Positions 1 through 64,000 of a DNA stretch of 64,000 nucleotides are shown here, one piece after another. Position 1 is the first letter of the stretch. Every line of letters begins with the position of its first letter. The notes below the pieces were generated by a model. The model searched no databases, was not told the DNA's origin, and worked only from the letters and a program-made list of their open reading frames with translations. Source of the stretch: Gammaproteobacteria bacterium (GTDB lineage Bacteria; Pseudomonadota; Gammaproteobacteria; PS1; Pseudothioglobaceae); contig OZ244244.1 of the NCBI GenBank assembly GCA_965217125.1, forward strand, positions 719,358-783,357, given 5' to 3'. The position numbers and the translations under genes were made by a program.

Positions 1-2
1 CT

Positions 3-833
3 TATAGTTTTATTGCGCAACAGTATCAAGATTTAATTGATGCAGATGCTCAGAAAATTACCCTTAAAAATCCAATTTCAGCCGATATGTCAATTATGCG
101 CTCATCATTATGGGCAGGATTATTACAAACTGTCGAATCCAATCAAAGGCGCGGTCATAACAATGCCAGATTTTTTGAATTAGGCTTGTGTTTTGCAGGC
201 CTTAAAGCCAATCAACAAATACAAAAAATTGCCGGCATTATCAGCGGCAATCGTTACCATCAGCAGTGGTCAGGTGAGGCTCGGGCAGTTGATTTTTATG
301 ATATTAAATCCGATGTTGAATCCTTGTTGTTACTAAGCGGCAAAGTGGCTGAGTTTGAGATAGCGCAGCATCCAGCATTGCAAAAAGGTCAAACTGCTAA
401 AATCCTATTGGATGGCAAGCAGATTGGCTGGGTTGGCACTTTATCACCAATAGCACAACAGCAATTATCTTTAGCAAAATGCTACCTGTTTGAGCTTGAT
501 TTAGCCAGTTTGCAACAAGGCAGTATTGCTCAATATCAGCCATTTTCTGCATATCAAAAAACAACTCGTGATATTGCTTTAATAGTTGATGAGCATATTC
601 CAGCAGCTGATTTGATTAGCAGCATTAAAAGCTTGACACAAAATTATTTAGTAGATATTAACCTATTTGATGTGTATATAGGCGATAATATTGGAGTCGG
701 CAAAAAGAGTTTGGCACTTAATTTAATTTACCAATCAAACAGCGCAACACTCAGCGACGAACAAGTAGAACAACAAGTAGAACAAGTATTAACATTGATG
801 CAAACACAATTTTCAGCAACACAGAGGGTATAA
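3..833 (+). CDS. pheT: Phenylalanine--tRNA ligase beta subunit, C-terminal part (5' end lies upstream of the window)
   Basis: The frame of ORF 87..833 stays open back to nt 3 (YSFIAQQYQDLIDADAQKITLKNPISADMSIMRSSLWAGLL). The NPxSxxxSxMRxSL motif and C-terminal FDVYxG...KSLAxxL end are typical of PheT. It is followed by ihfA, as in many proteobacteria. Confidence 0.9.
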   Translation, partial: YSFIAQQYQDLIDADAQKITLKNPISADMSIMRSSLWAGLLQTVESNQRRGHNNARFFELGLCFAGLKANQQIQKIAGIISGNRYHQQWSGEARAVDFYDIKSDVESLLLLSGKVAEFEIAQHPALQKGQTAKILLDGKQIGWVGTLSPIAQQQLSLAKCYLFELDLASLQQGSIAQYQPFSAYQKTTRDIALIVDEHIPAADLISSIKSLTQNYLVDINLFDVYIGDNIGVGKKSLALNLIYQSNSATLSDEQVEQQVEQVLTLMQTQFSATQRV

Positions 834-838
834 ATATT

Positions 839-1126
839 ATGTCATTAACTAAAAAAGATATCGCCGATAAACTATATGAGGCGATTGATATTAATCAAAC
901 TAAGGCCATGTCAATCACCAAATATTTTTTCAAAAGTATTAAAAACAGTCTAGCAAATGGCGAGACGGTTAAATTATCTGGTTTTGGTAATTTTGTCGTT
1001 AAAGAAAAATCATCCAGAGTCGGTAGAAACCCAAAAACAGGCGAGCCTGTAACCGTTTCAGCCAGAAAGGTGGTAAGCTTTAAAGCCGGACCAAAACTTA
1101 AAAAAATAATTCTAGAAAGCGTTTAG
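839..1126 (+). CDS. ihfA: Integration host factor alpha subunit
   Basis: 95 aa HU/IHF fold: LSGFGNFVVKEK..RVGRNPKTGEPV..ARKVVSFKAGPKLK. Located immediately downstream of pheT. Confidence 0.9.
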   Translation: MSLTKKDIADKLYEAIDINQTKAMSITKYFFKSIKNSLANGETVKLSGFGNFVVKEKSSRVGRNPKTGEPVTVSARKVVSFKAGPKLKKIILESV

Positions 1127-1153
1127 GCCGAGCGCAGTTTTGTTATTTGTTAA

Positions 1154-1624
1154 TTAACTTATAGCCAACATAAAACCTTTAAGCACAGGCATAACTTTAT
1201 CAATAAGTTGTTGATTTTGCTCTTCATTTCTTAGCTGACCTGCTAATAATTTATTAGTTTCTTTTAAACTAACCTGATAATCATCATCAAACTCAAAGGC
1301 AATAAAATAAAAGCCTTTGCCTTTATTTCTGGTTGAATGGATAGCAAGAAAATCTGTTTCCCACGCAAGTTCAGCCTGATAAATCGCTGCTGAGTTGCTT
1401 TTGTCTTTTTGTAGCAAAATCATAGTATTGCCAAAATGAAAAATAAAATGCTCAGCAGCGCAACTTGAAGCCGGTTTGCCTTGCAGCTCGCCAGCACGCA
1501 AGGCATCAGCGATTTGTTTAAGTTTTTCATCATCTATTTGAATGTATTTAGCATCTAAATAATCATCAATATTGCTATCAGGGTAATTATTTTCTAAGAA
1601 TTTAATCAGTTTTTTTAACATCAA
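1154..1624 (-). CDS. Hypothetical protein (156 aa)
   Basis: Clean ORF filling the intergenic space. No motif recognised. Confidence 0.5.
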   Translation of the reverse strand: MMLKKLIKFLENNYPDSNIDDYLDAKYIQIDDEKLKQIADALRAGELQGKPASSCAAEHFIFHFGNTMILLQKDKSNSAAIYQAELAWETDFLAIHSTRNKGKGFYFIAFEFDDDYQVSLKETNKLLAGQLRNEEQNQQLIDKVMPVLKGFMLAIS

Positions 1625-1665
1625 GCCGCCTTTAATAAAAAACCCCTATTATAATTGCAAAACTT

Positions 1666-2568
1666 ATGGACAGCACCCAACAAAATCTCTATTTAGGCAT
1701 ATTATTGGCATTTTTGGCCACATTTTTATTTGCCTTAAAATCTATATTTATTAAGTTAGCTTATTTTGAGGGGCTAAATAGTGATGTTGTTTTGATGTTG
1801 CGTATGGCAATTTCTCTGCCTATTTATTTTGCTATATTAAGTTATATTTTTTGGAAAAGAAGTAAATCTATAATACTGACTCAAAAAACAATTTTTAGCA
1901 TTACTGGACTGGGCTTTATTGGATATTTTCTAGCATCTTTATTGGATTTAAAAGGTCTTGAGTATATTTCTGCTGGTTTGGAAAGATTGACTTTATTTAG
2001 CTATCCTATTTTTATCGCTATTTTAGGTGCAATTTTCTTTTCTACACCATTAACTAAGCGCATTATCGTTGTATTAGTTACAACTTATTTAGGGCTATGG
2101 TTAATGTTTAATCAAGAAAGCTTATCAAGTAACAGTAATAATATCGGAACTGGCGTTACGCTAGTATTGTTCTCAGCATTAAGTTACGCGTTTTATGTAT
2201 TGTTTAGCAAGAAAATTATCAGTAGTATTGGTTCTGTTTTGTTTACCGCAATTGCTATGAGTGCCTCCAGTATATTTGTGTTGTTTTTTTATTTTTTATT
2301 GTTTGATTTGTCTCAGCTGTCAATTAGTTACAACGCATGGCTTTGGGTGTTTTTATTGGCGATACTAAGCACAGTTATCCCCAGTTTTTTAATCAATGAG
2401 GCAATTCACAGGATTTCACCTTTGCAAACAAGTGTTGTGGGAATGCTGGGGCCTGTTGTTACAATAATATTGGCGATATTCATACTCAACGAACCATTTG
2501 GAATTTATCAGTTTTTAGGTGTTAGTTTAGTTATGTTAGGTGTAGGGCTTTTGACTTTTAGACGATAG
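1666..2568 (+). CDS. EamA/DMT-family permease
   Basis: 300 aa with about 10 hydrophobic helices in two similar halves, the usual length and organisation of EamA-domain transporters. Confidence 0.65.
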   Translation: MDSTQQNLYLGILLAFLATFLFALKSIFIKLAYFEGLNSDVVLMLRMAISLPIYFAILSYIFWKRSKSIILTQKTIFSITGLGFIGYFLASLLDLKGLEYISAGLERLTLFSYPIFIAILGAIFFSTPLTKRIIVVLVTTYLGLWLMFNQESLSSNSNNIGTGVTLVLFSALSYAFYVLFSKKIISSIGSVLFTAIAMSASSIFVLFFYFLLFDLSQLSISYNAWLWVFLLAILSTVIPSFLINEAIHRISPLQTSVVGMLGPVVTIILAIFILNEPFGIYQFLGVSLVMLGVGLLTFRR

Positions 2569-2581
2569 ATAGCAATTAGAT

Positions 2582-3220
2582 TTATGCCTGTTTTTGTTTC
2601 CATTCAATAAAGGAAATTAAGCTGTTATTTGGCTCTTGGTTTAAAATTTCCGCCATACTTTTTGTTCCCATTGATAATAAATAATTAAGATTGTCATTAA
2701 ATTTTGCCCCCTCTATAACCAAAATATCATCTTGATGAACCTCAAACATAAAGCCACCATTTGGAATTGGACTCATTGAGAGGGTAACTGTGTAATGGTT
2801 TTTAATAATACTTTCTTTGGTGGAATACATAAGTCCGATATTGTAGCCCGATTGAGTAAAACCTTTAATTGCCACGACTAAAACCTCATTTTTACCTTTT
2901 TTTGAGGAATTGAAAATAGCTACAATATCTTTAATTGTGGAATAAAATGGTATTTTTTTGACAAGCATCTCAACAATAGATGCAATCCGTGTGGTGGCGA
3001 TACTACCGATAATAAATAGTGCTAATAGGGTAATAATAACCCCCATAATTACCCATAAAAGAAAATATTCATTAGTATTAACGCCCAATCCAGTAAATAA
3101 AATATGCGTTAATATTGAGGCTTTTGCAAATAACCAATTTGCAATAAAAACAATTAGTAGGATTGGTAAAATCCAAAAAAAACCTTGTAATGCAGTGTTA
3201 AATATCTTTTTAAATATCAT
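2582..3220 (-). CDS. DUF502-family membrane protein
   Basis: 212 aa with N-terminal TM helices, then a soluble part with an SPIPNGGF motif resembling the conserved P-x-P-x-x-G of DUF502. Confidence 0.55.
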   Translation of the reverse strand: MIFKKIFNTALQGFFWILPILLIVFIANWLFAKASILTHILFTGLGVNTNEYFLLWVIMGVIITLLALFIIGSIATTRIASIVEMLVKKIPFYSTIKDIVAIFNSSKKGKNEVLVVAIKGFTQSGYNIGLMYSTKESIIKNHYTVTLSMSPIPNGGFMFEVHQDDILVIEGAKFNDNLNYLLSMGTKSMAEILNQEPNNSLISFIEWKQKQA

Positions 3221-3540
3221 AAATTTTCCATTTTTATTACGCTAAACGCCACTTCTTCGTAAGGGTGAGATAATTTCATCGCCTCAATTACCAAATCAAG
3301 ATTATCATCCGCACAAACCATTTCAACCTTATATTCATCAATCACTTCAAGCTTATCCAGCTTGCCAATGCTCGGATTAGCGCCGCTAACTGCTTTAAAC
3401 TGACCGATGCCAACTGTTTGCCAAGCACAATTTTTATAGTTATTAAATTTCCCTGCACCTGCTGCAAACATAGCGTTTTTAACAATTTCTAAATCGTCTT
3501 TGGCCACATAAAAACTAATTTGATACATTTGCACACTCAA
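3217..3540 (-). CDS. Small PII-like protein of the NIF3/YqfO insert-domain type (COG3323-like)
   Basis: 107 aa: YQISFYV..DLEIVKNAMFAAGAGK..NYKNCAWQT.G.GQF....ANP.IG......V.EYKVEMVC. Overlaps the downstream gene by 4 nt. Confidence 0.45.
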   Translation of the reverse strand: MSVQMYQISFYVAKDDLEIVKNAMFAAGAGKFNNYKNCAWQTVGIGQFKAVSGANPSIGKLDKLEVIDEYKVEMVCADDNLDLVIEAMKLSHPYEEVAFSVIKMENL

Positions 3541-3586
3541 AAAAATAATAGATTATACTGTTATTTTTATATTGAGTAAATTAACT

Positions 3587-4078
3587 ATGCAAACAGCGTA
3601 TTTTGCTGGCGGATGTTTTTGGTGTGTTGAGGCGATTTTCCAGCGCGTAAAAGGCGTTAATAGTGTTGTCTCTGGTTATTGTAACGGCACCGGCGCTAAC
3701 CCAACTTATCAAGATATTTGCACAGGAACAACCGGGCATGCAGAGGCAATCAAAATTGAATTTGATGAATCTCAAACCTCTTTTGCCGCGTTATTAGCCG
3801 TGTTTTTTGCCACCCATGATGCCACAACACTTAATCAGCAAGGTAATGACCGCGGCACACAATACCGTTCTGCGGTGTTTTATGTAAATGCTGAGCAACA
3901 ACAGCAAGCCGCGCAATTTATACAAAAATCCGGCGGCAAGATTGTAACCGAACTAACAAAACTTGATGTGTTTTATCCAGCTGAAGACTACCATCAAAAT
4001 TACTTTAACAACAACAAAAATCAGCCATATTGCCAGCTATTAATCGCACCAAAATTGGCTAAATACTTCCATGAATGA
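3587..4078 (+). CDS. msrA: Peptide-methionine (S)-S-oxide reductase
   Basis: GGCFWCVEAIFQRVKGV active-site motif and HAEAIKIEFD. ATG at 3587 is preferred over the TTG at 3572 used by the ORF track. Confidence 0.9.
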   Translation: MQTAYFAGGCFWCVEAIFQRVKGVNSVVSGYCNGTGANPTYQDICTGTTGHAEAIKIEFDESQTSFAALLAVFFATHDATTLNQQGNDRGTQYRSAVFYVNAEQQQQAAQFIQKSGGKIVTELTKLDVFYPAEDYHQNYFNNNKNQPYCQLLIAPKLAKYFHE

Positions 4079-4814
4079 CCAAGATTTACTTAGGTATTCA
4101 CGCCAAATTTTATTGCCAGAAATCGGCATAGAAGGGCAGCAATCTTTGCTTGATTCAACTATGTTGCTAATCGGCATCGGCGGGCTTGGCTCGCCCTCGG
4201 CTATGTATCTTGCCGCCGCTGGGGTTGGTCATCTGCTTATTGCTGATTTTGACCAAGTCGAATTGTCCAATTTACAACGACAAATTATTCACTACACGGA
4301 TGATATTGGCACGGATAAGGTTAATTCTGCTAAAGATAAATTATTGGCAATTAACCCTAATATTCAAATCAGCACTATAAAAAACTTAGATGAAAACATC
4401 AATTCATTTGTAAAAAAAGCTGATGTAGTATTAGATGGCACTGATAATTTTGAATCGCGTTTTAACATCAATCAAGCCTGTGTGTTAGCAAAAACCCCAT
4501 TAGTTTCAGCTGCTGTTATCCGTTTTGAAGGTCAATTATCGGTTTTTAAAGGCTATCAGGCAAACCATGCCTGTTATCAATGTTTATATCCAAAAGTCGG
4601 CAATAGCCATGAAAACTGTAGTGAAAATGGCATATTAGCCCCAGTAGCAGGGTTGTTAGGCACATTACAAGCACTGCAAGCAATAAAAGTCGCACTAAAT
4701 TTAGGCGAGCAATTAGTCGGCAAACTAATGATTATTGATGCACTAAATTTAAGCTTTAGAAATGTCAAAATTAGCAAAGACAAATCTTGTAAAATTTGCG
4801 CTAACGGGGCGTAG
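4071..4814 (+). CDS. moeB: MoeB/ThiF-family adenylyltransferase (molybdopterin-synthase adenylyltransferase-like)
   Basis: [16 protein letters not shown], the [19 protein letters not shown] nucleotide loop, [13 protein letters not shown], and CxxC pairs (CYQC, CKIC). Overlaps the msrA stop by 8 nt. Confidence 0.75.
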
Positions 4815-4881
4815 CGCAGTTTGGTAGCGCACTTGACTGGGGGTCAAGTGGTCGGAGGTTCAAATCCTCTCGTCCCGACCA
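4805..4881 (+). tRNA. tRNA-Pro, anticodon GGG
   Basis: Hand-folded cloverleaf. Acceptor CGGGGCG/CGTCCCG (one G-U), D arm GCGC-AGTTTGGTA-GCGC, anticodon arm CTTGA-CTGGGGG-TCAAG (GGG at 4839-4841), T arm GGAGG-TTCAAAT-CCTCT, encoded ACCA end. Confidence 0.85.
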
Positions 4882-5011
4882 CTTAATAACATTTTTAATT
4901 GGTTTTTATAGGCTATGACTAATAAATTTGTGTTAAAAATATTTTATTTAATATTGTTTTTAAGATACATATCTTTATAATCACATAGTTTTTACTTACT
5001 AAGGAATAAAT

Positions 5012-5476
5012 ATGAATAATGAAGAATACGAATACGCGGGTTTTTGGATTAGAGTTGGTGCGGCGCTAATTGATATGCTATTAATTTTAATAATTACTGC
5101 TCCATTAACAATGATGATATATGGAATCTCAGTATGGGAAGGTGAAACAACATTTTTAGGTCCAGCTGATTTTTTAATCAACTACACATTACCATTTTTT
5201 GCTACTGTATTATTTTGGTATTATAAATCTGCTACTCCCGGAAAAATGGCATTGAAAATAAAAATAGTTAATGCCGATGATGGCGGCAAATTAAGCGTAG
5301 GACAAAGCATAGGCAGATATTTTGCATATATTCCAGCTATGTTAGTTTTATTTATTGGCATATTTTGGGTAGCATTTGATAGTAGAAAACAAGGTTGGCA
5401 TGACAAATTAGCAAAAACAGTAGTAATTAGAAAGAAAAATACGAATTTTACTAAAAAAGTAGAATTTAAAAGCTAA
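5012..5476 (+). CDS. RDD-family membrane protein
   Basis: 154 aa. YAGFWIRVGAALIDMLLI opening, three TM helices, and a C-terminal R..GWHDKLAKTVV motif typical of RDD domains. Confidence 0.7.
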   Translation: MNNEEYEYAGFWIRVGAALIDMLLILIITAPLTMMIYGISVWEGETTFLGPADFLINYTLPFFATVLFWYYKSATPGKMALKIKIVNADDGGKLSVGQSIGRYFAYIPAMLVLFIGIFWVAFDSRKQGWHDKLAKTVVIRKKNTNFTKKVEFKS

Positions 5477-5526
5477 CAAAAACACTCTGCCTGACTTTGG
5501 CGCTTTTTTGGCAAAGGATATAAACA

Positions 5527-5745
5527 ATGAAACTAAATTATTACAACGATACCGATTCTTTATATATTGATTTATCGCTGAGCAAAAGTGTTGAGAGTAA
5601 AGAAATCTCAGATGGTGTTATTATTGATTATGATAGTTTTGGAAATGTTACCGGAATTGATATTGATAACGCAAGCAAAATTCTTGATTTGAAAGAATTT
5701 ACAATGAGCCATCTTCCTTTTCAAAAACAAGCGATATTAGCATAA
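5527..5745 (+). CDS. DUF2283-family small protein
   Basis: 72 aa. Y.ND.DSLYIDLS......SKEISDGVIIDYDSFGNVTGIDIDNAS matches the DUF2283 pattern. Confidence 0.7.
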   Translation: MKLNYYNDTDSLYIDLSLSKSVESKEISDGVIIDYDSFGNVTGIDIDNASKILDLKEFTMSHLPFQKQAILA

Positions 5746-5900
5746 CAAATCATTCCTACTCAAAGATACAAGAGGATTGCAGTTGGTTTTTAGATAGTTT
5801 TATGCAAAATATAGCAAGGCTTAATGTCATATTTGCAATTATTATCTTTGGATTAGGAAAATATGGTTAAATACAAGTCTTTAACATTTAAAAGGTAATT

Positions 5901-6704
5901 ATGAAATATTTATTTATTATTTTAGCAATGTTTTTGCTAAGTAGCTGTGGAGACGGCAGTGGCAGTGCTGGCAATAATGCTGGCGACACTTCTGGTGATA
6001 GTTCTGGCGACACTTCTGGTGACACTTCTGGTGATAATGCTGGCGACACTTCTGGAGATAATGCTGGCGACAGTGCTGGCGGTAGTAACAATAATGTTCA
6101 AACTACAGCAACCTATACAATAACTTTTCAGGCAAGTTGGACAAGTGAAAAATTTCCAACTAATTTTCCAGGAGGCGACCATTTTTCTGGTTTAATTGGC
6201 GCAACACATAATGAATCAGTGGTTTTTTGGCAACGAGATAGCAGTGCTACTGCAGGCATTGAAAGTATGGCAGAAGTAGGCTCAAAAAGTTTATTAACAG
6301 CAGAAATTGAGACAGCAAGAAACGCTGGCAATGCGCAATTTACATTAAGTGGTGGTGGATTAGGTTCAGGCATTAGTAGCACGGCACTTCAGTTTAATAT
6401 CAGTCAAGAGTATTCCTTAGTTACATTAGTGAGTATGATTGCCCCTAGCCCTGATTGGTTTGTCGGGGTTAATGGTGTTGATTTATTTGTTAATGGAGAT
6501 TGGGTAGATTCTATGGTAATAAATTTATTCTTATATGATGCTGGCACTGATGGAGGAGAGACTTTTGTTGCTGCTAACAGCAATACTACTGGCGAAACCA
6601 TTACTCGTTTAACAACTGATGCTGCAAATACAGATTTTAATGACGGCATTCATCGCACATCTGGCGATTATGTTGGACAATTTACTTTTCAAAAAACTGA
6701 ATAA
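5901..6704 (+). CDS. Spondin-N-domain lipoprotein with a G-D-x-S/A repeat linker
   Basis: Lipobox LLSSC, then a (GDTS/GDNA/GDSS)n linker. The body carries YTITFQASWTSEKFPTNFPGGDHFSGLIGATHN and APSPDWFVGVNGVDLF, which I recognise as spondin N-terminal domain signatures. Confidence 0.7.
   Translation: MKYLFIILAMFLLSSCGDGSGSAGNNAGDTSGDSSGDTSGDTSGDNAGDTSGDNAGDSAGGSNNNVQTTATYTITFQASWTSEKFPTNFPGGDHFSGLIGATHNESVVFWQRDSSATAGIESMAEVGSKSLLTAEIETARNAGNAQFTLSGGGLGSGISSTALQFNISQEYSLVTLVSMIAPSPDWFVGVNGVDLFVNGDWVDSMVINLFLYDAGTDGGETFVAANSNTTGETITRLTTDAANTDFNDGIHRTSGDYVGQFTFQKTE
5982..6077 (+). repeat. 12-nt tandem repeat, 8 units (GGYGAYASTKCT-like), inside the spondin-like gene
   Basis: Read directly: ggcgacacttct ggtgatagttct ggcgacacttct ggtgacacttct ggtgataatgct ggcgacacttct ggagataatgct ggcgacagtgct. 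All frames on both strands are open. Confidence 0.9.
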
Positions 6705-6716
6705 AACACCTGAAAC

Positions 6717-6835
6717 AACAAATAAAATGAAAAATAACAATAAAAGGGCAACGCCGCCATTATTTTAAAAAAAACTTTTTTATTTATAAATAATGCTATA
6801 AAATAAAAATTTATATTAACCACTAATAATTTATT
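6717..6835 (+). repeat. Intergenic family unit, copy 0 (upstream of paralogue A)
   Basis: aacaaataaaatgaaaaataacaataaaaggg..gcc..ttatttt-A(n)-c-T(n)-atttataaataatgNtataaaat-leader. The same unit recurs at 10273-, 14945-, 18055- and 22760-. Confidence 0.85.
6794..6802 (+). promoter_or_regulatory. Putative extended -10 promoter element (TGcTATAAA) for paralogue A
   Basis: A conserved TGnTATAAA/TATAAT lies about 35-45 nt upstream of the ATG in all four family units. No transcript data. Confidence 0.3.
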
Positions 6836-9800
6836 ATGAAAAAAATAATCCTAACACTACTATTAACCCTCTCAGCCTTAATTAATGTTAATGCTGCTAC
6901 AGCTTTTTCCTTAGATATTGATGGCAATGGGACTATTAATGCCTCTAATGATGGATTAGTTATCTTTAAATATTTACTAAACTCTAATGCTAACAATTTA
7001 CATACTACTATTTCTAGTAATGCTGCTGATGACAGAAAAACAACCGCACAGTTGAAGGCTTATTTAGATAGTGCAGGAGGTATTTTAGATATTGATGGCA
7101 ATGGGAGTACTAATGCCTCTAATGATGGCTTGATTATCTTTAAATATTTACTAAACTCTAATGCTAACAATTTACATACTACTATTGCTAGTAATGCAGT
7201 TGGTAGCAAAACAACAACCGTAGATTTGAAGGCTTATTTAGACCAATATATTGGCTCCGTTGTAATTACTACTGGAACTGCTACTGTAACTGGAACTTTT
7301 AAGGAATCTGATCTTGATGCTGGTGCTGAATATACAAACAATGATAATGATGACTTAGATAGCGGAACTTATGTTGATACTTTTATTACAGAATTAGAAG
7401 ATGGAGTTGAAGTTGATATATCTAAAAGAACACTTACTGGAACTATCTACACTGTTACCCGTGATGTTAACACTGGAACTGCTACTGTAACTGCAACATT
7501 CTTTGAGTCTGATGTTGGAGATAAAAACAAGGATACTGATACCTTAGATAATGGAACTTATATTGAGACTTTTACTACAGAATTTATTAATGGAGTTGAA
7601 GATACATCTAAAAGAACACTTACTATAACTACCTACACTGTTACCAGTGATATTAACACTGGAACTGCTACTGAAATTGGAACTTTTAGTGAATCTGACC
7701 CTGCTATTGGAAATCAAAACAATGATAATGATGACTTAGATAGTGGAACTTATGTTAAGATTTTTGCTACAGAATTTATTAATGGAGTTGAAGATACATC
7801 TAAAAGAACACTTACTATAACTACCTACACCGTTACCAGCGATGTTAACACTGGAACTGCTACTGCAACTGGAACTTTTAGTGAATCTGATCTTGAAGCT
7901 GGTGATGAATATACAAACAATGATAATGATGACTTAGATAGTGGAACTTATGTTAGGACTTTTACTACAGAATTTATTAATGGAGTTGAAGATACATCTA
8001 AAAGAATACTTATTGAAACTATCTACACTATTACCAATGATGTTACTCCTGTTGAAAGTGAATTAACTGCTATTTATGCTGCTGATACTCCTCCAACTGC
8101 ATTTATCAGTGGTGGTGCTATCGATACTGTGGCATTAGCAATACCAACTGGTGCTGGAAATGCTCAAAGTAGAGTTGATTTTCTATCATTATTAGATTCA
8201 GGATCAACTGCTACAATACAACAAGTACACTCTGGTGATACTAACAATCCTTCATACATTGTATTTCAACAAAATCAAGGAACTGTTAATGCTCTTGTGA
8301 ATGGAACTTATAGTGATATAGCTACAACAGATTTTAGAGATTGGGCTTTAGAAGTTGTAAAAGCAATTTGGCATTTAGAACACCCTAATTATGCTAGAGC
8401 GAAGCAACTTTCTGAGTTAATAGGCCAACACGGTATTACTGCCGGTCAAGTGAATTATAGTGGTGGCATGCAAATCTGGAATTATACTCAAAACGGAACT
8501 GATTATAATTTTTCATTCGGAACAGCCAGTTCTTTAATTGAAATAACTGATTGGGATACTAAATTTCAGGAATTATTATATACAGTAAATCCTAATTCTC
8601 ACGCAGCAAGAAAAGCTGTTTTAGAATCTTATAATTCTATTGACGGCATTTCTAATCTTGAAGTGAAAACAACTGGAACTATTACTATTACTTATTTAAC
8701 ATGGGATTTGAATGGAACTTTACAACCTAACTATTATTTTAGCGCTACTAATCCAACTATAAATGCACAAGGAGATACTGATGGTGATCTTTCAGCTCTT
8801 TCTACACAACAATTTGAGCAATATAGAGAGAGATTGTATAATAAATTAATTGATCATTTTCCAACTCCTGCTGAAATTAGAGCTATTAGAATAGCTGACA
8901 TTGCAGATTTAGATGATGCTGCTACTGATGTAACAATCACTAATAGTTTCTCCAATACTGTTGGAGATACATTTCAAATAAATGTAGTAGGTGATCCTGT
9001 TTATCAATCTGAATTTTCCACAAATACTTATGAAAATGGAATTTTATTATTTGAAAATTTAGGAGATACCCAATGGATTAATATGAAGCAAGCAATTTCT
9101 GATGAAATTGGTAACATTGATGATGATATTACAGAAAGAAACATAAGAATTGCTGTATTAATTCAAAATGCAAATAATGATGTAACTGTAGATGCTCTAT
9201 ATAATGCTGTTCGTGGTGATCTTTTTGAATTAGATAATGGCACTACAAAAGCACAGATCTATGTTAATGATTATGATCTTCCGCTTGTATCAGGTGGATA
9301 TACAAGGTTAGAAAATTTAGAATCAACAAGTGAGTATAGCGCACTGGACACAGCGATAGCCGCAAAAGCCACTGAATTGCAAAATGAAATCTTTGAAGTA
9401 GCATTTCAAGCTTTTTATGATTTAGATACACTTCCAGCCACACTTCCAAGTGTTATTGATGTTGCTGCTCAAGCAGTAAGCACTAGTGGTTCTAGCGGTC
9501 TTCCCAGAAAGGATTTTATGAAGTTGTTAGGAAAATTTGGAGTTACAATAGTTAATGTAATTGATGTCTCTTCCAATGATAAATCTTATGTTGAATTATC
9601 TAGTAATGTTAATGTTTATGCTCTTGTTAATGGTTTTACTTATCAATTAGATCCAAGTGATTTTAGTGATTGGGTTTTTGAAGTTATGAAAGAAGTTTGG
9701 GATCACGGACATACTACTAATGAGCAAAGAGGTGGAATCATAAATGGTGCTTTTGATACAGATACTCTTGATGTTAAAATATTAACATTTACAGAACCAC

Positions 9801-10237
9801 AATCACTTCATGATTGGTGGGTTCATTTCAATGATATCCTAATACTATCTGGTGGCACATCTGCTGACCCAATGTATAACAATGAATATACTGCAAACAT
9901 TCATGTTGAAAGTATGACTGAAGCAGTTTATCAAAGACTTCTTGTATTTATTCAATACATGGTTGATAATCAAGCAAGATTAAAACTTATTACTGGTTAT
10001 AATGATAGAGAACAAGAAATACAAGATTTAACAACCGAATTTGGTGCTAGTGTTAGCATATCTTTATCTGTTAATAATGAAAATCATTTTACATTTTCAA
10101 AGAATAATGAAAGTAGTCTTCCAGTTCAATCTAATTGGACTCATTCTGTAGGAGTAACTCTTGAACAATTAAGTGCTGATAATTGGGTAAAATTCTATGC
10201 AAAATGTAGAGGTATCCTAATTGGATTAGGTAACTAA
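6836..10237 (+). CDS. Giant secreted mosaic protein, family member A (1133 aa): signal peptide, 2 dockerin/EF-hand-like repeats, 4 tandem repeats of 62-67 aa, shuffled modules
   Basis: 3.4-kb uninterrupted ORF. MKKIILTLLLTLSALINVNA signal peptide, then two copies of LDIDGNG.(I/T)NASNDGL(I/V)IFKYLLNSNANNLHTTI. The N-terminal 140 aa is nearly identical to B, C and D. The C-terminal ~150 aa is shared with D. Confidence 0.9.
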   Translation: MKKIILTLLLTLSALINVNAATAFSLDIDGNGTINASNDGLVIFKYLLNSNANNLHTTISSNAADDRKTTAQLKAYLDSAGGILDIDGNGSTNASNDGLIIFKYLLNSNANNLHTTIASNAVGSKTTTVDLKAYLDQYIGSVVITTGTATVTGTFKESDLDAGAEYTNNDNDDLDSGTYVDTFITELEDGVEVDISKRTLTGTIYTVTRDVNTGTATVTATFFESDVGDKNKDTDTLDNGTYIETFTTEFINGVEDTSKRTLTITTYTVTSDINTGTATEIGTFSESDPAIGNQNNDNDDLDSGTYVKIFATEFINGVEDTSKRTLTITTYTVTSDVNTGTATATGTFSESDLEAGDEYTNNDNDDLDSGTYVRTFTTEFINGVEDTSKRILIETIYTITNDVTPVESELTAIYAADTPPTAFISGGAIDTVALAIPTGAGNAQSRVDFLSLLDSGSTATIQQVHSGDTNNPSYIVFQQNQGTVNALVNGTYSDIATTDFRDWALEVVKAIWHLEHPNYARAKQLSELIGQHGITAGQVNYSGGMQIWNYTQNGTDYNFSFGTASSLIEITDWDTKFQELLYTVNPNSHAARKAVLESYNSIDGISNLEVKTTGTITITYLTWDLNGTLQPNYYFSATNPTINAQGDTDGDLSALSTQQFEQYRERLYNKLIDHFPTPAEIRAIRIADIADLDDAATDVTITNSFSNTVGDTFQINVVGDPVYQSEFSTNTYENGILLFENLGDTQWINMKQAISDEIGNIDDDITERNIRIAVLIQNANNDVTVDALYNAVRGDLFELDNGTTKAQIYVNDYDLPLVSGGYTRLENLESTSEYSALDTAIAAKATELQNEIFEVAFQAFYDLDTLPATLPSVIDVAAQAVSTSGSSGLPRKDFMKLLGKFGVTIVNVIDVSSNDKSYVELSSNVNVYALVNGFTYQLDPSDFSDWVFEVMKEVWDHGHTTNEQRGGIINGAFDTDTLDVKILTFTEPQSLHDWWVHFNDILILSGGTSADPMYNNEYTANIHVESMTEAVYQRLLVFIQYMVDNQARLKLITGYNDREQEIQDLTTEFGASVSISLSVNNENHFTFSKNNESSLPVQSNWTHSVGVTLEQLSADNWVKFYAKCRGILIGLGN
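7271..8046 (+). repeat. Four in-frame tandem repeats (201, 186, 192 and about 192 nt) inside paralogue A
   Basis: Units start with actggaactgctact (TGTAT) at 7271, 7472, 7658 and 7850. Each encodes TGTAT..GTF.ESD......D.D.LD(S/N)GTY...F.TE(F/L).(N/D)GVE..SKRTL...(T/I)YT(V/I)T.D(V/I)N. Confidence 0.9.
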
Positions 10238-10247
10238 ACAATGTTAT

Positions 10248-10265
10248 TCCCGTCTTCGGGCGGGA
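10248..10265 (+). terminator. Hairpin TCCCGTC-TTCG-GGCGGGA followed by TTT (3' of paralogue A)
   Basis: 7-bp stem (one G-U) with a UUCG tetraloop. The identical element follows paralogue D at 22737-22754. Confidence 0.6.
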
Positions 10266-10343
10266 TTTAACTTAAATAAAATGAAAAATAACAATAAAAG
10301 GGCAGTGCCGCTTATTTAAAAAAACTTTTTTATCTATAAATAA

Positions 10344-10352
10344 TGGTATAAA
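10344..10352 (+). promoter_or_regulatory. Putative extended -10 (TGgTATAAA) for paralogue B
   Basis: Conserved position in the family unit, identical to the D copy at 18134-18142. Confidence 0.3.
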
Positions 10353-10385
10353 ATAGAAAGTTATCTTAACTACCACTAACTTATC

Positions 10386-13300
10386 ATGAAAAAAATAATC
10401 CTAACACTACTATTAACCCTCTCAGCCTTAGTTAATGTTAATGCTGTTGCAGCTTTTTCCTTAGATATTGATGGCAACGGGACTATTAACGCCTCTAACG
10501 ATGGCTTGATTATCTTTAAATATTTACTAAACTCTAATGCTAACAATTTACATACTACCATTTCTAGTAATGCAGCTGATGACAGAAAAACAACCGCACA
10601 GTTGAAAGCTTATTTAGATAATTCAGGAGATATTTTAGATGTTGATGGCAACGGGACTACTAATGCCTCTAATGATGGCTTGATTGTCTTTAAATATTTA
10701 CTAAACTCTAATGCTAACAATTTACATACTACTATTGCTAGTAATGCACCTGGTAGCAAAACAACAACCATAAATTTGAAGGCTTATTTAGACCAATATA
10801 CTAACACTGATGTTTCTAACATGTATTCAGGGGATAGACCTACTGAACTTACAGCAGAACAAATTGCTGATGCTAATGGAGCTGGAACTGAGCAGGAACA
10901 TCTAGCTGTATTACAAACTGCGGGATTTTCTAATTATCGAATTTCCTTTGATTACGAAGCTATACAAGTGTGGGTTCTTGATACAGATTTGAGCATAGGA
11001 ACTATTTATGCAAGAATACAACTTCCTAGTGATTTACAACAACTACGCACTTCTTTAGATGATGCTGAATTTCAAGCAATTTTCCTTGAAACTATTCAAG
11101 CAATATGGGATTTAGTAAATCCTATTACTGAAAGGCAAAGTAGATTAAATCAACTTGATGCTTTAGAAACTAAATATAATATACTATCTTCTAGTTTAAC
11201 TGAATCGGGGGAATTTCAAACAACGAATAAATTTGTTACTTATCTTTATCAATTAACTCAAGGAACGGATGAGACTTACCAATTTGGTGAGTTTGATTAT
11301 ATTGAAGATGTAACTGATTGGGATACTAAACTTCAAGAATTAGAGGATCAAGTAAATCCTCCTACTACTGCCACTTATCAAACTGATCTAGCAGCGATAT
11401 TCGCTAATGATACTGCTCCAACGGAGCTTACTCCTTTATTAACTGCTGAAGCTAATAGGGTTGCTAATACAACAAGCTCACAAGATAAGAAAAATCTATT
11501 TGAAAATCTGACAGGAGATGGTGTTACTGTAACTTATGGTTTCGATAGTACTGATGAATTCTTTACTGTATCTTCTAACGGAAATTCTATTTCAAATAAT
11601 GTTATAGCTAATTTTATAGTTACTGTTAATCCAGATGAAGCTGATTTAAGATCAGTATTCTTTAATGTTATATTAGAGAAATGGAATCAATTATATCCTG
11701 CTCCTCTTACAGCAGCTGAAGAGCTTGTTGCTATATTTGCTTTAGGAACTTCTCCAACTGCTTTTGTTGATTATCCTGCATTAGATGCAGAAGCAGATGG
11801 TATTTTACAAGCTGCAAGAGCACAACATATTGTCAATTCATTAACAAATCTTAACGGAGTTACAGTAACTTACACAATTAACACTACTCCTAAATCATTT
11901 AATGTAGCAAAAGCAGGTGAAACTACTATTAATGTTCTTCAAGATTCATCAAGTGGAAGTGCTGTTTCGCTTGATACTCTTTCCGTTTTTAAAGATATTT
12001 ATTTCCAAACTATTCAAGCAAAATGGGATATATTACATCCTGCTGTTACTGAAAGGCAAAGTAGGCTCAATCAACTTGATGCTTTAGGAACTAAATATGA
12101 AGTACTATCTTCTAATTTGTTGGAATCTGGAAATGAACCAGAAGGAACAAGTAAATATGTTGTTTATAGTTATCAATTAATCCACGGTACAACTGAGAGT
12201 TACCAATTTGGTGCCTTCGATTTTATTCAAGATGTAACTGATTGGGATACTAAACTTCAAGCATTAGAGGATCAAATAAAAAGAGAAGATAGATTAAATG
12301 ATTTTGCCGGTTTAGTTGGTCAGTATGGTGTTACTTCGATGTCGGCAAACGATGCTGATTCTAATGGTGAACTTTTTGCAGCTTACATACAAGATGGGGG
12401 TTCTGTAACAGGTTTCTCATTCGGTATATATGCTAATTTTGGTGTAATTCCACAATCAATATTTGATACTAAATTCGATGAACTCGTAGCTAAATTAATA
12501 GCTGATGAAGTAACTGGACCCACTGTTGAAAGTGAGGCTGAAGATTTTTATGCTTCAACTGAACCTCCGACAGGATTTGTTGCTAACAGCCTTATTGATG
12601 CTGAAGCACAATCATTTAGAGATGATCAATCTAGCTCAAGATCAGTGTTTTTAGAAAGACTCTCTTCTTCAACTTATCGTCTCAGTTCAGCGTCTGCTGT
12701 TGATGGGTATGTAACGTATGATATAATTACTTTTACCTCAAATACTGCTATTGAAACAATTTCTGCTGATGTTAGTGGTGCTTTGACTAAACAAGAATTC
12801 AGTGATTTTACTTTTAAGCTTATGTTAGCGGTCTGGCATTTAGAACATCCTAATTATGTTGCACCAACTCCTTTTGAAATTGAGCTTGCGGCTCTTTATG
12901 CTTCTAATACTGCTCCAACAGGATTTGTCAGTGGTGGTGCTATTGAAACTGAAGCATTAGCTTTTCAAAGTCCTTTAGGTTCTGTTATAGAAACTTTCAT
13001 GCAGAAATTAAATTCTGAAAACTATGAAGTATTTTCATTAGGTGCCGTTATACCAGTAAAAGTTACTCTTAAAACTGGTCAATCTATTGATAGTCCTTAC
13101 GATGATATAACTGTAGGAAATCACACTGGAGCACAAATTAGAGATTGGGCTTTAGAAGTTGTAAAAGCAATATATCTTTTAGAAAATCCTCCACTTTCTC
13201 TTGAAGAGGAAATTGCAGCTATGTATGATGCTGCAACACCTCCAACTTCATTTGTTGATACTATTGGTGACGCTGCTATATTAGCTAATCAAAATGCAAC

Positions 13301-14903
13301 AGTCCCACCTCTTCAGCAATCTAGAATCGATTTTATAAGTCTATTTGATAAATATGGACTTGTTTTTACTGGATTTGATGGCTTTACGGCTGAGTATGCT
13401 AATAATAGTGATTTTCCTAGTGTTGCATTACCTGGTGGAAATAATCTTACTGATACTAGCTTCAAAGCGTGGGCATTAGCAATCGCTGAAGCGATATGGC
13501 ATTATGGCCATCCTAATTATGTAGATTATGCTGCATTAAGAGCTGAAAGAATAGCAGAAATCAAAGTTTTAGATGATGCTTCTGTTAATGTAACGATTGC
13601 TAATTTTATCCATCCTACTGATGGGGATACATTCGAAATCAGCATAGCAGATGATACTTTCCTTTTACCTCAATTCTCTACAACTGATTATGAAAGTGGA
13701 GTTTTAGGATTTGCATATTTAGGAGATAATGAATGGGATACTATGAAGTCAGATATTTCTGATAAAATTACTGAAATTGATGATGATATTTCACTGAGAA
13801 ACGATAGGAGAGCTGTATTGATTCAAAATTCAAATGATGATGTAACTGTTGGTACTCGATATGATGGTACTCCTCTTGGAGATGCTGATCCTGGTCGTGG
13901 TGATCTTTTTGAAATATTTAACGCTTCTCTTACAGAGTATGCTTATGTTAATGATTTTGATCTAGACGCAACAGGCGATTACACAAGATTAGAAGATTTA
14001 ACTGATGCTGAGTATAATTCATTAAATGATGCAATTATTGCTAAAGTTGAGGAATTAGATCCTGCTAATACTGTAGCTAATTATGGCTTTATTCCAGCAG
14101 ACTACGCTAATGCTCCTGCAACAGCTAAACGTGATTATTTAGTAAATTGGGGTAATACTAATAGAGTTCTCGCAATCACAAGTTTTGTTGCAGGCGGAGG
14201 TGCTAATATTAATCCTTTCGTGCAATTTAAGTATGGACAATATCCTAAACAATTTGAAGAATCAGTAAGTAATGGTGCTTCATATGCTGATTGGAAAATC
14301 TTTGTAGATAGAGTAAAGTATTTGTTAGCTGCTGGAGATGATTCTGATGAACTGAAAGCTGCTAGAGAAACAGAAGTTGCTGGATTAAGTTCTGGAATTG
14401 TTGATATTGAATTAGGATCTCCTGGTAATAATGATTGGGACATACAATTTAATGGTCTTAATTTCATTTACGGAGGTTTTACGCCAACTGATATTGGTAA
14501 TGCTTTTGCTAATGTATATAATGAAAGTAAAATTGAAAAACTTTCTGGTGCTGGATTTGAAGCTTTACTTGTAGAGATTGTAAGAATTAGAACTCTTGTA
14601 CTTGAAGCTGATGCATTAGAAAGAAATACTGATCAAAGAAAAAATCATTGGACTAATGTTGATAATGCAATATGGTTTGGGAATACTAGTGTAGAGTGGG
14701 TATTAATAGGAACTAATGATCCCTTCTATAGTAATACTAACTATGGTAACCAAGATGGAGCTCAATGTGTTGGATATGCAACCCTCAGTGCTATGGACAA
14801 CTACAATTGGAGATATCTTTATATTATTGCTAAAAATGAGTTGTTAAAACAAGCTGGTACTACATACTATAATCATTTACCACAAAATGAATGCACGCCT
14901 TAA
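10386..14903 (+). CDS. Giant secreted mosaic protein, family member B (1505 aa)
   Basis: 4.5-kb ORF with the same signal peptide and double dockerin-like N-terminus. The body consists of ~100-aa modules, many ending in (A/V)(I/V)W(H/D)(L/Y)(E/G)(H/N)PNY-like helices. The first ~170 aa are almost identical to D. Confidence 0.9.
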   Translation: MKKIILTLLLTLSALVNVNAVAAFSLDIDGNGTINASNDGLIIFKYLLNSNANNLHTTISSNAADDRKTTAQLKAYLDNSGDILDVDGNGTTNASNDGLIVFKYLLNSNANNLHTTIASNAPGSKTTTINLKAYLDQYTNTDVSNMYSGDRPTELTAEQIADANGAGTEQEHLAVLQTAGFSNYRISFDYEAIQVWVLDTDLSIGTIYARIQLPSDLQQLRTSLDDAEFQAIFLETIQAIWDLVNPITERQSRLNQLDALETKYNILSSSLTESGEFQTTNKFVTYLYQLTQGTDETYQFGEFDYIEDVTDWDTKLQELEDQVNPPTTATYQTDLAAIFANDTAPTELTPLLTAEANRVANTTSSQDKKNLFENLTGDGVTVTYGFDSTDEFFTVSSNGNSISNNVIANFIVTVNPDEADLRSVFFNVILEKWNQLYPAPLTAAEELVAIFALGTSPTAFVDYPALDAEADGILQAARAQHIVNSLTNLNGVTVTYTINTTPKSFNVAKAGETTINVLQDSSSGSAVSLDTLSVFKDIYFQTIQAKWDILHPAVTERQSRLNQLDALGTKYEVLSSNLLESGNEPEGTSKYVVYSYQLIHGTTESYQFGAFDFIQDVTDWDTKLQALEDQIKREDRLNDFAGLVGQYGVTSMSANDADSNGELFAAYIQDGGSVTGFSFGIYANFGVIPQSIFDTKFDELVAKLIADEVTGPTVESEAEDFYASTEPPTGFVANSLIDAEAQSFRDDQSSSRSVFLERLSSSTYRLSSASAVDGYVTYDIITFTSNTAIETISADVSGALTKQEFSDFTFKLMLAVWHLEHPNYVAPTPFEIELAALYASNTAPTGFVSGGAIETEALAFQSPLGSVIETFMQKLNSENYEVFSLGAVIPVKVTLKTGQSIDSPYDDITVGNHTGAQIRDWALEVVKAIYLLENPPLSLEEEIAAMYDAATPPTSFVDTIGDAAILANQNATVPPLQQSRIDFISLFDKYGLVFTGFDGFTAEYANNSDFPSVALPGGNNLTDTSFKAWALAIAEAIWHYGHPNYVDYAALRAERIAEIKVLDDASVNVTIANFIHPTDGDTFEISIADDTFLLPQFSTTDYESGVLGFAYLGDNEWDTMKSDISDKITEIDDDISLRNDRRAVLIQNSNDDVTVGTRYDGTPLGDADPGRGDLFEIFNASLTEYAYVNDFDLDATGDYTRLEDLTDAEYNSLNDAIIAKVEELDPANTVANYGFIPADYANAPATAKRDYLVNWGNTNRVLAITSFVAGGGANINPFVQFKYGQYPKQFEESVSNGASYADWKIFVDRVKYLLAAGDDSDELKAARETEVAGLSSGIVDIELGSPGNNDWDIQFNGLNFIYGGFTPTDIGNAFANVYNESKIEKLSGAGFEALLVEIVRIRTLVLEADALERNTDQRKNHWTNVDNAIWFGNTSVEWVLIGTNDPFYSNTNYGNQDGAQCVGYATLSAMDNYNWRYLYIIAKNELLKQAGTTYYNHLPQNECTP

Positions 14904-15061
14904 TTAAATAACGGTTAAACCGGGGTTTGATTCCCCGAGTTTAACTAACAAATAAAATGAAAAATAAGAATAAAATGGTAGCGTTGCCCTTATTTTTAAA
15001 AACTTTTTATTTATAAATAATGGATATAATAGCAGCTTAGATTAATTATTATTAATTTACC
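14904..15061 (+). repeat. Intergenic family unit, copy 2 (B 3' hairpin plus C promoter/leader)
   Basis: aacaaataaaatgaaaaataagaataaaatggtagcgttgcccttattttt-A5-c-T5-atttataaataatggatataat. More diverged than the other copies. Confidence 0.8.
14914..14945 (+). terminator. Long hairpin GTTAAAC-CGGGG-TTTGATT-CCCCG-A-GTTTAAC (3' of paralogue B)
   Basis: 12 paired positions in two helices. The same element, with an imperfect outer arm, follows paralogue C at 18024-18055. Confidence 0.5.
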
Positions 15062-17992
15062 ATGAAAAAAATAATCCTAACACTACTATTAACCCTATCA
15101 ACCTTAGTTAATGTTAATGCTGTTGCAGCTTTTTCCTTAGATATTGATGGCAACGGGACTATTAACGCCTCTAATGATGGCTTGATTATCTTTAAATATT
15201 TACTAAACTCTAATGCTAACAATTTACATACTACTATTTCTAGTAATGCAGCTGATGACAGAAAAACAACCGCACAGTTGAAGGCTTATTTAGATAGTGC
15301 AGGAACTATTTTAGATATTGATGGCAACGGGACTACTAATGCCTCTAATGATGGCTTGATTGTCTTTAAATATTTACTAAACTCTAATGCTAACAATTTA
15401 CATACTACCATTGCTAGTAATGCACCTGGTAGCAAAACAACAACCATAGATTTAAAGACTTATTTAGACCAATATATTAGCACTGATGTTTCTAACATGT
15501 ATTCAGGGGATAGACCTACTGAACTTACAGCAGAACAAATTGCTGATGCTAATGGTGCTGCAAATGATTCTAATGCTCATCTTACTGTTTTACGATATGC
15601 AAACTTTGGAGATTATGTTGTAAATATTCTTAGTGACAAAATCGTAATTAGAGATGAATCAGATAATTATGCAATTGTTTATGAAATCACCTCTTCAGAG
15701 AATAATTTAGCTCAACTTGATGATGCTGAATTTCAAGCACTTTATCTTGAAGTTATTCAAGCAATATGGGATTTAATAAATCCTGTTACTGTTGAAAGTG
15801 AAGTAGCAAAACTATATGCTGCTGAAGATGCTCCAACCTCACTTGGAGATTTTATACAAACTTACTTTGAAAATGAGGAAGTATTTGGAATTCTTGCAGA
15901 TTTCCAAAAATTAGCTAGTGAAAATTATGAAATAACAGGGTATGGTACGACTGTAGTTAACATAAACTTATCCATTGGTTATATTACATTATCTAATGGT
16001 GATGAAGTTCCTTTTCCTGATAAAAATTTTAGCTCACTCAATGGATCAGATCTTGCTGACTGGGCTTTAGCTATTGTACAAGCAATATGGGATTTAGAAA
16101 ATCCTAACGCTGGACCTACTTATCAAGATGACCTGATAGCGATATTCGCTAGTGATACTGCTCCAACGGAGCTTACTCCTTTATTAACTGCTGAAGCTAA
16201 TAGGGTTATTGGTACAGAAACTACAGTAGATAATAAAGAGCTGTTTACTAATCTATCTGGAGATGGTGTTGATGTAACTTATGGAGGAGATGGTAGTGGT
16301 AATGAAATATTCGCTGTATCTTCTTTCATCGATGGAAATTCTATTTCAAATAACATTATAGTTAATCAACTAATTACTTCTTCTCCAAATGAAGCTAATT
16401 TCAGATCAGCATTCTTTGATGCTATATTAGAGAAATGGAATCAACTACATCCTTCTGCTGCTCTTGAAGATGAAATTACAGCTATTTATGAAGCTGATCT
16501 TCCTCCAACTGAACTTACTGATCTTATTAAAGATGCATGTGAAAGTTATGGAAATTGGACTAATAATACACTTCCTGCACTTAATAGGTTTGGAGTTACA
16601 TTTACTAGTTTTGATGGTAGTACTATTGTGTATAATGGAATTGATAATACCAATAATAGTGCTGGTAGTAATACTGCAAGAAGAACTGCAACTTTAGAGA
16701 TTATGACTAAAATATGGCATGTAGGACATCCTAATTATGTGGATCCTACTACTCATGCTGCTAGAGCAGCTGTTTTAACAGCTTACAACTCTATTGATGG
16801 GATTTCTAACATTACTGTAAAACTATCAAATTCAAATAATCTTTCGACTGCTAGTGTTTATTTGACTTGGAAATTGAATGAAGTTGCTCAAGATTTCTGG
16901 TATTTTAGTGCTACTAATCCAACTTCAACCACTGATGGAGAAGTTCGAGGTGATCTTTCATATCTTTCTCCAGAACAGTTTGAGACTTACAGAGAGAGAT
17001 TGTACAATAAATTAACTGATCATATTCAAACTCCTGCTAAATTAAGAGCGGCTAGAATAGTTGAAATCAAAGTTTTAGATGATGCTTCTGATAATGTGAT
17101 AATTACTAATTATATAGATCCTACTGATGGAGATACATTCATAATTGATGTATTAGGCGAACCTAGTCTCCAATCTGAATATTCTACAACTACTTATGAA
17201 AGTGGAGTTCAAGGATTTGGATATTTAGGAACTACTCAATGGGATGCTATGAAGAAAGATATTTCTGATAAGATTGATGAAATTGATATAGCTTTAACAC
17301 CTACTATTACTGATGAACTTGCTGCTTTCTATAGCGGTGAAGCTCCTGATACTATAGCTACAGGTGGTGATGCTTATGGAAATCAACTTCCTCCTGCAAT
17401 TCACACTGCTGCTGTTGCCGCATGGAATACTAATATTCATGATACCATGCTTGCATTCCTTAGAACTCTTTCTCAAGAGGCTACTGGTAATTTTGGTGAT
17501 TCTACTGATCCAGTTACGACTAATGGTATAAGTTATTATGGATCTACTGGATTTGTTGTTGTTAGAAACCTTGATAGAGGACAAGTTAGTGGTACAGTTG
17601 CCCAAGGTGGTGATGGAGGTTATGGTTACCATGATATTGATCTTGGATCCCCTACTCTTTATCTTAATGGTTGGAGTAACTTGAATTTCACACATTTAAG
17701 TGAAACAAACTTTACTACACTTGCTTATCATGTAATGTCTAATTTCTATGATTTACAACAAACAGTTAGGCAAACTAGAATACTTGATCTTTTATCTATA
17801 GATTCTAGATTATACGTTTCTAGAACAGATGATGGTTCAGCAGATTCTGTTAGGCGTGATTCCGGTAGTGGTTATCAAAATATAGGTGTTAACCATTATG
17901 GTAGTACTCAGACAGGTGTAACTACATTTGAAGGATTATCGACCGCACAATATGCTCATTATAGAGCTTATGTAGTAGCACTTCAATTTTAA
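15062..17992 (+). CDS. Giant secreted mosaic protein, family member C (976 aa)
   Basis: 2.9-kb ORF with the same N-terminal cassette. It shares modules with A (HAAR.AVL..YNSIDGISN...YRERLYNKL), B and D (YSGDRPTELTAEQIADANGA; TAPTELTPLLTAEANRV). The C-terminus is unique (...YRAYVVALQF). Confidence 0.9.
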   Translation: MKKIILTLLLTLSTLVNVNAVAAFSLDIDGNGTINASNDGLIIFKYLLNSNANNLHTTISSNAADDRKTTAQLKAYLDSAGTILDIDGNGTTNASNDGLIVFKYLLNSNANNLHTTIASNAPGSKTTTIDLKTYLDQYISTDVSNMYSGDRPTELTAEQIADANGAANDSNAHLTVLRYANFGDYVVNILSDKIVIRDESDNYAIVYEITSSENNLAQLDDAEFQALYLEVIQAIWDLINPVTVESEVAKLYAAEDAPTSLGDFIQTYFENEEVFGILADFQKLASENYEITGYGTTVVNINLSIGYITLSNGDEVPFPDKNFSSLNGSDLADWALAIVQAIWDLENPNAGPTYQDDLIAIFASDTAPTELTPLLTAEANRVIGTETTVDNKELFTNLSGDGVDVTYGGDGSGNEIFAVSSFIDGNSISNNIIVNQLITSSPNEANFRSAFFDAILEKWNQLHPSAALEDEITAIYEADLPPTELTDLIKDACESYGNWTNNTLPALNRFGVTFTSFDGSTIVYNGIDNTNNSAGSNTARRTATLEIMTKIWHVGHPNYVDPTTHAARAAVLTAYNSIDGISNITVKLSNSNNLSTASVYLTWKLNEVAQDFWYFSATNPTSTTDGEVRGDLSYLSPEQFETYRERLYNKLTDHIQTPAKLRAARIVEIKVLDDASDNVIITNYIDPTDGDTFIIDVLGEPSLQSEYSTTTYESGVQGFGYLGTTQWDAMKKDISDKIDEIDIALTPTITDELAAFYSGEAPDTIATGGDAYGNQLPPAIHTAAVAAWNTNIHDTMLAFLRTLSQEATGNFGDSTDPVTTNGISYYGSTGFVVVRNLDRGQVSGTVAQGGDGGYGYHDIDLGSPTLYLNGWSNLNFTHLSETNFTTLAYHVMSNFYDLQQTVRQTRILDLLSIDSRLYVSRTDDGSADSVRRDSGSGYQNIGVNHYGSTQTGVTTFEGLSTAQYAHYRAYVVALQF

Positions 17993-18175
17993 TACATTGT
18001 TGAACTACAATAATTAAGTAACGGTTAAACCGGGGTTTGATTCCCCGAGATTAACTAACAAATAAAACGGAAAATAACAATAAAAGGGCAGTGCCGCCCT
18101 TATTTTAAAAAAAACTTTCTTATCTATAAATAATGGTATAAAATAGAAAGTTATCTTAACTACCACTAACTTATC
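17993..18175 (+). repeat. Intergenic family unit, copy 3 (C 3' hairpin plus D promoter/leader)
   Basis: aacaaataaaacggaaaataacaataaaagggcagtgccgcccttatttt-A8-c-tttctt-atctataaataatggtataaaatagaaagttatcttaactaccactaacttatc. Confidence 0.85.
18024..18055 (+). terminator. Hairpin GTTAAAC-CGGGG-TTTGATT-CCCCG-A-GATTAAC (3' of paralogue C)
   Basis: Copy of the element at 14914-14945 with one mismatch in the outer arm. Confidence 0.45.
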
Positions 18176-21100
18176 ATGAAAAAAATAATCCTAACACTAC
18201 TATTAACCCTCTCAGCCTTAGTTAATGTTAATGCTGTTGCAGCTTTTTCCTTAGATATTGATGGCAATGGGACTATTAACGCCTCTAACGATGGCTTGAT
18301 TATCTTTAAATATTTACTAAACTCTAATGCTAACAATTTACATACTACCATTTCTAGTAATGCAGCTGATGACAGAAAAACAACCGCACAGTTGAAGGCT
18401 TATTTAGATAATTCAGGAGATATTTTAGATATTGATGGCAACGGGACTACTAATGCCTCTAATGATGGCTTGATTGTCTTTAAATATTTACTAAACTCTA
18501 ATGCTAACAATTTACATACTACTATTGCTAGTAATGCACCTGGTAGCAAAACAACAACCATAAATTTGAAGGCTTATTTAGACCAATATATTAGCACTGA
18601 TGTTTCTAACTTGTATTCAGGGGATAGACCTACTGAACTTACAGCAGAACAAATTGCTGATGCTAATGGAGCTGGAACTACTACAGAACATTTAGATGTA
18701 TTAAAAACTGCGGAATTTTCAAATTACGGGGTTTATCTAGATTTATCAGAGAAGCAAATATGGATTGTTGATACAGATGGAAATATAGGAACTGTTTATA
18801 CACGAATAGATCTTGGTGATAATTTCCAACAACTACATTCTTCCTTAAATAATGAAGAATTTCAAGCAATTTATCTTGAAACTATTCAAGCAATATGGGA
18901 TTTAGTAAATCCTGCTGTGGAATCTAGGCTAGATGAACTCAAGTCTATACTTATACAGAATGGCGCTACTTTCGTTGAATTCTTTGAACCTGCTAGTTCT
19001 AGTGCAATGGAGGTGACAATAACATGGGTTAGTAAAGATGGAATTACTGATTCTCACAATTTCGGAGAATTCGATACTCTTGATGATGTAGAGCCTTGGG
19101 CTGATAGACTTCAAGCATTTGAGGATCAAGTAAATCCTCCTACTACTGCCACTTATCAAACTGATCTAGCAGCGATATTTGCTAATGATACTGCTCCAAC
19201 GGAGCTTACTCCTTTATTAACTGCTGAAGCTAATAGAGTTGCTAATATCACAAATTCTTCAATAGCTAAGAGTGAGTTGTTTACTAATCTATCAGGAGAT
19301 GGTGTTACTGTAGTTTATGGAGCAGCAGATGGTAATGAAGTATTCACAGTATCTTCTAACGGAGGTTCTATTTCAAACAATATCATAGCTAATGGAATAA
19401 TTACTATTCCTGCTGTAGATGAAGCTGACGTAAGATCAATATTCTTTGATGTTATATTAGAGAAATGGAATCAACTATATCCTAATGCTGATTTATATTC
19501 AGGGGATAGACCTACTGAACTTACAGCGGAACAAATTGCTGCTGCTAATGGAGCTGTAACTGAGCAGGAACATATAGAGGTATTACAAACTGCGAAATTT
19601 TCTAACTATCGAATTGGATATAGTGCGGGAGAGAGACAAATATGGGTTCTTGATACAGATCTTACGATAGGAACTGTTTATGCAATAATACAACTCCCTA
19701 GTACTTTACAATCATTACGTACTTCTCTAGATCATGCTGAATTTCAAGGATATTTCCTGGAAACTATTCAAGCAATATGGGATTTAATAAATCCTACTAC
19801 TGTTGAAAGTGAAGTAGCAAAACTATATGCTGCTGAAAATGCTCCAACTGAGCTTGGAAGTTTCTTACAAACTTACTTTGAAGCTGAGTCTTTAACTGGA
19901 ATTATTGAAGATTTTGAAAAATTAACTGGTGAGAATTTTACAATAATTGAGTTAGGTTCGAAAGCAGCAACTGGAAACATTTCCATTGGCTATGTTGAAT
20001 TATCTAATAATGATATAATTGATGATCCTAGTGGTACAAACTTTATTGCACTCGATGGACCAAAACTTGCTAACTGGGCTTTAGCTATTGTACAAGCAAT
20101 ATGGGATTTAGAAAATCCTCCAACTCCTGCTGAAATTAAAGCAGCTAATGAATTAAAAATTACTAATCTTGTTGGTTCTTATAGTGTTACTGCTATAACC
20201 ATTTCAGATTCAAATGGTTTATATGCAGATTATGAGCAAACAGGTGTTACTAATTCAGCTGGTGGATCTATAATATCTTTCCACTTTGGGAGCTTTGCTA
20301 ATTTTGGTGTAATAGATCAAGTAACTTATGATACTAAATTCGATGAACTCGTAGCTAAATTGATAGCTGATGAAGTAACTGGACCCACTGTTGAAAGTGA
20401 AATTGCAACTCTTTATGCTGCTGATACTCCTCCAGAGGCTCTTGGTGATCTTATTACTGCTCAAACTGTAACTTTTAATGATTTTACTAATTTACTTGCA
20501 AAATTTAATAAATTTGGAGCTGAATATTCTAGTTTAAGTAATGATACTTTTACATATACTGGAATTGATCCTATATCTCACGCTTCTGGTGATGCAGCTC
20601 AACGAAAAGCTGTATCATTATTGATTGTTACTGCAATATGGCATTTAGGCCATCCTAATTATGTTGCACCAACTCCTTTTGAAATTGAGCTTGCGGCTGT
20701 TTATGATGCACCTAGCCCACCAACTTCGCTTGGAAGTGTTGTTAATGGTGCTGCATTAGCAGTAGAATTTGGTATTGCAGGAATTGCTCCAAGAACTAAT
20801 TTCATTAAATCATTAGCTCATTTTGGTGTTAGTGTAACTTCAGTTCATGATTCTAGTGGTAAACCATCTGAAGCACATTTATCTAATGGTAGTATTATTC
20901 CTAATATTGGAACTAATGATAACATGAATGATATGAGTCCTGCTCAATTTGCAGTTTTCGCTTTTGAAGTTGTTAAAGCATTCTGGCATATAGGAAATCC
21001 TAATTATGTAGACATTAATACTGTTGAAGGTGCACTTATAGCTCTTTATAACGCTGATACTCATCCAACTGAACTTGGAAGTGTTATCAATGATGCTGCT

Positions 21101-22720
21101 GGAGTTGCTTATGATAATCGTAGTGATAACGCAAATGATCCTAGACTAGCATTTATATCTAAACTTAATAAATTCGGTGTTGTATTTGAAGGATTTAATA
21201 ATAGCAATGGTAATCGATATGTTACTTTTGTTGATGATACTATTGATCCAATACAATCTCCTGTTGATGGAATTAATGTTACTACAGCACAATTCCAAGA
21301 ATGGATGTTAAATATTGCTAGAAATATATGGTTATATGGTCATCAAGATTACATATATGAACAAAGAGAAATTGATAGAATAGCTGAAATTTTAGCTATT
21401 GATACTGTTGCTGGCATTTCTATTAATTATGAAGCTCCGACATTTACTATTTCTAATGGTGATAAAGATAATATATCTCAGATAGATATTTCTTATGCTA
21501 TATTGAATGCTTATGATGATACTGATTTTCTTGCTAAGAAAGTTGAAGTACAAACAGCTTACGGTGTTCAATCTACTAATCTTGCTACAAGAACTTCTAG
21601 AAGTAGTGCATTGATAAACGGAAATAAAACTGGTTATGTATCTATTGCTGCTAATTATGATGATAGTAGAGGTGATCTTTTCAATATATCTTATGGAGGC
21701 ACTACACTGCACGAATATGCTGATACGCATTCTGGTGGATACATAAGATTAGAGAATTTAACTAACGATCAATATAGTGCTTTAGATGCTGCAATTACTG
21801 TAAAAGTAGTTGAATTAACTCCTACTGTTGCAAAAGAACTTGCTGCTTGGTTTGCTGATACTGATACTGCTCCGGTAGGATCTGCTCCAGAATGGCTTCC
21901 AACTGCATTGTATGCTAAAGCTAATACACTTAGTAATGGAACTGAAAGATTTGCTCTTATTACAGATGGATTACTTTCAGCTTATGGTGTTACTATAACT
22001 AGAGGAGGTGCAGGTGGAACTGGTGCCACAGTAACAACATTTATATTATCAAAAGGTGATGGATATGATGTTACTTTCGATTGGGGAGCTTATTCTGCTA
22101 ATGGTTTCAATGGTAGCAATGCATCTCCTGAACTATATAGAAATTTAGTATTTGATGTTATTTTAGCTGGATGGAAATTAGTAAATGAGACTAATAACAC
22201 TAAAAGAAGTGATATGTTAGATCAAGATTTAGATATAACTGGTAATGATGTTGAATTAATAACATATGGACAACCAAATTATGATTGGTGGATTTATTTT
22301 AATGTTGATGGACTTCAAATTCCAATATTATCTGGTGGTATAGCTAGTGATCCAATGTATTACAATAAGTACACTGTTAATCCTCATGATACTTACATGA
22401 CGGAAGTAGAATTCCAGAGATTAGTTGTATTTGTTACATTTATGAGAGATAATTTCACAAACTTAAAAGCTATAACTGGTGTACAAAATAGAAGTATTGA
22501 AATACAACAGATGGCTAATGATTTCGGAACTCATGCTACTATATCTGTCCAAAGTGATGGATCACACCATGTTACTTTTGCAAAAAATAACGGTGATACT
22601 CATCTTTATCCAGTTCAATCTAATTGGACTCATGCCGCAGGAACAGGTCTTGAAGACTTAAACCCTGATAGTTGGGTAAAATTCTATGCTAAATGTAGAG
22701 GTATAGCATTAGGAATATAG
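18176..22720 (+). CDS. Giant secreted mosaic protein, family member D (1514 aa)
   Basis: 4.5-kb ORF with the same N-terminal cassette. It has an internal duplication of the YSGDRPTELTAEQIA...IQAIWDL(V/I)NP module (about aa 146-246 and 440-540). The C-terminal domain is shared with A (...SGG.A.DPMY...QSNWTH..G..LE.L..D.WVKFYAKCRGI). Confidence 0.9.
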   Translation: MKKIILTLLLTLSALVNVNAVAAFSLDIDGNGTINASNDGLIIFKYLLNSNANNLHTTISSNAADDRKTTAQLKAYLDNSGDILDIDGNGTTNASNDGLIVFKYLLNSNANNLHTTIASNAPGSKTTTINLKAYLDQYISTDVSNLYSGDRPTELTAEQIADANGAGTTTEHLDVLKTAEFSNYGVYLDLSEKQIWIVDTDGNIGTVYTRIDLGDNFQQLHSSLNNEEFQAIYLETIQAIWDLVNPAVESRLDELKSILIQNGATFVEFFEPASSSAMEVTITWVSKDGITDSHNFGEFDTLDDVEPWADRLQAFEDQVNPPTTATYQTDLAAIFANDTAPTELTPLLTAEANRVANITNSSIAKSELFTNLSGDGVTVVYGAADGNEVFTVSSNGGSISNNIIANGIITIPAVDEADVRSIFFDVILEKWNQLYPNADLYSGDRPTELTAEQIAAANGAVTEQEHIEVLQTAKFSNYRIGYSAGERQIWVLDTDLTIGTVYAIIQLPSTLQSLRTSLDHAEFQGYFLETIQAIWDLINPTTVESEVAKLYAAENAPTELGSFLQTYFEAESLTGIIEDFEKLTGENFTIIELGSKAATGNISIGYVELSNNDIIDDPSGTNFIALDGPKLANWALAIVQAIWDLENPPTPAEIKAANELKITNLVGSYSVTAITISDSNGLYADYEQTGVTNSAGGSIISFHFGSFANFGVIDQVTYDTKFDELVAKLIADEVTGPTVESEIATLYAADTPPEALGDLITAQTVTFNDFTNLLAKFNKFGAEYSSLSNDTFTYTGIDPISHASGDAAQRKAVSLLIVTAIWHLGHPNYVAPTPFEIELAAVYDAPSPPTSLGSVVNGAALAVEFGIAGIAPRTNFIKSLAHFGVSVTSVHDSSGKPSEAHLSNGSIIPNIGTNDNMNDMSPAQFAVFAFEVVKAFWHIGNPNYVDINTVEGALIALYNADTHPTELGSVINDAAGVAYDNRSDNANDPRLAFISKLNKFGVVFEGFNNSNGNRYVTFVDDTIDPIQSPVDGINVTTAQFQEWMLNIARNIWLYGHQDYIYEQREIDRIAEILAIDTVAGISINYEAPTFTISNGDKDNISQIDISYAILNAYDDTDFLAKKVEVQTAYGVQSTNLATRTSRSSALINGNKTGYVSIAANYDDSRGDLFNISYGGTTLHEYADTHSGGYIRLENLTNDQYSALDAAITVKVVELTPTVAKELAAWFADTDTAPVGSAPEWLPTALYAKANTLSNGTERFALITDGLLSAYGVTITRGGAGGTGATVTTFILSKGDGYDVTFDWGAYSANGFNGSNASPELYRNLVFDVILAGWKLVNETNNTKRSDMLDQDLDITGNDVELITYGQPNYDWWIYFNVDGLQIPILSGGIASDPMYYNKYTVNPHDTYMTEVEFQRLVVFVTFMRDNFTNLKAITGVQNRSIEIQQMANDFGTHATISVQSDGSHHVTFAKNNGDTHLYPVQSNWTHAAGTGLEDLNPDSWVKFYAKCRGIALGI

Positions 22721-22820
22721 AATAAACAATGTTATTCCCGTCTTCGGGCGGGATTTAACTTAAATCAAATGGAAAATAAGAATAAAAGGGCAGTGCCACC
22801 TTTATTTTAAAAAAACTTTT
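22721..22820 (+). repeat. Intergenic family unit, copy 4, truncated (no gene follows)
   Basis: UUCG hairpin, then cttaaatcaaatggaaaataagaataaaagggcagtgccacctttatttt-A7-c-tttt. The sequence then switches abruptly into a NERD gene fragment. Confidence 0.8.
22737..22754 (+). terminator. Hairpin TCCCGTC-TTCG-GGCGGGA followed by TTT (3' of paralogue D)
   Basis: Identical to 10248-10265. Confidence 0.6.
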
Positions 22821-23008
22821 ACTCTCTAATATGGCAATTTCAACACAGCTGATAAAAATATGGTCAAATTGTGCCGTAATTCCGCTATGTTCTAAGCGAA
22901 TATCGTGCAAAATAACTGAATTTTCAGAGTTTTTATAATAGGTTTTAATATAGTAAGCATGGTCTTTTTCAGCCTTATACCCATTTTTCAAGTTTTGCAA
23001 TATCCTGT
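22812..23008 (-). pseudogene. Internal fragment (~195 nt) of a NERD-domain gene, frameshifted duplicate of 23966-24161
   Basis: Direct nucleotide alignment with the intact gene downstream (ctaatatggcaatttcaaca...gtaagcatggtctttttcagcc...caagttttgcaatatc). It has a 1-nt indel (cccattttt vs cccatttt) and lacks both gene ends. Confidence 0.85.
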
Positions 23009-23039
23009 ATTAAATTGAGTAACAAAGTAAAGGAGGATA

Positions 23040-23261
23040 ATGATGGCTAGTGATAGAGATACTTACAAATATCATTTAAAAAGAGGCAATAAAATCTTAC
23101 ATACAGGCATTACTAATGACTTACAACGCCGTGAATATGAGCATCAACAAAATTATGGAAACGCAGTTCATATTAAGCAAGTAGGCTATCGCACCACTCG
23201 CGAAGCCGGCTTTCAATGGGAAAAAGAACAAAGAAAAAATGGCAAGCCCGTAGGCCCATAA
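23040..23261 (+). CDS. Small free-standing GIY-YIG-like nuclease-family protein (73 aa)
   Basis: YKYHL.RGNKILHTGITNDLQRREYEH fits GIY..(10-11)..YxGxT.dL..R...H. A strong RBS (aaggagg) lies 6 nt upstream. Confidence 0.55.
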   Translation: MMASDRDTYKYHLKRGNKILHTGITNDLQRREYEHQQNYGNAVHIKQVGYRTTREAGFQWEKEQRKNGKPVGP

Positions 23262-23363
23262 AACATACTATTTTTATAAATATCTACCAATAGTTAAATT
23301 CTCAGTATTTCATAATTTATTTTTGATTTTGGGTCTTAACTATCTAAGGCCCATCTATTTTAT

Positions 23364-24266
23364 TCAATCCACTTCTTTTTTAAATTTGCAATTTGGATAT
23401 CTGCTACAGCCAAAAAATTCATTTGATTTATATTTATCAGGTTTTTTGCTTGCTTTTCTTAATACTAATTTTCCTTGCCTACATCTGGGGCAATCCTGTT
23501 CTAATTTAGGGCTGGAATCCGACTCTTTTTTAAGTTTGGTGGGCATTTTGTATTTTTGAGTGTAGTCAAATATTTTTGGACTATGATTATTGATTAAAAG
23601 ATTGCCGATGTCTTTGATAGTATCCCTTGACACCACTTTGAATAACAGTTTAACTGCTTTAAAAAATCCAATATCATCCGCTTCTTTAACCCATTGGCTA
23701 ACAAAAGCATCTCCTCTAACAAAGCCATCAGGCATTTTTTTATTAGATACAGTAGTTTCAGGATGGATTAACACTTTATGAGTTATTGAAAAACCGCCTA
23801 ATAATTCTATTCTATTGCCAAAAATTTTGCTGTCTTTCAAGAAAGATTTTAATAGCTCTTTATGGCGTTTATTTTGCTCAATTGGATTATGAAATGTTTT
23901 TATTGATTTTTTATATGAAACTTCTAAAGAATTATCATCTTTTATTTCTAAAACGGCGTTTTTATTAAAACTTTTACTTTCTAATATGGCAATTTCAACA
24001 CGGTTGATTAAAATATGGTCAAATTGTGCCGTAATTCCGTTATGTTCTAAGCGAATATCGTGCAAAATAACTGAATTTTCAGAGTCTTTTAAGTAGATGT
24101 CAATATAGTAAGCATGGTCTTTTTCAGCCTTATGCCCATTTTCAAGTTTTGCAATATCTTGTGAGATTAAGGCTTTTTGCTTATCACTTGTGCTATTTTT
24201 AAGTAAGTTATTAAGCACTCGGATGTCGCTTTTATGAGCATCGCTATCAATTTCTTTTAAAATCAT
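23364..24266 (-). CDS. NERD-domain protein with a C-terminal topoisomerase-type C4 zinc finger
   Basis: GHKAEKDHAYYI.....SVILHDIRLE.NG.TAQFDHILINRVEIAILESKSF (NERD core). C-terminal CPRCRQGKLVLRKA.....FFGCSRYPNCKF. Confidence 0.8.
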   Translation of the reverse strand: MILKEIDSDAHKSDIRVLNNLLKNSTSDKQKALISQDIAKLENGHKAEKDHAYYIDIYLKDSENSVILHDIRLEHNGITAQFDHILINRVEIAILESKSFNKNAVLEIKDDNSLEVSYKKSIKTFHNPIEQNKRHKELLKSFLKDSKIFGNRIELLGGFSITHKVLIHPETTVSNKKMPDGFVRGDAFVSQWVKEADDIGFFKAVKLLFKVVSRDTIKDIGNLLINNHSPKIFDYTQKYKMPTKLKKESDSSPKLEQDCPRCRQGKLVLRKASKKPDKYKSNEFFGCSRYPNCKFKKEVD

Positions 24267-24450
24267 AATTTTATAAATACCTCATAATAGTTAGATTGTC
24301 AGTGTTATATTTAACTGCTAATGTTACGCCATAATTCCAACTGATTGTTTAATTAAAAAAACAGCAATATTTTCAGAGTAATTGTATTATAATTTACAGG
24401 GATGGTTTCAGTTTTTTTGATAGTATTTTTAAACAAGCGAGGTTGGAAAA

Positions 24451-24669
24451 ATGAAGTATTTAATCGTAATCGAACAAACTAAAACAGGGTTTTCTGCTTA
24501 TTCTCCTGATGTAGATGGTTGCATTGCTACGGGGAAAACCAAGCAAGAAGTAGAAAATAATATGCAAGAAGCAATGGAATTTCATTTAGAAGGTTTGTTA
24601 ATGGAAAAACAAGAAATTCCACATTCGCATACTTATTCAAACTATTTAGAGGTTGAGGCTACAGCATAA
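24451..24669 (+). CDS. hicB: HicB-family antitoxin-like protein (orphan; no hicA found)
   Basis: 72 aa. MKYLIVIEQTKTGFSAYSPDVDGCIATGKTKQEVENNMQEAMEFHLEGLL matches the HicB N-terminal fold pattern. Confidence 0.7.
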   Translation: MKYLIVIEQTKTGFSAYSPDVDGCIATGKTKQEVENNMQEAMEFHLEGLLMEKQEIPHSHTYSNYLEVEATA

Positions 24670-24685
24670 CAAATTGAAGTTCCGC

Positions 24686-24856
24686 AATTGATATTTTATT
24701 TGCATTTGTGCCTTAAAATAAATCTTTTTTAGTCTTAAATTTCTATGTTCAAAAAATCTCAAACTTTAGTTTAGCAAAAATAGATATTCAAATCGCTGAT
24801 GCAATTATTGCGGAACAGGGCGGCGGAGGCGCATATTGAGTTGCCAGTAAAAATAT
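24686..24856 (+). pseudogene. Degenerate duplicate of the glyA promoter region plus the first ~100 nt of glyA
   Basis: Aligns with 25593-25768: aattgatattttatttgcatttgtgc.ttaaaataaatctttttta.tcttaa...atgttcaaaaaatctcaaactttag...gatattcaaatc..tgatgcaattattgcggaacaggg.cggc.ggaggcgcatattgagttg. The RBS is lost and indels break the frame. Confidence 0.85.
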
Positions 24857-24863
24857 AATTTAA

Positions 24864-24895
24864 CCTGCAAGTGAAAATATAACTTAACTTGCAGG
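24864..24895 (-). terminator. Intrinsic terminator for the 175-aa gene (CCTGCAAGT ... ACTTGCAGG)
   Basis: 9-bp stem just 3' of the minus-strand stop at 24907, followed on the minus strand by a T-rich run (ttaaattatattttt). Confidence 0.6.
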
Positions 24896-24906
24896 GAAAG
24901 CAAGGT

Positions 24907-25434
24907 TTATTTTAAACCTTTGACATGAATATATTGGTCGTCATTGTCAAAATCAAAAGCTTTAACATCATGCGTTTTACCATCAGGTGAAACTATTTTT
25001 ATCGGCCAATATTCGCCATTAGCTGCAACTACTTTAACATCTAAATGGTTGGCATCGCTTATTATTGCGCTAACATCATGATGTTTACCGTTTTTATCAA
25101 TTGCCTTAATGTCTAAATGTTTTTTATCATCAGAAACAGCCATAATAGCATGATGTTTTTTATGACCTGAATCAACTGCCTTAACATGATACTTTACATT
25201 ATCTAAACCATCATTTAACACTTTAATATCTAAAATGTGATTATTCTCATCAAAAAATGCCTTAACATTATGAAGCCTGCCTTTGCTATCAACGGCTTTA
25301 ATTGCTATCAACTCTTCACCGTTTGGGTGAATTCCTTTGACATGCCAAGCAGTCATTTCTGCTTGAGAAGCTACCGTTACTGCCATAATACTAACAAATA
25401 TTGATGGAATTACTAATTTTGAAAAAATATTCAT
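24907..25434 (-). CDS. Exported His-rich repeat protein (175 aa), function unknown
   Basis: Signal peptide MNIFSKLVIPSIFVSIMAVTVASQA. It then has about 7 degenerate units of ~20-22 aa of the type (L/H)(D/H)(V/I)KA(V/I/F)D..G..H.V. Confidence 0.7.
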   Translation of the reverse strand: MNIFSKLVIPSIFVSIMAVTVASQAEMTAWHVKGIHPNGEELIAIKAVDSKGRLHNVKAFFDENNHILDIKVLNDGLDNVKYHVKAVDSGHKKHHAIMAVSDDKKHLDIKAIDKNGKHHDVSAIISDANHLDVKVVAANGEYWPIKIVSPDGKTHDVKAFDFDNDDQYIHVKGLK

Positions 25435-25656
25435 AATAAAAATCCTTAAAATTGATTAAAAAAATATAACACTATGCTTTGTTATCCAAACCTATTAAAA
25501 AACAGCTAACAAAAACACGATGAACATTTTAACCGATATTCGACACTATAGTGTCAAGTATTTGTATAAAAAACAGCAATATTTTAAGTGATAATTGATA
25601 TTTTATTTGCATTTGTGCGTTAAAATAAATCTTTTTTAATCTTAAGCAGGAGTTAT

Positions 25657-26910
25657 ATGTTCAAAAAATCTCAAACTTTAGCCAAAGTAGATATTCAAAT
25701 CAATGATGCAATTATTGCGGAACAGGGGCGGCAGGAGGCGCATATTGAGTTGATTGCCAGTGAAAACTATAGCTCTGTGGCAGTGATGGAAGCGCAAGGC
25801 TCACAATTGACCAATAAATATGCAGAAGGTTATCCTAAAAAGCGATACTATGGAGGTTGTGAGCATGTTGATGTGGTAGAACAATTAGCCATTGAGCGTG
25901 CGAAAAAAATATTTAATGCGGATTATGCTAATGTGCAGCCGCATTCTGGCTCGCAGGCAAATGCGGCGGTTTTTCAGGCTTTATTGCTACCGGGCGATAC
26001 AATTTTAGGGATGAGTTTGGCGCATGGCGGGCATTTAACGCATGGTGCTGCGCCCTCATTTTCAGGTAAAAATTTTAATGCTGTGCAATATGGCTTAAAT
26101 ACGCAAACTGGAAAAATTGATTATGATGAAGTGGCACATTTGGCAAAAACCCATAAGCCTAAAATGATTATTGCTGGTTTTTCTGCTTATTCACGCGTGA
26201 TTGATTGGCAGCGTTTTAAAGATATTGCTGATGAAGTTGGGGCTTATTTAATGGTAGATATGGCGCATGTGGCAGGTTTGGTTGCGGTGGGCGAATATCC
26301 AAGCCCTGTTAATATTGCCGATGTTACTACTACTACTACACATAAAACTTTACGAGGTCCTAGAGGCGGTTTGATTTTGGCTAAGGCGAATCAAACAATC
26401 GAGAAAAAACTTAATTCTGCGATTTTCCCCGGCATTCAGGGCGGTCCGTTGATGCATGTTATTGCGGCTAAAGCAGTGGCTTTTAAAGAGGCGATGAGTG
26501 CTGACTACAAGGTTTATCAACAACAAGTTATAGTGAATGCAAAAGCGATGGCAAATACTTTTATTCAGCGCGGTTTTGATGTGGTTTCAGGTGGGACCGA
26601 TAATCATTTATTTTTAGTTAGTTTTATTGCACAGGGCTTAACTGGCAAGGCAGTGGATGCAGCATTAGGCGCTGCACATATTACGGTTAATATGAATGCA
26701 GTGCCGAATGACCCGCAATCGCCTTTTATTACCAGCGGTATTCGTATAGGCACACCAGCTGTAACTACGCGTGGTTTTAGCGCGGCTGAGTGTAGTGAAT
26801 TAGCATCGTGGATCTGTGATATTTGTGATGATTTAGATAATCAAACAATGATTAACCAAGTACAAGCAAAGGTTGCACAACTTTGTGCTAAATATCCAGT
26901 TTATCGCTAA
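25657..26910 (+). CDS. glyA: Serine hydroxymethyltransferase
   Basis: [22 protein letters not shown], the [17 protein letters not shown]-lysine region, 417 aa. Confidence 0.95.
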
Positions 26911-26912
26911 AA

Positions 26913-27365
26913 ATGCGCTGTCCATTTTGTCAATCTGATGATACTAAAGTATTAGACACGCGTTTGATTGATGAAGGTTCTGCGGTGCGTAGAAGGCGTG
27001 AATGCACCTCTTGTAATGCGCGTTATTCGACTTGCGAGACGGTTGATTTGAATTTACCGCGTTTGATTAAAAATGATAATTCTCGTGAAGCTTTTGATGA
27101 GGCTAAATTGCGTTCTGGCTTGCTCAAAGCTTTAGAAAAACGACCAGTAAAAACGGCTGAAATTGAAAGTTCAATTCAGCGTATTGAGCGCAAACTAATG
27201 ACTCAGGCTGAGCGTGAAGTGTCAGTTACTAAGATTGGTGAATGGGTTATGCAAGAGCTTAAAACACTTGATGAAGTGGCTTATATTCGCTTTGCCTCGG
27301 TGTATCGCCAATTCCAAGATATTGAAGCTTTTAAAAACGAAATTGACAAATTAATGCATAAATAA
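26913..27365 (+). CDS. nrdR: Transcriptional repressor NrdR
   Basis: MRCPFC..DDTKVLDTR zinc ribbon plus an ATP-cone, 150 aa, downstream of glyA. Confidence 0.95.
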   Translation: MRCPFCQSDDTKVLDTRLIDEGSAVRRRRECTSCNARYSTCETVDLNLPRLIKNDNSREAFDEAKLRSGLLKALEKRPVKTAEIESSIQRIERKLMTQAEREVSVTKIGEWVMQELKTLDEVAYIRFASVYRQFQDIEAFKNEIDKLMHK

Positions 27366-27367
27366 AC

Positions 27368-28726
27368 ATGGCAAAAGATAAGGTTGAATTTATTTGTAAA
27401 GAATGCGGCGCATCACACCATCAATGGGCTGGACAGTGCTTAGATTGCAAAAGCTGGAATACTTTAGAAGAAATTATTACTCCAAGCAGCAGCTCAAAAC
27501 CCATTAGTTTGCAAGGCTTGCCTGAATCCAAGATTCAAGATTTATCGCAGCTAAGTAGTGTAAAAATTCCCAGGCTTGCTACTGGGTTTAAAGAGCTTGA
27601 CCGCACACTCGGCGGCGGTTTGGTGGACGGCTCTGTTTTGTTGATTGGCGGCGACCCTGGCATTGGTAAATCCACCCTAATTTTACAAGTTACGGCAGCG
27701 CTTAATAAAAATCACACAACTTTGTATGTGAGCGGTGAAGAATCAGCCGAGCAGATTAGCGATAGGGCAACGCGTTTAGGTATTAATCAGGATATTTTGT
27801 TATTGAGCGAGACCCATTTGGAAAAAATTATCCAGTTAGCCAAGCAAATACAGCCAAAAATGATAGTGATTGATTCGATTCAAACTATGGTAAGCGATGT
27901 GTCATCTTCTGCCCCCGGTTCGGTCTCGCAAGTGCGTGATTGTGCCGCACAACTCACTCAGTTTGCCAAGCAGATGAATGTGATTTTACTTATGATCGGT
28001 CATGTTACTAAAGACGGCGCATTAGCAGGGCCGCGTATTTTAGAGCATATGGTGGATACGGTATTATATTTTGAGGGCGATGCGCGTGGGCGTTATCGCC
28101 TTATTCGTGCAGTTAAAAATCGTTTTGGTGCGGTCAATGAAATCAGTGTGTTTGCGATGGACGAACGCGGTTTACAACAAGTGCAGAATCCATCAGCTAT
28201 TTTTTTGTCCAATCAAGCTAAAGCGGCGCCGGGCTCGATGGTGATGGTAACGCGTGAAGCAACTCGCCCGCTGATGGTTGAGGTGCAAGCTTTGGTGGAT
28301 GGTGCTACCGGTAATCCTAAACGCGTGTGCGTGGGTTTGGAGCAAAATCGCCTGGCTTTGCAACTGGCTATTTTGCATAAACATGGCGGTATTGCCACGC
28401 ATGACCAAGATGTTTTTGTGAATGTGGTCGGCGGTATTAGGGTTAATGAAACTGCCTCTGATTTGGTGGTAATGCTGGCGATTATCTCAAGTTTGAGAGA
28501 TAAAATCATTGCTAAAAATTGGATTGGATTTGGCGAAGTGGGCTTAACTGGCGAAGTGCGCCCGGTTTACAACGCGATTGAGCGCCTGTCTGAAGCGCAA
28601 AAACACGGTTTTAAGGTGGCAATTATCCCCAAGGGCAATATGCCAAAAAAAGCACCTAAAGACTTAAAAATTGTGCCGGTAGAATACCTGCATCAGGCTT
28701 TGCAATATATGTTGGAAAATACTTAA
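27368..28726 (+). CDS. radA: DNA repair protein RadA/Sms
   Basis: N-terminal CxxC..CxxC zinc finger, Walker A GGDPGIGKST, KNRFG motif, Lon-like C-terminus. Confidence 0.95.
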   Translation: MAKDKVEFICKECGASHHQWAGQCLDCKSWNTLEEIITPSSSSKPISLQGLPESKIQDLSQLSSVKIPRLATGFKELDRTLGGGLVDGSVLLIGGDPGIGKSTLILQVTAALNKNHTTLYVSGEESAEQISDRATRLGINQDILLLSETHLEKIIQLAKQIQPKMIVIDSIQTMVSDVSSSAPGSVSQVRDCAAQLTQFAKQMNVILLMIGHVTKDGALAGPRILEHMVDTVLYFEGDARGRYRLIRAVKNRFGAVNEISVFAMDERGLQQVQNPSAIFLSNQAKAAPGSMVMVTREATRPLMVEVQALVDGATGNPKRVCVGLEQNRLALQLAILHKHGGIATHDQDVFVNVVGGIRVNETASDLVVMLAIISSLRDKIIAKNWIGFGEVGLTGEVRPVYNAIERLSEAQKHGFKVAIIPKGNMPKKAPKDLKIVPVEYLHQALQYMLENT

Positions 28727-28738
28727 ACCCTTAAAATA

Positions 28739-29332
28739 TTAAATATCTATGCCTTTTTGCGCTTTGATATTGGCATCAAAGGCGTGTTTGATATTTTTAA
28801 TTTCACTAACAGTATCTGCTATTTCAACCAAACTTTGAGGGGCCGCCCTGCCAGTAATCACTATGTGTTGATTTTTAGGGCGATTTTTTAAGGCGTTGAG
28901 AATTTGTTGTTCATCAAGGTATTTGTAGTTTAGCATATAGCTGAGCTCGTCTAAAACCACTAAATCAATTGAGCTGTCTGTTAGATATTTTGCAGCCTTG
29001 TCCCAAGTTTCAACTGCCATTTTAGTGTCAAATTTACGGTCTTGCGTGTCCCAAGTAAATCCTGTTTTCATCAACGCCATTTGCACATTAGTTTGTTTAG
29101 ATAAAAACACATCTTCGCCAGTGTCTTGCACACCTTTTAAAAACTTGGCAATGCCGATTTTCATGCCATAGCCCAGCGCCCGACAAACCATACCCCATGC
29201 TGATGAAGATTTTCCCTTACCGTTGCCGGTGAGTAAAACGATAATGCCTTTGTTAATATTAGCTTGTTGTATGCGGTTGTCAATATGGGCTTTTTTGCGT
29301 TGCATCCGCTGCACATAGTTATCAGCCGACAT
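28739..29332 (-). CDS. cobO: Cob(I)yrinic acid a,c-diamide adenosyltransferase
   Basis: TGNGKGKSSSAWG P-loop, VVLDELSYML, HIVITGR. The internal ATG at 29332 (MSADNY...) is preferred; the longer ORF start at 29380 would overlap the upstream gene by 59 nt. Confidence 0.85.
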   Translation of the reverse strand: MSADNYVQRMQRKKAHIDNRIQQANINKGIIVLLTGNGKGKSSSAWGMVCRALGYGMKIGIAKFLKGVQDTGEDVFLSKQTNVQMALMKTGFTWDTQDRKFDTKMAVETWDKAAKYLTDSSIDLVVLDELSYMLNYKYLDEQQILNALKNRPKNQHIVITGRAAPQSLVEIADTVSEIKNIKHAFDANIKAQKGIDI

Positions 29333-29867
29333 CCTTTTGCATGCTCCAAACAGGCATGCGCGCAGCAAGCGTAAAAACAATCATCAGCGCTATCATCCAA
29401 TACAACACTAATGGAATTTCCACAATTGACCAATGCTGTGCATAAGCAGGAAATTCCCTCCAAGCTAAGGCGCTAAAGGTGTAATAACTGACGCTAGCCA
29501 TAAGCCATTGCACACTGACAGTGCTGATAATAATAGCTGCATTTTTTAAGATATTTTCCTCAATTTTCAGTGTATTGAGGTATTTTCCCATCCAAAAAAC
29601 ACCGTAATAAGTCAGTGGCAAAATGCTATAAGCAGGGGTGATACAGTTAGCACCAACTCCTTGATGCACAATGGCGTAATTATCAATCGCAATAGCGCTG
29701 ATAATAATCGACAAAGCCACCCAAAACTGGCGAAAATACACCCCAGCGATAAATAAAGCAGGAATGGTGAAATCAGGCAAATGCACCACAGATGCCAGCC
29801 AGTTGTCATGCCCACGAGTGGCAATCATTAAAATAATAGCAATGCTTAAAAATAGTATATTTTTCAT
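29322..29867 (-). CDS. Six-TM membrane protein, putative BtuM-like cobalamin transporter (context-based)
   Basis: 181 aa with about 6 hydrophobic helices and a single Cys in GANCITPAY. It sits between a TonB-dependent receptor and cobO in a riboswitch-controlled operon. The family assignment was not verified. Confidence 0.4.
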   Translation of the reverse strand: MKNILFLSIAIILMIATRGHDNWLASVVHLPDFTIPALFIAGVYFRQFWVALSIIISAIAIDNYAIVHQGVGANCITPAYSILPLTYYGVFWMGKYLNTLKIEENILKNAAIIISTVSVQWLMASVSYYTFSALAWREFPAYAQHWSIVEIPLVLYWMIALMIVFTLAARMPVWSMQKDVG

Positions 29868-30631
29868 AGTTTTACCTCGGTTTTACAAAAGTTAATAAAG
29901 CGTTGCGCATCTGCAACGATATAGGGGGTTAATTTATTGAGTTGATTAAAATGTTCGGCAATTTGCAAATAATCAACTTTGTATTCGTGTGCTGCTAAAT
30001 TTCTGACATGGCGGTATTTTTCCCATCTTTGCGTGCTTTCGATAACGCCATTTTTTTCAAAAAAAGCTAATATTTTTAAAAAATATTCATCTTTTTGCTT
30101 TAAGGCAAAGGCACAATGACGCATAGCACTTGCCAAAACATCTTGCAATTTTGAAAATTTTTCATTTAGTGCTGATAATTTTGTAAATAAATCAATATTG
30201 TTTTTATTTTTTGACAAAAATCCATCATCAAGTGGAAAATTTAGGTTTTTTATGACAGCTGTTAAAAAATAAATATTGCGTTCAATGGCTTCTAATTTTT
30301 CAACTAAATGCTGTTTTTTTAAGGCTTCTTTGGTTTTTTCCATATTTAACTCCACGGCATCAAATTTTGCCAACTGTTCAAAAGTGCTTAATTTTTTGCC
30401 ACTCACAACATACAAAATATCAAAAGGCAAATACAAAACTTGTTCTAATTTGTCTTTAATTTGCGATTGAATTATAGAGTCAATCTGTTTATCAGACTCA
30501 ATAATTAAATCAATATCGCCACCTTTTTTATCATCCTCAAGGCGCGAGCCAAACAAATAAACTCTTGCTTCACGGCTGTTTGCTGTAACCGTTTGAAGAA
30601 TTACTTTTATTTGTTCAGCAGTTAGTCTCAT
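29864..30631 (-). CDS. Fused minimal nucleotidyltransferase (MNT) plus HEPN(DUF86-like) protein
   Basis: N-terminal LFGSRLEDDKKGGDIDLII (GS...DxD Pol-beta NTase signature). C-terminal HVRNLAAHEY (R-x4-H HEPN motif). 4-nt overlap with the downstream gene. Confidence 0.7.
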   Translation of the reverse strand: MRLTAEQIKVILQTVTANSREARVYLFGSRLEDDKKGGDIDLIIESDKQIDSIIQSQIKDKLEQVLYLPFDILYVVSGKKLSTFEQLAKFDAVELNMEKTKEALKKQHLVEKLEAIERNIYFLTAVIKNLNFPLDDGFLSKNKNNIDLFTKLSALNEKFSKLQDVLASAMRHCAFALKQKDEYFLKILAFFEKNGVIESTQRWEKYRHVRNLAAHEYKVDYLQIAEHFNQLNKLTPYIVADAQRFINFCKTEVKL

Positions 30632-30669
30632 AGCAGATTATTTTAACCGATTATAATGTCTCAGGTAGC

Positions 30670-32466
30670 TTAGAATTTATAATTCAGCCCTAAATTCACC
30701 GTTCTGCCAAGTTGATTATAGCCTTTTGCTAGCGTATAATTTTTATTAAAAGCATTGTTAATATTTAAAAATATTTTAGTTTTATTATTATAGTTATAGT
30801 TGCTTGATAAATTAACCAAAGTATAACCACCCAAATTACTTCCATCATTATCAATAGTAGATGATTTTTTAACAACTTGCAAACGCGAATTAAATTTATT
30901 ATAGGCTTTACTAATGCTTAAATCGCTGGTGTTTTTTGCTCGTCTGGCTGATTGAGTATTTGCATTATTTAACTTGCTATTAACATAATTATGGCTAAAA
31001 TTAATGTCATAGTTTTTGATTTTGGTAGAAATCTCTAATTCAATGCCTTTAATATTTAATTTATCTTCATTAAAATAAAAATCATCACTTTGCTCATAAG
31101 CAGGGGCGTTACTATCATTATTTGGGTCGCTATAAGTAATTAAATTTTTAATATTATTTTTATAAAATTTAATACTTGATAATCCCCAATTATGCTGTTT
31201 TTCTATGCCTATTTCTGTGTTTTTTGAGCTTTCTGGTTGTAAGTTTGTTGTAAGTGCAAAATTAACCTCATAAATAGTCGGCGACCTAAATGCCGTGCCA
31301 TAACTGCCTGTTAATTTAACGCCATTATTTAATTGTTTAGCAATGCCAATGTTATAAACTGTTTCCTTGCCAAAATCACTATGATTGATAAATCGCACCC
31401 CTGTATTGACATCAAAATTAGCAATATTTTTCTGCCACTGAGCAAAAATATCCTTGCTGGACAAAGATTTTTCAGTAGAAAAATTAGAGTTTGTAGTGTC
31501 ATCAACTTTTGAAAAACCTATATTTAATAAAGCATTTGATAAATTTATAGCATTTAATAAAGATATGTCTTTTGTTTTATATTCTGGCTTATATCCAGCA
31601 TCATCTCTATCTTGATTGATTTCACTAAAATTAAGGCTTGCACTCCAATTATCTTGAATTTTTTGATTAATTTTAAGAGTAAATTTATCAAGATTTTTAA
31701 CACTCAAACAATTATTACTGCTAAAACAATCATCATATTCAGTATTTGCTTTTGCAGATAAAAAATCAATAATAAAATCAATTTTAGCATTCAAATTGTA
31801 AGCAATTTTAAAGCCAGCTGACTGATTATCTGTTTCATCTTTTTCGGTATTATCGGTTCTGGCTGATATGCCATTAGTTTGGTATTTACTTAAATTAAAG
31901 TTAATAAAACCTTTGTCGCCCTTGCTACTGCTAGAAAAATTAATTTTTTTACTATTGTTGCTACCTATTGAAACACCAATATTATTATAGCCGCTGCCTT
32001 TTTTGGTAAAAATTTGAATAATACCACCAATAGCACCCGAGCCATACAGTGAGGAATAAGGTCCTTTGACAATCTCAATACGCTCAATTTGTGCAAGCGG
32101 TATTGCCTCTAATGCGTTACCAGCCGCGCCATTAGTGCTGGATATATCATGCACTTTTACCCCATCAATTAAAACCAAAGTATGCTCAGAATTAGTGCCA
32201 CGCAAAAATAGCGCAGCAACATTACCCTGAGGATATACAAAACCAACTGACGGAATAGTCGCCAACAATTCCACAAAACTATTCGCCCCGGTAGCTTCAA
32301 TATCTGCCCTATCCAATTTAATAGTAGAGCCAATCGAGCCAATAACCGGGCTCTCGGTGCGGTATTCGGTGTTGAGGTAAATGGGAATAGGCCCTAAAAC
32401 GGAATTTGCATTAAGACTAACAACAAGACTGACTACCAGCGTTACTACAGCTAAAATTTTATTCAT
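30670..32466 (-). CDS. btuB: TonB-dependent outer-membrane receptor, probably vitamin B12 (BtuB-like)
   Basis: Signal peptide, a plug domain (FLRGTNSEHTLVLIDGV, GPYSSLYGSGAIGGII), a beta-barrel ending in ...LGLNYKF. Preceded by a cobalamin riboswitch. Confidence 0.75.
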   Translation of the reverse strand: MNKILAVVTLVVSLVVSLNANSVLGPIPIYLNTEYRTESPVIGSIGSTIKLDRADIEATGANSFVELLATIPSVGFVYPQGNVAALFLRGTNSEHTLVLIDGVKVHDISSTNGAAGNALEAIPLAQIERIEIVKGPYSSLYGSGAIGGIIQIFTKKGSGYNNIGVSIGSNNSKKINFSSSSKGDKGFINFNLSKYQTNGISARTDNTEKDETDNQSAGFKIAYNLNAKIDFIIDFLSAKANTEYDDCFSSNNCLSVKNLDKFTLKINQKIQDNWSASLNFSEINQDRDDAGYKPEYKTKDISLLNAINLSNALLNIGFSKVDDTTNSNFSTEKSLSSKDIFAQWQKNIANFDVNTGVRFINHSDFGKETVYNIGIAKQLNNGVKLTGSYGTAFRSPTIYEVNFALTTNLQPESSKNTEIGIEKQHNWGLSSIKFYKNNIKNLITYSDPNNDSNAPAYEQSDDFYFNEDKLNIKGIELEISTKIKNYDINFSHNYVNSKLNNANTQSARRAKNTSDLSISKAYNKFNSRLQVVKKSSTIDNDGSNLGGYTLVNLSSNYNYNNKTKIFLNINNAFNKNYTLAKGYNQLGRTVNLGLNYKF

Positions 32467-32477
32467 AATATCATCCT

Positions 32478-32612
32478 TCGTGAAGTTTAAAAAAAATTAT
32501 TATGTGTCGGACTAATTTAAAAAAAACTTTAAAAACACCGTTGCGAGGACAGTGTGGGATTTGTTGATTGACAGCGCACCCACTTCCATAATTTACAGTT
32601 AGTAAATTATAT
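32478..32612 (-). ncRNA. Cobalamin riboswitch (short/variant-type) in the btuB leader
   Basis: The minus-strand RNA reads ...AUGGAAGUGGGUGCGCUGUCAAUCAACAAAUCCCACACUGUCCUCGCAACGGUG...UUAGUCCGACAC.... This matches the GGAA..GGUG...AAxUCC....CUG.CC.GCAAC.GU core and a B12-box-like AGUCCGAC, upstream of the SD AAGGAU and the ATG. Confidence 0.65.
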
Positions 32613-32686
32613 ATTAAATAAATTTAAAAATAGCCGAGTTCTGATAAAATAGTTTATTTTTTACAATTTGTAGTAGGAACGAATAA

Positions 32687-33766
32687 ATGAGCCAAGTGTA
32701 TAACTTTAGTGCGGGGCCCGCTATGTTGCCAGCGCAGGTGTTAAAACAAATGCAAGCCGAATTATTGCAATACGGCAATGCTAAAGCCTCAGTGATGGAA
32801 ATATCCCACCGTGGCGCTGATTTTATGGAGTTAGCGCAAAAATCAGAGCAAGATTTGCGTGATTTAATGAGCATTCCTGATGATTATAAAGTGTTGTTTT
32901 TGCAAGGCGGCGCCTCGGCGCAATTCTCAATGCTGCCAATTAACCTACTTCGTGGCAAAAGCAAGGCTAACTATGCGCATACCGGGCATTGGTCTAAAAA
33001 GGCGATTGCCGAGGCACAGCGTTATTGTGATGTAAATATTTGCACCGATAGCACTAATAATAAATACACTGATATTAGCGATTTTTCTGATTGGCGGATT
33101 GACGAGGCAGGTGCTTATTTGCATTACACCCCAAACGAAACCATTGCTGGCTTAGAATTTGACTACATACCACAAATTGAAATGCCATTAGTAGCGGATA
33201 TGTCATCGAGCATTTTATCGTGTGAGATTGATGTTGCAAAATATGGCGTTATTTACGCAAGCGCGCAAAAAAACATCGGCATTGCTGGGCTGACTATTGT
33301 TATCATCAGAGATGATTTAGTTGGTCGTGTGTTGCCAAACCAGCCAATTTTATTTAATTATACAACGCAGATAAACAACGATTCTATGTATAACACCCCT
33401 CCAACTTACGCTTGGTATGTGGCAAGTCGCGTATTTGAATGGCTAAAAGCGCATGGCGGCGTCAAAGCAATGGGCAAAATCAATCAAACTAAGTCAAAAA
33501 CGCTTTATGATGCGATTGATAATTCTGATTTTTATTCAAATTCTGTGGCACAAAAATACCGCTCACGGATGAATGTGCCATTTTTGTTGGCAGATGAGAG
33601 TTTGAACAGCTTATTTTTAGAAAAAGCAGCAGCAAATAATCTAATCACCCTCAAAGGGCATCGCTCGGTAGGCGGTATGCGCGCTAGTATTTACAATGCG
33701 ATGCCACAAGCAGGCGTTGATTCCTTAGTAAGTTTTATGAAAACATTTGCCAAGGAGAACGCGTAA
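32687..33766 (+). CDS. serC: Phosphoserine aminotransferase
   Basis: YNFSAGPAMLP, ISHRG.DF, the SAQKNIG PLP-lysine region, 359 aa. Confidence 0.95.
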   Translation: MSQVYNFSAGPAMLPAQVLKQMQAELLQYGNAKASVMEISHRGADFMELAQKSEQDLRDLMSIPDDYKVLFLQGGASAQFSMLPINLLRGKSKANYAHTGHWSKKAIAEAQRYCDVNICTDSTNNKYTDISDFSDWRIDEAGAYLHYTPNETIAGLEFDYIPQIEMPLVADMSSSILSCEIDVAKYGVIYASAQKNIGIAGLTIVIIRDDLVGRVLPNQPILFNYTTQINNDSMYNTPPTYAWYVASRVFEWLKAHGGVKAMGKINQTKSKTLYDAIDNSDFYSNSVAQKYRSRMNVPFLLADESLNSLFLEKAAANNLITLKGHRSVGGMRASIYNAMPQAGVDSLVSFMKTFAKENA

Positions 33767-34936
33767 ATGGGCAAGGCAATTATTAAAGTGCAAACACTTA
33801 ATAATATCTCAGCGGTTGGTTTAGAAAAACTGCCAACACAGCGCTATCAGCTCGCCAATGAAGTAACAAACCCAGATGCAATTTTGCTGCGTAGTGCAAA
33901 GATGCACGATATGGAAATTGGCGATAATTTAAAAGCAGTAGGGCGCGCTGGTGCTGGCGTTAATAACATTCCACTGAATAAAATGAGCGCTAAAGGCGTG
34001 GTCGTGTTTAATACGCCGGGCGCCAATGCCAATGCGGTAAAAGAGTTGGTTATTGGCTCAATATTGCTTGCCAGTCGCAATATTTGTCAGGCCTGGGATT
34101 ATGTCAAAAATTTGCCACTTGATAACCTGAAAACCTCAATAGAAGACGGCAAGAAAAACTATGCAGGCACAGAATTACCGGGCAAAACCTTAGGCATTGT
34201 AGGTCTGGGCGCTATTGGTGTGCAAATTGCCAATGCGGCACATGCGCTGGGTATGAAAGTAATTGGTTTTGATCCAAGTATTACCATTAAAAGTGCTTGG
34301 AAATTATCAGCTGGGGTTGAACAAGCACTGAGTGCGGATGAATTATTTGCACAAAGTGATTTTGTCTCCTTTCATGTGCCGCTGGCTGACGGCACTAAGA
34401 ATTTACTTAATCAACGGCGCATTGCATTATTGCCAAAAGGTGCAACTATTTTAAATTTTGCCCGTGACGGCATTATTGACGAAGATGCACTAATCAGCGC
34501 ACTTGATGCTGGTAGAGTCAAATATTATGTAACGGATTTTCCGATTGATGATAAAAAAAATCACCAGCGGGTGATTGCACTGCCACACCTCGGCGCATCT
34601 ACTGCTGAGGCAGAGGATAATTGTGCGATTATGGTGGCAAATCAAATTAAAGACTATTTGGAAAATGGCAATATTAGCAATTCAGTCAATTTTCCTGAAG
34701 CCAAAATGCCCAAAGCCGGCAAAGAGCGTTTAGCGATTACCCATAAAAATATTCCAAATATGGTAGCTCAAATCTCAACAGCTATTGCTGACGCAGGTGC
34801 AAATATTGTTGATATGCTGAATAAATCAAAAAATGAGCTTGCCTATACTTTAATTGACTTAGAGAGCGAGATTTCTGATACAGTAATTGATAATTTAAAA
34901 CAAATTGAAGGCATTTTGACAGTAAGAGGTCTTTAA
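33767..34936 (+). CDS. serA: D-3-phosphoglycerate dehydrogenase (with a C-terminal ACT-like domain)
   Basis: GKTLGIVGLGAIGVQIA NAD loop, 2-hydroxyacid dehydrogenase signatures, an ACT-like tail. Start is adjacent to the serC stop. Confidence 0.85.
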   Translation: MGKAIIKVQTLNNISAVGLEKLPTQRYQLANEVTNPDAILLRSAKMHDMEIGDNLKAVGRAGAGVNNIPLNKMSAKGVVVFNTPGANANAVKELVIGSILLASRNICQAWDYVKNLPLDNLKTSIEDGKKNYAGTELPGKTLGIVGLGAIGVQIANAAHALGMKVIGFDPSITIKSAWKLSAGVEQALSADELFAQSDFVSFHVPLADGTKNLLNQRRIALLPKGATILNFARDGIIDEDALISALDAGRVKYYVTDFPIDDKKNHQRVIALPHLGASTAEAEDNCAIMVANQIKDYLENGNISNSVNFPEAKMPKAGKERLAITHKNIPNMVAQISTAIADAGANIVDMLNKSKNELAYTLIDLESEISDTVIDNLKQIEGILTVRGL

Positions 34937-35050
34937 ATAACAGGTTTAGTGATGCCAATTTGTTTTATAGATTGACTTTGAAATATTAAAATATAAGCGT
35001 AAAGCATATATAAAATTTGACTATTTTTTATTATACTAAGGAGAAAAAAT

Positions 35051-35572
35051 ATGACTATTATGGGCTATGAACATATTGAAGTAATTTGGGATTTAGCAAC
35101 ATCAATTACTATTATAGGTGCTGCAATATCTTTCTTGATTTCTCAAAGAAAATCAAGAAAACAACACAAGGATACTTTTGCTTTTGAAAAAGTGCAAGAA
35201 GTAATATCACTATTCTCGGACGCTGGAATAGAAAATGACATTTTAGTAGGAAGGAGAGAATATAATGAAGATAAATTAGAGGAGGCAAAAAAGGCAAAAG
35301 ATGAATTAGAGATAGCAAAAATTAGTAATGATATTAAAGACGGTTTGGATAAAACAAACTATATATTTAGTGATTTATACGCTAAACTTATGATTAAAAG
35401 ACATATTTTTAAAATATTTGCCACTGAAGAAGAGTTAGTTGTTTTAAAGGATTCAATTGTTTTTGCAGAATTATTAAAGGAAGATATGGACAAGCATCTT
35501 GGCGATTTTCCCGAGAAAATAGAAAAATTAGTTGAGATATTAAAACCAAGATATGAAGCAATGAAAGGATAA
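35051..35572 (+). CDS. Hypothetical protein with one N-terminal TM helix (173 aa)
   Basis: ORF with an RBS (aaggagaa). K/E-rich helical body. No motif recognised. Confidence 0.5.
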   Translation: MTIMGYEHIEVIWDLATSITIIGAAISFLISQRKSRKQHKDTFAFEKVQEVISLFSDAGIENDILVGRREYNEDKLEEAKKAKDELEIAKISNDIKDGLDKTNYIFSDLYAKLMIKRHIFKIFATEEELVVLKDSIVFAELLKEDMDKHLGDFPEKIEKLVEILKPRYEAMKG

Positions 35573-35593
35573 AACCACCTAACAAATTATCAT

Positions 35594-35610
35594 GGCCCCG
35601 CAAAGGGGCC
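35594..35610 (+). terminator. GC-rich hairpin GGCCCC-GCAAA-GGGGCC
   Basis: A perfect 6-bp GC stem conspicuous in AT-rich DNA, 22 nt after the stop at 35572. No clear T-tract follows, so terminator function is uncertain. Confidence 0.35.
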
Positions 35611-35746
35611 TAAAGTTGAGCGTGTTACGCATCTAAAAAACAAACTAATTTTTTATCCTCCCTCTAATAAATAAAATTACTATTTTTCATTACGATTAAT
35701 TATTAAAGGATTTATAATATATAAATTTAAAACTCAATTCTGCGGC

Positions 35747-36838
35747 ATGCAAAAATTAAAACAACTCAGAGACAAAATCGATGCAATAGACAGGCAAATT
35801 CAGTCGCTGATTGCTAAGCGTGCTGAGCTTGTATCAGTGGTAGCAGAAGTTAAAAATACCCAAAAGGCAGACTCAGCCGCAACAGCTCAAAGTGTTTTCT
35901 ACCGCCCTGAACGCGAGGCGCAAGTGTTACGCTGTATTATTGAGCGTAATAATAGCCTACTTAAAGACCAAGATATGGCGCATATTTTCCGTGAAATTAT
36001 GTCCGCCTGCTTAGCACTTGAACAGCCACTTAATGTTGCCTACTTAGGCCCTGAAGGCACTTACACCCAAGAAGCGGCACTCAAACATTTTGGCCATGCA
36101 GTCTCAACACTGGATTGCGGCAGTATTGATGATATTTTTTCTGCCGTTGATAAAGGCAATGCGCATTATGGCATGGTGCCGGTCGAAAACTCTTCAAATG
36201 GCGTGGTTGGCGGCACGATAGATATGCTTTACAGCACTGATTTGAATATTTGTGGCGAGGTTGAGGTTAGCATTCGTCATCAACTAATGATGTTAGATGC
36301 TCAAGCTAAAATCAAAACTATTTATGCCCATCAACAAGCCTTAGACCAATGCAGACGCTACTTAGAAAATCATTATCCTAAGGCGGCACTAAAAGCAGTT
36401 TCTTCAAATGCTTTGGCAGCAAAACTTTGTCAAGACGAGCCAAACGCCGCCGCTATCGCCTCAGAAAGTGCCTTAGGCATTTACAATCTGCAAAAAGTTG
36501 ATTGCAATATCGAAGACAAAGCCGGCAATACCACACGCTTTTTAGTTATCGGCAAAGACACTATTTTGCCATCCGCTAAGGATAAAACTTCATTATTGAT
36601 TACCGTAAAACACCAATCAGGCAGCTTATTTGACCTATTAGAACCCTTCAAACGCGCAAACATTAATTTACTCCAACTCGCCAAACACCCAATCCCAGGC
36701 GTTAAATGGGAATACATATTCCTCATCGACATCGAAGGTCACCAAGACGACACCCTAGTCAAAAACGCCATAAACACCGTCAAACAAAAATCCCTCAAAC
36801 TCAAAATCCTCGGCTCCTATCCTGTTGCAGTTTTGTAG
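35747..36838 (+). CDS. pheA: Bifunctional chorismate mutase / prephenate dehydratase (P-protein)
   Basis: N-terminal CM helix (LRDKIDAIDRQI..LI.KRAEL), the PDT domain (VAYLGPEGTYTQEAA, TRFLVIG) and a C-terminal ACT domain. Confidence 0.9.
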   Translation: MQKLKQLRDKIDAIDRQIQSLIAKRAELVSVVAEVKNTQKADSAATAQSVFYRPEREAQVLRCIIERNNSLLKDQDMAHIFREIMSACLALEQPLNVAYLGPEGTYTQEAALKHFGHAVSTLDCGSIDDIFSAVDKGNAHYGMVPVENSSNGVVGGTIDMLYSTDLNICGEVEVSIRHQLMMLDAQAKIKTIYAHQQALDQCRRYLENHYPKAALKAVSSNALAAKLCQDEPNAAAIASESALGIYNLQKVDCNIEDKAGNTTRFLVIGKDTILPSAKDKTSLLITVKHQSGSLFDLLEPFKRANINLLQLAKHPIPGVKWEYIFLIDIEGHQDDTLVKNAINTVKQKSLKLKILGSYPVAVL

Positions 36839-36947
36839 TTTTATTAAATTCTGCTTAGCTGTTGAGATTGTAGCGTTTTTTGGTGGTAAAATTGAGTATT
36901 TAAAAGCACTTGCACAGTTGAAGTGATATTTATAATGGAGTAGGTTA

Positions 36948-39581
36948 ATGAGCACAACAATAGATGAGTATTCAATTTTTGCCAATGGCTCATGTTGGCT
37001 AAAAACTGATTTTCACCTTCATACTAAAGCAGATAAAGAATTTAAGTATTCTGGGGATGATAATTCTTTTAGCAGTGATTATGTTAATAAATTAAAACAG
37101 CAGAGTATTAATATTGGCATAATTACCAATCACAATAAATTTGATTGGAATGAGTATAAAGCACTGAAAAAGAAAGCAAAAAGAGAAGAAATATTGTTAT
37201 TGCCAGGTGTTGAATTGTCAGTTAATGATGGTGCAAATGGCATCCATACATTAGTAGTTTTTTCTGAGCAATGGCTAGAAAATGGCAATGATTATATCAA
37301 TCAATTTTTGGGTGTAGTCTTTGAAGGGAAAACACCTGCTCAATATGAACAAGAAAATGGACGAAGTTCTTACAACCTTATAGATACTATTAAAAAATTG
37401 AATGGCTATCATAAAGATTATTTTCTTGTTTTTGCCCATGTAGAGCAAAATAGTGGCTTATGGCATGAGCTTGATGGGGGACGTATTGAGGAACTTGCTA
37501 CAAATAAATACTTCAAACAGCGCACACTAGGTTTTCAAAAAGTACGCACTAACGATAAACGAACTAAAGTTAAAGAATGGTTTAAAGACTGGTATCCTGC
37601 CGAATTAGAAGGCTCGGACAATAAATCAATAGAGCAAATCGGCAAGAATGCTAAAGAAACTTGGTTAAAAATAGGTGATTTTACCTTTGAGGCTATCAAA
37701 TACGCTTTAGCTGACCATGCTAGCCGCGTTGCTAATGAACAGCCACAAAACTGCCAGCATTCGCACATTAAAAGCATCTCATTTGAAGGCGGTGTTTTAG
37801 ATAAACAACAAATTGATTTTTCCCCTGAATTGAATTCATTAATCGGCATTCGCGGTAGCGGTAAATCTTCTATTGTTGAGGCAATTCGTTATTTACTTAA
37901 CATATCTTTTGGCGATAAAACCATCGATAAAGAATATAAAGATTCATTAGTTGCACATACACTAGGCAGTGGAGGCAAGGTTATCATAGCAGCAGTGGAC
38001 AAGCATGGGCAGGATTATAATATTAGCCGCATATTAAATGAGCAGCCAGAAGTATTTATTGATGGTGAATTGCAGATTGGTATTTCTATTCGGGAAACTA
38101 TTATCCATAAACCTATTTATTTTGGACAAAAAGACCTTTCCAGATCTGGTGAGGGCTTTGAAAAAGATTTGGTAGAAAAATTATTAGGTGATAAATTAAC
38201 TGATATTAGGCGGCAGATAAACAATCAAAAAGCAGTCATTAGTCAGCAATGCGACAAATTAAACTCGCTAAGCAATATTGATGAAAAAATCACAGAAAAT
38301 ATAGACAAGCAAAAAGATGCGCAATATAGGCTGAAAATATTTCAAGACAATGGCATTGAAGATAAATTACAAAAACAAACTGATTTTAATACAGATGATA
38401 AAAAAATAAAAATTATTATCAATAGTATTAATGAGTATAAAAACGCCTTAACAGAAGTGATTAACCAGTATGAAGATGAGTTAAAAAACCATTGCTCCTA
38501 TCAATCAAAACAAAATAAAGCCTTCTTTTCCAAATTTTTTGATATTTATCAGATTGAATTAAAAGCCTTTGATAATATCAAGATAGAGGTTACTAAAATA
38601 AGAGAGCAATTGGCTAAGTTGCAAGATAAATCAACAGTGTTTTCTAACTTAAAAAAAGAGCAATTAAACCAATTTGCACAGGTGCGTAGAGAATTAGAGG
38701 CTGATTTAAAAACACAAGGCAAACAGTTAAATTTAGAAGAGTTTCCTAAATTGCAAAGAACTATTGAAACCACTAAACAATTGTTAGAGTCATTGAGTAA
38801 AGAAAGCAAAAAAACCACTGTCATCAAATATAATCTAATTATAAACTTGTCTAAACTTAATGATCTTTGGCGCCAAGAATATAAACTCATTGAAGCAGAA
38901 CTTGTACAAATTAATCAGAACCATACTGCATTACAAATCAGTAGCGAATACAAAGGGGATAAGGACGCATTTTTAGAGTATTTTAAAAGGATTTTCAGAG
39001 GTAGTCATATTCGAGAAAATAATTTGCAAAAGATAGTCAGCGATTATGCCGATTTTACCGCTATTTATCAGGACTTAAATAATGTTAAAGCACTGGCAAA
39101 GGTAGAAATCTTTGAACAATATTTTACTGATAATATAAAAAAGTTATTAAATTGGCAGGTGCCTAACAAGTTTGTTATTAAATATCACGGGAAAGAATTG
39201 CAAAATCACTCTTTAGGGCAAAGAGCATCGGCTTTAATTTTATTTGTTTTGAGTCAAAAAGAAAATCATTTAGTGATGATTGACCAACCTGAAGATGATT
39301 TGGATAATCAAACCATTTATGAGGATGTTATTAAACTAGTGCGCAAACTAAAACCAAAAACTCAATTTATTTTTGCAACCCATAATGCCAATTTTCCCGT
39401 ATTAGGTGATTCAGAACAAATTCATGCTTGTGAATATTCAGACGAGTCTATGAAAATAAAAAGCGGCAGTATAGATTCTCCTATTATTCAACAAGAGATA
39501 GTCAATATTATGGAAGGCGGCGAAGATGCTTTTAACAAACGAAAGGAAATTTACCAGATATGGAAACCTCAGAACTCTTAG
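36948..39581 (+). CDS. PHP-domain phosphoesterase fused to an ABC/SMC-type ATPase (architecture like the single-gene defence system Ppl)
   Basis: PHP motifs DFHLHT, ITNHN, PGVELS, FAHVE. Walker A GIRGSGKSSIVEAIRYLL, a long K/E/Q-rich coiled-coil-like insert, signature-like HSLGQRASAL, Walker B HLVMIDQPEDDLD, H-loop FIFATHNAN. Confidence 0.6.
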   Translation: MSTTIDEYSIFANGSCWLKTDFHLHTKADKEFKYSGDDNSFSSDYVNKLKQQSINIGIITNHNKFDWNEYKALKKKAKREEILLLPGVELSVNDGANGIHTLVVFSEQWLENGNDYINQFLGVVFEGKTPAQYEQENGRSSYNLIDTIKKLNGYHKDYFLVFAHVEQNSGLWHELDGGRIEELATNKYFKQRTLGFQKVRTNDKRTKVKEWFKDWYPAELEGSDNKSIEQIGKNAKETWLKIGDFTFEAIKYALADHASRVANEQPQNCQHSHIKSISFEGGVLDKQQIDFSPELNSLIGIRGSGKSSIVEAIRYLLNISFGDKTIDKEYKDSLVAHTLGSGGKVIIAAVDKHGQDYNISRILNEQPEVFIDGELQIGISIRETIIHKPIYFGQKDLSRSGEGFEKDLVEKLLGDKLTDIRRQINNQKAVISQQCDKLNSLSNIDEKITENIDKQKDAQYRLKIFQDNGIEDKLQKQTDFNTDDKKIKIIINSINEYKNALTEVINQYEDELKNHCSYQSKQNKAFFSKFFDIYQIELKAFDNIKIEVTKIREQLAKLQDKSTVFSNLKKEQLNQFAQVRRELEADLKTQGKQLNLEEFPKLQRTIETTKQLLESLSKESKKTTVIKYNLIINLSKLNDLWRQEYKLIEAELVQINQNHTALQISSEYKGDKDAFLEYFKRIFRGSHIRENNLQKIVSDYADFTAIYQDLNNVKALAKVEIFEQYFTDNIKKLLNWQVPNKFVIKYHGKELQNHSLGQRASALILFVLSQKENHLVMIDQPEDDLDNQTIYEDVIKLVRKLKPKTQFIFATHNANFPVLGDSEQIHACEYSDESMKIKSGSIDSPIIQQEIVNIMEGGEDAFNKRKEIYQIWKPQNS

Positions 39582-40705
39582 AAATTATCGCCAGAGGCGA
39601 AGATAGCAAGCATCAATTTAAAGCTAACATTACTAATGAAACCTCATTAGCTCAAGAAATGATAGCCTTTAGTAATACGCTTGGTGGCATGATGATAATA
39701 GGCATATCAGATGATGGTGCGGTATCAGGCTTAACTCCTGAAAGTATAAAAAAACTAGACAATACTATTTCTAACGCAGCATCACAACAGATAAAACCAG
39801 CAATTAACCCTATAACTGAAAATATTGCATTAAATGACAGTTTAGTAACAGTGATACATATATTTAAAGGAATATCCAAGCCTTATATGGATAAAAACGG
39901 CGTAATTTGGGTAAAAAGCGGTGCCGATAAAAGGAAAGCCACTGCCAGAGAAGAAATTCAGCGTATGTATCAAAGTGCTGGCTTATTGCATGGTGATGAA
40001 ATTTTAGTACCCACTATGACAGTGGCTAATTTAGATGATAATGCTTTTTCTGACTTTTATGAAATACAATATGAAGAAAAATTAGAACAAAATTTACCCT
40101 TTAAGCAACTATTAGATAATTTGAATTTAAGTAGAGATGGCACACTTAATGTTGCAGGAGCTTTACTTTTTGGTAAAGATGTGGCATTAAAATTACCCGC
40201 TTTTATTGTTAAATGTGTTACTTATCCAAATGCTGATATTGATGAAGATAATTATATTGATAGTCAAGATATGACAGGAATATTAGAAAAAGTTTTTGAC
40301 GATACACTTGGATTTATATTAAGGAATGTAGAAAGGAAGCAGCAAAATCAAGGTGTAAATTCACTGGGTAAATTGGCTATTCCAGAAATAGTTTTTGAGG
40401 AGTTGATTGTAAATGCCTTAATTCATCGTGATTATTTTATTTCTGCACCTGTAAGGGTGTTTATTTTTAGCGATCGTATTGAGATTATTAGTCCAGGACA
40501 CCTTCCAAATAACTTGACAATTGAAAATATAAAACAAGGAAATTCAAATATAAGAAACCCAATTTTAGCATCATTTGCCACTAAAATTCTTCCGTATAGA
40601 GGCTTAGGCAATGGAATTAGAAGAGCTATAAAAGCTTATGAAAAAATTGAATTTATTGAAGACCGAGATGGAAATAGCCTAAAAGTTGTTATTTACAAAC
40701 AATAA
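39560..40705 (+). CDS. Schlafen/AlbA_2 domain plus RecG-like ATP-binding (HATPase_c_4-type) protein
   Basis: N-terminal GEDSKHQFKAN......EMIAFSNTLGGMMIIGISDDG (AlbA_2 pattern). C-terminal ELIVNALIHRDY...PGHLPN. Start overlaps the upstream gene by 22 nt. Confidence 0.65.
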   Translation: METSELLEIIARGEDSKHQFKANITNETSLAQEMIAFSNTLGGMMIIGISDDGAVSGLTPESIKKLDNTISNAASQQIKPAINPITENIALNDSLVTVIHIFKGISKPYMDKNGVIWVKSGADKRKATAREEIQRMYQSAGLLHGDEILVPTMTVANLDDNAFSDFYEIQYEEKLEQNLPFKQLLDNLNLSRDGTLNVAGALLFGKDVALKLPAFIVKCVTYPNADIDEDNYIDSQDMTGILEKVFDDTLGFILRNVERKQQNQGVNSLGKLAIPEIVFEELIVNALIHRDYFISAPVRVFIFSDRIEIISPGHLPNNLTIENIKQGNSNIRNPILASFATKILPYRGLGNGIRRAIKAYEKIEFIEDRDGNSLKVVIYKQ

Positions 40706-40909
40706 ACCAATAACCAACATATCAGCATAGTCAAACAAACACTCAAAAGACAAAAAATTAGCTGATTATACTTCGCTTATTACTCATTGAGGCGATTAAA
40801 AGCAGGGTGGAATGAGTAAAGTTAACTTTGCAACCAGTGCATATTTTTGATATTTAGATGGCTTGGACAGGTTAAAATAAATATATTTTATAATTTAGTT
40901 ATATTTACA

Positions 40910-42937
40910 ATGGGCTTTAACCAACAATTAGAAAATCTACTAAAGACTTGCGATAAGTTTATTGATTCAGAAAGTGGTAATTTACTAAAACAAAATATCA
41001 GGCACAGTGCCGAGCAATTTGATGATGAATTGATTGCACTATTGTTTAAAAATCAAGCAACTAAAAGCCATTTTTTTAAGGCTGTGGGCAAGACAACGGT
41101 TTTTAATTATCGCAAATTTGTTGATTATATTGATGATAAAAACTTTTTGTTAGATAGTTACACCAAATTTTCTAATAAAGTCGGTTTAACCATTAGCAAT
41201 AAACACATCAAAGCCGTTGATAAAGTGGCACTTGATTTTCCTTTTAAGGATTGCATTTTAGAGGGCGGACAAAGCAAAGACTGCGAAAAACGCAAAGAGA
41301 TATTTTTTAATGAAGTTTTAGCAAAAGATGAAATTAACCGCTTATTGGATAAAAAAGTTATTACAAATGCTACAAAATACACTCAAAAAAGCATTAGCAA
41401 TAAAGTCCGTTTTAATCGTGATGAAAACGGCATAATTAAAGACAATCTCATCATTAAAGGCAATAATCTTTTAGCGCTACACAGCCTAAAAAGCAACTTT
41501 GCTGGCAAAGTCAAACTAATTTATATTGACCCGCCGTATAACACCGGCAACGATAGTTTTAATTACAACGATAATTTTAATCATTCAACTTGGTTGGTTT
41601 TTATGAAAAATCGCTTGGAAGTAGCAAAGGATTTGTTAAGTGATGACGGAGTTATTTTTGTGCAGTGTGATGATAACGAACAGGCTTATTTGAAGGTGTT
41701 GATGGATGAGGTTTTTGGAAAAGATAAGTTTTTATCAACTGTTTATATTCAAGTTAGATATGAAGGAAAAACATTGGTTGAGGATATGGATTTTCAAAAA
41801 CTTATCGAGAGTATCCATATGTACAAAAAAGGAGTATCAGCAAAGTTAAACAAAGACACGGAACAATATAATTATGATAAATTTGTTTGGGACATACAGG
41901 AAATTGGCGACCATACGACCTTAGAAATGAGCGGGAAAAAAGTTGAAATTTTCAAGAAAGGTAATTACAAAATAATAAAGAAAAAATCTAATAAAGACCT
42001 TTTAAAAGAAATCTGGGCTTCTGGAAAAATATTAGACGGAAACTCTTCTGGTAGATTTTTTAGAGATAATATTGTTGGTAGAGATGTAGACGGACTAGAG
42101 ACTTTATATAAGGTATATGGCATTGGTGATGATAAATTTAATTTTAGATACTTTACTGGTCCAAAAAAGGCAAGTGCAACTAAAGGAAAATATTATCAAG
42201 GCGTTCCTCTTAATAAACTTGATAAAAGTAATACAATAAAATTCCTGCCCATCTCTAATTTTTATAATTTTTCTGGCTCTTTTGGTAACTGTAGAAATGA
42301 AGGAGAGGTTAATTTTAGATCTGGAAAAAAACCAGAAAAACTAATCCAAAGAATAATAGAATTAGCCACCAAAAAAGGCGATATAGTTCTTGATTATCAC
42401 TTAGGCAGTGGCACAACTTGTGCAGTAGCCCATAAAATGGAACGGCAATATATCGGCATTGAACAAATGGATTATATTGAGGATATTGCTGTCAAGCGAA
42501 TGCAAAAAGTCATCGGCAAAACCATTAAAAAAGACGGTGAATTATTGGAATCTGTAGATTTTGATACTGGCGGCATCTCTAAAAGCGTTGATTGGCAGGG
42601 CGGCGGTGAATTTATCTATTTTGAATTAGATAAATACAACCAAACATACATTGACAAGCTAAACGCCATTAAATCAGGGCATGCAAGCAGCAAGACCATC
42701 GAGCAGTTATATGATGAAATAGCCAAACACGCTTTTTTAAATTATGATGTCCAAAGCAACAAACTTTTAGCCAATAAAGCCGATTTTGAAGCATTAAGTC
42801 TAAATAAACAATTAGAATTTTTATTCTCAATCCTCAACAAAAACCAACTATACAAAAACTTATCAGAGATTGACGATAAAGATTTAAGCGTGGATGATAA
42901 AACTAAAGCACTAAACAAAGGATTTTACAAGGAGTAA
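40910..42937 (+). CDS. mod: Type III R-M Mod-like N6/N4 DNA methyltransferase (beta class)
   Basis: Motif IV LIYIDPPYNTGND precedes motif I DIVLDYHLGSGTTCAVAHKMERQYIGIE, with a variable middle region. ATG 40910 is preferred over the TTG 40847 of the ORF track. Confidence 0.8.
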   Translation: MGFNQQLENLLKTCDKFIDSESGNLLKQNIRHSAEQFDDELIALLFKNQATKSHFFKAVGKTTVFNYRKFVDYIDDKNFLLDSYTKFSNKVGLTISNKHIKAVDKVALDFPFKDCILEGGQSKDCEKRKEIFFNEVLAKDEINRLLDKKVITNATKYTQKSISNKVRFNRDENGIIKDNLIIKGNNLLALHSLKSNFAGKVKLIYIDPPYNTGNDSFNYNDNFNHSTWLVFMKNRLEVAKDLLSDDGVIFVQCDDNEQAYLKVLMDEVFGKDKFLSTVYIQVRYEGKTLVEDMDFQKLIESIHMYKKGVSAKLNKDTEQYNYDKFVWDIQEIGDHTTLEMSGKKVEIFKKGNYKIIKKKSNKDLLKEIWASGKILDGNSSGRFFRDNIVGRDVDGLETLYKVYGIGDDKFNFRYFTGPKKASATKGKYYQGVPLNKLDKSNTIKFLPISNFYNFSGSFGNCRNEGEVNFRSGKKPEKLIQRIIELATKKGDIVLDYHLGSGTTCAVAHKMERQYIGIEQMDYIEDIAVKRMQKVIGKTIKKDGELLESVDFDTGGISKSVDWQGGGEFIYFELDKYNQTYIDKLNAIKSGHASSKTIEQLYDEIAKHAFLNYDVQSNKLLANKADFEALSLNKQLEFLFSILNKNQLYKNLSEIDDKDLSVDDKTKALNKGFYKE

Positions 42938-42942
42938 CAATT

Positions 42943-43593
42943 ATGAAATATTCAGATACAATATCTCTAGATTGTCCGCATTGTCAAAGTAAGTGCCAAT
43001 TCATCATAGAAAATCAGGCTTATAGTACTTGTAAATCTGATGGTTTAATTCATTCAAGTTATGCTTGTACAAATTGTTTAGGAAAAGTCGTAACAAAATG
43101 GGGAAGGGCTAAAGATGAAACAACAATATTGTATAGTTGCATTCCACTTTCTGTAAAATATAAGCCAAGAATAGATTTGAATACCATTACCAATGAACAA
43201 GTTAAAAAAGATTTTCAAGAGGCTATATCTTGTTATAACAACGATTTACATAATGCCTGTATGATAATGGCACGGCGTGCTATTCAACAAGAAATGATGA
43301 CGATTAGCGAGGTTAAGGACGATGATAATTTATATAAACAAATAGAGTCAATGGGTATCTCGCAACAATTAAAAAATCTGTTAAAAAAGATTAAAAATTT
43401 TGGTAATTATGGTGCTCATCCTGATTTTTGTTTATTTGATGAAAATAAAGAAATTATTGAAGATGAGCAATTGTTTTCAAAATTAAGTTTAGAGTTTTTG
43501 GATAGATATTTTTCCGACCAATATGAAATTAATGCTTTGGTTAATTCTGCCCCTAAAAGCCAAAAAGAATCAGAAGCCACAAATAAAAAGTAA
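42943..43593 (+). CDS. DUF4145-domain protein with an N-terminal Cys-rich (zinc-ribbon-like) region
   Basis: CPHCQSKC...CTNC. Then FQEAISCYNNDLHNACMIMARRAIQQE...LLKKIKNFGNYGAHPD, the DUF4145 pattern commonly embedded in R-M loci. Confidence 0.65.
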   Translation: MKYSDTISLDCPHCQSKCQFIIENQAYSTCKSDGLIHSSYACTNCLGKVVTKWGRAKDETTILYSCIPLSVKYKPRIDLNTITNEQVKKDFQEAISCYNNDLHNACMIMARRAIQQEMMTISEVKDDDNLYKQIESMGISQQLKNLLKKIKNFGNYGAHPDFCLFDENKEIIEDEQLFSKLSLEFLDRYFSDQYEINALVNSAPKSQKESEATNKK

Positions 43594-43619
43594 AAAATGA
43601 GCGATAAATTTTTATTTGA
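43593..43619 (+). repeat. 27-nt direct repeat (copy 1) equal to the res start region
   Basis: aaaaatgagcgataaatttttatttga occurs at 43593-43619 and at 44328-44354. Copy 1 opens only a 19-codon ORF (MSDKFLFDSIKEEFGRVAS*). Confidence 0.9.
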
Positions 43620-43698
43620 TAGCATAAAAGAAGAGTTTGGCAGAGTTGCGAGCTGATATTGATTATCAGTATATTTCTTCAATTAAACAAAGATTTTT

Positions 43699-43968
43699 AT
43701 GAAAACTGAAATTATCAAAACCCTAACGACTGACTTTGAAAGCTCATCTTATAAAACAGATGAGGGGATGGAATTTTGGCTGGCAAGGGATTTACAGCAT
43801 TTATTGGGTTATAGTAAATGGGACAATTTTAAGAATGTTATTTCAAAAGCAAAAACAGCTTGTGAAGTGAGTGGGCATAATATTTCTGAACATTTTCCCG
43901 ATGTCGGGAAAACGATTAGAATGCCTAATGGGGCAGAAAAAGAAATCATTGCTTTTGCCCAGACTTAA
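43699..43968 (+). pseudogene. N-terminal fragment of a DinD-like (DNA-damage-inducible protein D) gene
   Basis: FWLARDLQHLLGYSKWDNFKNVISKAKTACEVSGHNISEHF resembles the DinD N-terminus. It is only 89 aa where full-length DinD-like proteins are ~270 aa. Confidence 0.6.
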
Positions 43969-43988
43969 CAATATGATGATGGGAATCC

Positions 43989-44342
43989 ATGAAGATTAAA
44001 TTAGAAACTACTGAATTAACTAAGTTTGCAAACTTTGTGATGTTTCAAACGGCTACTGGTAAGGCTAATATTGATGTTTTTTTTGCTGATGAGACACTGT
44101 GGCTAACGCAAAAAAAGATAGCATTATTGTTTGAAACGACACCGCAAAATATTACCATACATCTTAAAAATATTTTTATGACAACAGAGCTACTTGAAAA
44201 AGCAACTTGTAAGGATTTCTTACAAGTTCAACAAGAAGGTAATAGAGAGGTTTCACGGCAGTTTAAATATTACAATCTATCGGATTATGTTTCTGATTTT
44301 GATAAACAAATTAAACAAATAAGCAAGAAAAATGAGCGATAA
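43989..44342 (+). pseudogene. Diverged N-terminal fragment of a RhuM-family gene
   Basis: IDVFFADETLWLTQKKIALLFETTPQNITIHLKNIF...EGNREVSRQFKYYNL parallels aa 20-95 of the full RhuM copy at 55151, then breaks off. Its tail overlaps the res start. Confidence 0.65.
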
Positions 44343-44354
44343 ATTTTTATTTGA
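44328..44354 (+). repeat. 27-nt direct repeat (copy 2) at the true res start
   Basis: Identical to 43593-43619. Confidence 0.9.
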
Positions 44355-46866
44355 AGAATTAAATACGCTGGCTGAATACGGTGCAATAGTTGATAAAAAA
44401 TATCCTTTTATTGATGATAATCTTAATCCAAAATTAGCATTAAGAGATTATCAAAAACAAGCCTTTAATCGCTTTTATTTTTATTTTGAAAGCGATAAAA
44501 AACCTAATAGCAATGTCCACTTAGCTTATCACATGGCAACAGGTAGCGGTAAAACTGTAGTGATGGCAGGGCTTATTCTTTATCTTTATGAACATGGTTA
44601 TCGTAATTTTTTGTTTTTTGTTAATCGTGGGCAAATTGTTGAAAAAACCAAAGATAACTTCATCAATCAACAATCTAATAAATATCTTTTTAACGATAAA
44701 ATTATTATTGATAATAAGCAAGTAGAGCTTAGGGCGGTTGATAATTTTTCTTATTCTTCGGGCGATGATATAAACATTTGTTTTACCACTATTCAAGAGC
44801 TTTTTAGTGATTTTCATAATGAAAAAGAAAACTCATTAACACTTGAAGATTTTAAAGAAAATAAAATAGCCTTAATTGCTGATGAGGCTCATCATATTAG
44901 TGCTAGCACTAAAAAACAAATTGATTGGTTAAAACCCAGCTGGGAAAATACCGTAGAAAAAATCTTTAAAGAACACCGCCAAGACAATATTTTATTAGAA
45001 TTTAGTGCCACCATAGAATTAGATAACAGAGCCGTAAAAGAAAAATACTTAGACAAGATTATTTACCAATATGATTTACAAAGTTTTGTTAAAGATGGTT
45101 TTAGTAAAAAAATTGATTTATTCAAAAGCGATACCAACAAAAAAACACGCATTGGACAGGCGTTAATTGCCTCAATTTATCGCGAGCAGGTGGCAATTAA
45201 ATATGGCTTAAATATCAAGCCTGTGGTTTTATTTAAGTCTGCAAAAATAGCACAAAGCATACAAAACCAAGTTGATTTTCATAAGCAGATTGAAAATTTA
45301 TCGGCAGCAGATTTAGCAAGCATTAAAGACAATAGCAATATTGAGGTTTTGCAAAATGCGTTTAAATTTTTCATTAAGCAAGAAATCAGCCTTAATGCCT
45401 TAGCGGATAAAATAAAACACGCTTTTGATGAGAAAAAATGCTTATGCACCAATAATGATAAGGAATTAGAGTTGAATCAAAAACGCCTCAATAATTTAGA
45501 AGATAATAATAATGCCATCAGGGCGATATTTAGCGTTGACAAGCTCAATGAGGGCTGGGATGTGTTAAATTTGTTTGATATTGTGCGATTATATGAAGGG
45601 CAGAGTCGTGGCGGCTCACAAGGCAGAAAAATAAGCAATAAAACTGTTAGCGAGGCACAATTAGTGGGTAGAGGGGCGAGATACTGCCCATTTATAATAA
45701 AATTTGACGATGACAAGTATAGGCGCAAGTTTGATGACGATATTAAAAATGAATTAAGAATATTAGAGGAATTGTATTTTCACAGTAGCAATGAAAGCCA
45801 ATATATTAGTGAAATTAAGCAAGCATTAATAGAGCAAGGCTTAATGGATGAAAAAGGCAAAGAGCCTGTTAAATTACCCCTTAAATTAAAAGACAAACCC
45901 AAGTTAGCCAATAAATTAATTTTTAAGAATCAGCGCAGGGAAAAATCTTACAAACATATTAAAAATTTTGCAGATTTTGGCATGGTTAAGACTAATTTTA
46001 ATTATGATGTTCATAGTGGCAAAGGTGCATTGATTGATGTTTTTGATAATCAAGAAGATAGGCAAAAAACCTGTAAAAATGATGAAAATTTTATTAATTT
46101 TGTTGGGGTAAATATCGTTAAAAATGCGATATTAAGCAATGATTTTTTTAGCTTTGCTAATCTTAAAAAATCTTTCCCTAATTTGTCATCTATCAATGAA
46201 TTTATAAGCAGTAATGATTATATGGCGCAGTTAGGCATAACCATTAGCAATAAAACTGATGATTTGCAGCCTAAAATTAAACTTAATGTCGCTTTATCAG
46301 TGCTGAATATACTGCAACAAGAAATTAAAGGCAACATTACTAATTATCAAGGCACAAAAGAGTTTGATGGCTTTAATGTTGGCAAGATATTTAATGAAAA
46401 AACGCTATTAATTCCACGCGACAAACAAAAAACAATATTAGATATTCCTCATGATTGGTTTGTATTTGAAAAGTTTTACGGCACCAGTGAAGAAAAATCT
46501 CTTATTGAGTTAATTGCTAGATTGATAAAAGATGTGCAAAGCCAATATAGCGATATTTATTTAATGAGGAATGAGCGACATTTTGCCTTATATGATTTTG
46601 AACAAGGCAGGCGATTTGAGCCAGATTTTGTTTTGTTAGCAAAAAGCAATAAGAGTATTAATTATCAATTTTTTATAGAGCCAAAAGGCAGGTATTTACA
46701 AGCACAAGACAAATGGAAGCAGGATTTTTTACTGGATATTAAGCAAAAAGCCAAGACAACATTAGAATACACTAATCAAAATTATAAAATTATCGGATTA
46801 GAGTTTTATAATAAAGAGGATGAGAATATCTTTAAATCTAAGCTTTCTGCGGAATTAAGCATTTAA
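44332..46866 (+). CDS. res: Type III restriction enzyme Res-like helicase-nuclease
   Basis: Walker A HMATGSGKTVVMAG, DEAH box LIADEAHHIS, helicase C motifs (VDKLNEGWDV, VGRGAR), and a C-terminal PD-(D/E)xK-like FEPDFVLL...FFIEPKG. Confidence 0.8.
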   Translation: MSDKFLFEELNTLAEYGAIVDKKYPFIDDNLNPKLALRDYQKQAFNRFYFYFESDKKPNSNVHLAYHMATGSGKTVVMAGLILYLYEHGYRNFLFFVNRGQIVEKTKDNFINQQSNKYLFNDKIIIDNKQVELRAVDNFSYSSGDDINICFTTIQELFSDFHNEKENSLTLEDFKENKIALIADEAHHISASTKKQIDWLKPSWENTVEKIFKEHRQDNILLEFSATIELDNRAVKEKYLDKIIYQYDLQSFVKDGFSKKIDLFKSDTNKKTRIGQALIASIYREQVAIKYGLNIKPVVLFKSAKIAQSIQNQVDFHKQIENLSAADLASIKDNSNIEVLQNAFKFFIKQEISLNALADKIKHAFDEKKCLCTNNDKELELNQKRLNNLEDNNNAIRAIFSVDKLNEGWDVLNLFDIVRLYEGQSRGGSQGRKISNKTVSEAQLVGRGARYCPFIIKFDDDKYRRKFDDDIKNELRILEELYFHSSNESQYISEIKQALIEQGLMDEKGKEPVKLPLKLKDKPKLANKLIFKNQRREKSYKHIKNFADFGMVKTNFNYDVHSGKGALIDVFDNQEDRQKTCKNDENFINFVGVNIVKNAILSNDFFSFANLKKSFPNLSSINEFISSNDYMAQLGITISNKTDDLQPKIKLNVALSVLNILQQEIKGNITNYQGTKEFDGFNVGKIFNEKTLLIPRDKQKTILDIPHDWFVFEKFYGTSEEKSLIELIARLIKDVQSQYSDIYLMRNERHFALYDFEQGRRFEPDFVLLAKSNKSINYQFFIEPKGRYLQAQDKWKQDFLLDIKQKAKTTLEYTNQNYKIIGLEFYNKEDENIFKSKLSAELSI

Positions 46867-46911
46867 TAAAAAATTCAATTAAAATCACATAATCTAACAC
46901 ACAAACTTTAA

Positions 46912-47376
46912 ATATTCAGAAAAGAGCCGTTTAAGTTGTCATGACCCAAGGTTTTTATGGAAAATAAACTAACTTTAAAAGATGAGTTAACAGAATTTTT
47001 ACTTTACAACACTCCTAACGGTGAGGTGAGGGTAGAAATACTGTTGCATAATGAAACAATATGGCTGCCACAAAAACGCATCGCGCAGCTTTTTAATGTT
47101 GCTACTAATACGGTAAATGAGCACTTAAAAAATATTTATCAATCACAAGAATTGACGCAAGATTCAACTATTCGGAAATTCCGAATAGTTGGACAAGAAG
47201 GCGACAGAGAAGTAGTTAGATTAACTAAATTTTATAACTTAGATGCGATTTTATCAGTTGGCTATCGGGTAAATTCGCAGCAAGCAACTCAATTTAGAAT
47301 TTGGGCGACTAAAACCTTAAAAGAATACATTATTAAAGGTTTTGCGATGGATGATGAGCGTCTTAAAAATGGGCGT
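46912..47376 (+). repeat. ~465-nt direct repeat, left copy (rhuM upstream region plus first 140 codons)
   Basis: Near-identical to 55094-55570. The protein level shows 1 aa difference in 138 (T69 vs K69). Confidence 0.9.
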
Positions 47377-47427
47377 ATTTATGTAAAAGGCAATTTAAGT
47401 CGTTATTTGATTCCTAATGTTTTTTAA
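46957..47427 (+). pseudogene. Truncated RhuM-family gene (5' duplicate of 55151..56170)
   Basis: The first 138 aa are essentially identical to the full copy. It diverges after ...DDERLKNGR into a 17-aa unrelated tail. Confidence 0.85.
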
Positions 47428-47432
47428 GAATA

Positions 47433-49706
47433 ATGAAAACAAATATTAGCCTTTATTTAGACAAAGTTATTGAAAAATCAAACAATAAAATCAATCGTGA
47501 TTTTGATTTTTTAAATATTGACAGGGTTAATATTTTTCTGACTAAACAGGTATTAGAAAGAGAATGTAACTTATGGTTTAAGGTTAATAACGAGTATTTG
47601 AACAAATTTTATGAAGCTATTATTTTTGCCACTTCTGTCTATTTTTTTGAAAAAAATTATTGTGAAGACAAAGAAACAAAACCAAAAAAAGGCGATAAAT
47701 ATAAAAACAAAAGAAGGCAATTTAAGGTATTAAGCATTGAATATGATGATAGCCGTCAGTGCGAGATCGTTAAATTACAGGGAATAAGCAGGGGGAATTC
47801 TGCAATAGTATCTCTTAATCTCAAAGATTTAGATGATAGTTATACAAAATTATCTGATAAGGCGACAAAAAACACCAAAATACCAATCAAATCGATGCTC
47901 AATTTTTTTAAAAAAACATTAAATATAACAGAACAAATACCGTCTTTTCCTCATAAATTCGCCATTGTTACTCAAAAAAATGATTTTGAAAATTGTTTTA
48001 GGATATTAGATAAAAAAATATTTCCTTATATTTATATTGCAGATAGCGGGCATGAAACACCTAATTTACCTTTAGCAGATTGTATGTTTTATGTAGCATT
48101 AAGTTATGAAACTATTAAAACATATATTTTTGATGAGGATATTAAAGTAGAAAGTCTTATTTTTATTGGCAATAAATACAATCATCAAATCCAACAAGAT
48201 ATTAATAGAGAATATTTTAAACGAGCAATTTTCGTTGGCGAACAAGAACCAGATGTGGAATGTTTGAAATGGTGCTGGACTTTACCAGAATATCAATATT
48301 TTGAGAATTTAATACAAGGTGAAGTTAAAATTACTGAAGTCAAGAATGCAGAATTAACACAATTAACCCAAGGTTTTACAAATTATCTTCAAACATTAGA
48401 AAAAGATTATTATGTTGATTTAAAAAGATTATTTACCTATATTTCCTATACTTATCCCTTGGTTGTTTTGACAGATGATAGTCGCTTGCAAAATAGAGTA
48501 GAGGATTTATTACATAGTTTTAAAATAAAATCAGAGCAAATATTGGGCGAAAAATTTAGTAGTACTGGCGAGGATTGCACAGAAATTCATCAACAATTAG
48601 TTAGGGATTATGGTGTTATTTTAAAGCAATTTAATTGGGCCAATAATGCCAAGACTAAAGCCCTGAAACAACAAAAAGAAACTGATTATTTATTAGTGCC
48701 AGAACGCCAAACCTTAGAGGTTTGGAAAAGTGAAATTAAAAAACTTAACTGGCAAAAAGTAAAAATTATCTCCTTTCGCAGCTTAAAAATAATACCAAAA
48801 CAAAGCAATATTACCGTTTTATCAATCAAAGATTATGATTTTTATTGCCATTTAAAAAATAGTAATCATCATATTTATTGGCTGCTTTATGACCAAGAAC
48901 AACGATGCTATGATAATTTTACTAAACGATACGATAATGAATTAACCCAAGAACTTAACTCAAAAGATAGGAAGAAATTAACAGGTATAGAGTATCCTAA
49001 TGAAATTAAAACAGAAGGAATTGATGATTTAATAGGCAGGATTTGGGGCAATGAAACGCATGCAAGAGAACATACAATTACTTATCAAGATCATATTGAT
49101 AAAAAGATTGTTTTTACTGATAATACGGCAGTAGAATTATCAGCAAATAGTAGTGTTATATGGATTAACAATAAAAATAAACCTCGAAAGTATAAAGTAG
49201 CTGATTTAACTATTGGCGATAAAATAAGAATTTATGAAAATCAACACAAGGAAGTTTTATTTGATTCTATTATCCAAAATGACACAAATGGTAAATTTAA
49301 TAAAATTTTAGAGTGTTCTAAATTATGGAAAAAAATTCTAACTGATTATTGTGCTGATGATAAAACAGGCAAAATAAATGAAATTGCTGATTTATGCGAT
49401 GTTGTATTTTTAACGGCTGAGGGTTGGTTAAAAAAATCAAAAACTAAATTCCCTAAAAACATCAAGCCATTAAGAAATATTTTAGGTGCAAATTATGGTG
49501 AAATTTATCAAAATAACAAGCACTATAATAGTATTATGATTGCATTAGGTAGAGATTTAAGCGATGAAGTATCTGATTATATTATTAGAAAGCAAAAAGG
49601 TGAGTTATTGAGTAAATTTGATGATGTTTTAATTAACAAAATTTCAGAACACAATATGCCAATTAAAACTATTAAAAAAATAGAAATTATAGATAGAGAC
49701 AGATAA
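47433..49706 (+). CDS. Large protein of unknown function (757 aa); DrmE-like by position and size only
   Basis: No motif recognised by eye. Stop overlaps the drmA-like ATG by 1 nt (TAATG). Class 2 DISARM loci carry a domain-less drmE directly upstream of drmA. Confidence 0.35.
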   Translation: MKTNISLYLDKVIEKSNNKINRDFDFLNIDRVNIFLTKQVLERECNLWFKVNNEYLNKFYEAIIFATSVYFFEKNYCEDKETKPKKGDKYKNKRRQFKVLSIEYDDSRQCEIVKLQGISRGNSAIVSLNLKDLDDSYTKLSDKATKNTKIPIKSMLNFFKKTLNITEQIPSFPHKFAIVTQKNDFENCFRILDKKIFPYIYIADSGHETPNLPLADCMFYVALSYETIKTYIFDEDIKVESLIFIGNKYNHQIQQDINREYFKRAIFVGEQEPDVECLKWCWTLPEYQYFENLIQGEVKITEVKNAELTQLTQGFTNYLQTLEKDYYVDLKRLFTYISYTYPLVVLTDDSRLQNRVEDLLHSFKIKSEQILGEKFSSTGEDCTEIHQQLVRDYGVILKQFNWANNAKTKALKQQKETDYLLVPERQTLEVWKSEIKKLNWQKVKIISFRSLKIIPKQSNITVLSIKDYDFYCHLKNSNHHIYWLLYDQEQRCYDNFTKRYDNELTQELNSKDRKKLTGIEYPNEIKTEGIDDLIGRIWGNETHAREHTITYQDHIDKKIVFTDNTAVELSANSSVIWINNKNKPRKYKVADLTIGDKIRIYENQHKEVLFDSIIQNDTNGKFNKILECSKLWKKILTDYCADDKTGKINEIADLCDVVFLTAEGWLKKSKTKFPKNIKPLRNILGANYGEIYQNNKHYNSIMIALGRDLSDEVSDYIIRKQKGELLSKFDDVLINKISEHNMPIKTIKKIEIIDRDR

Positions 49707-52700
49707 TGGCAAAAGAACAGATAGAGATATTTACAAAGACTATTACAGAACAATTATTAGGACCTGGGTCTGATGTGTTTTATGGTGATAATGAGCATGA
49801 AATTATTGGCGAGTTTCCACTTAGAAGATACTATACAGGTGTTTTATTTCCTAACAAAATAACAAATAACCAAGAGGAAAAAGACACAAATATAGCAGAG
49901 GATTCTGGTGAAAACTTAGCAATTTATGAAACTCAAGACGATAACGAAACTGAACAAGGAGACGAGCAAGAACCAAAAAAAGATATAAAAGATGATGAAA
50001 AAGAAGACACTGGCTTGTATAATCATTTTCACCCATCCGATATGGGCATTAGTTTTTGCGTGGATAAACAAGTTGAAACTTTAGCGGTTAATTTTTCTTT
50101 TGCAACTTATAAACAAGCCAAACAAACTGAAGTTAAAGTTAATATGGCAGTAAATGCTTATCATACTTTGATAGATGATAAATATAGTTTTCCTTTTAAA
50201 GATATTTTGCAATATGAAAAGATTGACGAGCAAAACGGTCATTTATCATTAGCAAGGAAATTGAAAGGAGATAAAAAAGGTAAGGCGAGAACCAAAGAAT
50301 ATCAAATATTTGATGATTGGCAAAAATCAATAGATACAGAACATAGAGAAATTCTACGCCCATTATATGAGAAATTTAATAAAATTATTGGCAGATTGTG
50401 GCAAAGAACAGCCGTCACTATTACTGAAAATATTAAATTAGAGGCTAATAATGAACCTACATTATTTGCTGATTTTCAAAAAGCAGGTTGGACACTTAAA
50501 ACTTACCAAAAAGATAAGCAAAAATATATTAAAGTCCAATTAGTAAACTTATTTGAAGCCATTCCTAATAATCAATTTTCTAATAGCAAAGAGCAGTTAA
50601 ATGAATCATGTTTATTCCAAGCAGAAATTAGCATTCATTCTGATAAATTGTTATCTTATAAGCCTTATGACAGCAATCAAAATGATTTTGATAAAGAAAA
50701 ACAAACGCTAGATTTTCTATATAGGGAAGTTAAGCATTTTGCCATAGGTCACCATTGTAGCGCACTCTGGGAGCCGTTAGAAAAACCCGATAAAGTAATA
50801 ACATCTTTTCTGCCTACCTATGATTTAAAAAGTACCGAAACCAAAATTAAAAATTTTGTTAATATTCCATTATTTGATTTATCTATTTGGGGCAAAAATC
50901 AAACAGAAATCATCCAAGGTTTAGATAGTTTTATTAATAAATACCTTGGTTGGATTAAAAAACAAAAGCAAGACAATGATGCTAATACTGATATTGGCAA
51001 AAATATTATTAGCAATTTAGAGACAACTGCTAATAGGTTAAAAGAGGGAGTGCAATTATTAGCCAACAATCAGCAATTATTTAAAGCCTTTCAATATGCT
51101 AATACAGCGATGTTATTGCAATTTTCACTAAAAGATGATTTTTACCAAAACATACAAAAAGCAGAAAAAACACAATGCCCTTGTAGTGAAGAGCAAAAGC
51201 AAAAAATAACTTATCATCCCTTTCAATTGGCTTTTTTCCTGCTAAGTTTAGAGAGCAGTATTAACCCCCAATCAAACCACCGGACGGAAGCAGTTGATTT
51301 AATTTGGTTTCCAACAGGCGGTGGTAAAACCGAAGCCTATTTAGCGGTGGCTGCTTTGACTGTTATCTGGCGAAGAATGACTAATGAAAAATATCAAGGC
51401 GTATCCGTTATTATGCGTTACACTTTGCGATTATTAACCGCACAGCAATTTGAAAGAGCAACCAAACTCATTACCGTTTTAGAATATTTACGACAACAAT
51501 TTGAGAGTGATTTAAAGTCTGAAAAAATTAGTATTGGTTTATGGATTGGTAGCTTATCAACACCTAATAAGCTTGAAGATGCTAAAAAAGCAACAAAACA
51601 AATAACCGAAAAAGGCAGTGACGCTAATAAATTTCAAATTGACAACTGTCCATGGTGTAATGAAAAATTAATCAAAGAAAATGGGACAACCCACACACAT
51701 GCTTTTGACGCAAGAAGTCGAGATTTAAAAATAAAATGTCTTAATAAGGGCTGTTGTTTTTCTAAAAGTAGTGGCTTGCCTGTGCAAGTTGTTGATGAGG
51801 TTTTATATAATCAACCACCGACTTTATTATTTGCGACTGTTGATAAGATAGCAAGGTTAAGTTGGCAAGAAAAAGGGCATCAATTTTTTAATAGTTTGGG
51901 CGATGAAAACGATTTACCGCCTGATTTAATTATCCAAGATGAATTGCACTTATTAACAGGCCCCTTAGGCTCAATTGTGGGTTTATTTGAAGCGGTCATT
52001 GAGGATTTATGCACTAAAAATAACAGCAGCCCTAAAATTATTGCCTCTACTGCGACTACTCGCAATACATCAGAACAAGTTAAACAATTATATGGTAATA
52101 GGGCGGTCAATATTTTTCCACCATCTGGACTAACCTATGATAATAGTTTTTTCTTTAAAGAATCCAAAGACAGCAACCGTCAATATTTGGGTTTTATGCC
52201 CACAGGTAAAACAGGAATAGATACTCAAATCCACTTATTAACTGTATTGTTTATTGCTCGGCTAAAAACTTATCTAAAAAATGAAGAACAAAATGACCCT
52301 TATTGGACTTTGGTGTCTTATTATAATAGTTTAAGAAGCGTGGGTAGGATGTCTAATAAAGTTGGCGATGAAATACAAACACTTATTAAGCAAACCCAAA
52401 AGCGCTTACAACTAGCTCAGTATGGTTTTAATTATTTTGGTTTAAAAGGCAGAACTAGAGAATTAACCTCTAGGATTGACAGTGCAAAAATCAAACAAAA
52501 TTTAGACCAATTGGAACAAAATTTTGCACTAGATAAGCCCAATGATAATGGTTATCAGAATGTTAAAAAAGAAGTTGTGGATTTAGTATTAGCAACTAAT
52601 ATGCTCTCGGTAGGCATTGATATAGATAGATTAAATATGATGATGATTAATGGTATGCCCAGAAATACCGCAGAATATATTCAAGCTTCATCACGGGTGG

Positions 52701-53215
52701 GCAGGAAAGATAAAGGTTTAGTATTAGCATTTTTTGATGCAAATCGTGCTCGGGATAAATCTTATTTTGAGCATTTTTTATCATTTCATCAATCACTTTA
52801 TAAACAAATTGAACCATTAAGCATTACCCCATTTACCCAAAATACTATTGATAAAATGATAGCCAGTTTGATGGTAACTTATGTGCGTCACAAACAAAAC
52901 CTTAATAAAAATAAGGATATTGAACATTTTACTCAAGACCATATCAAAGATTTAAAAATATTACTTAAAAGGCGTTTTCCTGATAATGAGAATATGCAAT
53001 TTTGTATTGACAAATTAGACAGATTAACCAATGATTGGCTGGAAAAAATACAACAAGAAGACCCATATAAACAATATTCTGGTAAAGATAGTGCGTTGTT
53101 AGCAAAACCAGATAGTAAAGATTCATTAGCCGACACTAAATGGGTAGTTATGCAATCAATGCGTGATATTGATAGTAGCAGTTTTATTCAAATACAACAA
53201 AATTATGAGCAGTAA
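49706..53215 (+). CDS. drmA: DISARM DrmA-like superfamily-2 helicase
   Basis: Motif I WFPTGGGKTEAYL, motif II IIQDELHLLTGPLG, ASTAT, motif VI YIQASSRVGRKDKG, and a Zn-ribbon CPWCNEKL...CLNKGCC. Followed by a separate DUF1998 gene. Confidence 0.65.
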   Translation: MAKEQIEIFTKTITEQLLGPGSDVFYGDNEHEIIGEFPLRRYYTGVLFPNKITNNQEEKDTNIAEDSGENLAIYETQDDNETEQGDEQEPKKDIKDDEKEDTGLYNHFHPSDMGISFCVDKQVETLAVNFSFATYKQAKQTEVKVNMAVNAYHTLIDDKYSFPFKDILQYEKIDEQNGHLSLARKLKGDKKGKARTKEYQIFDDWQKSIDTEHREILRPLYEKFNKIIGRLWQRTAVTITENIKLEANNEPTLFADFQKAGWTLKTYQKDKQKYIKVQLVNLFEAIPNNQFSNSKEQLNESCLFQAEISIHSDKLLSYKPYDSNQNDFDKEKQTLDFLYREVKHFAIGHHCSALWEPLEKPDKVITSFLPTYDLKSTETKIKNFVNIPLFDLSIWGKNQTEIIQGLDSFINKYLGWIKKQKQDNDANTDIGKNIISNLETTANRLKEGVQLLANNQQLFKAFQYANTAMLLQFSLKDDFYQNIQKAEKTQCPCSEEQKQKITYHPFQLAFFLLSLESSINPQSNHRTEAVDLIWFPTGGGKTEAYLAVAALTVIWRRMTNEKYQGVSVIMRYTLRLLTAQQFERATKLITVLEYLRQQFESDLKSEKISIGLWIGSLSTPNKLEDAKKATKQITEKGSDANKFQIDNCPWCNEKLIKENGTTHTHAFDARSRDLKIKCLNKGCCFSKSSGLPVQVVDEVLYNQPPTLLFATVDKIARLSWQEKGHQFFNSLGDENDLPPDLIIQDELHLLTGPLGSIVGLFEAVIEDLCTKNNSSPKIIASTATTRNTSEQVKQLYGNRAVNIFPPSGLTYDNSFFFKESKDSNRQYLGFMPTGKTGIDTQIHLLTVLFIARLKTYLKNEEQNDPYWTLVSYYNSLRSVGRMSNKVGDEIQTLIKQTQKRLQLAQYGFNYFGLKGRTRELTSRIDSAKIKQNLDQLEQNFALDKPNDNGYQNVKKEVVDLVLATNMLSVGIDIDRLNMMMINGMPRNTAEYIQASSRVGRKDKGLVLAFFDANRARDKSYFEHFLSFHQSLYKQIEPLSITPFTQNTIDKMIASLMVTYVRHKQNLNKNKDIEHFTQDHIKDLKILLKRRFPDNENMQFCIDKLDRLTNDWLEKIQQEDPYKQYSGKDSALLAKPDSKDSLADTKWVVMQSMRDIDSSSFIQIQQNYEQ

Positions 53216-55031
53216 ATTTATTCAAACATCAAGCAGAAAAATGATTAATGTTTTTGCTGGTGTTGGTGCTTTAGTGGAAGATATAAAAGGTGTTGTCAAG
53301 GTTTTACCCATTAATAGGTGGATATTTTTTACAAAAAATAAACATTCAGAAGAACAATACCACATTAATGATTATCGTTTATTGCAGCGTTTAAAAGATG
53401 ATAAAGGCTTCCCTAAGTTAAAGGCTTTAGTAAAAGCACCAACTAACACAACAAAAAGTTACACTGACCAGCAATACGCACAACCTACTGATTGGGAAAT
53501 AGTAGCGACCGCTGAATATTTTCCAAAATGGATGTTTTGCAGTAAATGTAGTCGCTTTAAGCATCTAAAAGATTGGTGGCAAAAGTGGGATAAAGCAATC
53601 AAACAATATGATAATAATAATACTAACAAAGCAAAAGATTTTTTTACGCCACCCAAATGTGGTCATTGTTATGAACAAGCAAAAAAGAATAGAAAAGGGC
53701 GGTGGTATCAAGAATTAACTCAAGTGCGATTTATTATGATTAGTTCCGATGGCAAAATTAGTGATGTGCCTTGGGGTAAGTGGCTTACTTTTACAAAACA
53801 AGCCAAACACGAAGAAGATAAAACCATAGATTTTAGTAGCTGGCAACCTTGTTGTGATAATCAAGATTTATATTATAAGCAAGGCGATTTTGAAGATTTA
53901 GCTGGTATCAATATTAGTTGTAAAAAATGTAATAAACGCTCAACGCTAACTGGTTTGTATGATTTGAGTTATTTTTCTGATAAAGAAAAGCAACATAGAT
54001 ACAAAATGGTTGTTCGTGCTAGTAATAGCGTTTATTATCCAATTTTGGTGCATAGTTTATATTTGCCTAGTGATAGCAGTATTAGTGATACTGACCAAGC
54101 AAAAATAGATAGATGGCTTGATAAAAACAAAACTATTGATTTTATGTTTGATGCTTTAGAAGAGCGTTACCCAAAATCTGAAATACAGAGTTATATGGAC
54201 ACAAAAGACAGCCAAAACTTTCAAAAAGAATTAGTTTATCGGCAAAAAGAGTACCAATTTATTTTAGAAAATACAGATTATAAACAAGATAATCTGACTT
54301 TTAGCCATCAAGAAGTAAATTTAACAAAAATTAGTCATTTAGTCAAAATATCTCGTTTAAAAATTACCACAGTACAAACAGGCTATACTCGACAACAGCC
54401 CTTAGATATTGATTTATTTTTAAATAATGAAATTGATACAATAAAGCCAAAATACACATCAGATAAAGCTGATAAAGCTGAATATTTATTAGGTATTGAG
54501 AATTTTGGTGAGGGTATTTTTATTGCCTTTAATGAAAATATTGCACAAAACTATTTAGCGGATAATCAAGAAAAAATACAAGCTGTTTTTAATAAAAGTA
54601 AAAAAAGTATCTTATTTAAGAATCATTTTAAAAATATAGAGCATTTGGCAAAATTTATGACTGTGCATACGATGTCGCATTTACTAATGAAAGAATTAGA
54701 ATTTTCTTGTGGCTATCCAACCGTTTCTTTAAGTGAGCGCTTATTTATTAATGATGAAAATATGCAGGGTGTTCTTATTTATACCGTAGGAGGCATGGAA
54801 GGCAGTTATGGTGGTTTAGCCTCACAAGCACAACCTGATAAATTTAAACAATTATTAGACAACGCTTTAGAACGAGCAAAAGATTGTGCTTCTGACCCAA
54901 TTTGCTACCACTCAGAAGGGCAAGGCGTTGGGGAAATGAATTTAGCCGCCTGTTATTCTTGTGCTTTAGTTGCTGAAAATGCCTGTGAGTTGTTTAATTC
55001 TTTTTTAGATAGAAGAAGTATTGCAAAATAA
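53205..55031 (+). CDS. drmB: DUF1998-domain protein (DISARM DrmB-like)
   Basis: C-terminal HTMSHLLMKELEFSCGYP...GGMEGSYGGL...DPICYHSEGQG..NLAACYSCAL, the DUF1998 signature with a Cys cluster. ATG 53205 overlaps the drmA-like stop by 11 nt and is preferred over the GTG at 53163. Confidence 0.7.
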   Translation: MSSKFIQTSSRKMINVFAGVGALVEDIKGVVKVLPINRWIFFTKNKHSEEQYHINDYRLLQRLKDDKGFPKLKALVKAPTNTTKSYTDQQYAQPTDWEIVATAEYFPKWMFCSKCSRFKHLKDWWQKWDKAIKQYDNNNTNKAKDFFTPPKCGHCYEQAKKNRKGRWYQELTQVRFIMISSDGKISDVPWGKWLTFTKQAKHEEDKTIDFSSWQPCCDNQDLYYKQGDFEDLAGINISCKKCNKRSTLTGLYDLSYFSDKEKQHRYKMVVRASNSVYYPILVHSLYLPSDSSISDTDQAKIDRWLDKNKTIDFMFDALEERYPKSEIQSYMDTKDSQNFQKELVYRQKEYQFILENTDYKQDNLTFSHQEVNLTKISHLVKISRLKITTVQTGYTRQQPLDIDLFLNNEIDTIKPKYTSDKADKAEYLLGIENFGEGIFIAFNENIAQNYLADNQEKIQAVFNKSKKSILFKNHFKNIEHLAKFMTVHTMSHLLMKELEFSCGYPTVSLSERLFINDENMQGVLIYTVGGMEGSYGGLASQAQPDKFKQLLDNALERAKDCASDPICYHSEGQGVGEMNLAACYSCALVAENACELFNSFLDRRSIAK

Positions 55032-55093
55032 TCAATAATTCACAACCCAATAACAGCCAAAATCAAGTATATATAAGAACGCACAGATTTGAG

Positions 55094-55570
55094 ATATTCA
55101 GAAAAAGAGAGAGCTAAACTGTCATGACCCAACATTAAACAAAGATTTTTATGGAAAATAAACTAACTTTAAAAGATGAATTAACAGAATTTTTACTTTA
55201 CAACACTCCTAACGGTGAGGTGAGGGTAGAAATACTGTTGCATAATGAAACAATATGGCTGCCACAAAAACGCATCGCACAGCTTTTTAATGTTGCTACT
55301 AATACGGTAAATGAGCATTTAAAAAATATTTATCAATCACAAGAATTAAAGCAAGATTCAACTATTCGGAAATTCCGAATAGTTGGACAAGAAGGCGACA
55401 GAGAAGTAGTTAGATTAACTAAATTTTACAATTTAGATGCGATTTTATCAGTTGGCTATCGGGTAAATTCGCAGCAAGCAACTCAATTTAGAATTTGGGC
55501 GACTAAAACTTTAAAAGAATACATTATTAAAGGTTTTGCGATGGATGATGAGCGTCTTAAAAATGGGCGT
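55094..55570 (+). repeat. ~465-nt direct repeat, right copy (start of the intact rhuM)
   Basis: See 46912-47376. The upstream parts share atattcagaaaa(a)gag...gtcatgacccaa...tttttatggaaaataaac. Confidence 0.9.
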
Positions 55571-56170
55571 TATTTTGGCAAGGATTATTTTAAAGAACTT
55601 TTAGAACGGGTTCGTTCAATTAGGGCAAGCGAGAGGCAAATTTACCAGCAAATTACTGATATTTTTGCTGAATGTTGTATTGATTATGACAACAAATCAG
55701 CAATAACTAAAAACTTTTATGCTAGCGTGCAAAATAAATTCCACTATGCAATAGCAAGGCAAACCGCAGCAGAGATTATTAGTAGCCATAGCGATAAAAG
55801 CCTACTCAATGCAGGCTTGCAAACTTGGAAAAATGCCCCTGATGGCAGAATATTAAAATCTGATGTAGTGATAGCAAAAAACTATTTAAAAGAGGATGAA
55901 ATTAAAAAATTAGAGCGCACTATCGCCAGTTATTTTGACTATATTGAAAATCAAATTGAGCAAAGAAAAGAATTAACTATGCAAGCTTTAAGTCAGTCTG
56001 TGGATAAATTCCTTACTTTTAATGATTTTAAGATACTCGATGGACTTGGTTCTATCTCACACCAAAAAGCTAAAGAAAAAGCCTATTTGGAATATGAGGC
56101 GTTTAACAAAACGCAAAAAATTAACTCTGATTTTGACAAACATATCAGAACAAAAGGCGGGCTTGAGTGA
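55151..56170 (+). CDS. rhuM: RhuM-family protein (full length, 339 aa)
   Basis: VRVEILLHNETIWLPQKRIAQLF....NTVNEHLKNIY...YNLDAILSVGYRVNSQQATQFRIWATKTLKEYIIKGF..DDERLKNG, the typical RhuM pattern. Confidence 0.8.
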   Translation: MENKLTLKDELTEFLLYNTPNGEVRVEILLHNETIWLPQKRIAQLFNVATNTVNEHLKNIYQSQELKQDSTIRKFRIVGQEGDREVVRLTKFYNLDAILSVGYRVNSQQATQFRIWATKTLKEYIIKGFAMDDERLKNGRYFGKDYFKELLERVRSIRASERQIYQQITDIFAECCIDYDNKSAITKNFYASVQNKFHYAIARQTAAEIISSHSDKSLLNAGLQTWKNAPDGRILKSDVVIAKNYLKEDEIKKLERTIASYFDYIENQIEQRKELTMQALSQSVDKFLTFNDFKILDGLGSISHQKAKEKAYLEYEAFNKTQKINSDFDKHIRTKGGLE

Positions 56171-56229
56171 TGGTGGTTTGGGTGTTGTTTATGCTAAAAT
56201 GCAGATTTTGCCGAATTGTTTAGTTAAAT

Positions 56230-57294
56230 ATGAGTGTTTGCCCTGCTGTTAAAAAAATAAGTCCATATCAAGGCGGCAAGCCGATTAGTGAATTGCAACG
56301 AGAGTTGGGGCTTGATGAGGTGATTAAGCTTGCTAGTAATGAAAATCCACTGCCGATTAGTGATAAGGTTTCTCGGGCTATTATACGAGCGATGAGCGAG
56401 ATAAATCGTTATCCTGATGGCAATGGTTTTGAGTTGAAGCGAGCAATTAGTGAGCATTTTCAACTAAATGCTGAGCAGATTACTTTGGGCAATGGCTCAA
56501 ATGATTTGTTGGAATTAATTGCGCGTTTGTTTGTTTGTAGGGCTGGCGATGAGGTGATTTTTTCACAATATGCTTTTGTGGTTTATCCCTTAGTAACACA
56601 GGCCTTAGGGGCAAAGGCGGTGGTAACGCCGGCGCATAATTTTGCACATGATTTGCAGGCGATGTTAAGTGCAATTAGTGGCAAAACCAAGCTGATTTTT
56701 ATTGCTAATCCAAATAATCCAACTGGCACAGTGCTGAGTGATGAGGCGCTTTATGCTTTTTTGTCAAAAGTGCCAAAATCGGTGATTGTGGTGTTAGACC
56801 AAGCTTATTTTGAGTATTTACAGGTGGCTGATAATGCGCTTGCTTGGTTAAAAGAATTTGATAATTTGGTGATTACTCGAACTTTTTCTAAGGCTTATGG
56901 TTTGGCTGGATTGAGGGTGGGTTATGCAATTTCTAATGCGCAAATTGGCGATTATTTGAATCGTATTCGCCAGCCCTTTAATGTTAATCATATTGCTCAA
57001 ACGGCGGCAATAGCGGCCTTAGCGGATGTGAATTTTTTACAAACTGCTGTTAGGGCTAATAAAAGTGGCTTATTGCAGCTTTCACAAGGTTTTGAAAAAT
57101 TAGGTTTATCGTATATTCCATCAAGTGCAAATTTTGTGGCAGTTAAGGTGGATAATGCGACTGAGATATATCAAAAATTATTAGCCAAAGGTTTTATTGT
57201 GCGCCCAGTTGAAATGCCGCATTATTTACGCGTATCTGTGGGGACAATCAAACAGAATCAGCGCTTTATTAAGGCCTTAAAATTAGTGCTATGA
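56230..57294 (+). CDS. hisC: Histidinol-phosphate / aromatic aminotransferase
   Basis: LASNENPLP, IANPNNPTG, the FSKAYGLAGLRVGY PLP-lysine motif. Part of the pheA-hisC-tyrA-aroA cluster. Confidence 0.9.
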   Translation: MSVCPAVKKISPYQGGKPISELQRELGLDEVIKLASNENPLPISDKVSRAIIRAMSEINRYPDGNGFELKRAISEHFQLNAEQITLGNGSNDLLELIARLFVCRAGDEVIFSQYAFVVYPLVTQALGAKAVVTPAHNFAHDLQAMLSAISGKTKLIFIANPNNPTGTVLSDEALYAFLSKVPKSVIVVLDQAYFEYLQVADNALAWLKEFDNLVITRTFSKAYGLAGLRVGYAISNAQIGDYLNRIRQPFNVNHIAQTAAIAALADVNFLQTAVRANKSGLLQLSQGFEKLGLSYIPSSANFVAVKVDNATEIYQKLLAKGFIVRPVEMPHYLRVSVGTIKQNQRFIKALKLVL

Positions 57295-58145
57295 TAAATA
57301 AAATTTGCATTATTGGTGTTGGGTTGATTGGCGGCTCGTTTGCTGCTGGGCTTAAACAAGCCAATCAGGTTAAAACCATTGTCGGGTTTGGCAGAAACCA
57401 AGCCAACTTGTCTAAGGCTAAATCATTAGGGCTGATTGATGAATACAGTTTGGATATTGCTACTGCATTAAAAAATACAAATTTGATACTGATTGCCACG
57501 CCGGTAGATAGTTTTGGCGATATTTTAGCGTTAATTAAACCACATATTGACGATACAGTCATCATTTCAGATGTTGGTAGCACTAAAGGCAGTGTGGTGG
57601 CAGTTGCTAAAGCAATATTTACTGAAATGCCGGCAAAATTTATTCCCGCACATCCAATTGCCGGTAAGGAAAAAAGTGGGGTAGGGGCAAGTGATGCGGG
57701 CTTGTTTAATAACAAACGGGTGATTTTAACGCCGCAGCCTAATGCACACGGTGAGGCGCTTACAACAATAACAAAATTATGGCAAAGTTTAGGAGCACAA
57801 GTAGAGATTATGACACATCAAAAACATGACGATTTATTAGCAATGACTTCACATTTGCCGCATATACTGGCTTTTGGATTGATGGATTATTTAATCGCTA
57901 ATAATCCTGATGCTTGCGATTATGCGGCAGGCGGCTTTAAAGATTTTTCGCGTATTGCCTCCTCAGATTCGCTGATGTGGCGCGATATTTGCTTGAACAA
58001 CTCTGGCGAGATTGTTAAACATATTAAAGGCTACCAGCAAACTTTAGATAAGTTATCTGCCTTGATTGAAGCTCATCAGGCAGAACAATTAGAGCGCTTA
58101 TTCGCACAGGCAAAATCTGCACGAGAAAACTGGATTAAAGACTAA
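57291..58145 (+). CDS. tyrA: Prephenate dehydrogenase
   Basis: ICIIGVGLIGGSFA Rossmann loop, HPIAGKEKSG, SHLPH. 4-nt overlap with hisC. Confidence 0.85.
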   Translation: MINKICIIGVGLIGGSFAAGLKQANQVKTIVGFGRNQANLSKAKSLGLIDEYSLDIATALKNTNLILIATPVDSFGDILALIKPHIDDTVIISDVGSTKGSVVAVAKAIFTEMPAKFIPAHPIAGKEKSGVGASDAGLFNNKRVILTPQPNAHGEALTTITKLWQSLGAQVEIMTHQKHDDLLAMTSHLPHILAFGLMDYLIANNPDACDYAAGGFKDFSRIASSDSLMWRDICLNNSGEIVKHIKGYQQTLDKLSALIEAHQAEQLERLFAQAKSARENWIKD

Positions 58146-58148
58146 ATT

Positions 58149-59453
58149 ATGAGCAAATTTATTGCCAAATCGATACAGGTATTATCAGGTAATTTAAAAG
58201 TACCAGGCGATAAATCCATTTCACATCGCGCTATTATGCTGGCTTCGCTGGCAGATGGAATCACAAAAATTAGCGGTTTTTTACAAGGGGAAGATGCGCT
58301 TGCTACCTTAAAAGCCTTCCAAGCAATGGGTGTGAAAATTGAGCGTGATAATGATAATGTAGTAATTTACGGTGTTGGCATAAGTGGTCTTAAAAAGCCG
58401 CCAAAGCCGCTTAATTTAGGCAATTCAGGCACTGCTATTCGCCTGATGTCAGGGCTGCTTGCAGCACAGTTATTTGATTGTGAGCTCAGCGGCGATGAAT
58501 CACTATCTGTGCGTCCAATGAATAGGGTGATTAAGCCTTTGCGTGAGATGGGTGCAAACATTCAGAGTAATAACGGCAAACCGCCGCTAAAAATCACTGG
58601 CGGACAAACACTCAAGGGCATTTATTATGATTTACCAGTGGCATCAGCGCAGGTGAAATCTTGCGTATTATTGGCGGCACTATATGCCGACGGCGAGACT
58701 TGTGTGCGCCAGCCAGCACCAACACGCGACCATACAGAGCGAATGTTAAAAAGTTTTGGCTATCAGTTGAATATTAAGGACAATCAAATCTGCCTTAGCG
58801 GCGGCGGCAGATTGAGGGCAACTGATATTCAAGTGCCTAGCGATATATCTTCAGCTGCCTTTTTTATGGTAGCAGCGGTAATTGCACCACAGGCAGATAT
58901 TATTTTGGAAGGTGTGAATATCAACCCGACACGCACTGGCGTGATTGATATTTTGAAATTAATGGGCGGCAATCTTAACTTGTTAAATGAGCGCGAAATT
59001 GGCGGCGAATTGTTGGCTGATATTCGCGTTCAGTCTTCACAACTTAAAGGCATTGATATTCCACAGGCTTTGGTGGCATTGGCGATTGATGAATTTCCTG
59101 CGATTTTTATTGCAGCTGCTTGTGCGCAAGGGGAAACCATTTTGAGCGGCGCTAAAGAGCTTAGAGTAAAAGAATCAGACCGCATTCAGGCGATGGCAGA
59201 TGGTTTGAATATTTTAGCTATTAAAAATGAAGTGCTTGCAGACGGTATTAAAATTGAGGGCGGTGAATTTCAAAAACCAACAAAAGTAATTAAATCGCAT
59301 CATGATCATAGAATTTCAATGTCATTTGCTATTGCCTCGCTGAGGTGTAAGCATACGATTGAGATTGACGGCGTGGATAATGTTGCTACTTCGTTTCCAA
59401 ATTTTGTTGAATTAGCAAATTCTATTGGGATGAATATTTCTGCAATAAACTAA
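58149..59453 (+). CDS. aroA: 3-phosphoshikimate 1-carboxyvinyltransferase (EPSP synthase)
   Basis: PGDKSISHRAIMLASLA, LGNSGTAIRL, KESDRI, 434 aa. Confidence 0.95.
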   Translation: MSKFIAKSIQVLSGNLKVPGDKSISHRAIMLASLADGITKISGFLQGEDALATLKAFQAMGVKIERDNDNVVIYGVGISGLKKPPKPLNLGNSGTAIRLMSGLLAAQLFDCELSGDESLSVRPMNRVIKPLREMGANIQSNNGKPPLKITGGQTLKGIYYDLPVASAQVKSCVLLAALYADGETCVRQPAPTRDHTERMLKSFGYQLNIKDNQICLSGGGRLRATDIQVPSDISSAAFFMVAAVIAPQADIILEGVNINPTRTGVIDILKLMGGNLNLLNEREIGGELLADIRVQSSQLKGIDIPQALVALAIDEFPAIFIAAACAQGETILSGAKELRVKESDRIQAMADGLNILAIKNEVLADGIKIEGGEFQKPTKVIKSHHDHRISMSFAIASLRCKHTIEIDGVDNVATSFPNFVELANSIGMNISAIN

Positions 59454-59583
59454 TAGTAGATTGCGAGCAACAAAAAAGCACTGATTAGCCTTTTTTAATC
59501 TTAACAGCCGCCTTTGTATTTTCTCTAAATGTTAAAAGTAATTATTATATAATGACTTTTTTATTCTTACACTATTTTTTATT

Positions 59584-60528
59584 ATGACTATTGAAAATGC
59601 AGCAGGTTTTTTAGCATGGGATGTTTCTGCTTTTTTAGGCTTGTTTTTATCGCTTGCATTTATTATTGTTGTTATTGATAAATTACTTTTTGCTAAGGCG
59701 GGAAAGTCGGTTGAAAATGTAGAAAACATATTTATCGAAAAAAAACAAAAATCATTCTTCGCAAAATGGTTGTATTTTATTTGTTTTTTAAAATTTGATA
59801 AATCAGAAAAATATCAAAATCGCCCTAAAATAGTGCAGTGGTCGGCTGATTTTTTCCCGGTGCTTTTACTGGTATTTTTAATCAGAGGCTTTGTGGCTGA
59901 GCCGTTTAGAATCCCTTCTAATTCAATGATGCCAACCTTTTTGACTTATGATTTTTTGTTGGTTGATAAGTTTTCTTATGGCATTCACTTGCCGATTACT
60001 AATACAGAATTATTAGATTTTGGCGACCCAGAAAGAGGTGATGTGGTAGTATTTAGATACCCTAATTATGAGAAAAAATTGGATTACAAGGGCGCTGATT
60101 TTATTAAACGCGTAATTGGCTTGCCGGGCGACAAGATTGAATATATTAATGACCAACTTATTGTGAATGAGCAGCTAATTAAGTATGAAGAAATTGGCAC
60201 TTATACAGGCATTGAAAAGGGTATTGAAATGAGCGGCTATAGGCATTATCGAGAATTATTAAAAACTAATCCACATAATATTTTGCTGCATCCTAATAGA
60301 AATTCAGCTAGTGTTGAATTGCTGGTGCCTCAGGGGCATTATTTTGTGATGGGTGACAATCGTATCAATAGTAGTGATAGCCGATTTTGGGGCTTTGTGC
60401 CGCAGCAATATATTGTTGGCAAAGCCTTTTATATTTGGGCGCATGGCGATATTGGCGGGGTGTTTTCTACTGACATTATAAAGGCGTTGAAAACTTTTAC
60501 ATTTAGCAGAAATGGTCTGATTGACTAA
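59584..60528 (+). CDS. lepB: Signal peptidase I
   Basis: IPSNSMMPTF (catalytic Ser), FIKRVIGLPGD (Lys box), GDNRINSSDSRFWGFVP. Confidence 0.85.
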   Translation: MTIENAAGFLAWDVSAFLGLFLSLAFIIVVIDKLLFAKAGKSVENVENIFIEKKQKSFFAKWLYFICFLKFDKSEKYQNRPKIVQWSADFFPVLLLVFLIRGFVAEPFRIPSNSMMPTFLTYDFLLVDKFSYGIHLPITNTELLDFGDPERGDVVVFRYPNYEKKLDYKGADFIKRVIGLPGDKIEYINDQLIVNEQLIKYEEIGTYTGIEKGIEMSGYRHYRELLKTNPHNILLHPNRNSASVELLVPQGHYFVMGDNRINSSDSRFWGFVPQQYIVGKAFYIWAHGDIGGVFSTDIIKALKTFTFSRNGLID

Positions 60529-61382
60529 GAAAAGATATGCTTTAAAATGTTTTCCAACTCGTTTTTTGAGCCGTAATGTAGAACAATTTTTCCCTTATCG
60601 CCATTTGCTTTAATCTCAGCCTTAGACTCTAATTTTTGATTTAGAGTTTTCATCAATGCATCAATGTGTGGGTCTGTCATTGGCTGGATTTTTTTAGGTT
60701 TTGGGTTGAGTATATTTTTCACTAAATTCTCAGTTTGACGAACTGACAGCGCTTTTTTAATGACTTGAGTAGCGCTATCAAATTGCTGCTCTGTTTTAAG
60801 CGATAATAATGCACGCGCATGACCCATTTCTAACTTGCCATCGCTGAGTAATTGTTTAACAGAATTGTTGAGTTGTAACAGGCGAATAAGGTTGCTTACT
60901 GCCGAGCGAGAACGCCCAACTACATTGGAAATTTCTTCATGTGTCATTTTAAAATCGCTAATTAGTTGTTGTAGCGCTTTTGCTTCTTCAAGTGGAGTGA
61001 GTGATTCGCGTTGGATGTTTTCAATTAGACCAATTGCTAAGGCGACTTGATCATCAATTTCACGAATGATGACCGGCACTTCCTTTAGCCCAGCAATTTT
61101 AGATGCACGCCAGCGGCGTTCTCCAGCGATTATTTCATATTTTTTATAGCTAACTTTACGCACCACCAAAGGTTGGATAACCCCCTGTGAGGTGATGGAA
61201 TCGGCCAGCTCGTTAAGCATATCATGGTCAATATCATCTCTGGGTTGGAATTTACCGCGTTGCAGTGCATTGACATTTAACATTGTTAGCTTGTTGTTAT
61301 TAGCGTTGCTTTGCTCGCTTGTAGTAGGTACTTGACCTAATAATACATCTAATCCACGCCCTAATTTTAAAGCTTTTGTCAT
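60525..61382 (-). CDS. parB: Chromosome partitioning protein ParB
   Basis: IIAGERRWRASKIAG, an HTH region, 285 aa, downstream of parA. Confidence 0.9.
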   Translation of the reverse strand: MTKALKLGRGLDVLLGQVPTTSEQSNANNNKLTMLNVNALQRGKFQPRDDIDHDMLNELADSITSQGVIQPLVVRKVSYKKYEIIAGERRWRASKIAGLKEVPVIIREIDDQVALAIGLIENIQRESLTPLEEAKALQQLISDFKMTHEEISNVVGRSRSAVSNLIRLLQLNNSVKQLLSDGKLEMGHARALLSLKTEQQFDSATQVIKKALSVRQTENLVKNILNPKPKKIQPMTDPHIDALMKTLNQKLESKAEIKANGDKGKIVLHYGSKNELENILKHIFS

Positions 61383-61404
61383 TGTTTTAGAATTCTCCCA
61401 TTTT

Positions 61405-62178
61405 TTATTGTGTTTTTCTTAGCACTTCGCTGGCTAAGGATATATACGAAATTGCACCCTTAGATGATTTAGCATAGTTAATTACCGCCTGACCAAAACT
61501 GGGCGCTTCTGCTAATTTTACATTTCTAGGAATGATGGTTTTAAAAACTTTGTGAGAAAAATGTTGCAGTAGTTGAATTGAGACCTCGTTGGATAAATTA
61601 TTACGCGCATCAAACATGGTGCGAATCAGTCCAGTGATTTCTAAGTTAGAATTAGTGGTAGTTTGAATTTTTTTAATGGTTTGCATCAATGAACTCAAGC
61701 CTTCTAAGGCATAATATTCGCATTGCATAGGGATAATAACACCGTTTGCTGCAGTAAAAGCATTAATGGTGAGCATATTTAACGAAGGCGGACAATCGAT
61801 AATAATGTAGTCGTATTGATTTTCAACTTTGGCAATAGCTTGTTTAAGTTTGTATTCAGCATTATTACTATTTAGTAGCTCGATTTCAGCAACAATCAAG
61901 TCTGTATTAGCTGGTAATATATCAATCTCAACAGCAGGCGCATACACAATTGCCTCAGTAATACTGCATTCATCTAATAGTAGCTCGCATATTGAGTTTT
62001 CTAAATTGTATTTGTCAATGCCACAGCCCATAGTAGCATTGCCTTGCGGGTCAATATCAACTAATAATACCCGTTTTTTGATAATCTTTAAGGCGGCACC
62101 TAAATTAACTGCGGTAGTGGTTTTACCGACTCCACCTTTTTGATTTGCAACTGCAAGGATAACTGCCATATTATTCAT
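61405..62178 (-). CDS. parA: Chromosome partitioning ATPase ParA/Soj
   Basis: Deviant Walker A NQKGGVGKTTTAVNL, DCPPS. The start could be either ATG at 62178 or 62169. Confidence 0.9.
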   Translation of the reverse strand: MNNMAVILAVANQKGGVGKTTTAVNLGAALKIIKKRVLLVDIDPQGNATMGCGIDKYNLENSICELLLDECSITEAIVYAPAVEIDILPANTDLIVAEIELLNSNNAEYKLKQAIAKVENQYDYIIIDCPPSLNMLTINAFTAANGVIIPMQCEYYALEGLSSLMQTIKKIQTTTNSNLEITGLIRTMFDARNNLSNEVSIQLLQHFSHKVFKTIIPRNVKLAEAPSFGQAVINYAKSSKGAISYISLASEVLRKTQ

Positions 62179-62192
62179 ATTTATGTAAGGCT

Positions 62193-63521
62193 CTATTTAT
62201 CATCAAGCACACTCAATGCTTTAAGTAAATTGCTGGCCTCGTGTACAAAATAATCTTTTTTGAGTTTTTCAATGGTTTGTTTATCCTGCTCAAGGTCTTT
62301 ATCCTTTTGTGCTGTTAAAATTTCTTCAGCAGATAACTTAGATGGATCTTCAACTTCTAAATGACCTTTCAAGTCGCTTTCTTTGGCATCAACTAAATTT
62401 TCTTCTGCTTCATTTTCAAGGCTGATGTTTTTTAAAACAATATCCGGCTCAATGCCTTTGGCCTGAATAGAACGCCCTGATGGCGTGTAATAGCGTGCTG
62501 TGGTTACTTTTATGCCATACCCTTCTGCTGATTGAATAACGCTCTGAACCGAGCCTTTACCAAACGAAGTGCCGCCCATGACAATAGCGCGTTTATGGTC
62601 TTGCAATGCACCGGCGACAATTTCTGAGGCTGAAGCAGAGCCTTCGTTGATTAAAACAACTATCCGTGCGCCCAACATAATATCCCCATACTTGGTTCTA
62701 AATTTAACATTTGAGCTTGGAATACGCCCTTCGGTATAAACCACTAAGCCTGGTTTATTAATAAATAAGTTTGACACATCTACAGCGCTATTCAAAACCC
62801 CGCCTGGATTGTTTCTTAAATCAAGAATCAGTGATTTTAGGTATTGTCCATTTTCTGTGACTAATTGCTCAAGTGTTTCTTTTAATAGATCTGCAGTTGG
62901 GCTTTGAAAACTAGAAATACGAATATAACCCATATTTTCTTCTAATAAATGCCCTTTAACGGAAGTAATAGTGATAATTTGACGAGTGATATTGACTACA
63001 AATGGTTTTTTGTTTTTACGCACAATAGTAAGTTCAATACTGCTATCTGGCTCGCCACGCATCAGCCCAACCCCATCTTCTAATGTCATACCACGAACTG
63101 GTTTGTCATCAATTTTAATAATCAAATCACCCGCTTGAATACCAGCCCTATAGGCGGGCGTATCATCAATTGGAGAAATTACTTGAATTAGACTATCTTT
63201 CATACTAACCACAATGCCTAATCCAGCAAATTTACCAGAAGCGGTTTCAAGTAGGCTTTTCTGTTCTTTGGGTTTAAGATAGTCTGAATGTGGGTCAAGC
63301 CCATTTAACATACCCTTAATTGCATGTTCAAATAATTCTTTGTTAGTGGTTTCGTCAACATAGATTTGTTTAATGTTGTTAAAAACTTCGCTAAAAGATT
63401 CTAATTGAGACCAAAATTCTTGATTTTCAGCCTCAGTTTCTGCATAAGCAGATGAAAAAACTAAGCAGCTGTAAAAAAGCATTAAAAGAGATAGATGTTT
63501 AAAAAAGTTAAAGAAAATCAT
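62193..63521 (-). CDS. ctpA: S41-family carboxy-terminal processing protease
   Basis: PDZ domain (GIQAGDLIIKIDDKPV), catalytic region NEGSASASEI...GGTSFGKGSVQ. The start at 63521 (MIFFNFFKHLSLLMLF... signal peptide) is preferred over the ORF start at 63572. Confidence 0.85.
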   Translation of the reverse strand: MIFFNFFKHLSLLMLFYSCLVFSSAYAETEAENQEFWSQLESFSEVFNNIKQIYVDETTNKELFEHAIKGMLNGLDPHSDYLKPKEQKSLLETASGKFAGLGIVVSMKDSLIQVISPIDDTPAYRAGIQAGDLIIKIDDKPVRGMTLEDGVGLMRGEPDSSIELTIVRKNKKPFVVNITRQIITITSVKGHLLEENMGYIRISSFQSPTADLLKETLEQLVTENGQYLKSLILDLRNNPGGVLNSAVDVSNLFINKPGLVVYTEGRIPSSNVKFRTKYGDIMLGARIVVLINEGSASASEIVAGALQDHKRAIVMGGTSFGKGSVQSVIQSAEGYGIKVTTARYYTPSGRSIQAKGIEPDIVLKNISLENEAEENLVDAKESDLKGHLEVEDPSKLSAEEILTAQKDKDLEQDKQTIEKLKKDYFVHEASNLLKALSVLDDK

Positions 63522-63621
63522 AATATAATTGTTTAGTTGTGAAAAGATTAAATATAATACTGTGAAACGCATAAAGATTTATAAATTTTACTTGTTTTTG
63601 TTTTTGTATAGACGGAGAAAA

Positions 63622-64000
63622 AATGAAAAGATTCAATCTAATTTTGTTAACACTAAGTTTGTTAGCCTCATCAGCTGCAATATCAGCTGCATTAAAATCA
63701 GATAAAACACAGACAGAGCAAGCAAAACAGACAATAAAAACAACAAAGCAAGGCTATGTTGAGGTTATTCAATCTGCTATTATTAAACTTAATCAACTAA
63801 CCGTGAGCAACGCTTATTCCCCGCAAATGGCTAGCGTTTTGGTGAATGAGGAAATCAGCCCTTTATTTGATTTTAACTATATTGCTAATGAAGTGCTATC
63901 GGTGATTAATGCAAATTTAACTAAGGGCGAGATCCAATTCTTTGCAGATAAGTTAAAGAAAAACATCGTTGCAATACTATTAGCAAAACTATCGCAGGCA
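63622..64000 (+). CDS. MlaC/Ttg2D-like periplasmic lipid-binding protein, N-terminal part (runs off the window)
   Basis: Absent from the ORF track because it is open-ended. ATG 63622, signal peptide MKRFNLILLTLSLLASSAAISAA, then ...ISPLFDFNYIANEVLSV, resembling the MlaC P..DF..(M/I)...VLG region. Confidence 0.5.

Follow-up and report, generated by a model that had tools for sequence, protein, structure and literature searches.

The window analysed here is a stretch of 64,000 nucleotides from a gammaproteobacterium of the Pseudothioglobaceae, and it carries a defence island between pheA and hisC. Toward the end of this island, a three-gene cassette lies between two direct repeats of rhuM. The features are listed below in order of their start, all on the forward strand.

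36948-56170, + strand: defence island, 19 kb, between pheA (35747-36838) and hisC (56230-57294)
40847-46866, + strand: Type III restriction-modification (R-M) system; mod 40847-42937, res 44332-46866; three small ORFs lie between the two
46896-47380, + strand: left direct repeat; rhuM upstream region and first ~140 rhuM codons
46957-47427, + strand: truncated rhuM (rhuM'), 156 aa; RhuM residues 1-140 followed by 16 unrelated codons
47377-47432, + strand: junction and leader; end of the rhuM homology (GGGCG, then TATTTATG...) and 56-nt leader before X; left cassette boundary
47433-49706, + strand: X (DrmE-like), 757 aa; predicted ATPase-dead two-RecA SF2 helicase fold
49706-53215, + strand: drmA, 1169 aa; SF2 (YprA-type) helicase with all ATPase motifs intact
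53205-55031, + strand: drmB, 608 aa; DUF1998/MZB zinc-binding partner of DrmA
55078-55575, + strand: right direct repeat; upstream region and first ~140 codons of the intact rhuM
55151-56170, + strand: intact rhuM, 339 aa; final gene of the island

The tight coupling of the three cassette genes, proposed from the letters alone, was found at these coordinates. The stop codon of X overlaps the start of drmA (TAATG), an arrangement of translational coupling, and drmB shares the last 11 nt of drmA. The length of DrmB is counted from its ATG, the frame being open also from an upstream GTG at 53163. After drmB, 46 nt precede the rhuM repeat.

In a related genome (L105), pheA adjoins hisC, the backbone is otherwise identical and the island is absent. 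GC content is 31.4% within the island and 38.0% in the flank downstream of it. The Type III R-M system is supported by PADLOC (MTase_III 1e-182, REase_III 2.5e-127) and by Pfam, and the further contents of the island include a TrlF/Ppl-like ATPase and a Schlafen gene. Rfam and tRNA scans of the island found nothing.

BLASTN, alignment and Pfam bear out that near-identical direct repeats bracket the cassette, the left rhuM being truncated and the right one intact. The two repeats, the sole copies in the window, are 93% identical by BLASTN over 498 columns with 3 gaps, and a 300-nt core (46948-47247 vs 55142-55441) reaches 97%. Their alignment is near-identical through ...DDERLKNGR and then breaks abruptly. 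In rhuM', only positions 1-70 of Pfam Virulence_RhuM (PF13310) are matched, along with short PADLOC PDC-S05 models, while the right copy encodes a full-length RhuM family member (PF13310 349 bits, positions 1-249/252; PADLOC PDC-S05 1.4e-147). The rhuM' frame is open in a sister strain (L001) too, at 159 aa. Because it ends 5 nt before X, rhuM' is the probable source of the X operon's promoter and 5' end; a promoter and terminator scan gave counts close to those of shuffled sequence. The possibility that the repeats are an assembly artefact was checked against the independent long contig of L001, which has an identical truncation junction and the same gene order, and the repeats are therefore real.

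The rhuM repeats are scars left when cargo was accreted at the pheA/hisC hotspot of this Thioglobaceae-like genome. The cassette would have joined the island there by rhuM-anchored recombination, leaving the truncated 5' copy of rhuM abutting X, and the two repeats would permit its loss via homologous recombination. The earlier idea of a repeat-bracketed cassette is thus confirmed by the repeat structure. No excised single-rhuM allele was found by exact-protein look-ups of RhuM, HisC and a 100%-identical cluster representative (P0174), and a metagenome scan with RhuM returned only relatives at ≤70% identity, none with the triad.

By sequence homology, the helicase and the DUF1998 protein were confirmed as DrmA and DrmB, as the sequence-only reading had named them, with PADLOC, NCBIfam and the solved Serratia DrmAB structure in agreement. 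DrmA matched the PADLOC DrmA model at 1e-194 and the Serratia DrmA (PDB 7S9V_A) at 1.6e-133. Its best NCBIfam model was DrmAS (NF038325), at 864 bits and so short of the 950 set for equivalogs. The cassette DrmA has the motifs GGGKT538, DELH745 and QASSRVGR993, and helicase motifs are intact in the DrmA of every triad that we identified. DrmB scored 288.7 bits against NF038324, over the cut-off of 240, with 2.4e-55 against PADLOC DrmB and 4.6e-31 against 7S9V_B; its Cys clusters are conserved. A DrmA with a separate downstream DUF1998 DrmB, both core DISARM features, is therefore what the cassette holds.

Other families to which the helicase might have belonged, namely Druantia DruE, DpdJ and MrfA/YprA, gave only marginal matches, so the DrmA/DrmB naming stands. 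DruE models reached only E 6e-5 to 1.5e-4, the DpdJ match stood at 1.9e-15 in PADLOC and, in NCBIfam, at 48 bits where 800 are required, and the partner genes of both Druantia and Dpd are absent. ARMADA was rejected, as both its BrxHII-like SNF2 helicase and its PglX-like methyltransferase are absent by PADLOC and Pfam. Together with BRIGADE and TALON, these systems share the helicase superfamily and DUF1998 zinc module with the cassette (10.1101/2025.09.15.676423). However, helicase and DUF1998 are usually fused there and split here, and the cassette is without the BrxHII/PglX, 7-deazaguanine genes or nuclease fusions that they carry. Two published arrangements with similar names are also different: the McrBC-associated 'DISARM-like cassette' (Bell et al. 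2024) is of the ARMADA type, and the SAR11 'DISARM-like' operon carries a DrmMII-type methylase.

The first gene, X, had been called drmE; a remote profile link to the drmE-position protein of a DrmMII locus lends the call indirect support, while no DrmE HMM matches it. X has no match in the Pfam, PADLOC and NCBIfam HMM libraries, and 54 relatives are likewise without a PADLOC or NCBIfam match. In a profile-profile comparison with hhalign, the X family aligned with the drmE-position family (98.3%, E 1.7e-14, 620 columns), the latter represented by an L. plantarum protein that is flanked by DrmMII and DrmA in its class-2-type locus and is a proxy for, not identical to, the founding B. paralicheniformis DrmE. 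By tblastn, this proxy matched only three L. plantarum plasmids. PADLOC DrmE models match neither X nor the L. plantarum protein, and they also miss the remaining accessory proteins and the three ORFs that precede drmA in P. megaterium. Local HMMs built from the broad X alignment (A4) and from alignment A6 found no extra members in class-1 or variant loci. Homology of X to DrmE is thus supported indirectly at the profile level, as a remote relationship via the L. plantarum proxy.

The AlphaFold (AF2) model of X (pLDDT 80) predicts a helicase-like fold without ATPase motifs, with two RecA domains of SF2 type resembling MDA5, Hef and XPF. Foldseek matched it to the helicase cores of MDA5, LGP2, Hef and XPF at E 4e-6 to 1e-4, with TM-scores that are low (0.2-0.27) because of domain orientation. 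Neither Walker A nor DExH appears among the conserved columns of the X-family alignment. The predicted order of RecA1, helical insertion, RecA2, long helix and C-terminal domain is like that of XPF/Hef/FANCM and RIG-I-like receptors, but sequence similarity to them is undetectable, the likeness being one of fold alone, and X is without their nuclease or CARD domains. As in X, the ATPase motifs are missing from the helicase-like domain of XPF, which suggests that X has a role in nucleic-acid-structure recognition or as a scaffold. An AF2 model of DrmE has the same secondary-structure order and hit class as X; its confidence is low (pLDDT 62) and its support therefore weak. The X family is rare (181 representative clusters), and no relatives were found when viral contigs were searched.

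The core of DISARM is defined as drmA, drmB and drmC. In agreement with the earlier claim that the cassette has neither a PLD gene nor a dedicated methylase, domain, PADLOC and phmmer searches found no methyltransferase or PLD homologue between the rhuM repeats. PLD matches that could represent DrmC were absent from the cassette and the island (PADLOC, Pfam), and phmmer with DrmC and SNF2-PLD seeds found nothing in any triad locus. A C5-cytosine methyltransferase of the DrmMII kind, the enzyme by which class 2 marks its own DNA, was absent from 36-57 kb of the window and from all triad loci. No DrmD or DrmMI match was found by PADLOC among cassette and island proteins, so class 1 features are lacking, and X, DrmA and DrmB contain no recognisable effector nuclease. 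The sole methylase near the cassette is the Type III Mod (N6_N4_Mtase), 4.5 kb upstream.

Class 2 DISARM (drmE-drmA-drmB-drmC-drmMII; Ofir et al. 2018, as described in 10.1101/2021.12.28.474362 and PMC9142583) is alike in its short-type DrmA, its separate drmB directly downstream, its tightly coupled genes and the ~750-800-aa protein directly upstream of drmA, of which X is a remote drmE-position homologue. The cassette keeps the three genes that are reported as essential: each of drmE, drmA and drmB is needed for class-2 protection, and drmC is dispensable (10.1101/2021.12.28.474362). In contrast to class 2, its operon has no methylase and no drmC, and X goes unrecognised by PADLOC and NCBIfam models. 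Compared with a class 2 example, DrmA is about 36% and DrmB about 26% identical, and the cassette pair falls in a separate clade. With class 1 (drmD-drmMI-drmA-drmB-drmC), the cassette shares a DrmA-DrmB core homologous to the solved complex 7S9V, and both have an accessory SF2-fold protein. That protein is DrmD in class 1, an active SNF2 ATPase, whereas X is without ATPase motifs; the cassette also differs in its short DrmA and in having no N6-adenine methylase and no PLD.

The sequence-only reading had offered three explanations for such a gene set: a minimal, methylation-independent DISARM-related system, a hybrid needing the neighbouring Type III Mod, or a partially transferred and inactive cassette. 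A search for drmE-A-B triads without drmC or drmM, which it had suggested, showed that the X-DrmA-DrmB trio also occurs alone, all its genes intact, in some ten further neighbourhoods. A locus search with a narrower X alignment (A2) returned only 9 genome loci. Carriers of the triad include OZ241850.1, NZ_OZ250154.1, OY282354.1 and contigs of ERZ25071281 and ERZ26693861. The triads without an operon methyltransferase or PLD gene are L002, L003/L008, L004, L005, L010, L014, L016, L017 and L018. The three-gene architecture is kept at 26-95% X identity across Gammaproteobacteria, Bacteroidota, Calditrichota and Deltaproteobacteria, and the triad DrmA and triad DrmB each form one clade separate from class 1, class 2 and other variants. 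Relative to the sister strain, dN/dS is about 0.33 for X, 0.15 for DrmA and 0.14 for DrmB (range 0.13-0.33), and the triad genes are under purifying selection.

One reading is that a five-gene class-2 DISARM shed drmC and drmMII in transfer and that the cassette is its decaying, non-functional remnant. These results largely refute this reading, and we now regard it as scarcely credible. Two of the five canonical genes are indeed missing, and recombination scars surround the cassette: one rhuM is truncated here, and L001 has fragments of both hisC and rhuM. However, the three ORFs are intact with their catalytic motifs and constrained, the same architecture persists over four taxa, and the triad DrmA and DrmB are not scattered among class-2 loci. 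Stand-alone recurrence, a clade of their own and purifying selection likewise speak for the minimal system and against an inactive cassette that was only partly transferred.

Dependence on a methylase encoded elsewhere was weighed against the surroundings of the triads, surveyed as locus flanks to about 10 kb. In this explanation, the trio would be a methylation-guided DISARM module whose self-protecting methylase is the Type III Mod here and a resident R-M or orphan methylase in other hosts. A complete Type III mod/res lies directly upstream in the window and also upstream in the sister strain, and a Type I R-M system adjoins the triad of L010 and lies 7-9 kb away in L017. DrmAB has lower ATPase activity with methylated DNA and prefers unmethylated DNA (PMC9142583), and in class 2 the loss of drmMII is reported to be harmful, as cited in 10.1101/2021.12.28.474362. 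Yet a complete R-M system occurs within 10 kb in only three of nine well-flanked contexts (the window, L010 and L017), and six contexts (L002, L003/L008, L004, L014, L018 and L005) have no DNA methyltransferase within about 10 kb. Neither methylase type nor linkage is conserved. In L001, 6.3 kb of unrelated genes part res from the cassette, Type III linkage is absent from the other triad loci, and one conserved DrmA clade would need three different R-M types. The Type III R-M system belongs to the surroundings of the triad and is no conserved partner of it; since its linkage is not conserved, an obligatory dependence on Mod, and with it the hybrid option, is argued against. We consider a methylase-guided module unlikely, though it deserves some weight.

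A second explanation for the missing methylase is that the system is modification-dependent, in the manner of Type IV restriction, with the N-terminal region of DrmA reading modified DNA so that no methylase of its own is needed. An EVE-like domain, a reader of modified bases, is annotated in the N-terminus of DISARM DrmA (Bell et al. 2025, Table S2). The N-terminal ~500 residues of the cassette DrmA are homologous to the class-2 DrmA profile (NF038325 positions 6-682), and a missing cognate methylase is typical of Type IV systems. The published preference of DrmAB for unmethylated DNA runs counter to this, however, as does the presence, in the genome that carries the triad here, of a Type III methylase acting on host DNA, and we find the idea improbable.

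We also asked whether the genes, instead of serving immunity, could form a helicase module for DNA repair or housekeeping like that of MrfA/YprA, where the helicase and OB-CON-DUF1998 share one polypeptide, often accompanied by an MrfB exonuclease. The YprA family does include repair helicases, and several triads sit between housekeeping genes (L003, L004 and L014), that of L004 being wedged between panB and panC. Similarity to MrfA/YprA is nevertheless marginal (PDB 6ZNP, E 1e-3 over 54 residues), and there is no adjacent gene for an MrfB-like exonuclease. The split of helicase and DUF1998 into two genes is the hallmark of DISARM according to Bell et al., the triad is sporadic and rare, and here it sits in a low-GC defence island that a syntenic relative lacks. 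A repair role is accordingly very improbable. Among the other contexts, Gabija lies near the triad in L007, and the L005 context holds dGTPase and PtuA-like genes.

From homology and neighbourhood, we infer a defence function for the triad. Unrelated bacteria carry the trio by itself, so that it has the look of a DISARM subtype that is self-contained and hitherto undescribed. Its lack of an operon methylase or PLD gene, the mostly methylase-free flanks within 10 kb, its own clade and its dN/dS values all point the same way. We therefore think it reasonably probable that 47433-55031 is a self-contained three-gene DISARM-related defence module that naturally does without a dedicated methyltransferase or drmC. 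The reported harm from drmMII loss counts against this, since toxicity might be anticipated from drmE-A-B genes that lack a methylase, whereas class 1 in Serratia caused no autoimmunity without its methylases (10.1101/2021.12.28.474362). Many DISARM-like classes are still uncharacterised (Bell et al. 2025, 10.1101/2025.09.15.676423).

A mechanism for this three-gene module can be drawn from published DrmAB work, in which a trigger loop keeps the complex auto-inhibited and 5'-overhang ssDNA activates it (PMC9142583). DrmA, an ATP-driven SF2/YprA helicase, and DrmB, an OB-CON-DUF1998 'canopy', would form such an auto-inhibited complex, load where invading or replicating DNA exposes ssDNA or 5' overhangs, and translocate, blocking replication. 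X, with its catalytically dead RIG-I/Hef/XPF-like fold, would sense DNA structure or serve as an adaptor, licensing or directing DrmAB. Self DNA would be spared via structural specificity, not an epigenetic mark; both the sensing of DNA structure and the independence from methylation are inferred here. Methylation explains the specificity of DISARM only partly. It is conceivable, although we would put it at somewhat less than an even chance, that a dead-helicase DrmE-like protein and DrmAB make up a complete autonomous immune system, in which structure alone, such as a free 5' ssDNA end or a replication intermediate, would tell foreign DNA from self, without an epigenetic mark or a dedicated nuclease.

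If this is true, the triad would be a natural minimal core of DISARM, to which the methylase and PLD are add-ons. As a conserved natural operon, DrmE-like/DrmA/DrmB offers a minimal system for probing DISARM restriction and self-avoidance without a methylase. The subtype is probably under-counted in defence censuses, since PADLOC has no X model and its DISARM definitions call for more genes than the two that it recognises in the cassette. The nested rhuM and hisC duplications provide a concrete case of defence islands growing via homology-anchored accretion. Finally, the fold of X suggests that DrmE-type proteins may be ATPase-dead helicase-fold sensors, a structural counterpart of the class 1 SNF2 protein DrmD.

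The cassette holds three coupled genes bracketed by near-identical direct repeats of rhuM, truncated on the left and intact on the right, as the sequence-only reading had described; the coordinates and the repeat alignment agree with it.

Features of the cassette
47433-49706, + strand: X, 757 aa, the first of three co-directional overlapping genes
49706-53215, + strand: drmA, 1169 aa
53205-55031, + strand: drmB, 608 aa
46896-47380 and 55078-55575: direct repeat pair around the triad, 93% identity over 498 columns

The stop of X and the start of drmA have one base in common (TAATG), and drmA and drmB overlap by 11 nt. The repeat occurs only twice in the window. Each copy comprises the first ~140 codons of rhuM together with ~60-70 nt from upstream of the gene; the 93% figure takes in an 11-nt indel in the upstream portion, and identity in the coding part is ~97%. 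In the left copy (rhuM'), homology ends after ...DDERLKNGR and is followed by 16 unrelated codons, with the stop lying 5 nt short of X. The gene at the right-hand copy is complete and encodes a RhuM protein of 339 aa (Pfam PF13310, 349 bits). The rhuM' junction (GGGCG/TATTTATG...) is the same in the window and in L001, the locus of a sister strain, and so goes back to one ancestral event. Given that the rhuM' ORF is open in both strains, that it ends so close to X, and that no recognisable terminator was found in the interval, rhuM' plausibly supplies the triad with signals for transcription and translation; a promoter scan was uninformative on this role.

The 1169-aa protein matches the PADLOC DrmA model at 1e-194 and the solved Serratia DrmA structure 7S9V_A at 1.6e-133. 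Its best NCBIfam model by far is DISARM_DrmAS (864 bits, under the equivalog cut-off of 950), and motifs I, II, and VI (GGGKT, DELH, QASSRVGR) are intact. The 608-aa protein scores 288.7 bits against NF038324 (cut-off 240) and 4.6e-31 against 7S9V_B, with conserved Cys clusters. On these similarities we identify the two as DrmA and DrmB, the assignment first proposed for the helicase and DUF1998 genes. The families that might have claimed them instead, Druantia DruE-like or MrfA-like proteins, gave only marginal scores (DruE ~1e-4, YprA 1e-3), as did DpdJ (48 bits vs a cut-off of 800), so the proteins do not fall into another family in the way that the sequence-only reading had named as refuting it.

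X itself has no match in Pfam, PADLOC, NCBIfam, or PDB sequences, and its family is rare: a 5.8-billion-protein index yielded relatives in only 16 clusters (at 90% identity), and exhaustive HMMER found 181 clusters at E <= 1e-3 among 1.84 billion representatives. PADLOC models matched none of 54 diverse members, save for one marginal Csa3 match. As a stand-in for canonical DrmE, we used an 801-aa protein at the drmE position on L. plantarum plasmids, whose gene order of DrmMII (PADLOC 1e-137), 801-aa protein, DrmA, and DrmB is class-2-type. This protein, tested alongside the 54 members, likewise had no PADLOC match, nor an NCBIfam match or BLASTP similarity to X. A profile-profile comparison of the two families gave 98.3% probability (E 1.7e-14, 620 columns), from which we take X to be a remote homologue of the drmE-position protein, by way of this proxy locus. 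The earlier naming of the first gene as drmE has this remote profile homology as indirect support, and no PADLOC or NCBIfam model behind it.

The AlphaFold2 model of X (mean pLDDT 80) shows a helical and beta-barrel N-terminal region, a core of two alpha/beta (RecA-like) lobes with a helical insertion between them, and then a long helix and a small beta-barrel before a C-terminal part that is again helical. A Foldseek search of the PDB returned SF2 helicase cores only (E 4e-6 to 1e-4, probability ~1.0), namely MDA5, LGP2, DRH-1, Dicer, Hef, and the XPF helicase-like domain, at low TM-scores, as expected with a multi-domain protein. Neither a Walker A nor a DExH motif was found among the conserved columns of the family. 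The L. plantarum protein model is poor (pLDDT 62), has its secondary structure in the same order as X, and matches Chd1, Hef, XPF, and MDA5. Our reading of these models is that DrmE-type proteins, including X, may be ATPase-dead helicase-fold proteins.

The loci below were found to carry X-DrmA-DrmB again, all three genes intact and their order unchanged.

Loci carrying the triad
L001: sister strain, ~97-98% nucleotide identity in housekeeping genes; rhuM'-triad-rhuM-hisC context as in the window
L002: metagenome contig; flanked by a Cas6-like/dsr region and by fdhD
L003, L008, L012, L015: Ca. Spongiihabitans; housekeeping flanks
L004, L013: gammaproteobacterial MAG; squeezed in between the panB and panC genes
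L014: uncultured gammaproteobacterial MAG; flanked by MoaA and FdhD and, at the opposite end, by MFS transporters
L017: Marinifilum; Type I hsdM/hsdS lie 7-9 kb upstream, and a WYL protein is close by
L018: Calditrichota; preceded by integrase and TPR genes, followed by CYTH, Schlafen, and gcvP
L016, L019: short contigs with hardly any flanking sequence or none
L005: Haliscomenobacter plasmid; adjoins a PtuA-like ATPase, an HNH-like protein, and a dGTPase
L010: Hymenobacter plasmid whose X is distantly related; immediately preceded by a Type I R-M system

At L004 (9210-18290 of the locus, in a 1.6-Mb MAG), the upstream spacing is only 35 nt, the DrmB end overlaps the called panC start, and no mobility gene is visible.

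None of the tabulated loci has a methyltransferase or PLD gene in the triad operon. phmmer searches of all ORFs of the triad loci, seeded with C5, beta-class, gamma-class, and MmeI-type methylases, DrmC, and SNF2-PLD, returned only the window's Mod and two HsdM genes, in agreement with the original observation that the cassette lacks PLD and dedicated methylase genes. In neighbour-joining trees (small sampling, simple method), triad DrmA and triad DrmB each formed one clade, apart from class 1 (L022, L023), class 2 (L006), and other DrmAB variants (L009, L020, L021, L024). In the comparison of the window with L001, X, DrmA, and DrmB had dN/dS values of 0.33, 0.15, and 0.14, and flanking housekeeping genes had 0.06-0.21. 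Taken as a whole, these findings speak against two of the options initially raised: a broken or incompletely transferred, inactive cassette, and an obligatory pairing with the Type III Mod.

Other DrmAB gene sets were also seen. The Photobacterium damselae plasmid pdp3 (L021, 2734-10464) encodes a DrmA-like protein, DrmB, a UvrD/GajB-like ATPase, and a 467-aa protein, with no methylase and no X homologue, and the B. cereus (L020) and Tsukamurella (L024) plasmids have still others. The accessory genes that accompany DrmAB modules seem to be many and varied.

The best named HisC homologues belong to Thioglobaceae/SUP05-type symbionts (~70-75% identity). A related 1.58-Mb chromosome (L105) has the window's backbone (TonB receptor, serC, serA, pheA, hisC, tyrA, aroA, lepB, parB, parA), and in it pheA adjoins hisC. 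In the window, a 19-kb insert of 31.4% GC, vs 38.0% in the flank, separates the two and holds a TrlF/Ppl-like ATPase, a Schlafen/AlbA_2 protein, Type III mod and res, rhuM', the triad, and rhuM. At 36948-40705 (+ strand), the ATPase, of the TrlF family and AAA-like (NF045780 556 bits, PADLOC Ppl 2e-36, PHP-like N-terminus), overlaps the Schlafen/AlbA_2 + HATPase_c_4 protein by 22 nt, and the pair is probably a two-gene defence module at the pheA end. A Schlafen/AlbA_2 protein also follows the triad in L018, after the CYTH ORF. Three small ORFs lie between mod and res (42943-44342, + strand): a DUF4145 protein with a weak PD-T7-4 match, an 89-aa N-terminal fragment of DinD/Bro-N, and a 117-aa RhuM N-terminal domain paralogue (40% identity to RhuM residues 14-100), which brings the RhuM-N-domain ORFs in the window to three.

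In the sister strain, res and rhuM' are separated by a further 6.3-kb insert (L001 3108-9956), which encodes a 574-aa protein, an Unstab_antitox antitoxin, an AAA_15/AAA_21 ATPase, and an IS30-like transposase. Its left edge, after res, is RhuM codons 1-25; its right edge is a duplicated rhuM 3' end with the intergenic region and hisC codons 1-42. The L001 rhuM' abuts this duplicated piece and is mosaic, its central third being a divergent allele. These nested partial duplications of island-border genes (rhuM, hisC) look like scars of repeated cargo accretion, for which we infer either recombination that was anchored by homology in rhuM or hisC at one end and illegitimate at the other, or single crossovers of Campbell type; the data fit either. 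With the repeat pair confirmed, the rhuM repeats remain, as first suggested, an obvious means by which the 7.7-kb cassette could be lost precisely. The excised allele was not found in the searchable collections, which have no closer strain. Among the best 80 RhuM loci from a metagenome scan, all at <=70% identity, none carried the triad (0/80), so the rhuM-triad association is specific to this lineage. On two unrelated metagenome contigs (L041 5555-5863, L049 1545-1919), a full rhuM is accompanied at a distance of a few kb by another, divergent fragment of the RhuM N-terminus (residues ~16-120/137), and PADLOC includes short PDC-S05 models of 138-174 aa; N-terminal-only RhuM proteins or fragments near rhuM may be common and not peculiar to this locus.

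Elsewhere in the window, four tandem paralogous giant ORFs (6836-22720, + strand; 1133, 1505, 976, and 1514 aa) share N-terminal 143 residues that are ~90% identical, comprising a signal peptide and a DIDGNGTINASNDG dockerin/EF-hand-like motif, and have repetitive, divergent C-terminal parts. None of the four has a Pfam match at 1e-5, and they could be diversifying secreted or surface proteins of a symbiont. Outside the main island and on the opposite strand, a 300-aa fusion joins a NERD nuclease-related domain to a topoisomerase-type C4 zinc ribbon (23364-24266, - strand).

The cassette is none of ARMADA, BRIGADE, TALON, Druantia, Dpd, or MrfAB. Compared with the definition of the anti-phage system DISARM, it has DrmA, DrmB, and, in X, a remote homologue of the drmE-position protein, but lacks drmC and the methylase. 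The DISARM-like clade holds many uncharacterised classes (Bell et al. 2025, 10.1101/2025.09.15.676423), and no description of the three-gene form lacking methylase and PLD was found in the searchable literature. Class 2 DISARM reportedly requires each of drmE, drmA, and drmB, drmC is dispensable, and drmMII loss is deleterious (as summarised in 10.1101/2021.12.28.474362); the triad equals this genetically essential restriction part. Methylase removal from Serratia class 1 caused no autoimmunity (10.1101/2021.12.28.474362). A trigger loop keeps DrmAB auto-inhibited, ssDNA or 5' overhangs activate it, and the effect of methylated DNA is only to dampen its ATPase (PMC9142583). The main rival to the model that we prefer has self DNA marked in trans by whichever methylase the host possesses, in this strain the Type III Mod. 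A further alternative is a Type IV-like, modification-dependent system that would use the EVE-like N-terminal domain reported for DISARM DrmA (Bell et al. 2025, 10.1101/2025.09.15.676423). In the model we prefer, DrmAB would be the motor, X a putative inactive helicase-fold sensor of DNA structure or adaptor, and self would be told from non-self mainly by DNA structure.
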